A stretch of 63,907 nucleotides of DNA, counting the filler, from Craspedostauros australis (Eukaryota), in NCBI GenBank assembly GCA_030167865.1. It is 14 parts of 14 records of this genome, joined end to end, with 100 filler letters (N's around TTAATTAATTAA, not from the genome) between each part and the next. Parts side by side here need not be neighbours in the genome. Positions count along the whole stretch, not along the records: positions 21,419 to 27,480 come from JALAGF010002609.1; 13 more parts are not named here. One strand, given 5' to 3'. A program made the translations under genes and the position numbers. Below are positions 1 to 63,907 of the stretch, one piece after another; position 1 is the stretch's first letter; the number at the start of each line of letters is the position of its first letter. The notes beneath the pieces were generated by a model. It was given only the letters and a program-made list of their open reading frames with translations. It did not search any database and had not been told where the DNA came from.

Positions 1-280
1 GGGGGGGGCAGTGTTGCGTGTTGTTTGTTGTTTGTTTGTTGGTTGATGAGAGCATGGACATGGACATGGACATGATGAGTGCTCTGCTCTGTGTGGTTGC
101 ATCTGCTTCATTTTGTTCAGATTTTGGTTGGCGACACTTGGGGCCTCCAGCAGCATGTTCAACGCCACTGGCATTCTTGATTTTCCATTTTCCTTTTCTC
201 ACACAGGCCGATTCCACCAAACGCTGACGCACCACAATCGCAACCACGCAATGCAACCGCAATGCTACGCGTATGCGCAG

Positions 281-887
281 TCACTGTCCGTGGGTCGGGA
301 ATTGCATCGGAGAACGTAACTACCGCTACTTCTTTGTCTTCCTCATCGCGGTCCTGGGACTCACCACGTTGGTTACGCTGGCCTGCATCCGGATTGCCTA
401 CGAAACCTTCCTCATCACCGAGACGGCCAACCTCGACAAGGACATGGGCATCTTCAAGAACCTCGTTTCCACCGTCATGCAGGAAAAGATCGTCTTCCTC
501 TTCGGCGGCTTCAACATGCTCTGCGCCTGGTCCCTCATGTCCCTGCTCGGATTCCACATGATGATCGTCTCCAGCGCCGAGACCACCAACGAACGCGTCC
601 GCGGCGTCTACAGGCGCGGATCCTCTCACAACAACGTCGCCAACAGGGGATGCTGCAACAACTGGATCCGCGCCTTCTGCCTTCCCGTCCCCGTCAGCCG
701 GTTACCCACCGACATGTCACAATGCATCGAGTGCTCCTACCAGGAAGAGGACGGCTATCCGCCCGAGACGGTCTGGACGGGCGACGCGCCCTACAATCCC
801 ATCCACAAATCCGCGGCGCCAGCCAGCCATGGCGGCGAAGCCAAGAAGCCCCTCGCCAAAGATGCCAAGCCGGCCGCCACAGTGTAG
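281..887 (+). CDS. DHHC-type palmitoyltransferase, last exon (5' part outside window)
   Basis: (H)HCPWVGNCIGERNYRYFF is the DHHC-CRD signature, followed by two TM helices and an 'ETTNE' TTxE motif. Acceptor ...gcgcag at 280, then t cac tgt ccg, so the DHHC motif is split by an intron. Confidence 0.92.
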
Positions 888-1430
888 TGCATTTGCGTTA
901 GAATGCGATGCAATGGGATTGGTTGGGCTGCGCATCCGCAGTCACTGAGAAGCGCAACCAAATCAACAGTGGACTATCGTCGAACAGCAATACGACTAGG
1001 CATGGCGTAATGTGTCTCGCACTCTGCACCGCGACTCAATTATGCAGAGGCAATGGCATGTCATGCCATAGCATAACACAAGAACTGATAGAGTATTTCA
1101 AAGTATTCGACACTCCTCAAGTATTGCAACACTTCAGCAAAAATGATCATGGCGTAGCGCTACTGCTTTCTCTTCTTGCTCGTTCATTCATTCATTCATT
1201 CATTCATTCTCTCTCTATTCCATACTCCACGTAGGTATTGCGGCCTTTCGCTATTCATGCTCTTGGTACATCGATTTGGTTTGACTCTGTTTTCTAGTCC
1301 ATGCACAGACTTATCCAATGAGAGACGCTCCATTGAGCAGGTGACGACTGATCCTCTCTCTCCAGAGCATTTATCCCCTCACTCTTTCATCCATTCCGTG
1401 GTCTATCCGCTCATCCACTCATCCGTCCAT

Positions 1431-2327
1431 CTATGTTTCCCATCGGACCATCTTCTTCGCGGTGCCCCTCGACCACCGCCTGCGCGTTTTGCCCAACACT
1501 GCGCACTCGTTCCGTCGTCGACCGCAGATCGATGCATGGCAGGATCCTGCCAGGAATCCGAGGATCGCCGCCAGCACCAGGCATAGCATGCACCCCGTCG
1601 TCAAACCATCTGCACCGACCACTGCTGTCTCGTTTTGTGTGGTATCAGCTGCTGCGACGGCGCTCTGTGACATGGATTCGGAGTACAGCAGCAATGGAAG
1701 GACGGTGCGCAGCAAACGCCGCCTCTTCATCATTCTCATGGTTGAATACGCGCCGTTCATGATACGCGAGGCCGCACAACTGATCCACACCATCTCGGGC
1801 CGTACTACTCGTGGTATGCTCCCGCCTTCATTTTCATCCTCGATAGTGCCATTCATTGGGGCCGCTGCGAAACGAACCGTATCATCATCCTTGTTACGCA
1901 CATGCACTCCAATCGACCAAGCATCATACGATGCTTCATGCTCGTTGCTTTCCGCGGTCTCTGGCAGTCTTTGAGAACGTGCGGGAGGTAACATCGTCAT
2001 CGTCGTTTTCGTCGTCTTCGTCGTCTTCGTTGTGGCCTCGTTGAGGTTGCAGCACAGTGCTTCCGCGCCCATACCTTCCAATACCTCTGCAGGTAATGAT
2101 GGTGCCTGATTGGATAGCCAGCATTCTTCTACATGTTGTTGCTGCTGCTGCTGACCCCGGAGAAATCTCACGAGGATGCTGCCGCCGATCTGTGCCAATG
2201 TCTGGATGGTATCAGCGAAGCCAACAGCATGGAAGTTCTCCGTCGGATTGGTTGATATGATCATGCCAACGATTGTAGCCGCGATCATTAGGGAAAACGT
2301 AAGCAACACCATGGCCCAACGACTCAT
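1431..2327 (-). CDS. hypothetical membrane protein (298 aa)
   Basis: Long ATG-started ORF with an N-terminal hydrophobic segment and a C-terminal TM segment followed by basic residues; no recognisable domain. Confidence 0.35.
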   Translation of the reverse strand: MSRWAMVLLTFSLMIAATIVGMIISTNPTENFHAVGFADTIQTLAQIGGSILVRFLRGQQQQQQHVEECWLSNQAPSLPAEVLEGMGAEALCCNLNEATTKTTKTTKTTMTMLPPARSQRLPETAESNEHEASYDAWSIGVHVRNKDDDTVRFAAAPMNGTIEDENEGGSIPRVVRPEMVWISCAASRIMNGAYSTMRMMKRRRLLRTVLPLLLYSESMSQSAVAAADTTQNETAVVGADGLTTGCMLCLVLAAILGFLAGSCHASICGRRRNECAVLGKTRRRWSRGTAKKMVRWET

Positions 2328-5300
2328 TATGCGAGGACTATGCTATTCTAGGGATACAGCAGAGCGTGTGCGACACAACGGATACAGAGTAATAGATGAA
2401 GGAATGACAGTGGGTAGAAAGAATCGTCAGCCATCACAAAGGGTCGGTACGAATGAGCAAGCGGAGTTTGCCAAGATGGGATCAAACACGTTCGTACAGC
2501 GCGTAGATCACTCAGGTCAACACAACACATCGTGGCACAGTGCTCCAGGATCGACTCGGAAGCGAGGCACCAGCAGCAGATCTGGCCCGCGCCCAGACAT
2601 GCCCAACGGTGCTCTACTGCTTTCGCAAACTTTGTTGAGCGGAGTAGAGCAGAAAACAGAATGTGATCGTGTGGTGGGCAGTGTATCACGTACTTCCAGA
2701 GACCAACTTCCACTCTGCTCGTATCTACACTTATGGTTCGTGACAAGTTTGCACCAAGCTAGATCAAGAGGAGGATTGTGTTGTTGACGATGATGGCGGA
2801 TCTCTGTCACTTTGCAAACGGCGAAGAAGAAGGATGCGGCAAGGTGGACAGTGATGAGATTGTGGGAAGATGATGGTCGTCTCTGTTCGAACAGCACAAA
2901 CAACGCGACACAAATGTTGTCGAATGAGGAAACCAAGTGAGGAAGAAGAAAAAAGGACAAAAACAACGACGAAAAGATACCCAAAGGTGTCAACTGCCAG
3001 GTGGAAACAAAATCGCTTCAACAGGTTTAGTCGTTGCGGTCAATAAGTAGACACTTGGAAAGATAGGAAGAGGGATGCGTTAGAGTCGATGAGTCTCATT
3101 CCTGACAGGCGCTGTCCGTAAAAACACACGGACGATATGATAGTTGAGACGCGAGTGGTATCAATATTCGATCCAATCGACTTCATTCTTCGCAAGTCCC
3201 TTTGGGGCAATACACGTGTCACACAACCGCGCTTGTGGGTGTGGCCACCTCAGTGCGAACACGATCCACAAGCCGGAAGCGTTGGTCATCGAACACTTTT
3301 TCATACACCCCACTGTATTCCGCCAAAAGCGCCACCCATATGTACCATAGCCGGAAATAGCCCTTGCGACCATCTTGTTGAGGAGAATTGCTTCGCCTTC
3401 CCCTTTTTGATTTTATCATGGCACGAACAATTTTTGAAATGGTACCGAGTTCCTCAGCTCAATGCCGAAAGGAGATTGTTCTACTCGGAATGAATTTAAG
3501 CCGATCACACAAGTTTTTCAATCGCCAGCGAACAAATGGTTGCGCCGGTACAGAAGATCAATCGTGGTGTGTCGCGAATACACATACACTGGAGAACGTA
3601 CCAATTTGTCACATATTGATGCAAAATTTGTTGGAGCGTCTCGATTGCCCAAGGCTATCCGGCTCTTCAACATGATTCTCCCAGTCACTTCTCGTGGGCA
3701 TAAATCGCACTCGTACGAAGCGCTTGCTTCGCCCAATCTTGCACAGAGCAAATGTTGGATCAGTTCTGCTCACATTTTGATTTTGGACTTCACTGACGCA
3801 GTTTGATGGTCCAGCGTTTTTCGACAGTTTGAACGCAAATCCTTGTCCTATTTGATTCACAACAGGGGTCTGCCTGGTCTCTTCTCTACGTTGTCAAGCA
3901 AGAATCGCACACGTAGTGCTTTCGGGATGGCCGCTTGGCCTTCCGATGCGAGGTACAGACATGCGACCTGCTCCACTCTGGATATTTGTGTTGCTCTTCA
4001 AGTACACTCGTACACGGCTCGTGTGTACGCAGAGCAATGCCTGTTCATGCTCCATTTTCTCCCACATGTCAGGTCCAAGTTTCCTGAACAACACTTTGGA
4101 TTTTGGCAGCAATTGGGGCGGGAGAACAAGGAGTCAAAACCACAGATGCTGTTGACTTCCCATGACCAACGATCGTGTTCATGCACACATGTAGGATTGG
4201 TCGTTCGGAATAGGTATTAGAGAATGGTGGAGTTGTCCTCTGTCCTCTACCACATGTGAATAGCGCAATAAGGATTTGAAATACAATCGTGGCAAGGCAC
4301 AATGCTAAGTTCTTGAGCAACCGACCTTGGGTACCAGAAGCCACTCGTTATGGGTGGCGTTCGTGTGGAGGTGGTACATGACTTGGCCGAGTCTCGGCTT
4401 GTTTCCACCACAGTACTGGTACCTCGTACTGTTGCATTGCGTTGCATCGCAGTTGGGGGCGGAGAGCGAGAGCGAGACGAAAGGTCGAAGGAGGCGCGGA
4501 GTGATCGCTGCTTCATTTATTCTGCCCGAACTCTATGGATGCTCAAAGTACCTGTGCAAGGTCACAGAACGGCCGCAAAAGCATTCGAGCGAAGCGGAAG
4601 GTCGAGAGTCTCCGGGTGTCGGGCGGGCCAAATTGTGCCGTTCCTAGTTGTCGTTCGTCGTGTTGCATGTCAGGAACACACAGAAAAGTCACTCCAGGGA
4701 GGAAGCTTGATCGTGCTCTTCGACGTGGATGTGCGGTATTCGTGGACAACTCGCACCTTGGGGATGAGGAGGGGACAATCACATGAGCAGAGAGGCATGC
4801 TCTACACCTCATCATGTCCCAGCACAAACTACCGCATGATGCGAACACCACCACCCACGAAGACCAGCTGCTCATCATCTGTTCCTGATCGCGCTATTGC
4901 GAAGTCATCATCCCCAGCCCGCCACTTTTTGAATCCATTTGAGTCATGATCGTCGCGGACGCTCACCTTGGCATCGTGTCATCCAGCACCACGTCGCACG
5001 CACGCTTCTTGCGACGAGCGCGACTACGAGTCCGAGTGCTGGTATGTGATCCTATCATGTGCACAATGGCGACCATTGATTCTGTCCCTCTACTATTTTA
5101 TGGATATAGGTCGTACTCCGCTCTATTCGCAATCTGTTCTGACTCATGTGTAATATAACCTGCTATCGATGTTTGTGTTGATAAATGTTTCATTGCTGTA
5201 GTTTTATTTTGTGCGTGTGCGCGCGCGTTTGTGTCTGTGTTGGAAGTTAACTCCTGTCTGGAATACTCGATGCTGCTCTGCCGTATCCAGATGGAAAAAT

Positions 5301-5524
5301 GCAACTTGGAATGGATGCTGCGTATCAAGCCGGTAGAGCATGGAAGTATAATAGCTTGTGCATCAGCCGTATCGCGTAGCCTGTCTGCGATCCATCGACG
5401 GAGCCCATCGCAGTCCGGTGGTGGCGCAGGTTTGGCTTGTTTGTGTCTGCCGCGCGTGTCCTACGAGTACTCCTTTTGTATTCGATGTATGTGTATGTGC
5501 ATTTGATTGCGTTGGAATTTGCAT

Positions 5525-8114
5525 TCACTCTGTGTTGGTCTTCGTATCCTTTTCCACATTCGATGATGACACAGACGATGCTGCAGGCGGTGGTGACGCG
5601 CCCGCCATTGTTGCTGCCGTTGTTGACGATGCCATTGGGTGCCCAACCTGCCCACTCAAGCCCATGGCTATGTGCCGCTGCAATAGCTCATCGATGTGCG
5701 CCTGAGTCGCCCTATGCCTCGCCAGAGTGTTGCTGTACATGCCACGAACCTGCGGATGCTGCTGCATCAGCTTCTCAGTGTAACGAGCAAGTAGGAGATC
5801 AGCGCTCAATCCATTCGGACCAGCCTGTGCGTGCTGAAATGAGGGGTGGGTCGCACCATGAGAAGGCGATGTTGTAGCTTGCGGTCTCGAACTGGCGTTT
5901 GCTCGCGCAGCGGTTGTAGCTGATGCTGATGGAGGGACACTGGCGGAGGTCGCTTGCATCTGTTGTCTAAGCTGCTCTTGCTGCACCAAGCTGGCGAAGG
6001 CAGCGTCGAGTGAGGGAGTTCTTGGATGATTGCCTTGTAGGCTGCTCCTGGAAAAATTTGCCAAGTTGTTGGAGGAAACCGATGGCATGCCAGCCGGGAC
6101 GCCTGCTGCTCTTGCTGTAGCTGCTGCCGCCGACGATAACGCCGATGACGGGGCACCAGTTAACGGCAGCAACGATGCCAGCGATGATAATGATGCGGGA
6201 AGGAATGAAGCACCAGTGCCAGTGCTAGCACTAGCTGCAGCGTTTGGCAGGGTTGCTGCATTCGCTGCGAGCAACGACGGGGGGAATGATTGCAGCTGAG
6301 ATGGCTGGGCGAATCTTTGCAATGCAAGGCCACCGTTTAGCGTGGAAAGTTGTTCCAATATGTTCTGCTCCGTTGTCCGAAGTGGTGCTACCGCCTGGGC
6401 CGGTCGTTGTGACCGTTGCTGGAAGTCATCGCCTTTCGTTGGCGTCTTGTTGGATGCTAGAGCTTGCAGCGCTGACAAGCTGATATTCATCTTCGGTGCG
6501 CCATGAGACATGGCCGTGGCGTGACCATCCATGCCTGCTGCCACATCACCGCCACCTTCCGCACCAGCTCTAGCGGCAGTAGCCACTGAGCCCGAGCCTG
6601 TGCTCAAGGACATGTTGGTGCTGGCGTCTGCACCAGTGCACTGCGGTCTGCGATTGAGCGTGCTGATTGCGTTCGTTGCTTCATTATCTCGCTTTGCGTT
6701 CGGACTTGCACCCCGACCCGCGTCGCTTCCCATGTTTGGATTTTGTGCCAACGACTGCAAAATGGTGGCCGGCCATGGCGATGCTGCATTCGCGGTCGGC
6801 AGACCCATCAACGTTGCAATCAACGTGGGATTAGCCGCCGCCGTGCTGCTGGTTCCCAGAAGCACATCGCGGATGGTGGACATGTGGGACGCGGACGGGT
6901 TCCCCATTCGCGATGACTGCAGCATGGCCTGCCCAAGACCGATGTTGGCACTGTTGACATCCGTGCTTATTCTACTCGCACTTCCTTGGTTTTGAGAGGC
7001 GGACAGCATCCCGGGCGAGAAGGCCCCACTCAGGCCACCAGCCAATCGGTTTGGGAACACGGAGAAGTCTGGCGTCGCTTGCTGCTGTTGCAATTGTTCA
7101 TGCTGGAGGGAAGGAGGCTGTTGTTCCTGCTGCTGCTGTTGTTGCTGCTGTTGGTGGTGGTGTATGGCAGCACCGGCTTTGCCTTTTCTTGGCTTCCCAC
7201 GAAGGATGTGAGACACCTTGCCCTTCGCCAGCCGATCCGGGACCTCAACCCAGCCATCTTCCTGCGAGAGGCTGGTGACTGCCACGTCCGGCGAAAATGA
7301 CGATGAAGCCGAGAGTACCGATGCGGCTGTCGATGGTATGGCACCACCATTGCCATCTGACGAATCCCTTCGCTTCAGGAACCGACCACCCTCATCTTTG
7401 ATTTTCTGGATCATATTGGCCACGATCTGCCGTCTCCCTTCGTGTCGCTCCGCGAGGAATTGATCACGATACTCATCTGTCATTTCATGCAGACGCAGGT
7501 TGCCCGAATGTCCCTGATACGGCTTACCCCTGCCAAACAGAACTGAGGGATGGAAGGAGCGATGGTGGCGGAGAGACGCACAGGGACACAAAAGCGATGG
7601 AACGCCAAAGCGAGCGAGATAGCAAAAATGTGTGAGATGGCGATGCGTCAATGGTTGTTTGTTGTTGTTGTTGTTTTCAACGGCACAACGAAGTTGGGTG
7701 TGAATTACAGTATAGTATAGTGCAGTATAGTATAGTGCAGTATAGTATAGTAGAGTGCGTGGAGCATCGTGTGGTGATGGCGATGATGCCGTGACGTCGG
7801 ATACTACCCCAGCAGGCAGTAACGGCAACGGCAACGGCAACGGCGACAGCAATGGCAGCAGCAATTGTAGATGGACGCGGAATGAAGCCGACGCAGGTTG
7901 TCAAGGCAAACAACTCACCATCCTGAGGACCCGGCGTCGTGATGTAGGTGGCTCCCTCAATGCTGCTGCTGTCTCTGGCAGGTCGTGCGGCACCAGGTGC
8001 CGTAGATCCACGGGAGGCATTGTGATGAGGTAGGTCGTGAGTGGAGGAGTCGTCATCATCGGCATTGGTGGAGGAGTCGGTGCCATCGGTTCGTATCCTG
8101 CTCGATGAGGCCAT
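5525..8114 (-). CDS. DUF6824-domain protein with long low-complexity Q/A/S-rich tail; exons 8114-7919 and 7542-5525
   Basis: Splicing GAT G|gtgagt (7918) to ccctcag|TT (7543) gives PGPQDVLFGRGKPYQGHSGN...GGRFLKR...WVEV...KVSHILR, the diatom DUF6824 pattern. Confidence 0.85.
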
Positions 8115-11100
8115 GCTGCGCTGATCGACAGCAGCAATGCCAGCACCGGCAGCTAGGCAAATGCAAGCTATGGTTGCGCGTTCTGCGGGAAGCAGCGATG
8201 CTGGGTGCCGTGGCGGTGGAGCTGCCGTTGCGGTCGTTGTCAGTGGTTGCTGTGGTTGCTGTGGTTTCGTGTTGGGCGTTGTGCGTTGGGCTCAAGTGTG
8301 CATTGCGCCGCAAGTATTGCTGGATTGTGGTTGTTGCGCAGGTTTTGGATGACGACTCTTGTTCTCCAATGTTTGTGATTCTATCCGGAGTCCTCGAGTT
8401 CGTATGTGGAGCCCTCCACGCAATTCAAACGTGAGAAGTGAACGCGGCCGTCGTTTACCTGTGCCAGGGTATGTACAGGGTATGTGCAGTATGTGGGGTC
8501 TGTGTGGCGTCTGCGATGAAGAACGAGATCTTGCTAGGCAGAATGTTCGGTCTGTGTCGGCCTGCCGGTGCCCGACCGATGGGCAGTGTGTTTTTGGCGT
8601 CTTTTTGTCGTTTTTGCAGCGTCAGGAGTTGGCTTCGCGAAAGGGTGGGGGGATTGGTCGATGGTAGAGAAGCATTCGCACGCAGAAGGACGAAAGCTGA
8701 GCACAGACGGAAAGTAGATGCTGTGACACGTGCGGCAATCAATTCTCTGCCATGATTCTGTGTCTCCATCAATACCAGTCAGGAATTGTTCGCTACGTTC
8801 TGCGCAAGTTGCGTCAACGAGGGTATTGTGCGCAAAATAGCCGCTCGAACCCCTCCAATGAGTTTCCGCGCAACAATCCACGAAAGAGTGAACGAAGAAG
8901 ACCATCAGGTGACGAAGGCACAACGAAGGACGAACATGTTGAACAACCACCAACAATGACTCCTCTCTCTCTCTCCAGTTCGTGGAGTGGCACAACCCTC
9001 GCGATCACTGCTACAGAGAACACACATATCCCCATCTACCTTCCACCAACACATCGTCTGATGCAGTACGACTACGACACCACAGAACGTCAAAAGAAGC
9101 CAAGTGGCTGCACCAAAACAACACAAAATGGCGCGCACACCGCACTGCATTCGAAATGTCAGGGCGTGTTGATGCGTTGGCCAATTCTGCTGCACTTGGT
9201 TGTTTCGATTATACGTCGAATTAGTTAGGACTACCACCTATGCCCCTGCGATCACACGCCGTTATTCTACATACAGCCACGTAAAATGAGATTTATTTAG
9301 ACTCTTCCTGTCGCTTCAGCCTATGTACAGCAACACCCACATTTCTGCACACGGAGAGAGCAAAACAGGAGAGCAGAATCAGCCCCACAGTTCACACGAA
9401 TATCTCCACCAAGGCGAACGGCCATGGTCGGCAGGGGCTGGACTGGTCTTGCGGCCAGCATGCGGGCGGGTCTGGATGTTGCGATTCGTCCAATCTTCGT
9501 TGACGAACTGCCCCAAGGGCGCATGGTCAAACAGTACGATGTGGAGGTTGTTCGATCTTTGTGTACCACATCATACCAAAAGGTACGAGACAATACAATA
9601 CAACAGCATTACCAGCAACGCCAGCAAATACGAATAGCCACTCTACTCAGCGAATATATTCGGTGGTGCCCGACATCAGTCCCATCTCGATTGGGGAGAG
9701 GCTATACATTCGGAAAGGATGGGGATTTGGACGCCAGACAATGTGCGTTTGGATTGGCGCATAGCAATTGTGTTGCAGATGATGCATTCAACCAAAGAGA
9801 GGAACGTAGAACTGGAGCGGCCACAAGTCCGAGCCGGATACTGCATGGATACTGGGAATTTAAGAGCGAATGATAGCGGCGGAGAGCGACCTGGATGGCG
9901 AGATGGACAGAGAGGACGGAAGATCGTCGAGATTATCCTGACCACGCGGATGTTCGCAACTGCCGGCAGCGGGGACAATAGCGCAGACTAATATTGAGGA
10001 TCGAATGTAGCACTACACGAAATACGCCCGCTCCTTGGTCGGCTCCATTCTCCTCGGAGCAAGAGAGAGAGAGAGAGAAAGCAGCACTAATGGCGCATCT
10101 CAACCCCAGCTTGCGCGAACCCGACTTTACGAATACCAGCAGAGCAGAGCAGAGCAGAGTGGAGGAAGTTAGATCGCAGGCAGATCGAGAGGCAGTTGGC
10201 TCTGTGGTCGGCAAGCTATTGGACCCTTTCCTTCGTCCAGGATTTATGAGTCTTCGAGGCCTTGATGCGCATCTTTGCCCGATTTAGCAGACGTGTACAT
10301 GGATGACGCTCACATGAGTTTGTTCTCCGGTCAGTGAAGACGAAGAGGGAGAGGAACTTTGTTTGTTCCATCTTTGCTCGATTGTTGTTCTTCGGCAAAG
10401 CAGGGAAGCACAGAAACCCTGTCTTGTCCCAATGCCGATGGGGACCCCACACAAGCCTTCGGGTCACCTCCGAAGCCGCTCGGCACGATGATGGCGAACA
10501 CGTCCGCTTTTCGCTCGATGATTCTTATGAGGGGTGAGATGTGCGCCAAGGACACCGACGAAACGAATTGGATGGTGAGGGACAAAGCAGCCCCTGGAAA
10601 CTGCAACATGGTACTGCGTGCTTGCCCATCAAAGCGCTTGGACAGGTGCTCGCGCAACAGAACAAAACCCAAAGGACCAGAGAGGTGATGAACGCCGCAA
10701 GAAGTGGAGAGAAAGCGGCAGAACCAATGAAGTCGATCAAGACCATCAAGACCATCAAGACCATCAAGCGACTATGATCCGTTGGTTCCAGCATTTTGGA
10801 CGTCTCCGCCAAATCGGGAAGCAAGGAGTCGGATGTGTAGCTCGCACTGCATCGCGCGCCAATGCCACCGTTGCTGCACCACCACATCCTGGCCCACACG
10901 CGAGAAGACAGGATTGTGCCTCGTGCACACGACACCACCACCACACGATCCTCAGAGTGCAGAGAGGAACAGAGCAACACCCCCGCGAGCACATCCCCGC
11001 AACGTCGACCAAATGCCGTGAAGAGTACAAGAGACCAAGTATTCTTTGGAAGGTAATGCTCATACGATGGGATAGCGTGTCAGAACGGAGCCCGAAAACT

Positions 11101-12130
11101 GCTCCTGTGATCTCTCATGTGCCCATCGCGTCTGGTGTTTCAATGCCAGTTTCTTGGTGGCGTCAGAGTCAACAACTTCAACTCTCCGCCTCGATGAACG
11201 GAGGTGCCGGTTTTGTTGCCCCATACTTATGAGCCCGATCAGTGAGTCGACCTGCACTTTGTCATGGGACTCAATAACTTTTATCTAGTAGATCCACACC
11301 AAGCACATAGTCGTAATCCTTATAATCTTCTTACAAATAATTAACCGATCGATTTTTGTTGTATATCCTTTTTTAAGTTTTATGTACAGTCAAAGATATG
11401 CTAAAGTCCTATGAGTCGACCACATGAAACTCCTGGTTGTTTTTCAGAAGGTTCCATGCTGTTCCGAAGTATTTATCGTCGGGTGATCAGTCACGGACCT
11501 GCTCCGGAAGGAGTCGTTCGTTTGGTACACGTTAAATACACGTTAGCATCTGCGACATGATCTCGCATTTTGCTCGTCACAAAACACATCACACAAAACA
11601 CATCACACATCCAAAATCATCGCCATCCCCTCACAATTTCGCAAATCATNNNNNNNNNNNNNNNNNNNNNNNNNNNNNNNNNNNNNNNNNNNNTTAATTA
11701 ATTAANNNNNNNNNNNNNNNNNNNNNNNNNNNNNNNNNNNNNNNNNNNNTTTCGACCGTTTCACTCCAAATTGTTGTTGCTTTGTATTGGAGCGAAACCA
11801 GTCACGAGGACTCGAATGAGTCACGATCAGCAGTAAACAACAACAACCACAGAAGACTCAACGCAAAAAAAGAGAAACCAAAACACAGAAGACACAATCC
11901 ATCAAACAACACATTGGATACGAACTCATACCCAACTACCGCCACCGTTTCAATACAGACATCGAATTGCCACTCACATTCATCACACAGTGCATGGTAC
12001 TCATATTATACCAATACAAGCTATTGAAGACATACCATCGATATCTCTGCCACAGATAGCTCAGACTGCACACTTCCTTGACAGCCAATCCAACGCCAAT
12101 CGTCCAGCAACCATCGACCATCCTCTCAAA

Positions 12131-12904
12131 ATGACTCCTGTTACGAAATATCAACTCATTGCTGCTGCCCGTGCAGGTGACTTGTCGGTGTTGAAGGAAT
12201 GGAAGAAGCAGAACAAGACGCAGAATGAAGGAGTTGATGTCAACTGCCAAACCAACGATGGTTGGACTCCCCTTCATTACGCATGTCGCAACGGTCACCT
12301 GGAGTGTGTGAAGTACCTCATCGAATCATGTGAGGCGAACGTCAACTGCAAAACAAAGTATGGTTGGACTCCCCTTCATGTGGCATGCCAGAATGGCCAC
12401 CCGGAGTGTGTGAAGTACCTCATCAAATCATGTGAGGCGAACATCAACTGCAAAACAAAGTATGGTTGGACTCCCCTTCATGTGGCATGCCAGAATGGCC
12501 ACCCGGAGTGTGTGAAGTACCTCATCGAATCATGCACGGCTGACTTCAACTGCCAAACCAACGATGGTTGGACTCCCCTTCATTGGGCATGCTGCTACGG
12601 TCACCTGGAGTGTGTGGAGTACCTCATCGAATCATGTGGGGCGAACATCAACTGCCAAAACAACCATGGTTACACTCCCCTTCATCTCGCATGCCATGAC
12701 AACCAGCTGGACTGTATCGAGTCCCTCATTAGAGGACTTTCGCCTTCAGCTCACCCACAACTGCAGCAACTACAGCAACGCTTACAACAAAACGAACAAG
12801 CAAATGAACAATCACAAGAACAGTTGGGACAGCAGTTGAAACGAAAGAGCCAAAATAATGATCACAAACACAGCAGCCACAAGAGGACCAACATCAACAT
12901 TTGA
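12131..12904 (+). CDS. ankyrin-repeat protein, copy 1 (5 x 34-aa repeats plus Q-rich coiled coil)
   Basis: Repeats of G.TPLH.AC..GH.ECVKYLI.SC.A (102-bp units); ATG at 12131 aligns with the starts of the other copies. Confidence 0.85.
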   Translation: MTPVTKYQLIAAARAGDLSVLKEWKKQNKTQNEGVDVNCQTNDGWTPLHYACRNGHLECVKYLIESCEANVNCKTKYGWTPLHVACQNGHPECVKYLIKSCEANINCKTKYGWTPLHVACQNGHPECVKYLIESCTADFNCQTNDGWTPLHWACCYGHLECVEYLIESCGANINCQNNHGYTPLHLACHDNQLDCIESLIRGLSPSAHPQLQQLQQRLQQNEQANEQSQEQLGQQLKRKSQNNDHKHSSHKRTNINI

Positions 12905-13733
12905 GAAGATCGGCCATATCCTTCCAAACCGAGGACAGGACAGACTCCCTATTCTTGTGTGGACAGGGCCACGACCAGCAACTAACCAAGGCAAGCTCTA
13001 AAGTTCTCATCATCACACTCCCATCCATTCAGACACTGATCGACAAAGGAACCCAACTTCACCGCGCGAATGATGACACCGAAGACGGCGCGGCTCCATC
13101 CAAACAACCATCCCTCTTCCCCACCTCCAACCAAACCATGTCCGATACGTCCTCCAATGCATCTACACAGCCAAGATATCCTTCAATGACAGCGCTCGTG
13201 ACAACGCCGCCACTCACATCGGCGCTCACGCCAACGCTCACCACGATACAGATGCCTCTCACCAGCCAACTCCCATCCTCACTGGACAGGACGATCCGCA
13301 ACAGCTGATCCTTGTGGCCGACGAGTTTGGCTTCTGGCGACTCAAGCTTGTTCTTGAAGCAGAGTTGGCCCGCAAGCATCTCACAGAAGACAGCATGATA
13401 GATGTGTTGATATTCGCCCATCAACACAACTGCTTGGTGTTGAAGGATACCGCAATGAGAATGGCAGCTGAATATGAAGAAGATATGTTCACTCATCCAG
13501 ATTTCAGCAAGCTGATTCTACAGCCCCAACTGATGAGAGACATTCATGTCCTGTGCAGTGGGGGAGCGGAGAGTGATGGTATTGATGATGAGTATGGTGG
13601 CATGTCCATGATGGAGCTGCACAAGGTTATAGATGAGGATGAGGGCACAACACAAGTGGATTCATACATGGATCGGGTGGCATTGGTGGACTTCGTCCGC
13701 TCAATGAGAACCAGCTCTATGAGAGCCAATTGA
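12905..13733 (+). pseudogene. BTB/POZ-BACK C-terminal half of ankyrin-BTB copy 1 (disrupted)
   Basis: TDSLFLCG...IPLPHLQPNHVRYVLQCIYT...LILVADEFGFWRLKLVLEAEL...IDVLIFAHQHNCLVLKDTAM is SPOP-like BTB-BACK. Relative to copy 2 it has GGA>TGA at 12902 and two 1-nt deletions (~12915, ~13098). Confidence 0.75.
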
Positions 13734-14970
13734 TCCGAAGTGATTGTGGTGGACGGCACTGCCGAGGAAGAGGAGTGAAGTGTCAGACCATGCCATACCG
13801 TAACAGAAATCTTCCACAAGTGAACGCATGACAGAATTGAGTCGACGGATAAAAATAGTCGTCAGAATAGTCATTAGGATAGCAACTGTGTGAAAGGAGC
13901 TGGAGCAATTAGGGATCCATTCATTCAATGGTGCGTCCGGCATTCCTTCACCGTCGCCTTTGGTGATGTGCACAGCATGCTGCTCCATGCAATACCGTAT
14001 CGTTCACAGCACGGTCTGGCTGGGCCGCGAGATACGCATAATCTTCTGTGAATGAATTGCAGATGATCCCGGTTGGCGTAAGGCACGTTGCTGTGCAGCA
14101 TCATTGGCCAATGCGACAGGAAGAAGATGGTTCAGCCACCACTGTCATCGCCGTGATCGTCGTTGCCGATCATATGGTTTCCACGTTCGTTGGTTTCGTG
14201 GGTGTGGAAGGAGTTGTGTGGGAAACGACGGCGGACCCCGCGGGCGTCATGCATGGCTTGTTGGACTCGAATCCAACTTGACGAGGTGGAGCGTACTGCG
14301 ACAGTTAGCTTGTTGTTGGTGGTGGTGGTGCTGCTGCTGCAGTTTGTGCATGATGTCGCGCAAGGCACAAGCGTATATCAGGTGCTGCATGGTTTTCGAT
14401 ATGGCGGACCAAGATCACGAGCCATGGGAGAAGTTGCCGATGTCATTGCACAGGATTTCAATAATGGTGGATCCGATGAGAGCATGCCTCTGTCTCACCG
14501 TTTGCGGTTTGTGGCTGCGACGCACCGCTTTGAGCATCGGTATGAACATGCGTGGCTGGTTGTGGTACGTGTTGTGGAAACTGAGGAACGTCTCCAAACT
14601 GATGGCTCTGCAGGTCTCGGAAGAAGTCGCTGCGTCCGATCTCACGGATGCAACCATCCAACATGTGCTGAATCTCCGTTTCCGACACCGCATCGTACGT
14701 TTCTGTGGGTGCGCGCGGCTGCTGATGACTTGAATCCAGACCGCACCACAGGCCATGACATGACATGTCTTGCCATGGCTGTTGGATCTGTTGTTGGCGC
14801 TGCCATTGCCCATGTCCCAAGATATTCTCTACTCCGGAGAAGTTTGTGTGATATCATCCTTTCTGATGTCGCTGAGCGATGCGACACGTTGGAGATCGCT
14901 GTTCGTCACGGCTTGTCATTCATCATCGGCATCAGCGTCATCGTTGGCATCGTCATCGTCTCTTGCCATG
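13701..14970 (-). pseudogene. degraded unknown ORF convergent with ankyrin-BTB copy 1; part of the duplicated unit
   Basis: Several stop- and frameshift-broken minus-strand ORF pieces; homologous sequence recurs inverted at 18060-18750. Confidence 0.4.
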
Positions 14971-15712
14971 GTTGCCTTCGTTGATTCTGGTTGGTGTGTC
15001 ATGTTTTGCGCAGCCGCCACTTGCTTGATTACTCCATTGCTTCGTTGCTTCGTTTCTTTGTTGCTTGAGATTCAATGTCTCAGTGTTGGCTGATGCCTCT
15101 ATCAATGCAAACATAGTCATGCCATTTCATCTCTCTGTCTCCGGAGACTTTCATGTTGCGGGCTTCGAATTGGTGTGGCGTTGATTATGGCTGAAGTGGA
15201 GTGGTTGGAGGCACAGGTTGCACTCAAGTCGCAACACCGCTGAAACCAATGGAAACACTCAACGACCATTTCGAATCACCTTTGTGTTGTGATCAATCAA
15301 GTGTCACATTCGTCGATCTTCTTTGATGGTTTCACTCATAGTCGAATCAGTCGAAGATTCGGGTTTTCCAAGACCCACAAAAGAGAACTCTGTTGTGGTG
15401 GGAACGTGTTTCCTTCTTTCTTGTTGTCTGCGTGCATTTTTGTGATGGATGGGGACAGAAGGATCCAAACCATGTGATCAAGAGGAGGCAAACACAGACA
15501 TCAACACACACCACCCAACCCCATACTCGGGCACATCAACAACAGACATCGGATTGTCTCTCATATTCATGACACAGTGCATGGTACTCATACCAATACA
15601 AGCTGTTGAAGACACACCATCGATATCTCTGCCATCGACAGCTCGAACTGCACACTTCCTCGACAGCCAATCCAACGTCAATCGTCTAGCAACCACCGAC
15701 CATCCTCTCAAA

Positions 15713-16255
15713 ATGCCGAATGTCACAGACCAACAACTCATTCATGCTGCCATTTCAGGTGACTTGTCGGTGTTGAAGGAATGGAAGAAGCAGAACAAGA
15801 CGCAGAATGAAGGAGTTGATGTCACCAAGGTTAAAGACTGGCTTGGTCAGACTCCCCTTCATTGGGCATGCCGCGGCGGCCACCTGGAGTGTGTCAAGTA
15901 TCTCATCGAATCATGTGGGGCAAACATCAACTGCAAAGACAACGATGGTTGGACTCCTCTTTATGTGGCATGCATGTTCAACCACCCGGAGTGTGTGAAG
16001 TACCTCATCGAATCAGGTGGGGCGAACATCAACTGCAAAACAAAGTATGGTGACACTCCCCTTCATTATGCATGCGACAACGGCCAACTGGAGTGTTTGG
16101 AGTCCCTCATCAGAGGACTTTCGCCTTCAGCTCACCCACAACTGCAGCAACTACAGCAACGCTTACAACAAAACGAGCAAGAGAATGAACACAAACACAG
16201 TACCCACAAGAGGACCAACGTCAGCATTGGAGAAGACCGACTCAAATCCTTCTAA
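15713..16255 (+). CDS. ankyrin-repeat protein, copy 2 (3 repeats plus coiled coil)
   Basis: MPNVTDQQLIHAAISGDL... followed by three TPL(H/Y) ankyrin repeats; ends at an in-frame TAA just before the BTB domain. Confidence 0.85.
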   Translation: MPNVTDQQLIHAAISGDLSVLKEWKKQNKTQNEGVDVTKVKDWLGQTPLHWACRGGHLECVKYLIESCGANINCKDNDGWTPLYVACMFNHPECVKYLIESGGANINCKTKYGDTPLHYACDNGQLECLESLIRGLSPSAHPQLQQLQQRLQQNEQENEHKHSTHKRTNVSIGEDRLKSF

Positions 16256-16560
16256 ACCGAGAACAGGACAGACACCATCTTCTTGTGTGGACAGGGCGAC
16301 CAACAACAACCAATCAAGACAAATGCCGAAGCCCTTATGATCACCGTTCCATCCATTCAGACACTGATCGACAAAGCAATCCGACATCAGCATGCAAATG
16401 ATGGCGCTGAAGACGGCACGGCCCCCATGGAAGTAACCATCCCTCTTCCCAACCTTCAAGCAAAACACATCCGATATATCCTCCAATGCATCTACACAGG
16501 CAAGATATCCTTCAACAACAACACTCATGACGACACCGATGATGATGACGCAAACCAGCA
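16256..16560 (+). pseudogene. BTB domain of copy 2, in frame behind a TAA, truncated and fused to unrelated sequence
   Basis: TENRTDTIFLCGQG...IPLPNLQAKHIRYILQCIYTGKISF; similarity to copies 1 and 3 is lost after ~16560. Confidence 0.7.
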
Positions 16561-17387
16561 TCTCTTCATGCAATGCAAACTCTGTTCGATGATGGCAATG
16601 GCGATGGTGACCACTCCAACATCACCACATCCCTTCACATTGATACCCTCAACGCAAACACCAACACAAGCAATCAGACGAGATGATGAGGCATCAACAT
16701 CCAAGAGGAACTGTGGGAAGGCTCACCAGTTTCTCTGCACCTTCACCCACCCGTTGTACGACTATGAGAATGGAACCTCCCATGAGTACGATCTACTCTG
16801 GGAGTTGCCACAGCCAAACGGGCAGCCTGATACTCTGTTCGAACCTTTGTGCGGGCATGAGGTCATGACGATCGAAGTTGCTGGAAGAGGACGATGTCAG
16901 ACCACCGGGTCCGTGTGCTGCCGTGGGAAGCACGCCTGCACACATCTGCACCCATATACACACATTGTCAGCATCCCATACTCGTAAAACTGGCAGAACA
17001 CAACAGTCTCAAACTCGACATCGCGTAGTGCAGCGACAGGCTGTGAGGATCGCAACATCCTGTGTGTGTGAGCATCAAGGTTGCGAAGTTGCTGAAACAA
17101 GTTCTGCCAATGACGTACGACGCCGCATTTCTCAGCATCTATTGCATCGACCAACCGCAACAACAGGTCCGGCGCGAATGAAGCTGGCGCCACTGAATCC
17201 CTTCTTGAATCAACACCCAACTGCAACAGACGAAGCTGATGCCAGCACCTACGGCAGGGTGGGAATCCAGTGGTTGAACGAAGAAGAACCCGATGTAGTA
17301 AGTGGGCCAAAGGTGTCTGGAGGTATATGTAATAGTAGTCTACGATCACACATACAAGTACGAGTACTCTCCAGAGAGCAGAATCTA

Positions 17388-17948
17388 TCATAGTATCCTG
17401 CACTGCGAATGAATCGATGAATCACCCCCTATTTGAAAGATCCAGGTCTTGACGGCACCCGCAGTCTCCATTGCATTCGATACCTCCTGTGCCTTGTCTG
17501 CGGAACACCAAGCAACGCCACATCCACCACCACCGGAACCCACGATCTTGAAACCCCACGCTCCCGTATGCAGGGCTGCGGTGCGCATATCCTCAATGCG
17601 AGGCGTCGACAACTGCAATCCATCCCGCAACGCACAATGATGCACGTCCATCAGCTTGGCGAGTTGCCGACCGCTGCCGGTTGCGTTGGACATCCACAGT
17701 TTCGCGGCTTCCGCTTCCACATCGCGATTCGTGCGCGTCGCCTGCAACAGCGTGCGTTCGGTTTCGTCCAGATCCGCGTCCTGCGTATCCCAATCACCAT
17801 GCAGCTTGGTCGCGTACAGTTCCAACCGATCGTACTTGCAGCGTTTGAGATGCCGCATCGTGTCCTTGGGCTGGCCCGAGTCCCCCAGCACCCACGCGCC
17901 ATCGACGGGCGGCAACTTCACGACGGCGTCCGGAGCAATACGCAGACA
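17388..17948 (-). CDS. GHMP kinase (galactokinase-like), C-terminal part; 5' end in gap
   Basis: LAKLMDVHHCALRDGLQLSTPRIE...GAWGFKIVGSGGGGCGVAW matches the GHMP kinase C-terminal motif. Confidence 0.85.
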   Translation of the reverse strand, partial: CLRIAPDAVVKLPPVDGAWVLGDSGQPKDTMRHLKRCKYDRLELYATKLHGDWDTQDADLDETERTLLQATRTNRDVEAEAAKLWMSNATGSGRQLAKLMDVHHCALRDGLQLSTPRIEDMRTAALHTGAWGFKIVGSGGGGCGVAWCSADKAQEVSNAMETAGAVKTWIFQIGGDSSIHSQCRIL

Positions 17949-18702
17949 NNNNNNNNNNNNNNNNNNNNNNNNNNNNNNNNNNNNNNNNNNNNTTAATTAA
18001 TTAANNNNNNNNNNNNNNNNNNNNNNNNNNNNNNNNNNNNNNNNNNNNATTGCTCGTCAGCTTTGTCGGCCATACCTATCGAAAGCCATGCAACCGCTGG
18101 CATACGCTTGTGCCCTGCGCGACATCATGCACAAACTGCAGCAGCGCCACCACCACCAACAACAAGCTGACAGCCGTAGTACATCCCGCTCCGTCACGTT
18201 GGATTCGATTCCTACAAGCCATGCATGATGCCCGCGGGGTCCACCATCGTTTCCCACAAAAACTCCGCTCACATCATCGACACCAACGAACGCGGAAACC
18301 ATACTATATGATCAGCAACGACGATCACGACGATGACAGCAGAGGCTGAACCATCTTCTTCATGTCACATTGGCCAATGATGATGCACAGCAGCGTGCCA
18401 TACGCCAACCGGGATCATCTGCAATTCATGCACAGAAGACCATGCATATCTCGCGGCCCAGCCAGACCGCGCTCCAAACGATACAGGAGTGCAGGGAGCA
18501 GCATGCTGTGCACATCACCGAAGGCGACGATGAAGGCATGCCGGACGCACCATTGAATGAATGGATCCCTAATTGCTCCACCTCCTTTCACATAGTTACT
18601 ATCCTAATGACTATTCTGACGACTATTTTTATCCATCAACTCAATTCCGTCATGCGTCCGCTTCTTGAAAACTTCTGGTATGGCATGGTCTGGTCTGGCA
18701 AT

Positions 18703-19581
18703 TCAACCCTCTTCTTCAGCAGCACCGTCCGTCTCAATCACTTTGGATGATTTGGTAGTCATAGAGCGGACGAAGTCCACCAATGTCACCCAATCCATGT
18801 ATGAATCCACTTGCGCGATCCCCTCGTCTTCACCCACAACTTTGTACAGGTCCATCATGGACATACGAGTGCACTCATCATCAATACCATCACTCTCCGC
18901 TCCCCCATTGTGGAGGATATGAATGCCTCCCATCAGTTGAGGTTGTAGAATCAGTTTGCTTGAATCTAGATGAGTGAACGTATCCTTCTCACTTTCAGGT
19001 GCCACTCTCATCGCCATATCCTTCAACACCATGCAGTTGTGCTGATGAGCGAATATCAACACATCTATCATGGTGTCCTCTGTGAGATGCTTGTGCGCTA
19101 GCTCTGATTCAAGAACAAGCTTGAGTTGCCAGAAGCCGCACTTGTTGGCCACAAGGATCAGCTGTTGCAGATCATCCTGTCCAGTGAGGATGGGAGTTGG
19201 CTGGTGAGAGGCATCTGTATCGTGGTGAGCGGCGGCGTTGTCACGAGGGCTGTCATTGAGGATATCTCGCCTGTGTAGATGCATTGGAGGACGTGTCGGA
19301 CGTGTTTTGGTTGAAGATTGGGAAGAGGAATGGTTGTGTGGATGCGTTCAGTTCTATCGTGAGCGCCATCGTGAACGCATTGATGTTGGATTCCTTTGTC
19401 GATCAGTGTCTCAATGGATGGGATGGTGATCATCAGGACTTCGGCGTTTGTCTTGATTGGTTGCTGTTAGTTGCCCTGTCCACACAAGAAGATGGTGTCT
19501 GCCCTGTTCCCAGTTTAGAAGGATTTGGGTCGGTCTTCTCCAATGCTGACGTTGGTCCTCTTGTGGCTGCTGTGCTTGTGT
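18703..19581 (-). pseudogene. BTB/POZ-BACK half of ankyrin-BTB copy 3 (disrupted)
   Basis: IPLPNLQPKHVRHVLQCIYTGEI and LILVANKCGFWQLKLVLESEL...VLIFAHQHNCMVLKD; +1 insertion near 19590, TAA at 19515-19517 and ~19467, 1-nt deletion ~19260. Confidence 0.75.
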
Positions 19582-20598
19582 TCATTCTTTTTGCCTCTTT
19601 CGTTTCAACTGCTGTCCCAACTGTTCTTGTGGCTGTTCATTTGCTCGCTCGTTTTGTTGTAAGCGCTGTTGTAGTTGTTGTAGTTGTTGTAGTTGTGGGT
19701 GAGCTGAAGGCGAAAGTCCTCTGATGAGGGACTCCATACACTCCAGGTGGCCGTTGTAGCATGCCTCATGAAGGGGAGTGTCGCCATTGTTGTTTTGGCA
19801 GTTGATGTTCGCTCCACCTGATTTGGTGAGGTACTCCACACACTCCAGGTGGTCTTTGTCGCATGCCTTATGAAGGGGAGTGTCACCATAGTAGTTTTGG
19901 CAGTTGACGTTTGCTCCACCTGATTCGATGAGGTACACCACACACTCCAGGTGGCCATTGTTGCATGCGTCATGAAGGGGAGTGTAACCAAGGTTGGCTT
20001 TGCAGTTGGCGTCAGCCCTGCATGATTTGATGAGGTACTTCACACACTCCAGGTGGCCATTGTTGCATGCGCCATGAAGGGGAGTGTGACCACACATGTC
20101 TTTGCAGTTGACGTCAGCCCCGCATGATTTGATGAGGTACTCCACACGCTCCAGGTGGCCATTGTTGCATGCGCCATGAAGGGGAGTGTGACCAAACATG
20201 TCTTTGCAGTTGACGTCAGCCCCACATGATTTGATGAGGTACTCCACACGCTCCAGGTGGCCATTGTTGCATGCGTCATGAAGGGGAGTGTGACCAAACA
20301 TGTCTTTGCAGTTGACGTCAGCCCCGCATGATTTGATGAGGTACTCCACACGCTCCAGGTGGCCATTGTTGCATGCGCCATGAAGGGGAGTGTAACCAAA
20401 CATGTCTTTGCAGTTGACGTCAGCCCCACATGATTTGATGAGGTACTCGCCATGAAGGGGAGTGTGACCAAACATGTCTTGGCGGTTGATGTCAACTCCT
20501 TCATTCTGCATCTGGTTCTGCTTCTTCCATTCCTTCAACACCGACAAGTCACCTGCTATGGCAGCATCAATGAGTTGTTGGTCTGTGACATTCGGCAT
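19582..20598 (-). CDS. ankyrin-repeat protein, copy 3 (8 repeats, first with in-frame 10-aa deletion)
   Basis: Tandem 102-bp units VNCKDMFG(H/Y)TPLH.ACNNGHLE.VEYLIKSCGAD. Confidence 0.85.
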   Translation of the reverse strand: MPNVTDQQLIDAAIAGDLSVLKEWKKQNQMQNEGVDINRQDMFGHTPLHGEYLIKSCGADVNCKDMFGYTPLHGACNNGHLERVEYLIKSCGADVNCKDMFGHTPLHDACNNGHLERVEYLIKSCGADVNCKDMFGHTPLHGACNNGHLERVEYLIKSCGADVNCKDMCGHTPLHGACNNGHLECVKYLIKSCRADANCKANLGYTPLHDACNNGHLECVVYLIESGGANVNCQNYYGDTPLHKACDKDHLECVEYLTKSGGANINCQNNNGDTPLHEACYNGHLECMESLIRGLSPSAHPQLQQLQQLQQRLQQNERANEQPQEQLGQQLKRKRQKE

Positions 20599-21224
20599 GT
20601 TGAGAGGATGGTCGATGGTTGCTGGACGATCAACGTTGGACGTTGGATGATTGGTGTTGGATTGGCTGTCGAGGAAGTGTGTGGTCTGAGCTATCTACTA
20701 TGAGGCAGAGATATTGATGGTGTGTCTTCAATAGCTTGTATCAGTATGAGTACCATGCACCGCGTGATGAATAGTAGTATGAGTGGCAATTCGGTGCTTG
20801 TTGTTGATGTGCTCGAGTATGGGGTTGAGTGGTGTGTGTTGTTGTCTTGTTCGCACGCGTCCTCTCTTTCTCTCTTTGTGCACAAGCATCGTCGTGTTTG
20901 CCTCCTTCTCTTGATCGCACCCCTCTCTGGTTCGTGCGGCTTGGATCCTCCGGGACACCCGGCAAAATGGGTCGAATTAGTCTATCTTGGAGGCTACTGA
21001 CCCAGCCAATCAAAACTCGTTGTTTTTGCGATGACAAAAGATCCCACAAGAGGAATGTTCTCGAATCAAATTTTCGTTCTCAGGAACTCTTTGAAGGTCA
21101 TAGCTTCCAGTGTTATTTATGGGTAGTTCATGGAGAAACTCCGAAAATGACTCTGCAATACTGTGTCTTGATTAAATCCCGACCAGTCGTGCGAAAACCG
21201 AACCCTTGATTTAAATAGCCGCCC

Positions 21225-21300
21225 TTCGATTTTATTATCCGTCATTCGATTTTAATATCCGTCATTCGATTTATTTATCCGTCACTCGATTTATTTAGTT
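21225..21300. repeat. 20-bp tandem repeat (TTCGATTTTATTATCCGTCA-like, ~3.7 copies)
   Basis: Seen directly next to the contig end, in AT-rich sequence. Confidence 0.8.
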
Positions 21301-21418
21301 ATCAATCCATTGTCTTCANNNNNNNNNNNNNNNNNNNNNNNNNNNNNNNNNNNNNNNNNNNNTTAATTAATTAANNNNNNNNNNNNNNNNNNNNNNNNNN
21401 NNNNNNNNNNNNNNNNNN

Positions 21419-21800
21419 GCGCGCTCGTTGGGTTGCTTGTTGGGTTGTTTGTCAGCGTGCTTGTGGGCGCGCTTGTTGGGTTGTTTATCAGCGTGCTTGT
21501 GGGCGCGCTTGATGGGTTGCTTGTTGGGTTGTTTGTCAGCTTGTTTGTGGGCGCGCTTGATGGGTTGCTTGTTGGGTTGCTTGTCAGCTTGTTTGTGGGC
21601 GCGCTTGATGGGTTGCTTGTTGGGTTGTTTGTCAGCTTGCTTGTGGGCGTGCTTGTTGGGCTGCTTGTCGGGTTTCTTGTCGAGTTGTTTGTCAGCATGC
21701 TTGTGGGCGCGCTCGTTGGGTTGTTTGTTGGGTTGCTTGTTGGGTTGTTTGTCAGCGTGCTTGTGGGCGCGCTTGTTGGGTTGCTGACTGGTGCGGCGGT
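21419..21800 (-). repeat. coding PT/S/N-rich tandem repeats (PTSNPSSAPTNKLTNN), mucin-like stalk
   Basis: 36/48-bp tandem units of gttgggttgcttgttgggttgtttgtcagc type. Confidence 0.85.
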
Positions 21801-24800
21801 GACTGGCAAAGCCGTGGGGAAAGGCACCGGACCAGTCGTTGGCTGGCAATCTCTGATCTGGGTCGTCTCGGATGATTGGAATTCTCCTCCAGACTTTTGC
21901 AACACGCCGTCGACGAAGATCTTGTATGATCCCTTCCCGACCTCGCAGCAGATTCCGTCACCATATGTGTCAACAATCATCATACTCAAGCAGGCAGACT
22001 TGGAGACGCATATCTCCTTGGTGTAGAGCTGGATGGTGTTGTCGGCAAACGGGCCATCTTGGAGGAGGACGTCGTCTCCATTCTTCAGCTCCCAGGTGGT
22101 TTCGGATCCGAAGTAATCTGTCAGTAGTTCCACGCGGACCATGGACTCATCGGATGCACAGGCATTCAAGTTACAATCTCCGACCAGGATCGTCTCAGTT
22201 GTTCCGAATTCTCCTCCAGTTATCTGCACCATGCCATCGACGATAATCCTGTAGGATCCCCTACCGAAGCTGCAGCAGATTCCGTTGCCAATTGTGTCAG
22301 CAATCGTCATGCTCAAGCAGGCAGACTTGGAGACGCATATCTCCTTGGTGTAGAGCTGCTGAACGAAGTTGTCGGCAAACGGACCATCTTGGAGGAGGAC
22401 GGTGTCTCCATTCTTCAGCTCCCAGGTGGTTTGGGATCCGTAGTAATCTGCCAATAGTTCCACGCGGACCATGGACTCATCGGATGCACAGGCACTCGAG
22501 TTGCTTCCAACTGCAGGTGCCGAAGTGGGGCTGCAATTTCCGATCTGGGTCGTCTCAATTGTTTCGAATTCTCCTCCAGACATCTGCACCACGCCATCGA
22601 CGAAGATCTTGTATGATCCCCCACCTTTGCTGCAGCAGATTCCGTCACCATATGTGTCAGCAATCGTCATGCTCAAGCAGGCAGACTTGGAGACGCATAT
22701 CTCCTTGGTGTAGAGCTGGAAAATGAAGTTGGGAAACGGGCCATCTTGGAGGAGGATGTTGTCTCTACTCTTCAGCTCCCAGGTGGTTTCTGATCCGCGG
22801 TAATCTGTCAGTAGTTCCACGCGGACCATGGACTCATCGGATGCACAGGCACTCGAGTTGCTTCCGACTGTAGGTGCCGAAGTGGGGCTGCAATTTCCGA
22901 TCTGGGTCGTCTCACTTGTTTCGAATTCTCTTCCATACTTCTGCCGGACGCCGTCGACGAAGATCTGGTATGAACCATATCCTCCTGAGCAGCAGATTCC
23001 GTCACCATATGTGTCAACAATCGTCATGCTCAAGCAGACAAACTTGGGGACGCACATCTCCTTGGTGTAGCGCCGACGAAAGAAGTCGACGAACGGGCCA
23101 TCTTGGAGGAGGACGTCGTCTCCATTCTTCAGCTCCCAGGTGGTTTCGGATCCGTAGTTATCTGTCGATAGTTCCACGCGGACCATGGACTCATCGGATG
23201 CACAGGCATTCAAGTTACAATCTCCGATCTGGGTGGTCTCAGTTCTTCCGAAGTCTCCTCCATACTTCTGCACCATGCCATCGACGATAATCCTGTAATA
23301 TCCATCACCGTAGCTGCAACAAATTCCGTTCCAACCGAAGTCAGCAATCGTCATGCTCAAGCAGGCAGACTTGGAGACACATACCTCCTTGGTGTAGAGC
23401 TGAAAATTGTTGCCAAACGGGCCATCTTGGAGGAGGACGGTGTCTCCATCCTTCAGCTCCCAGGTGGTTTCGGATCCGTACCTATCTGTCAGTAGTTCCA
23501 CGCGGACCATGGACTCATCGGATGCACAGGCACTCGAGTTGCTTGCAACTGTAGGTGCAGAAGTGGGGCTGCAATCCCCGATCTGGGTCGTCTCACTTGT
23601 TCCGAATTCTCCTCCAGACTTCTGCTCGACGCCGTCGATGAAGATCTTGTATGATCCCTTTCCGTTGGTGCAGCAGATTCCGTTGCGACCTGTGTCAGCA
23701 ATCGTCATGCTCAAGCAGGCAGACTTGGAGACGCATATCTCCTTGGTGTAGTGCTTGCTGGTGAACTGGGCAAACGGGCCATCTTGGAGGAGGACACTGT
23801 CTCCATTCTTCAGCTCCCAGGTGGTTTCTGATCCGCGGTAATCTGTCAGTAGTTGCACGCGGACCATGGACTCATCGGATGCACAGCCATTCGAGTCACA
23901 ATCTCCAATCTGGGTCGTCTCGGATGATTCGAATTCTCCTCCAGACTTCTGCTCGACGCCATCGACGAAGATCTTGTATGATCCCGAACCTTCACTGCAG
24001 CAGATTCCGTCACCATATGTGTCAAAAATCGTCATATTCAAGCAGGCAGACTTGGAGACGCACATCTCCTTGGTGTGGACCTCGATGGTGATGTCGGCAA
24101 ACGGACCATCTTGGAGGAGGACGGTGTCTCCATCCCTCAGCACCCAGGTGGTTTCGGATCCGTAGTTATCTGTGAGTAGTTCCACGCGGACCATGGACTC
24201 ATCGGATGCACAGGCACTCGAGTTGCTTCCGACTGTAGGTGCCGAAGTGGGGCTGCAATCTCCGATCTGGGTCGTCTCACTTGTTTCGAATTCTCCTCCA
24301 GACTTCTGCTCGACGCCGTCGACGAAGATCTTGTATGATCCCTTTCCGTTGGTGCAGCAGATTCCGTTGCCAATTGTGTCAACAATCGTCATGTTCAAGC
24401 AGGCAGACTTGGAGACGCATACCTCCTTGGCGTGGACCTGGATGGGGCTGTTGTCAAACCAGCGATCTTGGAGGGGGCCATCTTGGAGGAGGACGGTGTC
24501 TCCATCCTTCAGCTCCCAGATAGTTTGGGATCCGTAGTAATCTGGCAGTAGTTGCACGCGGACCATGGACTCGTCGGATGCACAAGCATTCAAGTTACAA
24601 TCTCCGATCTGGGTGGTCTCAGTTCTTCCGAAGTCTCCTCCAAACTTCTGCACCACGCGATCGACGATAATCCTGTAATAACCATTGCCTCCTGAGCAGC
24701 AGATTCCGTCACCATATGTGTCAACAATCGTCATGCTCAAGCAGGCAGACTTGGAGACGCATATCTCCTTGGTGTAGAGCTGGAAAATGAAGTTGGGAAA

Positions 24801-27480
24801 CGGGCCATCTTGGAGGAGGACGTCGACTCCATTCTTCAGCTCCCAGGTAGTTTCGGATCCGTACCTATCTGTCAGTAGTTCCACGCGGACCATGGACTCA
24901 TCGGATGCACATGCATTTGAGGTGCTTGCAACTGTAGGTGCCGAAGTGGGGCTGCAATCTCCGATCTGGGTGGTCTCACTTGTTTCGAATTCTCCTCCAA
25001 ACTTCTGCAACACGCCGTCGACGATAATCCTGTAAGATCCGTAACCTATTGAACAGCAGATTCCGTCACCATATGTGTCAGCAATCGTCATGCTCAAGCA
25101 GGCAGACTTGGAGACGCATACCTCCTTGGTGTAGAGCTGGAAAATGTTGTCGATAAACGGCCCATCTTGGAGGAGGACGTTGTCTCCATTCTTCAGCTCC
25201 CAGGTGGTTTCGGATCCGTACCTATCTGTCCATAGTTCCACGCGGACCATGGACTCATCGGATGCACATGCATTTGAGGTGCTTCCATCTGTAGGTGCCG
25301 AAGTGGCGTGGCTTGGTGGGTTGCTTGGTGGGTTGTTTGTCAGCTTGCTTGTGGGCGCGCTTGTTGGGTTGCTGACTGGTGCGGCGGTGACTGGCAAAGC
25401 AGTGGGGAAAGGCACCGGAGCAGTCGTTGGTTCTGGACTCTGGCAATCTCCGATCTGGGTCGTTTCAGTTGTTGCAAATGCTCCGACAAACACTTCCGGT
25501 ATGCCGTCAACAATAATCCTGTAGGATCCATATCCTCCTGAGCAGCAGATTCCGTCACCATATGTGTCAACAATCGTCATACTCAAGCAGGCAGACTTGG
25601 AGACGCATATCTCCTTGGCGTAGAGCTTGCTGATGTGGTCGATAAACGGTCCATCTTGGAGGAGGACGTTGTCTCCATTCTTCAGCTCCCAGGTGGTTTC
25701 GGATCCGTAGTTATCTGTCAGTATTTGTACGCGGACCATGGACTCATCGGATGCACAGGCATTCGAGGTGCTTCCATCTGTAGGTGCCGAAGTGGGGTTG
25801 CTTGTAGGTGCGCTTGTTGGGTTGCTGATTGGCTTGCTTGTGGGTGTGCTTGTTGGGTTGCTTGTTGGACTGCTGACTGGTGCGGCGGTGACTGGCGCTG
25901 CGCTGGAGGCAAGAACTCGAGCGGCTGTCGTTGTGGGACCGCCGCCACCGCAGGTTCCAACGTCGAACTCTTCACTGTTCTGGAACGCTCCGCCGGACTT
26001 GATCTTAACTCCTGCACGGGAAACCTCGTACATTCCCTGGCCCCACCCACAGCACATGCCGTCGCCTTCCACATCTGCAATCTCAAACTTCACGCAGCTG
26101 TTGGGAGACACGCACAGCTTGGACTCGAACGATGTCAGCTTCTCATCGGCACCGTATGGTCCACCAGTCTGGGCAACCTGCGAGTCCACAGTCAGCTTCC
26201 ATGTTGTTTCGGCTGGGTAGTTGTCTGTCCTCACGAAGACCTCAACTAGTTCCAATCCATTCTCGCAATCTGGGACAGGCGCTGGTGTCGGAGACAGCCC
26301 CCCGCTGCATCCAGCACCTTCGCAACGGAATGTCATGTACTCGCCCGAGTTGCTGATCTCCGTAATCTTGAGGCCCGTCGGGTTGATGTTTCCATTCTGG
26401 TAACTGTCCGTGTTGGGGTGCTTGTTGGCCCCGATGTTGGGATCGTTGGACGGCAGGAGTTTGGTGACGCCGCGGCCGTGGAAGACATCGTTGGCATCGC
26501 CGTTGTTCTTCTCTTGCTCGAGATCGTATTGGCCATCTGCCTGCACCATCGCGATTCGGTAATGTTTGTTGTTTGTTGGCCAACCGGCCTGTCCTGGCCA
26601 GCCCTGGTCGTGCGGTTCCGCCTTCTTCTCGTCGATATGCCAGATGCAGAGACCGGCCTGTGGCATATTCTTGTCAGACTCGAGCTGTTGGCGGTTCTCA
26701 ATCAGGAGGTACCTGCATCAAGGAGAGTTCGAAGGCATGTGGAGAATTGTACAAAAGTGTGAATGTGATTGAGGCTGTGAGCGTGCATGTACTTGAGCAT
26801 CGACAGACCACAATTTGGGGAGGACAATTCGAAATATGAATCATAGCATGACATGGCAGTGCAATGAGGCGCACTTACTCTCCGGCTGGGTAGCCACCCT
26901 CGCCGTCTCCGATCTTGTAGATATCTCTGTTGGTTTGAACCGCCGTGATGGGGTTGACACCCTCACCGGGACGCTTGGGCGTGACCCAGTTCAGCGTGAC
27001 CTTCGACCAAGCGGATGGGTGTGGCGGATGATACTGGTCGCCTTCGAATCCCCAGCTGTTCGCCATGAGACCGAACGATCCGATGCCGCTGCCGTCATCG
27101 CCGTAATCATACAGATCTGGCAAGCCAAGGAAGTGCGCCATCTCGTGCGTGATCACGCCAACACGTCCGATCGCAGTTCCGGACGTGCTCCACAAACCAG
27201 GATTCGCGTGGTAGTCCTGGATCTCCACGTTGTCCCAGCTCGTGAACTTGTTGGTGAGGCTCCACTGGTGTGACCAGATGCGGTCCTTCTGGGCAGCGCC
27301 GAATCCATCCGGGTCCGAATCCGATTCGGCACCGTATCCCGAATGGATGATGGTGAAACCGTCGATCCAGCCATCACCGTCAGCATCAAACTGCTTGAAG
27401 TCGAGGTTCTGGCCATTCAATATGTTCAGCGCATCTGTGATGCAGTCATGAATCACGGAGGTACCGCCGCTGCTGTTGTC
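21419..27480 (-). CDS. M6-family (immune inhibitor A-like) metalloprotease with 12 Cys-rich repeat domains and PT-rich stalk; exons >27480-26879 and 26712-<21419; both ends in gaps
   Basis: FDADGDGWIDGFTIIHSGYGAE, IWSHQW, HEMAHFLGLPDLYD, GIGSFGLMANSW and SAWSKVTLNW are M6 motifs. Intron GA|gtaagt (26878) to tgcag|G (26713) restores EYLLIENRQ. Then 1 divergent and 11 near-identical CASDESMVRV...DGICC domains. Confidence 0.93.
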
Positions 27481-27580
27481 NNNNNNNNNNNNNNNNNNNN
27501 NNNNNNNNNNNNNNNNNNNNNNNNTTAATTAATTAANNNNNNNNNNNNNNNNNNNNNNNNNNNNNNNNNNNNNNNNNNNN

Positions 27581-28790
27581 GGCGCTTTGCAAACCATCTA
27601 CAAGTGTACAGTCGAGTGGAGCGGCGATCTCTACTGCGGCGTGAGTCTCAAATGGGACTACACGGCGCGAACAGTGGAGCTCTCCATGCCAGGATACGTG
27701 CAAAAAGCACTTCACAAGTTTCAGCACCCCATCCCCACTCGACCACAACATGCGCCGGCACCGTGGGACGCACCAACCTACGGGGCGAAGACACAAGAGC
27801 CCAAACACGATGACACATCGCCCAAACTCCCGGCGGAACAAATCATCCGCATTCGACAAGTGGTGGGGACACTACTATACTACGCCAGAGCAGTAGACCC
27901 AACCATCCTACCAGCAGTAAGCGACATCGCCACACAGCAGGCGCACGCGACACAAGACACCGAACGACGCGTGAACCAACTCATGGACTACTGCGCCACC
28001 CATCCCAACGCCATCCTGGTGTATCATGCCAGCGACATGATCTTGCACGTCGACAGCGACGCATCCTACCTCAGCTTACCAAAAGCGAGAAGCCGGGCCG
28101 GAGGCCACATGTACCTCAGCAAACGGTCCACCGATACCACCAAGGCACCGAGCACCGAGCCACCCAACAATGGCGCCATTCACACCGTATGCAACAAAAT
28201 ACAAAATGTGATGAGCTCCGCGGCCGAAGCCGAAGTGGGCGCCCTGTACTTGAACTGCACAGCAGCCACAGCACTTCGCACAACGCTCGACGAGTTGGGG
28301 CATCCCCAACCACCTACGCCCATCAAAACAGACAATTCCACAGCATCCGGAATTGTGAACAACACGATGAAACAACGACACACGCGGGCCATGGACATGC
28401 GGTTCTACTGGGTGCGCGACCGTGTCCAACAGGGCCAGTTCATCATCTATTGGGCCCCAGGAGCAGACAACCTCGCCGACTACTTCACCAAACATCATCC
28501 GGCAGCTCACCATCGCAAAATGCGCGAAGTCTACCTCAAGCCCACTCCAGACAGTGGCAAGGCAACAGGACAGAGCATGCTGGGAGTTCCGCGAGGGTGT
28601 GCTGATTCCAGTCCCGCCCGTGACTCGCCTGACCATCGCCAGAACGCTATGCACCTCGCGCCCACTTTTCTGCTAGAGACAGGCAAGCTACGATCAGGAA
28701 TCCTTTCCGCAACTCCAGCGCTAATCAATACAATCTCTCATAAATATTAGCGAACAACATTGATTCACTCACTCAGTCCTATTGACAGGT
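27581..28790 (+). mobile_element. Ty1/copia (CoDi-like) retrotransposon 3' part: RT end, RNase H, PPT and probable 3' LTR
   Basis: YCGVSLKWDY, LHVDSDASYL, SAAEAEVGAL, TDNSTA, MDMRFYWVRD, NLADYFTKHH; gcgagggtg PPT-like tract then TG at ~28600. LTR right end uncertain. Confidence 0.9.
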
Positions 28791-29789
28791 TCCATCGACC
28801 GTCCCGGATCACGCTATTGTCCTCATCTCACCATGAGTTGCACTCCCACCATTGTGCCCAAACTGCAATCGAGACCCTCGCCAAGTCTCAGGAGGAGCGA
28901 TCACTCGCGGTTACAGCAACAATTGCCAGGGTCACCATTCATTCCATTCTTCGAAGCGAGCAGTGCCAGCGTGGCGGAAAGACAAGAACCGACGAGCCAG
29001 CGCAGTCCAAACATCCAAAGAACTTGACGAGCAAAAGAAGAAACCAACGAACCAACGAACCAACGAGCAACCCCATGCAGAGTGCGAGTGCCGTATTGCG
29101 GATCATGGTTGACACAGAGTTCCATACAGCACAAGAAGCACATGGTCAGCGATCCATGGCCCATGAGCACCGTACACCTACATATCCTCCTTTGTGGTGC
29201 TCCCAACTTCGTTGATGAGACGGATGTTCTTGTCGATCACCTCAGTTGAGCATCGATGCTCTGGAAGTCACGAGCCAAGACGGCGGCACTCATGCCTATT
29301 GATAGAATGCGCGTGGTGTTGTGTGTTGGTGGTCCGTGTGGCAGGAACAGTGGAGGCGGCACGGTATCACTCCGCCTGATGCTTGCTGAAGGTGCCAACC
29401 CATCCCAATGCGCAATGTGGTGTTAGTTTGATGTTGGGGACTCTTGTTGCCTGTGCGGATGGCGATGGTTGCAATGCGGTGGGATGGCAACCAGTCAAAT
29501 CCAAATGAGATGTGTCACGACCAACACAGGCAACCAACAAGGCAACCAACAAACGCAGTCACATCAGCGGCTTCATGGTTGTTCGAGGCATTGGCTCACA
29601 CCTCAAGTTGGTGCTTGCGATGGCAGGCGGACAAGGGTCGGTGGTCTTGCAGATGCCACGATGACGCAAGCAAGCGTGGGCCATGGTGCACATGGTGGTG
29701 GTGGCGGCGGCGGTGGCGACGATGACAGCTGTCTGTGTTTCCGAAGACTTTCACGTTGTTTGCTTCGGATTGGTGTTGCGTTGATTGTG

Positions 29790-30029
29790 GCCAAACGAGA
29801 ACTCTGTTGTGGTNCTTCTTTCTTGTTGTTGGTCGCACGCATTTTCGTGATGGATGGGAACAGAAAGATCCAATCCGCGCGAACCAGACGCGTTTGATCA
29901 AGAGAAGGAGACAAACACAGGCAAACACAAAGAGAGAAGGAGGAGACCATGCGAACAAGACAACAACACACACACCACTCAACCCCATACTCCAGCGCAT
30001 CAACAACAAACATCGAATTGCCACTCATA
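29790..30029 (+). repeat. fourth copy of the ankyrin-family 5' leader, cut by a gap
   Basis: gagaactctgttgtggt...gatggatgggaacagaaagatcc...caccactcaaccccatactc...catcgaattgccactcat matches 15383-15570 and the reverse complement of 20780-20950. Confidence 0.85.
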
Positions 30030-30130
30030 TNNNNNNNNNNNNNNNNNNNNNNNNNNNNNNNNNNNNNNNNNNNNTTAATTAATTAANNNNNNNNNNNNNN
30101 NNNNNNNNNNNNNNNNNNNNNNNNNNNNNN

Positions 30131-31817
30131 GGAGGTGTTGCCAACTTCGGCCATCTCGTCAGCTCGTTGTTCCAGGAATGTGCGTCGGTGCTCGAGGGCG
30201 TCGCGCTTTACTCGTCTCCATTGTTCATGCGCTACCTTCCGTCTTTGCTGGAGTTCTGCTTGGGTGAGATGCGCTGTCGGTTGTCGTATGCCCGCTTGCT
30301 TCTTCACTCGATCGTACCATCGCGCGCTGACCCTTGCTCCTTGTCTTCGTTTCCACGCAATCTCCCAGAATTTCTTTTTCATGGCTGCTGTTTTGATTGT
30401 CGGTGAATACGGCACTCGTCCTGCGAATACTCGCCGGGATCCTTTCTCTGCTTGTAGCATGATCTCTGNTCGTTCCNTGTCTATGCTTTCGATCTCTTCA
30501 ATGAGCGCGTCGGTTNGGTCTGGTTTGTGTCGTACTGTTGCTAGCACGGTCGCCGCTCGTTGTGGAAGCCTGGCTTTGTCGTATCCTGATTCCACTGCCT
30601 TTTGGTATTTGAGTAATGTGGTTGGCTTGTTGGTCTGTAATTGCCTGCCTTCGAACTTCTTCGTTGGCCTGCTGAGTGCTCCGAAGATGGACTCGCCTGA
30701 TATCTCTATCCACGCCGTGCGGTGGTCCCAGCTCCCAAACTTGCTATATCCTGCTCGCTGGACCACCACTGAGTCGGAGACCCAGATGCCGTCGATGACT
30801 CTGTCCGTCTCTGCGCGTATGTGAGTTGGGACTGGAGCTTTTTGTGGGTGCTTGCTGAGTACAGCCTCTCTGAGTCCTTGCCTGTGTAGCATGGTCGCCA
30901 TTTGCGAGTTCGTCACCTTCATGTTGATGTCTCCGCCGAGGATGATTGTTTCCCCTTGACCATGCCATTTCTGTATCTCGTTTGCGAGGTCTTCCAGAAG
31001 CACCGTGATCGGTGGCGTCTCGATTCCCTGGGATTCCAGCCATGCTGCCTGTTGGTTTGCGACTGTGCGCGGCCCTTTCCCTGACTTTGTTGGGATGTAG
31101 ACGCTTACGATTCGTACCGTCTTGTCGTTTCGCCCCCGGAGCGTCATGCTGGACCACCTCCCCAACTTTCTTGGGTCGTCCTCTGAGGTTTTGTGTCGTC
31201 CTGCTGCGCTGCCGACTAGTAGGCATCCTGTGCCTCCCCATTGCCGTATGGGCCCCATCTTCTCTTGTTTATTGTGTGCCATGGTTTGGCGCCACGAGTT
31301 GAACTGTCCTTTGATTCGTGCGTGCCACGAGTGGCGTTTGGCTACCTTTGACCAGTTCAACCCAATTTCGGAGAACAGCACCATGTCGAGCTTCATTGTC
31401 TTTGTCCACTCCCATGTGTCGCGGTTCTTCCAGTGACCAGTCTCTTCAGGAAGACATCCCACGTTGAGGGCACCTATTCGTATTGCTTGGCGCCCTTTGT
31501 CGCGAGGGTTGTCGCCCCAATGGGAGACCTGGAGGCCGTGCTCATTCCGACGCACTTCCTCCCCGGTTGCATCCGTTGGGCTTGCGGAGGTGGGTGTTGA
31601 TGCTTCCCCGCCCTCCAGCCCTTCGTTAGTCTTGAGATTGGCCCCCTGCCGTGCTTGAGCCGGGGGTCCCGGAGTGGTCAGGCTCTGCTTCAGCGTGCTT
31701 CGCCCTTAACTCCTCGATGATCCGGTCTTTCTCAATGAGCTCTTGTTGTTGCTTCTCCAGCTTCTTTCTGTTGACCTCGGCCTGTTGTGCTTCGCGTGCT
31801 TGCCTCATGACTGTTGC
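30131..31817 (-). mobile_element. non-LTR retrotransposon (LINE): ORF1 coiled-coil tail plus APE-endonuclease part of ORF2
   Basis: IRIGALNVG, VLFSEIGLNW, LGRWSSM, IVSVYIP, ILGGDIN, PTH, IDGIWVS and WDHR are the ordered APE motifs; resembles diatom Ambal-type LINEs (clade tentative). Confidence 0.85.
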
Positions 31818-33896
31818 NNNNNNNNNNNNNNNNNNNNNNNNNNNNNNNNNNNNNNNNNNNNTTAATTAATTAANNNNNNNNNNNNNNNNNNNNNNNNNNN
31901 NNNNNNNNNNNNNNNNNCGTAATGAAATAGCAAACGAACGACTATCAACCAATACCATCTTCCACGATCGTAGGTTACCGTGAGCGGAACTTGCCAACAC
32001 ACACATGCCCCATGGCACGTACAATACTCCACAACCATATCACATGCAGCTGGCAACTTCATGATGTTCATTATCAGACTCAAAGATGGACCATGTTGAA
32101 TCACAATATTTCACACTTGCAGTCACTTGCAGTCACTTCCAGTCACTTGCAGTCACTTCCAGCCCCTCACTCACTGGCCAACACGCACACACAGACGGTG
32201 CACACAGTGCACACACACTGATCACACAGTTCCCTACAAGCTTGAATGGCCAAATCACAACACAGTGCCCATACGCTGCTCACACACTGCTCACAACAAG
32301 GAAATGCATGAAAAACCCAACATACAACATCACTCATAACCCCTAACCCTCCATACACGAGTAGCAAAGGCACACAAGGCATGCAAGGCACGCAAGGCAT
32401 GCACAGAGACAAGGCCATGGCACAACATGTCACCAACTGCTCACTACACACCCATGTATGATAACCCAAAGTACAATAAAACCAGGGCAATTTCCAGCAC
32501 CCATCATACACTAAGACACTGCTCACTGCAGGCCAAAGCACGATAATCCAGGACACAAAAGCATCACCCTAACAATTGACAGCACCAATCATACATCAAG
32601 ACACAACTCACTACACCACAATGCACAACAACCCAAAAAGAATGTTGCTCATAGCCCCCAACACACTGGCAGCAAAGACATGCACACACAAGTGCCCGAA
32701 CAATGCCCACAAAGCCAAAACTTGATCACACAACACACTAATGCACCATAACCCACAATACAAGGACGTTACTACACCCAAGACACACATGAGCAGCAAT
32801 GGCATACACACTCACAGTCACACAGTCACACAGTCACACAGTCACACAGTCACAGCGAACAACGTACAACGACTGAACACACACTACACAACACAGACTA
32901 CACACTCACATTCACAACGAACGATGGACAGACCAATGACTGTACACACACACACACACACCCAAACGGACGAAGGGCAGACCGATTAACCGCAACCCAA
33001 TCCACTACGGACGACGTACGGACGCTAATGTACCACCCAATTCACCATTTCCCGCAACTCCCAAATGTACCACCCAATGTCCATGTCCCACGCCTCCCAA
33101 AATACCCCTAACAACACCAAAATAGTGACAAACTTCAACACCCCCCAGCTCGCTCAATATCCACCCGTTGACAAAAGCGAGCGTCAATAAACGTGCCCAA
33201 GAGCCCGTTCCAAACCACCAACCACCAAAAAGCCAAAAATAAAAACGAATTATTGTTCAGGTTCCGGCTTTTATAAACCCTAACCCTAGCTGTAGCCGCA
33301 GTAGTGTCCGCAGGCGCAACCAATCAAACCCTAATGTACGAGGATTTAACACGGTGACGTACGACGGCCAGACCGAAGTTTGGGTCGATTGACGGACGAC
33401 GTACAGACGTTTGAATGGGCACGCAGTAAACACGGTCGAAGGACGGACGTTTTTGTATGGAAAATGTCGATGATCCGCAACTCCCCGAAAGTACAGATCA
33501 ATGTGCAACATCCGCAACTCCCAACCAACACGAGATACTACGAGCCACGCGATACACCGTGTTAAACATGTACACCATGCTACACCATGATGAACACATG
33601 TTCACGTACATCTTTCTGTACACACACACGCACCACGTCCATACCTACACGTCAACTTGTCTAGCATCTTCAACGGACCTCTACAACGTGAGATATAGAT
33701 GATGAAAGTACCCAACATCAACCAGTACTTGCAATACACAGTGTCATGTACATGTAAGCACACACACATGTTCACCATGAACGTACACACGTGTGACCTC
33801 AAGAACCACACTCTGAATCAACTTGGTGATGGAGATAGTGATGCATGAGTACAACACAAACAACATGTGATAACACGTGCAACCATGTTAATGTGA

Positions 33897-34015
33897 GATG
33901 AACATCGTCAATGTGCGATGAACATTGTCAATGGCAGATGAACATCGTCAATGGCAAATGAACTATCTGTCAACATCAAATGAACTATCTGTCAACATCA
34001 AATGAACTATTGTTA
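33897..34015. repeat. short tandem repeats (GATGAACATCGTCAATG x3; AAATGAACTATCTGTCAACATC x2-3)
   Basis: Direct inspection. Confidence 0.75.
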
Positions 34016-34365
34016 ACACATTCCAACTACNNNNNNNNNNNNNNNNNNNNNNNNNNNNNNNNNNNNNNNNNNNNNNNNNNNNNNNNNNNNCATTCCAACT
34101 ACAGGAGGATGGCACAAGTCCCATGAAATGGCTGACTTGTGGGGGAGGAGGGGGAAACCATCAACTGTGATACTCACACGTCCACGTGCTCACACACACA
34201 CACACACTGCCACATGGTACAACCAGCCACAACACACAACAACACGTGAGACCGTGATGCAACANNNNNNNNNNNNNNNNNNNNNNNNNNNNNNNNNNNN
34301 NNNNNNNNTTAATTAATTAANNNNNNNNNNNNNNNNNNNNNNNNNNNNNNNNNNNNNNNNNNNNC

Positions 34366-34794
34366 ACCGGTATCTGCTCCGGAGCCTGGGTCCTTGCCTC
34401 CATCCACAAGGCCGTCTCTGGCTTCCAGCTCGATGAGGTGTACATCGGCACCCCAGAGGAGCGCGCCGCCGGCATGAAGCCAGACCACCAGAGCAACCGC
34501 AACCTGCACCTTGGAACCAACGTCCTCACCGGCGAAGCCGGAGCTGGAAAGGTCCCAGCCGAGTACCTCGAGCTCCAGCGTGCCCTTGCCTCGCGCCCAG
34601 AGACCTACTCTTCCCGCCGCCAGCGCATCCTCTCCAGCATCAAGACCATCCGCGAGAACATGAACAACAGCGACAAGGAGGAGGATACCTCCAAGTACGA
34701 AGCCACCCTCCGTGTCCAGATCAACAACCTCCAGAAGCTCAACGCCGAGGAAGAGGCTGAGATGGCCAACATCGGTTCTGAGATGGACGCTTGA
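34366..34794 (+). CDS. SIT: silicon transporter (SIT), C-terminal part; 5' end in gap
   Basis: The frame extends upstream of the listed ORF: TGICSGAWVLASIHKAVSGFQLDEVYIGTPEER is the conserved end of the last SIT TM helix, followed by the C-terminal coiled coil (SSRRQRILSSIKTIRE). Strong C-ending codon bias. Confidence 0.93.
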   Translation, partial: TGICSGAWVLASIHKAVSGFQLDEVYIGTPEERAAGMKPDHQSNRNLHLGTNVLTGEAGAGKVPAEYLELQRALASRPETYSSRRQRILSSIKTIRENMNNSDKEEDTSKYEATLRVQINNLQKLNAEEEAEMANIGSEMDA

Positions 34795-35550
34795 ACGCAC
34801 ATTGCTTTCGACTTGAAACCGACACAACAGATAGTTCCTTGTGGACCATACTGACACAACATCAACGAACCCACATCGATGTACACATGCATCACGCCGC
34901 CAATGGTATCCTTGAGATTTATCGTGAATCTCACACCATGGCGCCGCTTTACTCCGAACAGGACAAAGTGCGATCGCATGTCACACATAAATATAATACC
35001 TGTTTTGTCACGCAACAACACACAGAGAGCTGCACAGAGCCGACATGATAATTATAGCCAAACACGTACAGCCCTCAAGTATGATACCTATAGTTCACTG
35101 TATACAACCACGGAGCAGCGACAACTCACACACCAGACATGAACGAGGTCGTGTTTGTCCTTCCCTGTTTGTGCAAACGTTGTGGCCGGACAGGTGCGTC
35201 GCTACCATCACGACACAGAATGAATGCTAAGTATCGCCACTCATTTTGACGATGAATCGAAGTTTCGTGCAAGCAGAACAGTTCCCCAGAGATCGCAACC
35301 AAAACAAATCTCTGCTCGTGAGCGCCAAAACGGTTGCGTCGCACCAGCTTCCAGTCATTTTGTTCACACTCAAGCGCAGATCCGATTGTCCAACTGAAAG
35401 CAGTCTCGCATGATACCTGCTCATGCAATTCCTCTCTCTTCGTCACTCTGGGACGTTTTTGGTTCTGCGGTCATAAAATAAAAAATGGCCACACCAAAAC
35501 GCACACGAGACAGCAAAGAAACGTCGGAAGTTGCCGAGCTGACCAAAAAG

Positions 35551-35622
35551 CTCCGACACGGGGAATCGAACCCCGGTCTCCCGCGTGACAGGCGGGGATA
35601 CTAGCCACTATACTATGTCGGA
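35551..35622 (-). tRNA. tRNA-Asp (GTC)
   Basis: TCCGACATAGTATAGTGGCTAGTATCCCCGCCTGTCACGCGGGAGACCGGGGTTCGATTCCCCGTGTCGGAG folds as a cloverleaf with GTC anticodon and TTCGA T-loop; TTTTT Pol III terminator immediately downstream. Confidence 0.97.
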
Positions 35623-35990
35623 AGTACTTGTTGCTGTTGTCAGGTGCACCTGAATTGATAACTACAAACAATCTGTTTTCAAGTTTCAATATCTGGCTGT
35701 TGCTTTCGTTTTCTCAGCGCCTGTTGGTACGCTATCATCAGACAAATACAGAACCATTGCACCGTGCCTTTCAAATGGACATTGCTTTACCAACATGCAC
35801 CAGTGCTTCAAATGATATAATTTAGTATGCCATATTTGCGAAATTGGTATCGTACTTCCCAAGGAATGGAGATCACGATGCCCTCTACGGTTTGCTAATT
35901 TGAGTTTTAGAACAGGCAACACAGGTTCATCGCCCTATTTGGTGCGCGCCACCTCCGTCAGTTTAGTGGTCGGAACTGAAAGGATGACAT

Positions 35991-37829
35991 TCACTGGAAT
36001 GAAGTTGACCAATCGATGTCCCCAGAGTCGCCCTCATCTATTTTCTGTCCGTACAGTTTCTCGAGAGTCGCCTCATCATCATCATCGTCATCACCGTCAT
36101 CATCGTCGTCGTCGTCAAGATTTGTGGCAGCACTGCCCTGCAAGGATTCTTTCAGTTCCTTCAAAATAAATCGCCCAACGGGCAAGGGCTCTAGTCCGTA
36201 GCCGAACAAGACAGTGCCTTTCACGAAAAGCCTTTGGTCGCTCAGGTTGGCTGATTGAACCGCCTGCTCCGAGAAGACGTCGTTCGTACCGCTGTTGGTG
36301 CTTTCATCGCGATGTCCTGCGTCAGCAGCAGCTGCGGCATCTTCGCCCTCGGTGTCGTCACCACCGTCATCTTCGTAGGATATCGATCCCCAGTAGCACT
36401 TTTCGTCATCCTTTGATGCTGCTTTCCCTTCGCTGTACACAGAACCCGAGACCGAACGTCCGAAGCCAAAGTACCAGACCTGCATCCACAGCTGATCTCT
36501 CTGCTTTCCAATCACATCGTACCTGCCACGCAAGATCGCGGCAGAACCAAGCCCGGCCTCTGTGGCGAATGTGTTGTTGGCAAAGAACTTGACCTGCACG
36601 ACCCGGATGGCTGCCGTTGGTTGCTCATCCTCCTTGCTGTTTGGTCCACCTGCCGCATTCTTTCCCGCACGTGAGTTTCGCGGTGGATCTTCCACGAATT
36701 TGTTGTACTTGATGGACCATCGAACTTGACCCTTCGGCTTGTACTCCGGCAACGGATGTGCCGTCAGCAGGAACGTCTTGTTGTGGAACTGCGAAACCTT
36801 GAACTTCTCAATTTGCTCATCGTCGTCATCATCGCCGTAGCGAGAAGATGATGACGAGGATGATGATTTGGTGTTCAGAACCCCCAACACCTGCTTGAGC
36901 TGGAAGCTGCCTTTCTTCGTTGGTTGGAACATCGGCTGTTCGAAGAATGATGGGTGCTTTCTGGGGTACATGAACTTGCCGACATTGACCTTGCCTTTGG
37001 GTACCGAGAGATGCGTATCCGATGCAGCAGTGCTCGGTTTTCTGCTTGCATCCTGCAATTGGTGTCCATCGGTGTCAGGGTTGTCATCATCCTGGTCACT
37101 ATCTGTCAGAGAGTCGCTCGTTGTGGCGACCACCTCTCCAACCAGCACCGTGTCTTCTTTTGAAAGCGAAGTCTTGCTGCGATCCGTGGCCAAAATGAGC
37201 TTGCCGTCGACGTAACCCCATTGGCCCTCAATCGTTTTGGTGGTGCCGTCCCAATTCGTCCCCGCGATGCCTTCGTTCTTCTCCACCACATCTTTGTGAA
37301 ATAGCAGCTTGTCCGGAATGACAGAGCCATCCTCATTCCCCTTGCTCTTTGTGTCGTAATCCTTCGCGCCGCTTCCGCTGTGAACGTCGACGTCATTTTC
37401 GCTGTTGCTGTCCAGTTCCTCACCAGCCATCATCTGGCGAAAAGAACCATCCTCTTGCAGCATGAGAAGCATCTCCTTGCCGGCATCCGATGGAGACGAT
37501 GGTAGCTGGGACTGGTCGAGTGATTTGCGCAATTCCTGCACATGCTCGATGATTTTTTCGTGCCTCTGCGGCTCACTCTTTGGTTTGGGGTAGACCGTAA
37601 ACTCCTTGAGCGGGTACAGAGACTGCTTGGGTGACAAACTGACCCGTTGCGTGGAGTCCATGTGCGTCAGCTTCCATAGTCCTGCCAATGCCCGATGGTT
37701 TACCTGCGGCGTGTACGCGTAGCAGCCAAAAGGTAGGACTGCCATCACCACCAGCAGCACTGGAAGGTGCGAGACGATCATACCGAAGTGTTTTGTGGTC
37801 GTGGTGGCAGTCGTTGGAACTGTTCTCAT
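35991..37829 (-). CDS. hypothetical protein with signal peptide, possibly plastid-targeted
   Basis: Over 600-aa ORF; likely start 37829 or 37781 (MIVSHLPVLLVVMAVLPFGCYA-YTP: signal peptide followed by an aromatic residue, ASAFAP-like). Confidence 0.7.
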   Translation of the reverse strand: MRTVPTTATTTTKHFGMIVSHLPVLLVVMAVLPFGCYAYTPQVNHRALAGLWKLTHMDSTQRVSLSPKQSLYPLKEFTVYPKPKSEPQRHEKIIEHVQELRKSLDQSQLPSSPSDAGKEMLLMLQEDGSFRQMMAGEELDSNSENDVDVHSGSGAKDYDTKSKGNEDGSVIPDKLLFHKDVVEKNEGIAGTNWDGTTKTIEGQWGYVDGKLILATDRSKTSLSKEDTVLVGEVVATTSDSLTDSDQDDDNPDTDGHQLQDASRKPSTAASDTHLSVPKGKVNVGKFMYPRKHPSFFEQPMFQPTKKGSFQLKQVLGVLNTKSSSSSSSSRYGDDDDDEQIEKFKVSQFHNKTFLLTAHPLPEYKPKGQVRWSIKYNKFVEDPPRNSRAGKNAAGGPNSKEDEQPTAAIRVVQVKFFANNTFATEAGLGSAAILRGRYDVIGKQRDQLWMQVWYFGFGRSVSGSVYSEGKAASKDDEKCYWGSISYEDDGGDDTEGEDAAAAADAGHRDESTNSGTNDVFSEQAVQSANLSDQRLFVKGTVLFGYGLEPLPVGRFILKELKESLQGSAATNLDDDDDDDGDDDDDDEATLEKLYGQKIDEGDSGDIDWSTSFQ

Positions 37830-39025
37830 GCTCGAGTCGCAATGAGCTTGGATCGTGGTAGCTGATGGGTTGTTGGTCTGTCTGACGCCAAGTCTTGCAC
37901 TGTCACAGTATTGGTACGGTATGTCTCTGGGTGTTGTGAACGGCAGTGGATGGGATGGGATGGGATGACATGGGATGACATGGAACGAAAAGAGGCGGAG
38001 CGAAAGAAACAGGGAAATGAGATGACATGACATCAAACATTGTGACACAAGCATCACGCTCCATGAAGCACGGAGCGCAATGAGAGTAGGTAAGTGGGTG
38101 ATCATTGACCTCATGACCATCAACAAGCATCCTGAAATTCTGGCAATTGGTGCGACGTCGGCAACATGCGACATCACGCGCTGACGCCACAGGCCAATGT
38201 CGCACGTACCATACACTGCACACTATTACTCGGATGCAATGATGCTCTCTGCCAAGTTCATCACACTCCCTCTCTATCTCACCTTGTTGAATGGATTGGG
38301 TGGTACAGCTCGTACGTACTCGTGCAGGGATCCTGAAAGTTTGAGACAAATGACACCCCAGCAGCTGAGTGTGACAGGTGAGTGACTGATGTCTGCAGCA
38401 GTTGGTGTTGAATTGTACGAGTATACACCGTGCTCTGCTCTGCTCACCAACCCACTCATTGTGGCCTCCGGGGCTTGGCCGAGCACCACCTCATTTGCTG
38501 TGGCATCTCTGCGACGCGAGATCGTCCTCAGGAGATGGGTGATGTCGACGCCATCAGAAGAACATCTCGTCGGAACAGAGAACAGAACTTCGTCGAAATG
38601 TTCTTTGAGAAAGATACCCAGTCACGTTCGAAGCGGGAATGATCTTTCGGATCCAAGTTGTCAAGTGAGACAGACCTAATTCTTCAGAAAGTCTCCATCA
38701 ACAAGAGATCACATGCCTCGTAGGAATCTCTACTCTGCTCCGTCTGCACCTCTCTCCAAACACCTGTACAAGTCCTCTATCGAACAAAAGTCGTATACTC
38801 TCCATGAATTAGGGATGCCGCAGCTGGCCGTGGAATACAACAGAGTAGAGAGTGCAGTAGATTGCATTCCATTCACATCAAAGTTTCTATTCTATTTGGG
38901 AAGCGATTCGTGAAGGTGTTCCGCCGTCGTGGATGTCTCTCCAGAGTCTACCAATACAAGTGGTAGATCATGGCTCCATGCCGATTGCCTCAGTTTTCTC
39001 AGAACCGAAGCCATCATCATCGCCA

Positions 39026-40675
39026 TTACGGATTCGACTTCCGGATCAGCGTCTTCTGCTTTCGCTTCTTGCAACGCGCGAAGTAGACGCCGTCTTCTTC
39101 TTCGACATCTCTTGATGAGCAATCTGCACCGGTCACACGCTCCACCTTTCTCTGCCTCTCTCCAACCTGCTCGTCGGTCAATTCTTCGTACCGTTCGTCA
39201 CAATCATTCAATAGCACCGACCCATCCGCCCTGGCTCGCAGGAAGCACACGGACTCATCCTGATCGATGTCGAAGTTCTGCTTCAGGATCTGCGGAAAGA
39301 TCGCGTTCGCCAGGTACCGTTCGGCATGCAGAATCCAGCCCTTCTGCTTGCGCGGTGGATTCCTGGCGTAGTCTGCGACGGACGCGAATCGTCGTGTTGC
39401 CCACGTCTTGACACCGTCGTGAGGGCCGTAAATCATGCGATCGTTGACCGGGAACGGAGCGAATGCTGGGATGGTGAGCACGTTGACATCCCCTGTTGCC
39501 GAGGTAGCATCGCCGTCATCGTAGATGTCGATTGCAGTGGTGTACACAACATCGTTGCGCAGCATGGCGACTCTGGAATACGCCTTGTCGTGCTGCTTGC
39601 CGCTGGTCTCCATCAACTCCCACACGCGTTCGATGGAATGCCATTGCATGATGACGTTCACCAGTGTGTTTGGGTGGCTCCATGATGGAGCCTTGTATGG
39701 AAAGTACACATACTTGCCATCTTTGTCTTTCGTGTTGAGGTAGGTATCGAGTTGTTCTGCTCTTGCTTTCTGGAATGTTTCCTTTGTGTCCGAGAGGAAA
39801 TGGACATCGGGATACGAATAGGATGGCGCAGCGGGAGGCGAGAACATGGACGAAAGCCACGAGAATACCGTCGTTGCCTTTGTTGCTGCTGTCTTTTCGT
39901 CTTGAGGTGGTGAATTTGTAGCCTGGACATCTTCTCGGTACGCCTTCTGCACTTCGTCCTTCAATCGAAAGACGGCAGATGTATCAATCTTTCCACCCAA
40001 AGAGAAGCGGCCGCGCTTCTCGAATGGCATATCATAGTAGTGGAAGTAGACATCGCAATGATACTGCGCGTTTGGTTTGAGTACGTTTTCGATGATGGAC
40101 GGCAGGACCAATGTATCGAAGCTGCGTGGAAGACCGAAGAAGTTGAGGGCACAAGTGGAATTTGTCTCTTGTCGATAATCGTGACGCTGTTGTTGTTGCT
40201 GCTGCTGCTGTATTGGTTGCGAATGGTCATGGTCATTGTCCGTGTTGGGGGCGTTTGCGGCTGTGATAGTCTTGACTTGCTGCATGATCGCCGTTGTCGA
40301 AACATGCGGCGGCGATAATTCTGTCTCCATCTCCTTCTTTGATTGTGATGACAATGGTGATGACAATGGTGACATTGGCATTGTGGAGAGACTTCTTGAG
40401 ACTGTCGGAAACATGGCCGTCAGTCGATCGCCTTGAAACCCGAAGTACAGACAGCAGTGGCAGAGGAGGCTCGCCACGCCCCAAGCAATGACCGAGCATC
40501 GGTAAATCCGCAGGCATCGCGAGCTGGTGCTTGGAGCGTTTCCCGGTCTTTGTTGTTGCTGCTGCTGCTTTTGTTGCTGCTGCGCGAGATTCGAGTGCTC
40601 CCGACCGTCGCCATGCGGCAGGCGAGGTTCGGGAATCGTCGCCCGTTTCCTCATCTTGCTGTGGTTCTCAAACAT
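39026..40675 (-). CDS. type II membrane protein, putative glycosyltransferase-like
   Basis: N-terminal TM, low-complexity stem, then CALNFFGLPRSF...DVYFHYY...YSRVAMLRNDVVY...VNDRMIYG...HAERYL globular domain. Function inferred from topology only. Confidence 0.7.
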   Translation of the reverse strand: MFENHSKMRKRATIPEPRLPHGDGREHSNLAQQQQKQQQQQQRPGNAPSTSSRCLRIYRCSVIAWGVASLLCHCCLYFGFQGDRLTAMFPTVSRSLSTMPMSPLSSPLSSQSKKEMETELSPPHVSTTAIMQQVKTITAANAPNTDNDHDHSQPIQQQQQQQQRHDYRQETNSTCALNFFGLPRSFDTLVLPSIIENVLKPNAQYHCDVYFHYYDMPFEKRGRFSLGGKIDTSAVFRLKDEVQKAYREDVQATNSPPQDEKTAATKATTVFSWLSSMFSPPAAPSYSYPDVHFLSDTKETFQKARAEQLDTYLNTKDKDGKYVYFPYKAPSWSHPNTLVNVIMQWHSIERVWELMETSGKQHDKAYSRVAMLRNDVVYTTAIDIYDDGDATSATGDVNVLTIPAFAPFPVNDRMIYGPHDGVKTWATRRFASVADYARNPPRKQKGWILHAERYLANAIFPQILKQNFDIDQDESVCFLRARADGSVLLNDCDERYEELTDEQVGERQRKVERVTGADCSSRDVEEEDGVYFARCKKRKQKTLIRKSNP

Positions 40676-41414
40676 GATGGCGGCGTTGCAGGAAGACGTT
40701 GCTGCGACTGTGGCTGCGATTGTGTCGGAGGAGAGTACAATGAGTGACGTTGGTGAGGGTGTATGTGTGGAGGTAGATGCCTGCAATGGAGATGCGAGTA
40801 CTCATAGCAGAAGAGACGACGGGAGTGTCGACTTGCTGATCAAACGACAATCATTGAACAGTGTCGCATTGGTCGTCATCGCATTGCGCTTGCCTTGGTT
40901 GTGATGTGTTGCGCTGTGACAGGACAGGACGCGACATCGCACAGCTTTTCATTCGCTTGATGCGTTGTGATTTTGTGAGCTGCGCGTTGTGCAACAAATT
41001 TGACCGTTGCCTAACCGTATTCCGTCTGAAATAACGTCTCGCGCGCTCGCCTGCCAACTTCGTAGGAGTGAGCACTCCAGTCAACTTAGTCGACTTGAAG
41101 AAGTGACTCAGTCGATCGCAGAGTGTGAGAAGATTCCATCAGGATTCACACCACCACAAATGCGCAAAAGTGTGAGAGCATTTTGCTCGGAGAAAAATGA
41201 GGAGGAACGAAAGGTCGTGCGTGGCTGCCTCCAACAACATCATGGTGAATGACGACAACTGTGCCAAAGGAACCATTGACATCCGGGAAAGCACTTGACG
41301 GCATTACCCTCCAGAGAGAGAGAGAGAGAGAGAGAGAGAAGGAAGGAGACGATTACGATCACTTTTGTGGGTACTACAATACCATACAGTCCATTACGAC
41401 AGTTCACGTTCACG

Positions 41415-42323
41415 ATGCAACCACTTGAGTACAGCGGCGTGGATACGTTCGATGACGAGGATGGTGGTGGTGGTAGCAGAAGCAGGCGGACACGGTACGC
41501 CTACCCAAAGAATAGCGGCGTGAACGCCACGCCTCTTCTGATCTTCGCCATGTTCGCCATGGTGGCCACGCTCGTCGTGTACTCTCAGTACGGCAGAGCA
41601 TCCTCGCATGGTGACGATTCTCTGGATACGTCGCTCGCTGACATTGGCGCGGAGACCGGCGACCACATGATCGGCAGCGACAGCGCCAGCGTCGACTTCA
41701 CAGACAGCGAGGACACTTCGTACAGCCAGGATGACGGCGATGCGCCGCTGCCGGAGGACACATGGGACAGCAGCGCCAAGGGCAGCCGCAATTCGAGCAC
41801 GGGGCTGATTCCAACCTGCGACGAGATCGACTGCGAGACGCACTTCCTCTCCAACGGCGTCCCCATGTACCCCGGCCATGCACTTTGCAACCAGAACCAC
41901 CGCTTCGGCCTCACGCGCGATGGATCCCTCATGTGGCACGACTGCGATACCCTCGACGTCAGCGGCGTCATGTACAATCGAACGCAGCACATGCTGCAGC
42001 ATCCGCAGCTCGCGGCGAAGATGGCGAAATACCCGCGCGATCTCATGTACTGGATCTTGCATCCCAACGCCACGCTCGAGGTCGGGCAGTATCATTCCGA
42101 ATCGCGTACCAAATCCACGGTCCTTTGGCAACGTGATACGACGCGCGAAGGCATGCACTTCACGAAGGCATGTCTGCGGCAGCCGGTCAAGGTGGATTGT
42201 CCGTACTTTCGTCTGCGGTCTCGTGGGGAGCTAGTGATGAATTGGCAGGATGCCGACAGCGGGAAGTGGATGGATCGTCAGATCGAAAGGTGTTATTCGG
42301 ATCTGTTCGTACCACCCGAATAG
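41415..42323 (+). CDS. type II membrane protein with bulb-type-lectin-like C-terminal domain (paralog A)
   Basis: TM helix, acidic stem, PMYPGHALC..HRFGLTRDGSLMW...LWQ...LRSRGELVM. Confidence 0.75.
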   Translation: MQPLEYSGVDTFDDEDGGGGSRSRRTRYAYPKNSGVNATPLLIFAMFAMVATLVVYSQYGRASSHGDDSLDTSLADIGAETGDHMIGSDSASVDFTDSEDTSYSQDDGDAPLPEDTWDSSAKGSRNSSTGLIPTCDEIDCETHFLSNGVPMYPGHALCNQNHRFGLTRDGSLMWHDCDTLDVSGVMYNRTQHMLQHPQLAAKMAKYPRDLMYWILHPNATLEVGQYHSESRTKSTVLWQRDTTREGMHFTKACLRQPVKVDCPYFRLRSRGELVMNWQDADSGKWMDRQIERCYSDLFVPPE

Positions 42324-42952
42324 GAGTGTTAATCCTTAATACTCTGCTGGTTAAAGTCTAAACTGGACCGCAGCACCATACGCAATCTCGTAGGTTCGTT
42401 CCACCAGCATGCGAAGAAGGGTCGATCCAACCTCTCTCCAGAGAGCATGAATATGAACAGCTGCAGATCCTCCCGCGTTGTGATTAGAAGGATTGTTCGT
42501 TCCTGTCTGCATTCCATCCACTTTCTCCCACACATCCATGTCAACTATGTGATGAGGCACAGAGACGGAAATAACAGATAATTGTGATTTTCACTCACCT
42601 CCTAAGTGAGACATATAGACGTTAAACGTTGATACCATTTCGCCAAAGCCACGACACAAATAGCCAACGAAGAACAACAAGGAAGACCAATGATGGCGGG
42701 AGCGACCACGGAAAAAGATGCGGATGTCACAACAACAACGACAACGACAACAACAACAGAAGGAATTGCAGAGCAGGGCGGTAACACCATTGCGGTTACC
42801 TGCACTGAATGAGACAGACCAAAGACCAAAGACAGCACCATCGTCCACTGGAGGGGAAAGATCAATGTACTATACCATAACCAACCAACCAATCAGCCAA
42901 CCAATCAACTCAAAATACTCCAGAGCAGACTCTCTTCACTCCAAACGCGAAC

Positions 42953-43798
42953 ATGCAGCCAACCGCACCAAGCAACTCCATGCCAACTCTGGCGATCGAC
43001 ACGAGTCTTGCGCATGCAAATGCGTACGAATTCGAGGATCAACGACGCCTCAAGACGATGTTCAAGCTGATCTGCGTCACCGTGCTGGTCGGCCTCATCG
43101 TGGCGATGACTGTCATTCGAGGCGGTGACAACGACGCTGCGAAGATGGCTGCAATGAGGGGCGGCGAAGATGCGGATCTTGCAGGCATAGCCGCGGGCGA
43201 TCCTGATATCGACCGGTCGCCGTCCCGATCCATGTGGGGGCACTACTTGGACGACTTCAAGGCCAACCCGAGTGCCTTCGAGGCGCTGCCATCGTGCGAT
43301 GTTTACACGTGCCTCGATGAACGCCACTCTAACAGCGCGCCGATGTTTCCCGGACAGGCGGTGTGCAAAGGAGATCATCGCCTCGCGTTGACACCGCAAG
43401 GCACCTTCCTGTGGTACAACTGCAACACGAAGTACGTCAACAGCGTGCTGTACAATCTCACAGACAGCATGCTCAAAGATAATGGTCTGGCAAAGACGAT
43501 GAGGCGGAAATCCATGGACATGTTGTATTGGGAGCTGCTTCCCAACGCCACGATCCAGGTTGGACAGTACTCGTCCAAATCAAAGAACAGCGATGCCGCC
43601 ATTTTGTGGCAGCGCGACACAACGCGCAAGGAGATGCACTTCTCGAAGCGGTGTCTCAGCAACCCAACGATGGATTGCCCGTATTACCATCTGCGCAAAA
43701 GCGGCGCCATCGTCGTGAACTGGATCCACGGTGACTCTGGCAAATGGATGGCCCGGACCATCGACAGATGCTACGATGGCATGCCGCCTTCTCCATGA
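42953..43798 (+). CDS. type II membrane protein with bulb-type-lectin-like domain (paralog B)
   Basis: Aligns with paralog A (PMFPGQAVC, YWELLPNATIQVGQY, LWQRDTTR, DCPY, SGKWM.R.I.RCY). Confidence 0.75.
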   Translation: MQPTAPSNSMPTLAIDTSLAHANAYEFEDQRRLKTMFKLICVTVLVGLIVAMTVIRGGDNDAAKMAAMRGGEDADLAGIAAGDPDIDRSPSRSMWGHYLDDFKANPSAFEALPSCDVYTCLDERHSNSAPMFPGQAVCKGDHRLALTPQGTFLWYNCNTKYVNSVLYNLTDSMLKDNGLAKTMRRKSMDMLYWELLPNATIQVGQYSSKSKNSDAAILWQRDTTRKEMHFSKRCLSNPTMDCPYYHLRKSGAIVVNWIHGDSGKWMARTIDRCYDGMPPSP

Positions 43799-46081
43799 TG
43801 AGCTGAATTGAGCTGTGGAGATCCATCTGCTCCTCGATGCTCTGATCTACCTTTGCCCGCCATCGTTCGAATGTGGTGTGCCTGCGCTGTCACAAAAGAC
43901 ACTCGATAATGAGAAAGCGTTGCGGCAGCGTCGTGGAGCATGAAGCAAGATCAAATAAAGAGTGCGCGTGCATGCAGGAAGAGCATCAAGATTCGGCGAA
44001 CATACCGATTGGAGCACTACGATTTTGAGATAACATTGAAGACTGGAATTGTACCTGTCTTCGAGTGGTGTGCTGCTGCACCACACTCGCTAGATTGACT
44101 CGTGTTTAGATGATACCGGGAGTATCGGTAATGCTCCTCGTGCTGGAGGGCCAACACTCTACTACGACTATACAATCAGTGCTATCGGTTTGCCAAGCGA
44201 GTGTGGTGCATAGGTGTTGTATAGTGCAGAGTACGAGAAGTATGGTATTGTCATAACATGGCCATGGTATTGCATGAACAAGGATGTTGCACCTGATGGC
44301 ATCAGCAGATGACACACGAAGATCTCTCTGGCGCTTCCGTGATGAGTGCGAGTTCTGGTACCGTTCCTTTGCCTGACGTTGTTGCGAATGTTGGATCTTG
44401 ATCTCTGCACCGCTGGTAATGGACAGGAGTTGTGGATCGCTGCATGATTCGTGCGAACATCTTCCTACCTGATCGGTCAAGAACTCTATCTGTGCTCTCA
44501 GGAGAGAAGAGCGCACAAGGCAGCCATGAAGGCGACATGGTGGAAACGGATGGCACAAACTGACGAAGAATGTGACATGCGGCCCCCCAAGAAACATCCC
44601 AGGCCAACATGACAACCACTCGCACACCACCAAGGCAGAGTTTGTGCTTCTGCTTCAACACATCGATTTCTGAGGAAGTGGAGCCACGGAGTGGCACGAC
44701 TGGGAGCAACCATTTGGGGGACTCGCATTCCGCGCGCAGAACATGTCCGATTGTGCTGATGTCACGAGCGTTTGCTTCTTGTGCAGGGAGGCGGTCGTGC
44801 GACCCTTCCCCTGTTGTTGGCGTCGCATCGTTGCCGCTGTCTCTCCCCCTCTCTTCGCTCTCTTTGCGCTTTTGGAGAAACGCGGCTCCCCATCCGCAGC
44901 CATCGCCAAAAGTACCCGCGCCTCCCTGGCATCTCTTTGCGAGGGTGGTGCGAATACGATCTCCTCTGCTTTGTTGCCACACACGTGCTCGCTTTCATAC
45001 ATACTTTCAACCAGAAGAGCGCATTGGGACAAGCGAAGGCTTGGATGCTGCAGGAAGCGCCAAGAACCCGTTCACATTGCGCATGAGCGTGTCTGAATGT
45101 TTCTGTTTGACCCTAAATGTATTTCGCTCAACTTGTGTCGCTGGTCTCCACCATAAATGTGGGCCCCGCCCCTTGCCTCGAAGATGTGGATTGACATGCA
45201 CAGCTCCGCCAAGGAGGACACAACCTCTGCTTGATGGCGCAATCGGCTTCTTTGGTCTCTTGATCTCGGACAACGGTCATCACGACGGGTGACCAATGGG
45301 GCCACAACACGCGTTTCGCTTTCGCTTGTGCCTTGTCAGTTGGTGCGGACTTGTGTTCGTGTTTGTGCGTTGCTGGTGGCTCTTGAGTGTGGCTCTTTGT
45401 GTTCTCGAGCGCTGCTTGGCTCCATGTTCGTCATTTTCTCTGTTCTGTGAGCGATCCAGAACCCCTTTGTTCTCTGTTTGGATTTCGCTGATTGGGTCCA
45501 TCGAGTCAAACTCAAGTGTTACCGTGAAGCCACAACACGTTCTGATTGAACAGTGGCGAGGCGGTTCTTCATCAGCCAATCAGCGTCGTGCAAACCTTGC
45601 TTTTCTCCCTCACGCGTGTCATGTGGGAGATGAATTAGCCTGCTGGTCGCCACTTCGTTTTCACATCCATCTCCAAACTTGAATGCACGACAACGCGAAG
45701 GAACCTTGTGGAAGCGAACATTGATGGATTCTCGGTTTGATCTTGTCGAGCCAGCGGGAAGTGGATGGCCCACATCACAGTGGATGGTTTCCCTCTGGTC
45801 TTGCCTGGGAGTTGAGGGAAATATGCATATATGTCATTTCTATGGAAAATACGTTGTATCACTGTTCTACCAACAAACCCCGTTCGGGTTTGGTTTCTGC
45901 TCGTCAGTCCAATGTCGAACGCATACTGTAGTCTACGAAAAGGCAGCGCAGCTGTTAACGATACGATGAAGTGATTGTGGCNNNNNNNNNNNNNNNNNNN
46001 NNNNNNNNNNNNNNNNNNNNNNNNNTTAATTAATTAANNNNNNNNNNNNNNNNNNNNNNNNNNNNNNNNNNNNNNNNNNNN

Positions 46082-48314
46082 AAGGCATGAACTGTCCGAT
46101 AGGAACCGAACCAGGCATCGCCAAGGAAGATGCTCTTTGGAAGGTGTGGTGGATGGTAGTGAAGGCTCTGCTCTCCCATTCTGCTCGTGGCCATTGCCAT
46201 GCGAAGGGTGCAGGCAACATGTTCTTGCTTCACAGTATCAAGATACTTTGCATTCTCCATCCCCTTCTTGCCTCTCTGTATCTCCAGGTGCAGCATAATA
46301 CCAGTTGCACCATCAGCCACTGACTTGAACTCGGTACCTAAGGGCTCTGGCTTGCGACTGACGAATGTCAGGTGCGGCAGGTTCCCAGTTTTCTTTGTTT
46401 GAGGTTGAAAAGTGCTCATGGATTCATCAAGTACTTTGATATGACTTGGTATGACAACTTTGGAGCGCCGGCAGTTGAATGCCTCGATGCCTGCCTGAAT
46501 CTGCCACTATGGATCCTCGCCCCTCCTTGATTCATCTGCAAATATCATTGGCATCAGAATCTTGCGAAGTTGGCAGAAGCGTCCTTTGGACATGTAGTTC
46601 GAGATGTTCGTTGTCTGCAGGAACCCCTCCTGTTGTCCCTGTCCCCACAGGTTGCAGATGTTGTGAAGCTTGCCCAAAAGCAGGATGCCAAAGAACACCC
46701 AGAACTCGCTGTCGGAGACAGTGCGAGAGATTCCGATCGAATCTCCTGCTGAATTTGCATGGATGATCTACTGGTTGAAGCAGTCCACCTGCGCTTTCCA
46801 GTCACCTGGCCACATATGTTGGATGAGACGCAACAAGTTGGCATGGCCCCTTTGGTTGCTGCTTGACTTCCGCGAATTGTCACGGAAGTTAAACCCAGTC
46901 ACTGCCACAGTCTTGCATGGCGTAGGGCTGTGAGCTTCGATGTGGTCGTCAGGAACCACAGTCCAGGCCTGAGTATCAAGGCCCTTGCCCACAACCACAT
47001 TCGTCCCCATAAGGGCAAGCTTGGCTGCCCTGTGCGGCACTGCGTCGGCCAGTCGGTCGCCTCGAAAGGAGTAGTCGAGGTGTGGTCCATCATGGACTGA
47101 CAAGGCGCTGGTGTCGTCGCCCATGGGCAAGTTGCCGCCACCATCAGCATCATTGGCTCCATCAGAGGCATCGCGGCTGCTGCGAAGATCAGCACGAAGC
47201 TCGTCGCCATCGGAGATTGCTCCTTCGACGCGAAAAGAGCGAGAGGCGGAGTCTGATCCAGCTGGAGGAACTCTTGACATCGATTCAGGGTGGCCACGAT
47301 GTGAGCGATTGGGGTGGTTTGCGGTCGATGCGTGGGCGATGGAGACGCCGGCCATCACGTTCCTGACTGCTGAGCCAATCTGGAGGTCTGCATGGGGCGC
47401 AGCGATGAATGCACGCTTCTTCTGGAAGCGTCGCAGTGCCAACATACCCTTCCCAATGCAGCGGGTGCGGATGAGGTTGGTAATCTCATCAGGAGGGGCA
47501 TGGTGGATGGGTTCGTTGCTGAGCTTCAACGTCGCAGCTTGGTGGTCACACACAACCTCGAGCGAGGTCCAGTGGATCGACCAGAAACGATCAGCGAGGG
47601 ACTTCAGGACGATGCCGCAGAGAGGGACCTTCTCACCATGAGATCTGTGGGAGGGATGGTTGAACTTGGAGAGGACGTGGGAACCAACTTTGAGAGGCAT
47701 GGTGAAGAGGAGTGTTGGTGGTGGACGAGTTGATTGTGATACTTGGAGGAGCACTGATATGGAGGAAAGTTGGTATATGTGTGGAGCAAGTGAAGGACGA
47801 AGACCAAGACTACATGGGCAGGTGCAGGAGAGGATTCTGCGTCACCTGAAAGCAACGGAACGATGATCCGACGTCAGGGTGATGCACAACCTTGCATCAA
47901 GTAGAGAGACTCAGGTGAGGAGCACAGTCCGACTCAACAACACGTAAAAACGCACGATAATTTTTGGCGCCAACTTTTGTGCGTTCACGGATCGATGATC
48001 ATGGCTGTCACGAGCATTTGTGACTAACTTCAAACACACAAAGCAACACACAAAGGCATTCCGCGCCGCTGACCAGCCCATCACCCGAAGCAGAATGAAG
48101 TGGCGAATACAGCCATGTCATTTACTTGACCAATAGACGAAACAGAATTGGATGCGGGTCTTTGGAAGGCAGTCAGTCGCTATTGGACCAAGAAGCAACA
48201 AATGTCTGTACCAGAACGTCGTAGACTCTACGCGGTTATCAATGGTTACCAACGAAAAAATTCCGAAATCACGTCCGTACGTTGTCCGTACGAAAAAGAC
48301 CGATAAAGGGTTAA
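46082..48314 (-). mobile_element. piggyBac-like DNA transposon relic: transposase pseudogene (47700 to <46082) plus one terminus
   Basis: One reading frame with two internal TAG (46768-46770, 46507-46509); motifs MSKGRF, VLDESM, RKPEPLGTEFK, FLGDAWF; terminus ...AAAGGG (48310) followed by TTAA (48311-48314). Confidence 0.9.
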
Positions 48315-49287
48315 AACAGGCATCAAGATGAACAGCAAGCGGAGACCGTTTGCCAACAATGAACGCATCAACAGAGAGCTCTCACTCTCCTCTTTCTAAT
48401 GGTGCAAAGATGTCGGTCAACGGCCATCAGCTCATCGAATGGTTGCTTGTGCCGTCGGCGATAGGCCAATGGTTACCAATAATTACCAATAAGTGCCAAA
48501 AAACCGGAAATTAGCCACTAGCCACTAGTATTGATGGAAGTGAACTGAGCAGGACGAGTGCAAGAAGGTGACAATACAAGAACTACATGAACATGCCACA
48601 AGCACAGCACACCACCGCAGAAAAGCAAAACTCGATTTGGCGGCAAAATGTGAGGAGATTTGTGACATGTGACGAGAGTCAAATTTGAATTTGAATGATA
48701 ACGTCTAGAAGCGGCTTGTTATTTCAAAAACGTGTTCGGACAGGTTGAACAATGACGTCGCTGAAATGTCAAATTCCGTACGCAACCCGTCAAAAATATT
48801 TCTCTCCCGAACGTGTCTGCGCACATTGCGTTGTTTGCATCAGAAAAGCTAATCAATGCCTTGCAATCATCACGGAGCAGTGTTCATATTCGACCAAGAG
48901 GACCGTAAATCTACAAAGGTCGATAAAAATTAAAATTCGACAATAAAGAAAAATCGGCGTCCTCTGTGATTCTTATATTTTTCTCTAGTTTATGAATATG
49001 TGGGTGGTTTGGTTGAAAGCCCCGTAAGTTGCCACCCCTTCAGGACCGACTGCAGGTCCCGTCACACAACCGGGTCTTATTAGAGGCCTATCGCATTTCA
49101 CATTCACACCCCTGTGTTCATGTCACATGTGGCACTCACGTTCGGATTTCACATTGGTACTCGTGACTNGTTCGTGACCTACTCAGAGAGACGACCAACA
49201 TGACTGAATCGGCTTCTCTTCTGTAGAATAGAGCTCTAGTTTAGACTGTTCTGATATGAATGCTCCTTGCATGTTATCGCATCACTT

Positions 49288-49440
49288 GTTGATACCAAAG
49301 GTTGATAGGATCATTAATGGGTGTGCTCTGAGTTGCACGCAACGCACATCCCTCTTTCTTCTCTTATGAGCTTCGTGTTCTGAGAGTTTCGCTGCCATCT
49401 CTTCTGTCTCAACTTTGCTACTAACAGAGGTCCGGTAACA
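49288..49440 (-). mobile_element. candidate 5' LTR (138 bp) plus tRNA-Met PBS of a degenerate LTR retrotransposon
   Basis: Minus strand reads TGTTACCGG...GATCCTATCA (49440-49303, TG..CA), then acctt TGGTATCA. Confidence 0.55.
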
Positions 49441-50221
49441 TANNNNNNNNNNNNNNNNNNNNNNNNNNNNNNNNNNNNNNNNNNNNTTAATTAATTAANN
49501 NNNNNNNNNNNNNNNNNNNNNNNNNNNNNNNNNNNNNNNNNNGCCTTCCCGGTCCACCTTTATCGTTGATTCATCATCCCTTTCACCAGGATATGGATCG
49601 ACCTGCCTTCCTCTGCCATCACTTCATGGTAGGAGAACAAAGCAGCTACCTTGTGGATTTCTCCTGGCAGATATTTCCACATGCTTGTCGTTGTCTTACG
49701 TGCAATGGAGACTCCTGCCTCGTTTTCTCCTTCCACAAGTGTCAGCATCTTATCCTGTTTCTTGCTCCCAGCCTTCATTGGCATGGTCTTGACAGCCCTT
49801 GTTTGTGACTGTCCTCCTCCGCGTATGCCGTTGGCAGTCTCCTTATGATTTACCATTGCTTTGCCTGCCATTGTCGCTGCTGTTGGCCTCACTTCTGTAT
49901 CTTTTCTACGGTTGACACCCGTTGACGTCGGTGCTGTTTCGGTGTTTGCATTCATTTTGTAGAATACTATCTTTACATGTTTCTACTGTATTTGTTTTCC
50001 TGGTCCCTGGTGTTATGCTCCATAACACAATACTGTTTTATTATATGATACTATATGATATAATATTATGTTGTGTCATATTCGCATGTGTTGCTATTGC
50101 CGTGAACGTGGAAGTGGACGTGTAGGGATGCCACCACCAACACCGTGCTGTTTGACATCCCAGGTAACGCACACCAGAGCCAAACCATCGACAACACAAG
50201 GAATGAACGTAACACTGAACC

Positions 50222-50358
50222 TGTTGGCATACGTACGCAGGACAGACGTCCGCAGCCTCCGCCTCTGAAGAGTGACAACGGAGACAGTCTCCTCCCATAA
50301 ATCCATCATTAGCACACACACACACACACACACACATCCTCCCGTACAGATACTGACA
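50222..50358 (+). repeat. 5' LTR (137 bp)
   Basis: TGTTGGCATACG...TACTGACA; repeated at 56212. Confidence 0.9.
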
Positions 50359-50501
50359 GGTTATGGCTTGTTTCACGCTATTGTGATCACATCCTCTCCT
50401 TTCTTCGTGCTCTTCGTTTCAGGACGTTTCATTCCCTGGCCTCGAGCTGTATGCCCTCTCGTCACCCTCTCTTCGCTCCGCACTTCGTTCCACTCTCTAC
50501 C

Positions 50502-52220
50502 ATGGCCCCCGCTGATGACACCGCTCCACCCGCTGCGACGGTGACAACCGCTCAAACCATTTCGCTTCGTCTTGGATGGAAGTGGTTTCCGGCCGCCATG
50601 GAGGAGCTGCAGGTGCGCTCTGACGACGAGCTCTACGACCTCTTCTACGCGCCCGACGATAGCTTTCACGAGTGCCTCTGCGCGTGGTCTGCAACGAGCC
50701 CGCTTCATGTGCGGCACTTGTGGCGCCTTCGCGCGTGGTATTTGAAGACCGGCGAAGCTGACGACCAATGGGCATCCAACCTCTCGGCGTGCGAGTTCCG
50801 CCCTTTCATGCGCCTCGAGAATCCGATCCCTCCCGACTTCCGCTCCGTCCCCATGTCGGTGGCCTCTGTCGCTTCGCGCGCTGGTAACACAGGTCTACGC
50901 GCGGGCGACGAGGTCGTGGACATCTCCAAGGTGGCCGATCCTGCTGCGGCCGTGCCACCTGAAGATGGTCCTACTCCTCGCGACGGCGACACGCCCGGCG
51001 ATGGTGCGGCTTCTACTGCTCCTGCTGTGGACTCGCATACTCTCCCGCCTGCTGGCTTCGAGAGTCCTCGTCGTGAGACCACGGATTTCGACTACGTCAC
51101 CGACTCTGGCGTGGACTACTCTGTGGCTAACGCCAGCCCTGCGTTCCGTCGGCATCGTACCTACGAGGTTCCACCCGCTCTCGAGCGTCTGGACTACGGT
51201 GTCGGCCCGGCGTGGGACAAGTGGCGTCTTCCCCTGAAGGACGACTCGCCAACCGCCGTGTTCAACTGGTACGGCCAGTTCCAGGCTGCTGCCGCGCGCG
51301 CAGACTTGCACTTTTGCCCGCTGAACTCCTTCCAGCCGTCCACCTCTGTCATTCCGCGCAATGTTCACGGTCCCCGTGTCTTTGCCATGAATGATCAGCT
51401 GGTGGTTAAGCTACAGGCCGACGGCATCATCAACCTGGAGCATGCGGCGCTTTGCCTGAAGTACACCAGCAGCATCGGCATCATGCCACATCGGCTGTCG
51501 GTGTACGTGTTCCTGCACACTCTGCTCTCTGGCGCGTACGATGCGGTGCAGACACAGGTCCACAAGGCGCCGGCGTTCCATGGCTCGGTGGCCACGTATG
51601 CTGAGCAGCTTCTCAGCTATCAGCTTGTGGAGAGCCTTGTGTTTCGCCGCCACATCTCTCAGCTGGAACTCACCCGCCACTTCCTTGAGGAGCTCCGTGG
51701 CCATGGGTACGAGCTGGGGCACTTTCATACCGCGGTTCGTGGTGTCGCCTCGGCCCGGGAGCTTCCGCTCAACCTACGCGTGGAGCAACTTGGGCAGGAG
51801 GTTGCCGATCTTCCCCAGACTCCTACACGGGGTGTCGCGCATCGCGTCAACACGCGCAGCCAAGGGCGCAATGATGGTGGTGGCCGCGGGCAGCGTCCAG
51901 AACGGCGCCAGCATGCATTCTACAAACCCATGCCTGGTGCCTTCTGTGACGCCTGCTGCAACATGGGCCACACCAAGGACACATGCAAGACTTTTGGGCG
52001 CCATGCGCACATGACCTAGTTCGCCACATCTCACCCTGATTATGCGGCCAGCATGCGCGACAAGTTCCACGGGCACTTCACCAAGCAGACTTTCAAGGCG
52101 AATGCTTGGGCCATCCAGCGTTTTGGCAATGAGGATCACGAGTCCCTCGCTGGCCTCATGGTGTCTGATGAGGTGCTCGAGTCCGTCGATCAGGATTTTT
52201 GGACTGCCAGCCAGGAGTAA
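50502..52220 (+). CDS. gag: gag-like ORF with one internal TAG (52017-52019)
   Basis: Zinc knuckle CDACCNMGHTKDTC; the frame stays open for ~66 codons after the TAG and ends QDFWTASQE*. Confidence 0.8.
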
Positions 52221-55200
52221 GCGAACTCTCTGGTGAGCGGCCATTATCCAACGATCGCTACAGCGGGAAACCAGCAGGTCATCGCAATGATGAGGTTTCC
52301 GCGCTTTCATTACCTGCTGCTTCGGCAATCCAACCACTCAAGCTTGTGGGATATGCCGTGGTCAGGGCTTGCCACATCCATGCCGCTCGCACTGATGGAC
52401 CTGGAGTCCGGGCTTGGAATCCCTTCAATGGAATGGGCCAGTGTGACATCGGCGCCAATGTGAGTGCTACCCCATACAAGGAGGTTTTGCGGGGTTACCG
52501 ACCATTCCCGTCGCCACTCATGCTTGCGGCTGCCGATGCCCATGCCAAGTCCATGGTGTGCCCTGGTGAAGGCTTCCTGGACGTGCCCACATGTGAAGGG
52601 TCTTCCATCTCCGTCCGCACTGCGCTATGCCCTCATCTGGCTGAGACGCTTATCTCGCCACAGTCCATTGTGCGGCAGAGCGACAACGACTTCCAACGGT
52701 TCACCTTTGCGTCCGACTCAAGTGGTGCCACCCTCACGTTCCATGGTGCGCGTGGCGATTGCTTTGCATCCATGACCCAGTCAAATGGGCTGTACTTCTT
52801 CACTGGTGACGCCACTCGGTCGCCCATGGCATTCTCCATCCAGACTTCGTCGCCCGCCCTGCAGGCCGAGCTTTGGCACATGCGCCTGGGGCACCCTGGC
52901 ATGTCACAGCTGGAGAAGCTCCCGGCACATGCTACTGGCATGCCTGGCAAGCTGCGGTCGAGTGCACATCCTATGCGGCACTGCGAGACGTGCAGCCAGG
53001 CTCATCGGCAGAAGGCAGCTCGTGGACCCAACGTGGATTTTGTCGAGCCACATCCAGGCGCTCGCTTCCATGCCGACTTTGGTTTCATGCGTGCTACCAA
53101 TGAGGCTTATGGCGCTGCCAAACTTCGTGGCAAAGGTACTCATCGCCGCGTTGTGCTATCCCTTGAGGGGTTCACGTTGTACCTGCTCGTCACTGATGCA
53201 TACACGCGGTACACCTGGGTGTTCCTGACCAAGGACAGATCACCTCCAGTTGAGATCTTCACTGAGCTCCTGGGTGATTTTGGTCGGCGCACAGGTCATC
53301 GCGCGGTACAAGTGGACACTGGCGGCGAGCTCGCTCAATCTGGGGCTTTCCAAGTGGCCGTCCGTGATGCCGGGTACAACCTTGAACCCACTGGCGCTGG
53401 CTGCTCCTGGATGAATGGGAAAGTGGAGCGACTGAACCGCACCTTTGGCGTCATGACGAGGGCTCTGCTATACTCGGCTGGTCTCAAGCCACAGTTTTGG
53501 GCCCTTGCACTTGTGCATTCGGTCTACTTGAAGAACCGGCTGTGGCATGCGTCCATCTCCAAAACGCCGTACGAGCTACAGCATGGGGTCAAGCCTGATC
53601 TTCAGCACCTGCATGTCTTTGGATCCCGCGTCACTGTTCGAAAGCCTGGGCATCCGCCTGCGAAGCTCAACATACATACCTACAATGGCGTCTTCGTGGG
53701 GCACACTGCAACACCAACCCTTCATCGATACTACAACCTTGACTCTGGCCGCATCAAGACTGCTGGCAACATTGTGTTCGACGAAGCTCACTTCACATCC
53801 AGCAGTCGGCCTCCAGGACCGCAGCTTTTGTTCGAGCTGGGATTTCACGCACCTCATGGCGTTGACGCATCGGTCCCAGTGAAGGGTGATCGTGTCCCAG
53901 TCGGCGGTTCCGGTGGACACAGCGTCCTGGTCGAGTCATGCGTGGCATGCGGTGATTCAGAGTTGCACGCCGCCGCTGCAGCATGCTCTTCCACCATTCG
54001 TCGCTTTGCGCGATCGCTGGAGATGGCGAGCGAACCTTTCGGTTTTCCCTTCGCACAAGACATTGAGGTGTCTGGCTCGGACCCGTGCGCTGGACTGGTA
54101 CTTGTGCACGACGATGCGCGAGGGCGGCTGCAACTGCAGACATGTACACCTGGCACTCCGGCTGCTCGCATTCCCCGATGGCGGTCACGTCTACGGTCTG
54201 CACATTTGCTCACGCTGGATGGCAACGACATTTCCAGTGGTGATGAAGTCGTTCACGTCATCTCGAGTGCGCGGCAACGCAAGGCGGGTCCGATCGTCGC
54301 GATCTTCGCTTTTGATGAAGCACGCAACGCGCTGTCACAGCAGGGTGTCCCGCAGCTCTACTTCGACCAACTTCGACATGTCCAGGACATCCTTCAACGG
54401 ATATCGCCGCAGGCTCGCGCTGTCACTGATGCTCCCAAGCTCACTCGGCGCAAGTTGTTGCTGCGGGATGACTGGGATGAGTGGCAAGCTGCGGAGTTCA
54501 AGCAGATGGAGCAGTACCACCATCAAGGGATGTTCGGTGATCCAGTGGATGCTCCTTCCGGTGCAGCAGTGTTCAATTGGGTGTGGGTGTATGTTGTGAA
54601 GACCCATGAGAACAACCGCAAGAAGGCCCGCGCAGTCTGCGATGGTTCCACCCGAGGAGGCAACGTCCGTGTCTTTGGTCATACCTACGCTGCCACGCCG
54701 GATCTCACTGAATTTCGCATCCTTGTTGCTATTGCTGCCGTCCAACGCATGCTCATCTTTGGAGCTGACGTCGCCAATGCTTTTGCTGAAGCTCCGGCCA
54801 GCACGCAACAATACTACATGAAGGAGGACGATCAATTCCGTTCGTGGTGGGAGCAGAAGCATGGTGCTACCATTCCTCGTGGCCATGTTGTGCCCGTTCT
54901 CAAGAACCTACAGGGTCATCCTGAGGCGCCTCAACAATGGAGCATCCATGTCAATGGGATCATGAAGCGCATGGGCCTGACATCCACCACGCACGCCCCG
55001 TGCCTTTACACTGGACTCATCCGTGGTGAGCGTGTCTACATACTCCGGCAAGTCGACGACTTCGCAGTTGCCACATCACGACAGAACACCTACGTCGCGT
55101 TCTGTGATTTGCTTGACGAGCAACTCAATCAACCAATCACTCGGCATGGACTCTTCTCCCACTACAATGGGCTTGACCTCACTCAGGGCCGATCACATGT

Positions 55201-56288
55201 GACAGTACACTGCACCACCTATCTGAACAAGGTGCTCCAGAAGCATGGATGGCAAGATCTGCGGTCGTCGCAACGACTCCCCATGCGCGCGGACAACGGG
55301 TACATTCGACAACTGGACAGTGCGGACGTCCCAGCTACTGAAGGCGAGCGGCAACAACTACAGACATCGTTCTTCAGTTATCGGCAGGCCATTGGTGAAC
55401 TAATTTGGGCCATGGTTTCATGCCGTCCGGACATATCATTCCCCGTGGTGAAGCTCAGCCAGTTTTCCATCAACCCAGCCAAGATCCATTATGAGGCGGT
55501 CAAGTACCTCTTCCGATACATTGCTGCCACAAGGGAACTTGGAATCACGTACTGGCGGCCATCGCCCCTGCCCGAACTTCCAGTCATCCCCGTGCCGCTG
55601 CCCCTTTCACCACCTGAGGACGTTTCGCACAACGTGGACAATCATGAGACAGTCCGATTCTCCACGGTCTATGGATACGTGGACGCCAACTGGGGCTCCA
55701 ATATTTGCCATCGGCGCTCGGTCACCGGCATCATGTTCATGTTCGGCGGCGCTGCCGTCGCGTGGAAGACTCGTGTTCAGCCGACCGTGTCCCTCAGCAG
55801 CTCCGAAGCCGAGTTTGTCGCTGCCAGCGATGCTGGTCGCATGGCTCTGTGGCTTCGTTCCATCCTCGATGAGATCGGGGTGTCGCAGCAACACGCCACT
55901 CTCATTTTCGAGGACAATCGAGGAGCACGCATGATGGCCAACGCAAGTCAGCCTACACGGAATTCGAGACATATTGATATCCGAACCTTCGCGGTCAGTG
56001 ACTGGGTGGATCGGGATCTTATTCTTATCGAGGACGTCGCATCCGATCTCAACGCAGCGGATGCATGCACCAAACAGACGCCGTCGGTTCTCTTTTTCCG
56101 CCATACTGACTTGATAATGGGTCGCTTCCGCCCGTCTTTCGCTCAAGACCATGATGGGCGTCGCTCGGTCAGAGCAATTTTTCCCGCTGGAAATCTTCCA
56201 GCGTGGGGGGGTGTTGGCATACGTACGCAGGACAGACGTCCGCAGCCTCCGCCTCTGAAGAGTGACAACGGAGACAGTCTCCTCCCAT
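52199..56288 (+). CDS. pol: pol polyprotein (protease, GAG-pre-integrase, integrase, PDZ-like insert, RT, RNase H) in the -1 frame
   Basis: CDIGAN, LWHMRLGHP...CETC, FHADFG/VDTGGEL/NGKVERLNR, KARAVCDG, ADVANAF, RQVDDF, YVDANW, SSSEAEF, FEDNRG, ADACTK. Confidence 0.93.
56212..56288 (+). repeat. 3' LTR (truncated by gap)
   Basis: Identical to 50222-50298. Confidence 0.92.
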
Positions 56289-57006
56289 NNNNNNNNNNNN
56301 NNNNNNNNNNNNNNNNNNNNNNNNNNNNNNNNTTAATTAATTAANNNNNNNNNNNNNNNNNNNNNNNNNNNNNNNNNNNNNNNNNNNNGTCGTCATTGGC
56401 ATTGGGAGCATCAGGTGGAAGAGAAGATGCCATGATGAAGGTGACGTATCGAAGAAGGCAAGCTGGAAGAAGGAGGCAGTATGGGGGATGCTGCGAATGA
56501 TAAGCAAGGAGGTGCGAGGTTGATGATGGGATGAAATGAACCACAGCAGGCAAGGAGGTTGGAGAGGGAGGGTTGTTGCCATCTGGAGGAAAGCGAAGAA
56601 ACAATGACGATGAAGAAAATCTTGGAGGAGAAGATGTCAGAACGAAGAGCTGGNAGAGTTTCTTTTAGTCGAAGTATTCGACCGNAAAATCCTATNGTGG
56701 AGATTTATCACGTGGAACTGAAAATTGTCTCCTCAGACCGGATTTTGGCGAACCTCCGGGTAACTTTGTCTCCTGAGCCCAAAATGGCCATTTTTGGTCT
56801 CCCCAGACAGAATCTGTCCTCATGGATATTTGGCACCAAGACAATATCTTTGACTCGATTAGTGACTGAGATAGTGTAGAAGACACATGCGAAGCTACCG
56901 TTTACATCATCGTCACAGAGTGTTCTGCTTTGCCAGCACAAACTAGGAAAATGGCGGTAGAGTACGAGCCAGAGCATGCGAGTATGTGTGGCTGTGTATG
57001 TGACCA

Positions 57007-60000
57007 TTAGACGACTTGGCAGGCAGTTTGGAATGGCCCAGGGCAATCCATCTCTGCGTCGTCGATTACGTAAGTCTCTGTGGGTGACGCACACAATGAT
57101 CCTTGGGCGCAATCTTCGCAGGTGGCGGCTGTTGTGCACACTCCTGCTCTAATGATGATGTCGTTGGTTGCGCTGCTACTGTCGCCAAGACCATTGCACT
57201 TGTTTGCGCCCGAGCAGGCACCGTCTTCGATGATCACGCTTCCTGCAAATTTGGTGAATGACGAGCCGTGCAAGTTTTCACAAGCGAAAGTCCCCTTGCA
57301 CGCATTCTTTCCGACGAAGACACTTGTCACGATCGGTGTCGTGGTTGTAGACCCTTGAAAGCCGCGGCCAGCAATTTGAAAGCATGAATGGGATGAATCA
57401 CATGCTCCTTCTTCCACTCGTACATTGCCAAAGGCATTAATTCCAAGAGCGGAGCAACTGTGAGCTACGAGGCAAGCTCTTGGTCCGATCACCCTGAAAC
57501 CGACTTCGGCACCAGCAGCTGGCCGGCCTCCAAAGAAATTGCCCAGACCATAGCAAGACGAGCCTTCGTGGCAACTATCAAGTATGATTGCGTTGGGATA
57601 TGTCTCTTTGCATGCATCATTTCCGATACACGACCTTGAGCTCACCGTCATGACACCTCCATTAACAGAGCGAAAGGTGCAAGCATCACCACCACTGCAG
57701 CATGAGCCATTGCACGCAGTCGTCACCGCAGACGCGCTACCAGTGAAGAGCTTTGTTGCTGGTTCCTGTGCGGTCGCCAACAATGCTGTGGTCACACTTT
57801 CGTCGTTCTTGATCTTGTTAAAGCGTCCCTGCGCCACCTCCAACGCCACGGGCTGTGGAGGATCTTCACCATTGCATCCAAAGATGCTCTTGATCATCTT
57901 ACGCTTCCCCTCATCAGCTAGAGCGTCCACGTTGGAGACGAAGTCCGCGCATGTGCCTGTTACACCATTGCACAACACGTCACCAATGATGGCATTGAAC
58001 GTTGATGTGTCGTCACCCGGTGTTGAGAGACATCCAACGGTGAAAGATGCCAGGGCGAGAGTTGGGACAGAGCTTGGGATATCTGACGGTAAATCGGACG
58101 GAATGGCAGACGGCTGCTCAGAGGCCTGCTCAGACGGCTGTCCGGAAGGTTGCGCGGACGGCTGTTGGGAGGGCTGTACGGACGGCACCTCAGAAGGGAC
58201 TTGCGACGGCTTCTCGGATGGAAGGTCGGAGGGCTGTTCGGACGATATCTCGGACGGGACTTGCGATGGACTGCTGGACGGGAGTGAGCTTGGGATATCT
58301 GATGGCATCTCAGACGGGAGGTCAGAGGGCTGCCCGGAAGGTTGTGTGGACGGCACCTCAGACGGCACTTGCGATGGAGCGCTTGACAGGAGTGAGCTCG
58401 GGATATCTGACGGCATCTCACTCGGAGCTTGCGATAGAGTATCTGACGTCGGAGCCGATGTTGGAGCTGCTGTCGGAGCTGTTGGGGCTGATGTGGGAGC
58501 TGACGTGAGAGGTGTGGGGAAAGGAGTGGGAGAAAAGGTCGGAGAGTCTGTGGGCAAGGTGTCCTTGCCAATGCAGTACTCCTCCACCTTGTCACCAGTG
58601 GGATTCATGTTGCTATCGTTGCCTCCCTTTGGACAGGCTCCATCGACATCGCTGATGATGTAGACCTCGTCGGAGTCGCACTCTGTCTTTGTTATGCATC
58701 CTCTGCAGCTATCAACGCTGCCACATCCACCAGGAGGGACGACGAGGTCGGTTCTCATCATGTCATTGAAGCCCATCTTCTCGCATGACCCATTGGCGGC
58801 GCAACCACCAGTACCAATGGTCAGGCTGCCTGCATACTTGCCAGCAGTGCCATGGTTGACGGTTGAATGGGCGTCCTTGCATGCGTTGACGCCTACGCAC
58901 GCATTCGGGCCAATGTCGATGTGGCTGCGGAAGCGATATGATGGTGCTGATTGCTCCACACGACGGCCAGCTGCATTGCATGCGTCTGATCCAACACATG
59001 CGCCGGTCTGGATGGTGACATCACCATGAGAACGACGCCCCACTCCCTCACAAGATTGAGGGGTGGTGCAGGCCATCTCGCCGACGAAGGTGACTCCGGT
59101 GATGGACGGGTTGATCTCGTTCTCATTCATCAACTCGCATGCGCTGTCTCCAGTGCAGGAGGAACCGAGAATTAGGGGATTGGGGCCCATGTCTTTGCAT
59201 GCGCTGTCGCCAGTGCATGCCGTGATGGCGACGGTCATGAATGGAGGAGAGTTGGAGGCGGAACCGGTGACTGAGGTGCATCCCGAGGATCCTTGGCAGC
59301 ATGGGGTGGCGACGGGAGGCGATTGCATCGCCGCGATGGCCGCGCATGCTGTGTTCATGGCATCTGCTCGCTCGGTGACAAGGATCGCGTTGGCGACAGC
59401 GATCAGGGACAATTGGCCCAAGAGCACGTCGTTTGACGAGTACTTGTTGAAGAGCTTGCGCGCAGCTCCTTCACTGAGGTCTCCTGCACATCCGAAGAAG
59501 TTCTGCAGCTGCTTGGATTCCTTGACTGCAGTGATGGCCGCGCGGCATGATGGCTTGGCAGAGTTGCAGATGATGGTTTTGGCACTTCTCTCTTCCATTG
59601 TGAGATCGGTAGCGCCATCCGGCTTGCAGACAACGGAGATGGTGGAATCAAAGACCGCTGGGGCAGCTGATGGTTTGGCAGTTGGTAGGACAGTGGGCTG
59701 GGAGGTCGGCGACGCGGTTGGCTGAGCCACAGGCGTCATCGAGGGCATCTCCGAAATCAACCCTGTCGGCGACCCAGTAGGCAACGCGGTTGGCGCGGTT
59801 GTTTCTGGATCAGCCGGATTCGCTGTTGATGTCTCGTTGTTTCTCTTGTTGCCCTTGTTGGTCTTCGCGCCATCGACATCGTGCTTGAGGAGGCGGGTCT
59901 TCTCCAATACGGTATGGATCTCTTCCATTGGGTCCACAAGGTTCTTGCTGCCGCGGAGCACAGCATGGGTCGTTGCCATGTTGGCGGTGGCGAAAAACGC

Positions 60001-60027
60001 CACGAGAGTTGTCTTCGTGATGCGCAT
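57007..60027 (-). CDS. secreted Cys-rich, PT/PS-rich extracellular protein (1006 aa) with internal duplication
   Basis: Signal peptide MRITKTTLVAFFATANMATTHA-VLRG, RLL motif, P(T/S)xx repeats and two arrays of (A/S)CxGxxAC repeats. Confidence 0.85.
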   Translation of the reverse strand: MRITKTTLVAFFATANMATTHAVLRGSKNLVDPMEEIHTVLEKTRLLKHDVDGAKTNKGNKRNNETSTANPADPETTAPTALPTGSPTGLISEMPSMTPVAQPTASPTSQPTVLPTAKPSAAPAVFDSTISVVCKPDGATDLTMEERSAKTIICNSAKPSCRAAITAVKESKQLQNFFGCAGDLSEGAARKLFNKYSSNDVLLGQLSLIAVANAILVTERADAMNTACAAIAAMQSPPVATPCCQGSSGCTSVTGSASNSPPFMTVAITACTGDSACKDMGPNPLILGSSCTGDSACELMNENEINPSITGVTFVGEMACTTPQSCEGVGRRSHGDVTIQTGACVGSDACNAAGRRVEQSAPSYRFRSHIDIGPNACVGVNACKDAHSTVNHGTAGKYAGSLTIGTGGCAANGSCEKMGFNDMMRTDLVVPPGGCGSVDSCRGCITKTECDSDEVYIISDVDGACPKGGNDSNMNPTGDKVEEYCIGKDTLPTDSPTFSPTPFPTPLTSAPTSAPTAPTAAPTSAPTSDTLSQAPSEMPSDIPSSLLSSAPSQVPSEVPSTQPSGQPSDLPSEMPSDIPSSLPSSSPSQVPSEISSEQPSDLPSEKPSQVPSEVPSVQPSQQPSAQPSGQPSEQASEQPSAIPSDLPSDIPSSVPTLALASFTVGCLSTPGDDTSTFNAIIGDVLCNGVTGTCADFVSNVDALADEGKRKMIKSIFGCNGEDPPQPVALEVAQGRFNKIKNDESVTTALLATAQEPATKLFTGSASAVTTACNGSCCSGGDACTFRSVNGGVMTVSSRSCIGNDACKETYPNAIILDSCHEGSSCYGLGNFFGGRPAAGAEVGFRVIGPRACLVAHSCSALGINAFGNVRVEEGACDSSHSCFQIAGRGFQGSTTTTPIVTSVFVGKNACKGTFACENLHGSSFTKFAGSVIIEDGACSGANKCNGLGDSSSATNDIIIRAGVCTTAATCEDCAQGSLCASPTETYVIDDAEMDCPGPFQTACQVV

Positions 60028-60468
60028 GTTTGTTGTCGTTGTCGCTGTTATCGTTACTGCCGTTGCTGCCGTTGCTGTCGTTGTTGGAAGCTGGGCGATG
60101 ATGAGTGATGACGAGTGATAATGGTATGGTTTGTAATGTGGCGGTCGATCGATTTTGTGAGATTGACAGGATGGCTTTCTGAAGCGGAGAAGTTATTTGT
60201 TCGAATGAAGAGGCAGCGTGTGATGAGCAGTGCGACGATTCACTAAAAAATGAACACTTCCACTCTACTTGTGTGTGGATCAAATCCATCGGCGCGGCAT
60301 GAAGTTGAACCCATTGTGGCGAGTGCCTCTCTCTATCTCCTTGTTCGATGCGGGTGAGCGGAAAGATCNNNNNNNNNNNNNNNNNNNNNNNNNNNNNNNN
60401 NNNNNNNNNNNNTTAATTAATTAANNNNNNNNNNNNNNNNNNNNNNNNNNNNNNNNNNNNNNNNNNNN

Positions 60469-61191
60469 GGGTCCATTGATGACCTGCTGGCAGAAGTCAT
60501 CGAGAGCCTGGATGATGGCAGAGAAGGGATCTTTGGAGCCTGTGCTTTCATCGTTCTTGCCTCGAATGATGTATGCACGCTGCTTTTCCTGCGCACGCGA
60601 TGTCGTCTGCTCGGAGGGTTGTTGATTGCCGGTGCCAGCGTCATCCTTTCTAACGTTGTTGCTGTTGCCATGATTGGCACCAACACCAAGAGAAGCCGCA
60701 AACTGCTCGACGAGTCTCGACTTTCCCGTTCCGCTGAGTCCCCACAGGAAGACGGCAGGCAACCTCGGAATGCCATTTGGATTCTGGGTTTGGATGATCG
60801 AAACTTGCTCGGAAGGCAAGGAAACATCACCATCGCTCGGATCGGCCTTGCGCCCATCACTGTCAGATGATTCCTGACGATTCCCGTGCTGCCCCTGACT
60901 CTGGCGCGCTTGCTTTTGCCTTCGCCGTTCCTTGTCGCGCCTTGGCGATCGTCGCACGATGCCATCGAATGCGTCCGTCAGCTGCTGAAGTTCATGGGAA
61001 CGACCGAAGAACTCTACGTTGCGAAAGTCGAGCTCAGCATGGATATCTGCGTTTAGCTCTCTCTCGTTGTATCCATCATCGTAGAAGTCATTCCCTGATG
61101 TGAAGGTGACGGACACTCGTTCCGTTGATGAGGGCTGCGAGATGTAGCTTGCGGTAGAGTTCGCCATGGCCTTGTTAGCGTCCATTTGCAT
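60469..61191 (-). CDS. AAA-ATPase-like (STAND-type) NTPase, N-terminal part; 3' end in gap
   Basis: FFGRSHELQQL, Walker A GLSGTGKS, YIIRGK.D...PFSAI. Confidence 0.8.
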
Positions 61192-61576
61192 GTTGATGAT
61201 GTGGGCTTGGTTGCGTTTCGGAGGTGTATGTGGTCGTGGGTGCTGTGGAGTGGAGTGGAGTGGAGTCGAAGAAAGCATCGGTCTCTCCACGAGGTAAGGC
61301 TGGATGACGCAGCAAGAGCCCAATATTTATGATCACCTTTCCATGCTGTTGAAAAACTGTGATGTTGGTGGCGATGTTTGCTTGGTCTCGCATGAGTGAT
61401 GCGTGATGTTGGCAAACATTGTTTTCTTGTAGATTTGGAGGGACGATTGATCTTCGTGTGAGCGACATGGATGACANNNNNNNNNNNNNNNNNNNNNNNN
61501 NNNNNNNNNNNNNNNNNNNNTTAATTAATTAANNNNNNNNNNNNNNNNNNNNNNNNNNNNNNNNNNNNNNNNNNNN

Positions 61577-62470
61577 CCCTTCTTACCGCAGTACTTGCAG
61601 TTTCCGTTGAACTTAGTCTTGTCCTCAGTATCACTTCTCTTGTTCTTCTTCGTGGGCTTGCCACCTTTGTTCTTAGGCGCAGAGCGGCAGTCNGCCTTCT
61701 TGTGCCCGTAGGCNCCNCAGTTGCGGCAGTGGCCCTTGAAGCCACCAGTGGCGGCGAGTGCCATTTCTTCCTTGCTATNGTTCTCGCGCTTACTACCTCC
61801 TTGCTTGATGTGACGTGCGTCNTAGGTGGCACTCACTGCTTCACGGATGTCTTCGATAGTCATCTGCTTTTCGATGTTCTCGAACTTGAGCTCGATGAGC
61901 TTCACATCCATTTCGTAGTCCCTTCCAAGAGCGTTGAGCACGAGCATGTGGTACTGCTCCATGTCCATGTTAACTCCCGCGTGCTTGAGGCGGTTACGAA
62001 GCACCTCCATTTCGGTGAGGAAGGTATCCGGATGTTCGCCTTTCTTCAATCGCATCCTGTTAAGTTGAGCCAACAACTTTGCCTTCATTGGCGCAGTGCG
62101 TTGCTCGTAGATGCGCTCGAGAGCCTTCCACGCCTTACGAGGGTCTCCTCCCTCGTAGATGTTGCNNNNNNNNNNNNNNNNNNNNNNNNNNNNNNNNNNN
62201 NNNNNNNNNGTTTCATGGTTGATTGCCATGGTCAGTTCTTCAAACGCGTACTTGGCCAGAGCCTTCTTGTACTCCGCCTTCTCCTCGGGAGACATGGCAG
62301 ATAACTTCGAGCCCTTAAGCTTCTTCTCTTCGCCTCCCACGATGGAGGCGAGAGGAGAGGGGTCGAAAGCCTCGGTCTTCACAATCACTTCACCCAAGTC
62401 CTTGAGATACAAGTCTCCGTAACCCTTGCGGTTGGCGCGGGCGAGGAACTTCGCACTCCAAGCTTTCCAG
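61577..62470 (-). mobile_element. Ty1/copia gag fragment (UBN2/retrotran_gag-like plus two zinc knuckles)
   Basis: WKAWSAKFLA, GDPRKAWKALERIY, LVLNALGRDY, CRN..AYGHKK.DC and CKYCGKK. Confidence 0.85.
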
Positions 62471-62932
62471 NNNNNNNNNNNNNNNNNNNNNNNNNNNNNN
62501 NNNNNNNNNNNNNNNNNNNNNNNNNNNNNNNNNNNNNNNNNNNNNNNNNNNNNNNNNNNNNNNNNNNNNNNNNNNNNNNNNNNNNNNNNNNNNNNNNNNN
62601 NNNNNNNNNNNNNNNNNNNNNNNNGGGTTAGTGTTAGTAAGAACTAATTGGTTGTTAGATCGTACTATTCAGAACTGTGAGCTCATTCTCTTCAGCTCCT
62701 TTGCCTTTTGTTTCTCATATAGCATCTCCTGCAGCAGCACCGTGTTATACTGTTGCATTCATGCATCTCATCATCATGAATCATCGCTTGCATNNNNNNN
62801 NNNNNNNNNNNNNNNNNNNNNNNNNNNNNNNNNNNNNTTAATTAATTAANNNNNNNNNNNNNNNNNNNNNNNNNNNNNNNNNNNNNNNNNNNNATCATAA
62901 AATACTTCACCAAGTTGATGTAGCCTGTGCCA

Positions 62933-63907
62933 TTACGAGTACTGCGCATTGTATTTGGATGCTATGCTGTCGAAGAGGGCTTGCCAACCATCACGGTTGC
63001 CATCGCTGAAGAGGTTGTCCAGATCAACATCGCAGAACTTGCTGCTGCTAAGAGCTTTCTGCCAAGCAGCTTCAATGTCGCTGTTTCCATCACCATTTTG
63101 ATGATACTCCGGCACGATCTCTCTTTGGATCTGGACAGACTTGCTCCATAGTTGCTGCAACTCAGTTTCGGCGAGGCAGGCCATGATTGACGATGGTGCT
63201 GTTGGCGTTGATGAGGAGCTATGCTGCTTCGTAACTTCCACGAGCTTTTGCTGGATGGCTTCGTAGATCGGTTGATGCAAGCCAGGTGCGCGCCGAAGTG
63301 CGGCAACGACGGATCGCTTGAACTTGATGCGCTTCTTGTGAACGGCATGCCATGCGATGCGTCGCGCTCGATATAACGGATCTGATGATTTCTCCTGCTC
63401 GGGAATGCTGTTGATGACATCCGTGAGATTTCCAAGCCTGGCTTGCTCGCACGTATGCTGTGCAACGTCCGGGATCGTCTCGCAAAGCCAGTGCAGTGGG
63501 AGCGGGAGCGCGGTGCCAGGCTGCTGATGTGGATTCGACTTGGGCATGGTGTGCATGTTGTAGATTTGGACTTTGGTTTTGAATATCTGCTCCCATTCGT
63601 CGATGCTGCTGCGGCGCAATGGCTCCACGAGGTGGTGCGGGATCGTGCTGTAGATTGGATCACGGAGGATGGCGCCATTGAGGGTGTGGTTGTGCTTCAT
63701 TGCGTCGACGTCCTGAAGGAGCCGATACCATTCGACGAATCCGTACATGGGATGACCAGCGAACATGTGCCGCGTTTTCATCTCCTGCTGGTACTCGCTG
63801 TAGAGCCAGTCAAAGTACCTGCGATACGTGGCAGTGATTCTGAGATTGCCAGCTTCGTGATAGTCCGACAAGACTTCGTCACGGATTATGTGGAGGACCG
63901 GCCGTGG
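62933..63907 (-). CDS. hypothetical protein, C-terminal part (weakly sulfotransferase/P-loop-like)
   Basis: Over 312-aa open frame; LRITATYRRYFDWLYSEYQQ resembles a 3'-PB-like motif of diatom sulfotransferase-like proteins. Confidence 0.6.
   Translation of the reverse strand, partial: PRPVLHIIRDEVLSDYHEAGNLRITATYRRYFDWLYSEYQQEMKTRHMFAGHPMYGFVEWYRLLQDVDAMKHNHTLNGAILRDPIYSTIPHHLVEPLRRSSIDEWEQIFKTKVQIYNMHTMPKSNPHQQPGTALPLPLHWLCETIPDVAQHTCEQARLGNLTDVINSIPEQEKSSDPLYRARRIAWHAVHKKRIKFKRSVVAALRRAPGLHQPIYEAIQQKLVEVTKQHSSSSTPTAPSSIMACLAETELQQLWSKSVQIQREIVPEYHQNGDGNSDIEAAWQKALSSSKFCDVDLDNLFSDGNRDGWQALFDSIASKYNAQYS

Follow-up and report, generated by a model that had tools for sequence, protein, structure and literature searches.

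Three loci in a draft genome sequence of the diatom Craspedostauros australis (GCA_030167865.1) are probably recently disabled members of a lineage-specific ankyrin-BTB-BACK family of probable Cullin-3 adaptors, which would evolve by birth and death and by turnover of repeat number. The encoded protein would start with an N-cap and a variable array of 34-aa ankyrin repeats; a Q-rich linker would come next, followed by BTB, a SPOP-type BACK region, and a C-terminal tail. In this proposal, the protein would be built like SPOP or the plant BPM proteins, with an ankyrin array replacing the MATH domain. Dimerisation and docking to Cullin-3 would fall to BTB-BACK, and the concave ankyrin surface would select the target, which may be viral, transposon-derived, gametic, or housekeeping. 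(The original prediction raised a possible role in intracellular defence against viruses or transposons; for expanded BTB/POZ families of diatoms, the available part of PMC7335047 gives an alternative, namely a bias towards sexual reproduction.)

The window, by which we mean the whole stretch of 63,907 nucleotides, comprises 14 contigs joined by 13 artificial linkers (N44-TTAATTAATTAA-N44). Copies 1 and 2 are on one contig (11750-17948, 6.2 kb) and copy 3 is on another (18049-21318, 3.3 kb). Because the finding covers two separate contigs, the opposite orientation of copy 3 is meaningless. Using blastn, we found no additional copy of the family within the window.

Alignment and blastn showed that the three units are homologous (Table 1). 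As originally predicted, they have 5, 3, and 8 ankyrin repeats and have in common an N-cap, a Q-rich linker, and a 5' leader of about 175-240 nt. The translations agree with these repeat counts and contain all of the predicted motifs (QTNDGW, KTKYGW, KDWLGQ, KDMFGH, KANLGY, and QNYYGD; LH followed by Y, V, W, L, G, D, K, or E; and AC followed by RN, QN, CY, HD, RG, MF, DK, or YN). The repeat period is 102 nt (34 aa), and the first repeat of copy 3 is short by 30 nt. All three ankyrin-bearing open reading frames have strong ankyrin matches in Pfam. The leader does not code consistently: intact relatives begin at the methionine of MPNV or MTPV. Of its 166 three-way alignment columns, 27 are variable. 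AlphaFold2 modeled the ankyrin part of copy 1 as an N-cap and five helix pairs, with pLDDT of 85-98 over residues 1-200, and, for the putative coiled coil of the original prediction, gave a single long helix in the Q-rich linker (residues 209-246, pLDDT 56-63). The linker of copy 2 carries a 54-nt in-frame deletion.

Table 1. Positions of the three copies, their lesions, and the nearby contig joints within the window.
Feature	Position	Strand	Evidence or remark
Contig joint (N44-TTAATTAATTAA-N44), artificial	11650..11749	.	linker sequence
Copy 1 shared non-coding 5' leader	11955..12130	+	homology to copy 2 (15542-) and copy 3 (-20796)
Copy 1 start codon (ATG at 12131) and N-cap helix pair	12131..12244	+	AlphaFold2 helices 6-15, 18-30
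Near-invariant DNA island inside copy 1 N-cap segment	12174-12237		three-way alignment
Copy 1 five 102-nt ankyrin repeats	12245..12754	+	Ank_2 E=1.8e-69; pLDDT as in text; r2 and r3 differ at 7 nt, r1 and r4 at 8 nt
Copy 1 Q-rich linker	12755..12901	+	near-invariant island 12722-12795 overlaps linker start
Copy 1 in-frame TGA	12902..12904	+	copies 2 and 3 read GGA
Copy 1 1-nt deletion	about 12913-12916	+	frame change after TGA
Copy 1 N-terminal half of BTB, second frame	12916..13094	+	P0096 residues 103-188 align in frame 1
Copy 1 1-nt deletion	about 13093-13097	+	leads into third frame
Copy 1 distal BTB, BACK-like helices, and C-terminal tail, third frame	13098..13730	+	87% identical to P0096, 178 aa
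Copy 1 premature TGA	13731-13733	+	ancestral stop at 13776-13778
Copy 1 3' flank	13779..14425	+	common to copy 3 flank (18049-18702), 87%, K=0.135; no recognised domain found
Copy 2 shared 5' leader	15488..15712	+	alignment, blastn
Copy 2 N-cap (ATG at 15713), three ankyrin repeats (15830-16135), and linker	15713..16252	+	Pfam, alignment
Copy 2 in-frame TAA	16253..16255	+	same codon as copy 3 TAA; CAA in copy 1, Q in P0096
Copy 2 N-terminal part of BTB only	16256..16538	+	BTB 18.7 bits, below cut-off
Further joints, same sequence	17949-18048 and 21319-21418		linker sequence
Copy 3 3' flank, reaching contig end	18049..18702	-	homologous to copy 1 flank
Copy 3 distal BTB, BACK-like region, and tail	18703..19281	-	stop at 18703-18705
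Copy 3 1-nt deletion before distal BTB	about 19258-19262	-	distal BTB reached only after it
Copy 3 linker end and N-terminal half of BTB	19263..19586	-	alignment, frame reading
Copy 3 second CAA-to-TAA stop	19467-19469	-	alignment
Copy 3 TAA in common with copy 2	19515-19517	-	alignment
Copy 3 +1 insertion	about 19586-19590	-	alignment
Copy 3 start codon (ATG at 20598), N-cap, eight ankyrin repeats, and Q-rich linker	19587..20598	-	Ank_2 E=1.3e-97
Copy 3 ankyrin repeats	19699-20484	-	first without 30 nt; r2 to r5 mutually differ at 1-7 of 102 nt
Copy 3 shared 5' leader	20599..20854	-	alignment, blastn

The original prediction placed the variation among repeats in the beta-turn and the first helix, and this is where it is concentrated: across the 15 full repeats, amino-acid entropy peaks at unit positions 2, 3, 4, 6, 11, 14, and 15. 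(Variability at the beta-turn and helix 1 is typical of ankyrin proteins generally.) By parsimony on a tree of the 15 repeats, 64 of the 117 inferred non-synonymous changes lie at 8 of the 34 codons (expected share 0.26, p=3e-11). These eight hypervariable codons had just 5 synonymous changes, versus 53 non-synonymous and 19 synonymous changes at the other 26 codons. At the hypervariable codons, the non-synonymous rate exceeded the overall synonymous one by a factor of 2.75-3.97 (p from 6e-6 to 5e-8), in a sample of 15 short repeats from three genes, with a weak tree and with recombination between repeats ignored. For six positions that were chosen a priori, which we take to be those randomised in DARPins, the ratio was 2.45-3.0 (p between 2e-4 and 5e-6). 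If the hypervariable class is scored against its own synonymous changes, dN/dS is 1.95 (p=0.09). The framework positions of the repeats look near neutral (dN/dS of 0.75-0.85). By these counts, the binding positions of the ankyrin repeats have diversified faster than synonymous sites, as expected for the fast-evolving family that was predicted.

Across the three copies, we counted five in-frame stop codons and four 1-nt frameshifts. Copy 1 has two stops and two frameshifts; copy 2 has one stop and a truncation (its family homology stops at 16538, in the middle of BTB, which leaves it with no distal BTB and no BACK); and copy 3 has two stops, two frameshifts, and a 30-nt deletion. The relative P0096 has glutamine at both CAA-to-TAA sites. 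From their sequences, all three copies look like recent pseudogenes, inactivated by premature stops, single-base frameshifts, or truncation. Gene death is thus visible, because every copy in the window is disrupted.

We also considered that the three loci might be intact and functional, with stops and frameshifts that are draft-assembly errors in a highly repeated family. The contigs are short draft sequence and single Ns are scattered through the window, so some frameshifts may be errors. Run X1, which may be RNA or DNA, has 30,610 contigs. At 90% identity or more, 1132 of them align to the 6.2-kb contig, as would be expected if the family has many variants, although contig depth is not copy number; 253 of the 1132 fit two places and 216 match at 99% or more. 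The last figure would also be expected if the loci were intact, as would dN/dS below neutrality outside the repeats in two of the three pairs (see below). However, each of the five stops is a single-base substitution relative to the paralogues, and substitution errors that give five stops per roughly 1400 codons would be unusual. The four single-base indels are outside long homopolymers, the identical TAA occurs on two independent contigs, and there are also the 30-nt deletion and the loss of the whole distal half of copy 2. Assembly error therefore seems quite unlikely to account for the lesions, and we prefer to view the copies as pseudogenes.

Outside the repeats, NG86 dN/dS was 0.43-0.61, versus 0.71-0.78 expected from neutral simulations (p=0.005 for copies 1 and 3, p=0.03 for copies 2 and 3, and p=0.16 for copies 1 and 2). 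Constraint of this kind would fit a recent loss of function. The divergence of the flanks (K of 0.09-0.18) is near dN (0.11-0.16) and below NG86 dS (0.25-0.30), so how large the constraint is varies with the choice of neutral reference; four-fold sites diverged by 0.09-0.15. Copies 2 and 3 have a stop codon in common, yet their dN/dS is under the neutral expectation. This combination is hard to reconcile with straightforward inheritance from an ancestor that was already dead, and the common stop needs gene conversion, parallel mutation, or a stop that is tolerated.

Intact, transcribed relatives exist in the transcriptome data of Craspedostauros australis. P0096 is 87% identical over 178 aa and is colinear with copy 1 through its three frames. 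P0096 has a single repeat, a hybrid that begins like a first repeat and ends like a C-cap. P0097 and P0098 are 64-67% identical and are open reading frames from transcriptome-derived records. These three, along with P0002, P0005, P0007, P0013, P0016, and P0042, are from records of Craspedostauros australis, MMETSP, or EukProt. P0001 is more distant (E=6e-47 and 48% identity to the window copies). In intact relatives that are more distant, the repeats number 3 to 7 (counted as Pfam Ank stretches), so the prediction of a multicopy family with variable repeat number holds beyond the window. Five further relatives combine ankyrin repeats with BTB. After the ankyrin-BTB proteins, the next relatives are MATH-BTB proteins (8 of the 19 matches that were scanned, with 1.84 billion representatives). 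A search of viral contigs for relatives of the family found none.

Could the family be a dead or dying repeat that evolves neutrally and has no present function in the organism? All three window copies are disrupted, and the near-neutral framework codons would fit. But the close relatives with open reading frames in transcriptome-derived records, and the constraint outside the repeats for two pairs, do not, and neutral decay cannot yield non-synonymous change above the synonymous rate at the binding codons. We consider it extremely improbable. The original prediction does not fail for want of a BTB match, for want of an intact or expressed copy, or on neutrality of the repeats, because there are intact expressed members with BTB matches and non-neutral binding positions. 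As for the predicted birth and death, deaths are seen in all three copies and living members exist; the joint reading is only probable.

The family evolves by duplication, by gain or loss of 102-nt repeats in register, and by recombination between members. Two nearly invariant islands flank the ankyrin array: 6 of their 138 three-way alignment columns are variable, versus 105 of 392 columns in the rest of the coding sequence (p=1e-9), and at third positions, 4 of 45 are variable, versus 40 of 131 (p=0.003). Also, the lineage with the most changes varies by segment (chi-square p=0.006), and in some X1 contigs, segments resembling copy 1 and copy 2 are joined in other registers. These observations, together with the hybrid repeat of P0096 and the TAA that copies 2 and 3 have in common beside signs of constraint, raise the idea that the pseudogenes are a reservoir of ankyrin cassettes rather than mere debris. 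Arrays between nearly invariant segments of 65-75 nt would be swapped by gene conversion or unequal recombination across many members of the family, giving combinatorial recognition surfaces on a constant BTB-BACK chassis. However, the islands were chosen post hoc and encode conserved protein segments, and the mosaic signal is weak, because there are only three sequences, and may reflect differences in rate. We saw no sign of directed or somatic exchange, and the same traces are left when members of any tandem or multicopy family undergo ordinary ectopic recombination. A cassette reservoir is very unlikely.

The predicted BTB-BACK module is borne out in the intact relatives and only partly in the window. 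P0001, P0002, and P0003 all exceed Pfam's BTB cut-off of 20.5 bits (28.9, 24.0, and 25.1 bits), with matches that cover positions 4-109 of the 110 in the profile. The window fragments score 16.0, 17.9, and 18.7 bits, below the cut-off, and BACK is subthreshold in every sequence except P0012. Because the window's own fragments are subthreshold, we assign BTB-BACK to these copies from their homology to intact relatives and from a relative's fold; in copy 2, neither the distal BTB nor BACK is present. A structure model of the C-terminal part of P0001 (pLDDT 83, pTM 0.79) has as its best PDB match in Foldseek the BTB domain of human SPOP (4j8z, TM 0.80, target-normalised). Full-length SPOP is also at the top, with 196-207 columns; lower matches include KEAP1, KLHL3/Cul3, vaccinia A55 BTB-BACK/Cul3, KLHL11, and KBTBD2-CUL3. 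For the SPOP and BPM group, 8dwv and 3hqi are likewise among the best fold matches. Similarly, the family profile matches residues 234-353 of SPOP (E=3.8e-4). The profiles and the model support a predicted C-terminal module of BTB followed by a SPOP-type BACK region.

Going by fold and family, the intact members are most likely Cullin-3 substrate adaptors. On the other hand, BTB domains have many non-ligase roles (available part of PMC1257465). As it does in certain transcription regulators and in proteins of the NPR1-like or BTBD11-like kind, BTB-BACK might serve only for oligomerisation or scaffolding, with the ankyrin repeats binding a conserved partner. NPR1 is among the fold matches (rank 18, rmsd 16.7). 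We think this is unlikely: the nearest relatives by sequence and fold are Cullin-3 adaptors (SPOP/BPM, KLHL, and KBTBD), several of which were solved with CUL3; the BACK/3-box region that those adaptors use follows BTB here too; and a hypervariable binding surface speaks against a single conserved partner.

As proposed Cullin-3 adaptors, these proteins resemble several known systems. SPOP and plant BPM (MATH-BTB-BACK), which include our best fold and profile matches, also have an N-terminal recognition domain, then BTB, then a short BACK/3-box. But identity to SPOP is just 15-16%, MATH is absent, with 1-8 ankyrin repeats and a Q-rich linker instead, and the family's BTB has a variable insertion between its N-terminal and middle parts. 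Ankyrin repeats and BTB also occur together in Btb1-3p of S. pombe, plant NPR1/BOP, and animal ABTB/BTBD11, and Btb1-3p bind the Cul3 homologue Pcu3p (available part of PMC1257465). These proteins differ from this family in domain order and in type of BTB: NPR1 has an N-terminal BTB with the ankyrin repeats after it, and others have two BTB domains or 19 repeats; none of them is reported as a hypervariable multicopy family. DARPins have a constant framework, with diversity at beta-turn and first-helix positions and a varying number of repeats between caps. Unlike DARPins, this family is natural, has a 34-aa unit with four conserved cysteines per repeat, and is fused to BTB-BACK. Poxvirus ANK/PRANC and BTB-Kelch proteins (such as vaccinia A55, whose BTB-BACK with CUL3, 6i2m, is among the fold matches) also fuse a repeat domain to a cullin-docking module, but these are viral proteins that hijack host ligases, and they pair ankyrin with an F-box-like domain and BTB with Kelch. 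The benthic Seminavis robusta, which like our host is a raphid pennate diatom, has expanded BTB/POZ families; some members have high piN/piS, and they are linked to expression in sexual reproduction and not to defence, with ankyrin repeats not mentioned in the available part of the text (PMC7335047). Finally, the MATH-BTB families of Caenorhabditis and grasses are large, with many pseudogenes, and like ours they are lineage-specific BTB adaptors with a fast-changing substrate-binding domain. The idea that such expansions reflect an arms race with pathogens reportedly comes from Thomas in 2006. Rice has 69 MATH-BTB genes and 41 pseudogenes, more than half of which are transcribed (available part of PMC4091423). 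In contrast to those families, the variable domain here is ankyrin, repeat number adds diversity, and the host is a diatom. The fast-changing binding surface would nonetheless parallel that of other fast-evolving families of ubiquitin-ligase adaptors.

Three homologous units are seen both in a three-way DNA alignment and by blastn. The match between copies 1 and 3 (11960-14425 versus 20796-18049) begins about 175 nt 5' of the start codon and reaches at least 650 nt past the stop, and the homology of copy 2 to the others is confined to 15488-16538. In the ankyrin part, the period is strictly 102 nt, and copies 1, 2, and 3 have 5, 3, and 8 repeats. These are the counts that the original prediction had proposed, and the observation is real. 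Furthermore, every motif variant that it quoted is present in the translations. None of the three copies (0/3) reads through, as each is disrupted; judged from their sequence, the window's loci are broken copies.

Lesions of the three ankyrin-BTB copies, and the artificial joints of the window
Feature	Position	Strand	Detail
Copy 1 stop	12902	+	GGA to TGA
Copy 1 frameshifts	near 12915 and near 13095	+	1-nt deletions
Copy 1 premature TGA	13731	+	15 codons ahead of the ancestral stop
Copy 2 stop	16253	+	TAA
Copy 2 linker		+	in-frame deletion of 54 nt
Copy 2 truncation	16538	+	homology wholly lost mid-BTB domain
Copy 3 repeat 1		-	30-nt deletion
Copy 3 frameshift	near 19590	-	+1 insertion
Copy 3 stop	19515	-	TAA, shared with copy 2
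Copy 3 second stop	19467	-	CAA to TAA
Copy 3 frameshift	near 19260	-	1-nt deletion
Artificial joints	11650-11749, 17949-18048, 21319-21418, and ten more		from the sequence

We considered that introns might explain the changes of frame, or that TAA and TAG might encode glutamine in this genome. However, the intact relatives are colinear with the copies across every break, and the alignment of P0096 (a transcript-derived relative) to copy 1 passes through three frames in succession. P0004, another relative, likewise stays colinear with the genomic sequence at each break. Paralogues differ by 1 nt at the breaks, and copy 2 has a candidate GT..AG intron that neither copy 1 nor copy 3 conserves. 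As for the genetic code, P0096 has glutamine at both TAA sites, TGA stops and frameshifts are also found in copy 1, and the standard code leaves an ORF of 1767 codons open in another part of the window. We therefore reject both introns and an alternative code. A RIP-like bias from C to T is rejected as well, since the transition:transversion counts (48:45, 98:65, and 41:28) are unremarkable.

Rather than one molecule, the 63.9-kb window is a chain of 14 short contigs, separated by 13 identical joints (N44-TTAATTAATTAA-N44). The region under study (11920-20860) spans contig A (11750-17948), with copies 1 and 2 on the + strand, and contig B (18049-21318), with copy 3 on the - strand. Any neighborhood or orientation across a joint is artificial, so the order and orientation of copy 3 relative to the others is meaningless. 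Using blastn, we found no further family copies elsewhere in the 63.9-kb window.

If the copies were processed pseudogenes or had been carried by a transposon, then homology might be confined to the transcript, or the flanks might encode transposon domains. Instead, blastn homology between copies 1 and 3 extends at least 650 nt past the stop, up to the end of contig B, and the ORFs in the flanks of the copies had no matches to transposon domains or to any other Pfam domain. So the unit is a gene that was duplicated together with its flanks, not a mobile element. The 3' flank that is common to copies 1 and 3 (13779-14425 and 18049-18702) is about 87% identical. Similar ORFs lie on the opposite strand there (13701-13988 on the - strand and 18370-18750 on the + strand); each includes a hydrophobic stretch and neither matches Pfam. 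These could be a small co-duplicated gene or mere flank.

We also noted other features of the window. At the end of contig A, a C-terminal fragment of a GHMP kinase (17388-17921 on the - strand, E = 9e-12) adjoins the truncated copy 2. The ORF of 1767 codons (21363-26666 on the - strand) continues into a contig joint and encodes cysteine-rich repeats in tandem, about a dozen in number and each roughly 140 amino acids long, with P/T/S-rich spacers between them; its Pfam matches are weak (DUF2677 and microprotein). A DUF6824 domain (E = 3e-15) lies in an ORF of 779 codons (5525-7864 on the - strand). Parts of a Copia-type retrotransposon (gag-pre-integrase, an SH3-like domain, and RVT_2) are at 52199-56288 on the + strand, and a copia-type gag is on a different contig (61577-62412 on the - strand).

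The ankyrin identity of the repeats is unambiguous. Tested against Pfam PF00023/PF12796, the three copies match Ank_2 above the curated cut-off (E = 1.8e-69, 2.4e-55, and 1.3e-97), and AlphaFold2 models the ankyrin part as an N-cap and five helix pairs with pLDDT of 85-98. The repeat unit is 34 amino acids, not the usual 33. Across the 15 full repeats, G, TPL, and AC are invariant, and amino-acid entropy peaks at unit positions 2, 3, 4, 6, 11, 14, and 15. Cysteines are mostly kept at unit positions 0, 13, 20, and 28 (in 14, 15, 12, and 9 of the 15 full repeats). For the Q-rich linker, AlphaFold2 gives a single helix (residues 209-246) at low confidence (pLDDT 56-63), and the linker of the more distant intact relatives is not Q-rich; "coiled coil," the original prediction's name for this part, is therefore a tentative label.

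The original prediction had also named a BTB domain, to be found by HMMER. This holds for the intact homologues but not for the window's own fragments, which score 16.0, 17.9, or 18.7 bits against BTB/POZ (PF00651) or have no match; all are below the gathering score of 20.5 bits. The fragments fall short because frameshifts split the domain in copies 1 and 3, and because copy 2 has only a truncated one. Three of three intact relatives pass, with nearly the whole profile covered (P0001, 28.9 bits; P0002, 24.0; P0003, 25.1). Five more relatives combine ankyrin repeats with BTB (P0005, 33.0 bits; P0007, 34.4; P0008, 29.8; P0011, 28.0; P0013, 32.1). The window copies are 41-87% identical to intact homologues that pass for BTB.

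The C-terminal 261 residues of P0001 (a relative, not a protein from the window) were modeled by AlphaFold2 with pLDDT of 83 and pTM of 0.79. The best match in PDB is the BTB domain of human SPOP (4j8z, E = 2.5e-7, TM score of 0.80 normalised to the target), and 196-207 columns align to full-length SPOP. The next matches to this model are KEAP1, KLHL3/Cul3, the vaccinia A55 BTB-BACK/Cul3 complex, KLHL11, and KBTBD2-CUL3. Furthermore, a profile of the family matches residues 234-353 of SPOP (E = 3.8e-4). Matches to BACK and BACK_BPM_SPOP (PF07707 and PF24570) were subthreshold in the window fragments and in P0002-P0004 (E of 0.004-0.19, over the first 20-45 positions of the profile), so the BACK label rests on the alignment of folds, which extends past BTB: the P0001 model aligns to full-length SPOP and to the BTB-BACK of KLHL11 over 182-207 columns. 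One relative, P0012, passes for BACK with 26.2 bits. From the nearest folds, of which several were solved together with CUL3 (4hxi, 6i2m, 8h36), we infer on good grounds that these proteins would recruit Cullin-3.

The longest clean piece in the window (13098-13730) finds intact proteins of 457-607 amino acids with the same build. With HMMER, a search of 1.84 billion representatives gave 92 proteins at E ≤ 1e-3, 17 at 1e-10, and 8 at 1e-30. Of the 19 matches that we scanned, 8 are MATH-BTB proteins of the SPOP/BPM type, which come next after the ANK-BTB relatives. A search with the ankyrin part gave 1436 matches at E ≤ 1e-20, mostly to generic ankyrin proteins, and P0096 was the only true close relative. 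The named relatives are transcriptome-derived records (MMETSP, EukProt, UniRef) from the raphid pennate diatom Craspedostauros australis, and others are from JGI/IMG. Over 178 amino acids, P0096 shares 87% identity with copy 1, and it is open across its 366 residues (it is 3'-partial). Other relatives are open fragments, either 67-71% identical to the C-terminal part of copy 1 (P0004, P0094, and P0095) or 64-67% identical (P0097 and P0098). Intact and transcribed members are therefore present in the species of the window or in a close relative of it. P0096 has just one ankyrin repeat, a hybrid of the start of the first repeat and the end of the C-cap, as though in-register recombination had removed the internal repeats. 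The more distant intact relatives P0002 and P0003 end with a hydrophobic stretch and then basic residues, resembling a tail-anchor membrane segment; neither P0001 nor the window copies have this.

In one public sequencing run (X1), 1132 of 30,610 contigs matched contig A at 90% identity or above, and 253 of these fit two places. Thus the family is present in many sequence variants (contig depth is not copy number). Summed contig depth was 1476-13493 in bins within the family versus 24-146 in the flanks; because this measures neither copy number nor expression level, we used just the count of matching contigs. Bins 11750-11956 and 15062-15268 had no cover, from which we draw nothing. Contigs from paralogues were clipped at the sites of lesions. 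Pattern scans of metagenome contigs and of viral contigs gave matches, none of which was confirmed as a relative. A protein atlas gave a lead, a diatom BTB / BACK_BPM_SPOP cluster with a score of 0.91. Database entries for the relatives have automatic names only, such as "BTB domain-containing protein," and full-text searches of the literature turned up no paper on a diatom ANK-BTB family.

To ask how the repeats evolve, we built their tree and used parsimony to count the changes. The 8 hypervariable codons had 64 non-synonymous versus 5 synonymous changes, and the remaining 26 codons had 53 versus 19. Per site, non-synonymous change in the hypervariable codons runs at 2.75 times the overall synonymous rate (p = 6e-6), or 3.34 times with a tree from framework codons only (p = 7e-9). 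If we use only the synonymous changes within the hypervariable codons themselves, then dN/dS is 1.95 (p = 0.09). Six positions are randomised in designed ankyrin proteins (DARPins), and these map to unit positions 1, 3, 4, 6, 14, and 15. Because the 8 hypervariable positions had been picked from the data, we repeated the test with these six, and the ratio was 2.45-3.0 (p between 2e-4 and 5e-6). Across site sets, repeat sets, and trees, the ratio for the binding codons was 2.45-3.97 (p from 2e-4 to 5e-8). The repeat framework looks nearly neutral (ratio of 0.75-0.85). At the binding surface, in agreement with the fast evolution that had been proposed, the non-synonymous rate exceeds the synonymous rate, as counted from a small sample (15 short repeats of three genes) and ignoring recombination between repeats. 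To judge from copy 3, where repeats 2-5 differ by 1-7 of 102 nt, and from copy 1, where repeats 2 and 3 differ by 7, some repeat duplication was evidently very recent.

Outside the repeats, dN/dS between copies is 0.43-0.61 (NG86; dS of 0.25-0.30), and neutral simulations at the observed transition/transversion ratio gave an expected dN/dS of 0.71-0.78. Since the observed values are below the simulated neutral ones, constraint is detectable for copies 1-3 (p = 0.005) and copies 2-3 (p = 0.03), but not for copies 1-2 (p = 0.16). The neutral level from four-fold sites (0.09-0.15) agrees with that from the flanks (K of 0.09-0.18). The copies were probably functional during part of their divergence and died recently. 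Copies 2 and 3 have a stop in common, yet constraint is seen between them, which points to exchange between members or to a parallel change from CAA to TAA.

Two islands of DNA bracket the ankyrin array (12174-12237 and 12722-12795 in copy 1) and are almost identical in all three copies. Within the islands, 6 of 138 columns vary, compared with 105 of 392 in the rest of the coding sequence (p = 1e-9); for third codon positions, it is 4 of 45 versus 40 of 131 (p = 0.003). These islands were picked after inspecting the data, from three sequences only. The lineage with the most changes also shifts between segments (chi-square p = 0.006; three sequences). The islands may be anchors for recombination between family members. 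We view these signs of exchange as a lead, not a result.

Overall, the family-level interpretation in the original prediction is largely supported. The value lies in the family, not in the window's three loci, which are themselves broken. Diatoms are major primary producers, and their viruses and parasites are abundant, but we know of almost no intracellular immune receptors that have been described in diatoms. A hypervariable family of adaptors would be a concrete candidate, and also a natural counterpart of engineered ankyrin binders. A role in defence is speculation. More specifically, the family might be a natural DARPin-like library, maintained by diatoms of this lineage and made up of many ANK-BTB-BACK genes and pseudogenes. 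Arrays between two nearly invariant anchors of 65-75 nt would be shuffled among members by gene conversion and unequal recombination, with pseudogenes as the donor cassettes. The repertoire would be germline-encoded and rapidly renewable, and its Cullin-3 adaptors would mark foreign proteins (from viruses, parasites, or transposons) for degradation. We think that this is improbable, but if true, it would be a new type of intracellular immune-receptor family in a major algal group.

The diatom family is like SPOP and the BPM proteins in build and fold, with ankyrin repeats where those proteins have MATH. We found no match to MATH in the window copies or in any of eight ANK-BTB relatives, so this is not a member of the MATH-BTB family. 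MATH-BTB proteins of nematodes and grasses are Cullin-3 adaptors with fast-evolving recognition domains, and a role in host-pathogen conflict has been proposed. Adaptive evolution of the expanded MATH-BTB families was reportedly proposed by Thomas in 2006. In rice, there are 69 MATH-BTB genes and 41 pseudogenes, with more than half transcribed (PMC4091423). BTB-ankyrin proteins are also known, and those of fission yeast bind a Cul3 homologue (PMC1257465), but the layouts of the known proteins are unlike that of the diatom family. In another benthic diatom, expanded BTB/POZ families are tied to sexual reproduction, and some members have high piN/piS (PMC7335047). The evolutionary behaviour of our family parallels that of the expanded MATH-BTB families. 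The region points to a diatom parallel of the MATH-BTB case, with a recognition domain that is different and more modular, and whose diversity has two sources: point changes at the binding surface and the number of repeats.

Follow-up and report, generated by a model that had tools for sequence, protein, structure and literature searches.

A gene on the minus strand of a 6,062-bp contig of Craspedostauros australis (JALAGF010002609.1; positions 21419-27480) encodes an InhA-like M6 zinc metalloprotease followed by twelve copies of a small cysteine-rich domain, eleven of which (D1-D11; 104-110 aa; 21846-25757) form a recent tandem array. The best reading of the copies' sequences is that the scaffold is under purifying selection and residues in the loops are under positive selection. 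To the best explanation of this pattern, a multivalent, multi-specific binding array targeting the M6 protease, we give about an even chance. We found no earlier description of such an array in diatoms in the literature that we looked through, in agreement with the original prediction.

Gene structure and domain copies

The contig is part of the window, the 63,907-nt stretch of DNA analysed here, which consists of small contigs strung together with 13 artificial linkers (44 N, TTAATTAATTAA, 44 N). Two of these unstranded contig-joining linkers flank the contig (21319-21418 and 27481-27580), and the gene is therefore cut at both ends. With a 166-nt intron (26713-26878, GTAAGT...ATGCAG) spliced out, the M6 domain and D0-D11 fall in a single open frame of 1,965 codons. 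The spliced form is represented by a 2,335-nt contig of public run X1, which joins 26709 to 26876 (the cut can be shifted by 3) and extends 764 nt further upstream of 27480. A scan of the 6,062-bp contig for ORFs revealed none beyond this gene and repeat-derived shadows. The gene probably belongs to a diatom or diatom-like organism.

The exon at 26879-27480, which holds the M6 (immune inhibitor A-like) catalytic domain, contains the zinc motif HEMAHFLGLPD (HEXXHXXGXXD) in its translation. It matched PF05547 (E 1.6e-12; 47.7 bits, cut-off 22) and, on a partial domain, TIGR03296 (118 bits, cut-off 110.8); a sequence match was also obtained to PDB InhA 4yu5 (E 3.4e-5), which has the same catalytic motif. 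Over 26268-26712, the C-terminal part of the M6 region ahead of the first domain copy, tblastn with the diatom M6 homologues P0021, P0164 and P0165 showed 45-59% identity. These profile matches, the zinc motif and the spliced contig bear out the proposal that an M6 protease is joined to the array. Diatom homologues have ~220 residues upstream of the point where the contig ends; the 5′ part of the gene is absent because the contig stops at 27480. The protease is probably secreted. Bacterial InhA-type enzymes carry other accessory domains, whereas the gene in the window, seen without its N-terminal third, has an intron and twelve unnamed Cys-rich modules.

The closest M6 homologue was P0021 (1,028 aa), from the transcriptome of Stauroneis constricta. 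It consists of a signal-peptide-like start, an M6 domain, a PT linker and 3 domain copies, the same order of parts as in the window gene, for which the signal-like start is taken from P0021. Like P0021, P0164 and P0165 are M6 proteases of diatom or marine origin that carry the module; the identity of these three proteins to the window in the M6 part is 50-59%. The three copies of P0021 differ widely at many aligned positions, and neither a recent eleven-copy expansion nor concentrated patch variation is present.

All domain copies lie on the minus strand. The first, D0 (25950-26267; 106 aa), is a divergent, older copy whose identity to D1-D11 is 32-40% (tblastn E 1e-15 to 1e-20); it retains the six Cys and the family motif. 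D0 and the intron had both been overlooked in the original prediction. Translation revealed a Pro/Thr/Ser-rich linker of 64 aa (25758-25949) between D0 and D1 (25443-25757), with which the recent array begins, and a similar linker of 58 aa (25269-25442) between D1 and the D2-D11 block (21846-25268). Copy comparison, codon models and structure models were applied to this block, which comprises D2 (24954-25268), D3 (24597-24911), D4 (24255-24584), D5 (23898-24212), D6 (23571-23885), D7 (23217-23528), D8 (22890-23204), D9 (22533-22847), D10 (22173-22490) and D11 (21846-22160). Linkers within D2-D11 are either 14 aa (SPTSAPTV...) or 4 aa (NLNA/DSNG), the four-residue form occurring in the pairs D3-D4, D5-D6, D7-D8 and D10-D11. 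The array is followed by a low-complexity tail rich in Pro/Thr/Ser/Asn (21419-21845, from translation), with tandem repeats of period 48-108, a weak PF04886 (PT-repeat) match under the cut-off, and a frame that stays open up to the contig end.

The array had been predicted at 21850-25770 as eleven near-identical copies. Its position agrees with ours and eleven copies are present; however, the copies are similar only. Against D2, the recent copies show 74-84% protein identity, and pairs among D1-D11 are 80-91% identical in DNA (mean dS 0.21). The framework is nearly invariant, as had been described. Residues D15, W23, D64, G69, C71, C72, G75, G77 and Y79 are kept in 12/12 copies. The contig contains 171 maximal exact repeats of at least 25 bp, the longest being a 96-bp match between D3 and D9, and both DNA strings quoted in the prediction recur among them. 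All of the quoted patch peptides are present in the translation, and every copy carries its own combination of patches.

Fold and family of the domain

The AlphaFold (AF2) model of D2 (pLDDT 93.9, pTM 0.86) is an eight-strand β-sandwich, in line with the scaffold that had been proposed. In a model of the D3-D4 didomain (pLDDT 90.1), the 5-residue insertion of D4 merely lengthens loop 3. The best structural match, a weak one, was CBM60 (2xhh; VIA-align Z 7.8, a value ordinary for the best match of this tool; rmsd 2.9 Å over 88/105 residues), followed by TerD and calcium-bound Bacteroides proteins. Foldseek comparison with CBM36/CBM60 gave E 1.3e-2 and TM 0.40. The likeness is that of small β-sandwich accessory modules of secreted enzymes; however, the window module has six cysteines and no detectable sequence relation to CBM36/CBM60, a search of PDB sequences with the family profile giving 0 matches at E≤1. 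CBM36 and CBM60 recognise sugar directly via calcium, according to PMC6852018. The long loops of the window module contain the conserved acidic residues D15, E20, D64 and D68, which may hold a calcium ion.

A profile built from the 12 copies was used to search representative proteins, and matched 6,364 clusters at E≤1e-3, 2,444 at E≤1e-10 and 217 at E≤1e-30. Most family members are proteases secreted by marine bacteria and protists. Among 32 matches scanned with Pfam, 15 had a peptidase domain (S8, trypsin, M11, M43, M12, M4 or M6) and 10 had a type-9 secretion tail; in bacterial type-9-secreted proteases and other enzymes (e.g., P0052, P0124, P0140), the same domain was found by profile C-terminal to S8, M4, M12 and M43 proteases. 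The family motif, tD.yp.ET.W / FtI.D..GDGiCC..G.G.Y / Gg.F, is present in the window copies. The 41 aligned members had no Pfam family in common at E≤1, and no NCBIfam model matched the domain; because neither database has a matching model, this "GDGxCC" family is unnamed in both. The domain is not special to the window gene: the family is very large, and P0021, with 3 copies, is built in the same way.

Codon selection among the eleven copies

Variation had been predicted to cluster in short patches. Counts of minimum changes per codon agreed: nonsynonymous changes were over-dispersed beyond chance (mean 1.09, variance 1.89) and synonymous changes were Poisson-like (0.41, 0.43). Pairwise NG86 dN/dS over the whole domain was 0.72. 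Site models were fitted to the 11 short sequences with our own implementation, in which relative branch lengths were fixed from M0 and posteriors were naive. Comparison of M1a with M2a gave 2ΔlnL 45.0, with ω2 3.65 for 21% of codons and ω0 0.13; framework ω was 0.13-0.23. The largest LRT in 37 simulations under M1a was 4.2. The LRT was 40.7 when the indel-prone patch 2 was left out and 46.2 on ungapped columns, and the two halves, each with its own tree, gave 26.1 and 23.3. NG86 and the site models both point to dN/dS >1 in the patches, a check called for in the original prediction.

Sixteen sites had a posterior >0.8. Ten of these fall within the four long loops (14-20, 36-44, 65-77 and 92-96; 34/105 residues in all; Fisher p 0.007), and 13/16 are ≤2 residues from these loops, leaving three elsewhere (30, 50 and 87). 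The short even-numbered turns and the termini (15 residues in total) contain none. The four patches correspond to the four long odd-numbered loops, which are predicted to sit together at one end of the domain, as read from the strand alternation of the predicted secondary structure and not from coordinates; the expected placement of variable sites on one face is consistent with this model. The long-loop end would be opposite the N and C termini of the sandwich, and the selected sites flank the conserved acidic residues. The description of many substitutions as aromatic or charged was half right: at selected sites aromatic residues were enriched (18% vs 8%), but charged residues were not (16% vs 25%).

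We also compared 23 other arrays of the family (60-97% internal identity). The positions selected in the window varied in 51% of arrays there, vs 35% for other positions (p 0.016). At the protein level, differences in these arrays spread over the strands too, whereas in the window array they are concentrated in four loops. A search for an allele or close orthologue of the gene for comparison found none.

A proposed binding array and competing explanations

We propose that the C-terminal extension consists of twelve small, disulfide-rich β-sandwich modules on Pro/Thr-rich linkers, and that eleven of them arose from one module by tandem duplication, to some extent in units of two domains. Purifying selection would have kept the scaffold while positive selection drove the four long loops apart. 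The resulting multivalent array would present binding sites with different specificities and may anchor the protease on heterogeneous targets or direct it towards them; glycans or other surface polymers of microbes or particles seem the most plausible targets. The antimicrobial, adhesion or mating role suggested in the original prediction is conjectural.

Antibody CDRs and DGR-diversified lectin folds combine a constant scaffold with variable loops at one end. The window array likewise combines a constant β scaffold with loop variation; however, its diversity is fixed in the germline, with eleven copies in one chain. A diversity-generating retroelement target was rejected: no reverse transcriptase or template repeat was found on the contig, and the synonymous rate of the patches was not raised (0.22 vs 0.17). 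Periscope-type arrays stay nearly identical and vary in copy number, whereas the window copies have diverged by 9-20% in DNA, with ω>1 in loops and mean dS 0.21. The two resemble each other as tandem arrays of one domain type with similar DNA repeats and an exposed protein (PMC9704523, for periscope-type and other bacterial surface proteins). A homogenised array of the periscope type was ruled out by the DNA identity of only 80-91%.

Selection on loops would be equally expected if the array were a surface-exposed stalk or shield whose loops diversify to avoid being bound or cleaved by outside agents (e.g., bacterial adhesins or proteases, parasites or viruses), in which case the modules need bind nothing. 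The Pro/Thr-rich linkers and tail resemble mucin-like stalks, and surface or secreted proteins are numerous in the family. However, evasion offers no obvious reason to retain eleven different versions in one polypeptide. Moreover, the selected sites cluster about the conserved acidic residues at one end of the sandwich, which is more like a ligand site, and family modules occupy the usual position of substrate-binding modules on enzymes. We consider evasion improbable.

Another explanation involves no adaptive diversification: constraint on the loops was relaxed and they drifted, gene conversion held the framework sequences together, and mosaic history plus multi-nucleotide mutation produced a spurious ω>1. 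Intragenic variability was correlated with family-wide variability (Spearman 0.44), as drift would predict, although many positions that vary in the family are frozen in these copies. The history of the copies may be mosaic, since the two halves gave different trees, and identical patches are common to some copies (e.g., the 96-bp D3/D9 match); the PHI recombination test, however, was not significant (p 0.37). Multi-nucleotide mutation is able to raise ω artificially, and the copies differ by 2-3 bases at several selected codons. Synonymous divergence (pS) was 0.170 in the framework vs 0.223 in the patches; homogenisation was evidently not strong, and the similarity of the two values speaks against a hot spot of mutation in the patches. 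The M1a model, under which sites may be neutral, was rejected in each comparison (LRT 45, 41, 26 and 23), far above the null simulations. Drift alone therefore seems quite improbable to us.

The array could also be an assembly artefact, in which reads of several paralogous genes or alleles were threaded into one array or a true array was collapsed or reordered. The window is built of small contigs with artificial linkers, both ends of the contig lie within the gene, and exact stretches of up to 96 bp are common to copies; these are <100 bp, however, and within ordinary read reach. Public contigs over the array are just 135-187 nt, and none bridges two domain copies. Of the 68 X1 pieces placed on the contig, 24 fit two places, and one X1 contig connects 22528 to 21735 with 4 extra letters; nevertheless, 57/68 are ≥99% alike to the contig. 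The regular alternation of 14-aa and 4-aa linkers, the pair structure and the individual patch combination of each copy also argue against an artefact, to which we assign a low probability. The assembly is fragmentary and both the number and the order of the copies are provisional, but a wrong order would still leave diversified copies in the organism.

If the binding-array explanation is correct, a family of thousands of clusters on secreted proteases of at least seven families lacks a name, a solved structure and a known ligand, and this gene supplies eleven natural variants of its presumed binding site. It would also be a rare case of positive selection among copies inside one polypeptide. 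The scaffold is small, confidently folding and disulfide-stabilised, and its tolerance of loop substitutions and a 5-residue insertion would make it a possible basis for engineered binders. A further-reaching version, which we regard as tentative and rather unlikely, is that a germline repertoire of eleven recognition sites in one polypeptide acts as an innate, multi-specific "pattern reader" with which a diatom directs its peptide-degrading M6 protease to many kinds of microbial surface or defence molecule, the unnamed family serving marine secreted proteases in general as a targeting module. Few receptors are known through which diatoms recognise or attack surrounding microbes and particles, and the array, if it binds as proposed, would provide a molecular handle on these processes.

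Organization of the M6 protease gene and its domain array

The gene lies on the minus strand of a 6,062-bp contig (21419-27480) with artificial joining linkers at both ends. Each linker consists of 44 N, TTAATTAATTAA and 44 N, and occurs at 13 places in the window (e.g., 11650-11749, 21319-21418, 27481-27580, 62794-62893). The gaps bearing TTAATTAATTAA are artificial six-frame-stop linkers; with 13 of them, the window strings together small contigs that are separate. Gene neighbourhood across linkers is therefore no proof of linkage, and neighbours are possibly not the true ones. One neighbouring contig carries an ankyrin-repeat gene (19582-20598, minus strand; Ank_2, E 1.3e-97) containing 7.1 tandem copies of a 102-bp unit with 91% identity (19722-20448), another recent intragenic repeat expansion. 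An AT-rich 20/40-bp tandem repeat of 4.5 copies (21208-21297) lies at the end of the neighbouring contig, outside the linker. Directly past a linker is an ORF of 387 aa (27587-28750, plus strand) that had no Pfam match at E ≤ 1e-3; its C-terminal part presumably resembles a copia-type retroelement polyprotein.

Translation revealed a single long minus-strand frame spanning the whole contig. Its upstream exon (26879-27480, minus strand), with the zinc motif HEMAHFLGLPD, encodes the catalytic domain of an M6, immune-inhibitor-A-like, zinc metalloprotease. The exon scored 47.7 bits with Pfam PF05547 (cut-off 22) and 118 bits with NCBIfam TIGR03296 (cut-off 110.8), though only a partial domain is present in the contig, and the sole PDB sequence match of the M6 part was Bacillus InhA (4yu5). 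Low-complexity hits to Pfam (DUF2677, an apicomplexan microprotein) obtained with the whole ORF have no significant stretch and were rejected as spurious. No description of diatom M6 proteases was found in the literature searched; a mention of "M6 family" in one diatom paper came from a table entry with no connection to these enzymes.

A minus-strand intron of 166 nt (GTAAGT...ATGCAG) separates the M6 exon from the array exon. A 2,335-nt contig from the public sequencing run X1 connects 26709 with 26876, which gives this intron once the cut is moved by three bases; a spliced copy of the gene is thus present in X1. When the intron is taken out, a frame of 1,965 codons runs uninterrupted from 27480 to 21419. 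The splice contig and this frame show that protease and array belong to one gene. About 220 N-terminal residues expected from homologues are missing from the contig, past whose end the X1 contig extends 764 nt upstream. The frame is still open at 21419, inside a Pro/Thr/Ser/Asn-rich tail. Numerous ORFs on the plus strand of the array were rejected as repeat shadows.

The array consists of an old, divergent minus-strand copy of the Cys-rich module, D0 (25950-26267; 32-40% identical to the other copies), and eleven recent copies on the same strand, from D1 (25443-25757) down to D11 (21846-22160). D1-D11 showed 74-84% protein identity to D2 and 80-91% DNA identity among themselves. The original prediction described variation focused in short patches of tandem copies whose framework is almost invariant even in DNA. 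All of its quoted patch peptides were found in D1-D11, and its two quoted DNA strings recur among the 171 maximal exact intra-contig repeats of at least 25 bp; D3 and D9 have a 96-bp exact match in common. The minimum number of nonsynonymous changes per codon had a mean of 1.09 and a variance of 1.89 (synonymous: 0.41 and 0.43). This over-dispersion means that changes cluster beyond chance, and the reported piling up in patches is therefore real. Between D0 and D1, and between D1 and D2, lie long Pro/Thr linkers of 64 and 58 residues, respectively. After D2, the linkers have two forms, of 14 residues (SPTSAPTV...) or 4 residues (NLNA, DSNG). The 4-residue form creates the tight pairs D3-D4, D5-D6, D7-D8 and D10-D11, a pattern suggesting that the array grew by duplication of two-domain units.

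An unnamed module family and its predicted fold

No Pfam or NCBIfam model for the module was found when the copies and family members were scanned, no Pfam family was common to the 41 aligned family members at E ≤ 1, and no description of it was found in the literature searched. A profile of the twelve copies nevertheless matched 6,364 representative proteins (50% clusters) at E ≤ 1e-3, 2,444 at 1e-10 and 217 at 1e-30. The consensus, taken over 556 domains from 215 proteins, was tD.yp.ET.W ... gg.y ... cl....cy.FtI.D..GDGiCC..G.G.Y ... Gg.F...e...f. In a Pfam scan of 32 profile matches, 15 had a peptidase domain: S8 (4), M43 (3), M12/reprolysin (3), trypsin, M11, M4, M6, and M43 with Hint (1 each). 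Ten of the 32 had a type-9-secretion sorting tail, and 11 were without any Pfam domain.

Close relatives of the gene or array were not found in whole-protein, representative-protein or metagenome searches. The whole-protein search gave 75 matches (best-alignment identity 21-51% over 5-51% of the query), and 29 aligned domains from representative-protein matches were 30-44% identical to D2. In the ESM Atlas the nearest clusters were unnamed, one with the label Bacillariophyta. The metagenome scan yielded four loci, of which two are GC-rich M6 genes that lack the module and the other two are short contigs, each with a single module copy. The M6 genes of metagenome contigs L001 and L002 (GC 65-67%) are 46-48% identical to the C-terminal part of the window's M6 domain; the module was absent within 10 kb downstream of them. 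Among M6 homologues, P0021 from the diatom Stauroneis constricta comes closest, with 50-59% identity to the window's M6 part; it has a signal-peptide-like start, M6 domain, Pro/Thr linker and module copies, but only three copies, which differ widely among themselves. This homologue and the Bacillariophyta-labelled ESM Atlas cluster make a diatom the probable source of the gene. The order of protease, PT linker and module copies is a family trait, whereas the recent eleven-copy expansion is special to the window gene. P0151, a metagenome protein of 1,350 aa, has another metalloprotease (motif HEVGHN), a signal peptide, a long PT linker and four module copies that also differ at positions beside GDG and CC; possibly this is a second diatom-like protein with diversified loops.

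An AlphaFold2 model of D2, computed from a 41-row alignment (all twelve copies of the window, with 29 profile matches contributing a stretch apiece), had mean pLDDT 93.9 and pTM 0.86. Its eight strands (5-13, 21-27, 30-35, 45-53, 58-64, 78-83, 86-91 and 97-102 in D2 numbering) agree with the beta-sandwich originally proposed. The odd connections are long loops (14-20, 36-44, 65-77, 92-96) and the even ones tight turns (28-29, 54-57, 84-85). Under up-and-down alternation of the strands, all four of these long loops would lie at one end of the sandwich, opposite both termini, as reasoned from topology rather than coordinates. In a D3-D4 didomain model (pLDDT 90.1, pTM 0.65) each domain kept the eight strands, and a five-residue insertion in D4 merely lengthened loop 3 (didomain residues 145-159), where confidence was lower.

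Neither Foldseek against PDB nor an exhaustive structure aligner found a close structural relative of the module, and the family profile had no match among PDB sequences. The best Foldseek match was weak (MmpS5, 8em5; E 2.5e-4, TM 0.57), other rows being scattered lectin-like or jelly-roll folds with TM 0.2-0.4. The exhaustive aligner ranked CBM60 (2xhh) best, with Z 7.8 and rmsd 2.9 Å over 88 residues, a best Z of 7-8 being ordinary for that tool. TerD (Z 6.2) followed, then two Bacteroidales NMR proteins (Bacteroides, Parabacteroides), one solved calcium-bound; the calcium-dependent lectin PA-IIL had Z 5.5. We regard the resemblance of the model to CBM60 as a lead, not as membership. In CBM36 and CBM60, calcium takes a direct part in sugar recognition, as stated in a passage of PMC6852018. 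In the module, acidic residues D15, E20, D64 and D68 are invariant or nearly so family-wide; they lie in loops 1 and 5, adjoining variable positions, and may plausibly form a metal site.

Selection among the recent copies

Nei-Gojobori estimates over the 55 pairs of D1-D11 gave a whole-domain dN/dS of 0.72 (dS 0.21, dN 0.15). The ratio was 0.23 in columns with fewer than three residue types and 2.06 in columns with at least three, a circular choice of columns that serves for scale only. Similar pS values in the two classes (0.170 and 0.223) give no indication of a local mutation hot spot. Codon site models were fitted with our own maximum-likelihood implementation (F3x4, IQ-TREE GY tree, relative branch lengths fixed, one scale parameter free). 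M0 gave ω 0.80. M2a (lnL -1647.06; ω0 0.13 at 56%, ω 1 at 22% and ω2 3.65 at 21% of codons) was strongly preferred to M1a (lnL -1669.55), with 2ΔlnL 45.0; in 37 simulations under the fitted M1a, the LRT ranged from 0 to 4.2. The LRT was 40.7 without indel-rich patch 2, 46.2 with ungapped columns alone, and 26.1 and 23.3 for the two domain halves, each with its own tree. Positive selection thus holds in the one array, that of the window, on which the test was run.

Naive posteriors from these eleven short sequences exceeded 0.8 at sixteen sites (D2 positions 16, 30, 39, 41, 43, 44, 50, 63, 66, 73, 74, 76, 87, 90, 95 and 97). Ten of them lie in the four long loops, which make up 34 of 105 residues (Fisher p 0.007); 13 are at most two residues from a long loop, and the 15 residues that form tight turns and termini include none. 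Selected sites are richer in aromatic residues than other sites (18% vs 8%) and poorer in charged ones (16% vs 25%). At several selected codons, the copies differ in two or three bases.

Relaxed drift combined with homogenisation could mimic ω > 1, an explanation that we consider improbable. The trees of the two domain halves disagree and identical patches are shared, so that the history of the copies may be mosaic; the PHI test for recombination among copies was not significant (p 0.37).

Intragenic and family-wide variability were moderately correlated (Spearman 0.44), and many family-variable positions in strands 1, 2, 3 and 8 stay constant in D1-D11. Among 23 further proteins with copies 60-97% alike, differences fall over strands as much as loops. 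Positions under selection in the window array vary in 51% of these 23 arrays, vs 35% for other positions (p 0.016), indicating that loops are mildly favoured for change family-wide and strongly so in the window array.

Integrity and possible role of the array

The assembly might have threaded paralogues or alleles into one array. In the array region, X1 contigs measure just 135-187 nt and none spans two copies, 24 of the 68 placed X1 pieces fit two positions, and one X1 contig joins 22528 to 21735 with four extra letters. However, a match of 99% or better was obtained for 57 of these pieces and the alternating linker pattern is orderly, and we judge this explanation unlikely. The diversified copies exist in the organism whatever the assembly's correctness. 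The 22528-21735 link leads from the D9/D10 linker to the Pro/Thr tail and would skip D10 and D11; a second X1 contig steps back 192 nt inside the tail (21780 to 21589). Each of these contigs could have arisen by k-mer cross-linking of similar SPTSAPT-coding stretches or stem from shorter variants of the gene. X1 contig cover was missing in one of 30 bins (23855-24057), which proves nothing.

The original interpretation, a multi-specific recognition array on a secreted protease, is supported in part, namely for fold, selection and loop placement. Binding itself is something we infer. With middling confidence, the best-supported reading is that the array comprises protease-targeting binding modules whose ligand sites were driven apart after tandem duplication. 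Tandem duplication would have come first, followed by divergence of putative ligand sites at the loop end of the module, giving multivalent, multi-specific attachment, perhaps calcium-assisted and glycan-directed. That the copies diversify for escape rather than recognition would account for the same selection, and appears about as improbable as drift or misassembly.

Secreted proteases are well known to carry accessory binding modules, also in tandem arrays, and P0021 is a diatom relative with three copies. What is new is a module family of thousands of members that has no name, structure or ligand, and a recent eleven-copy expansion with statistically strong, loop-focused positive selection inside a single polypeptide.
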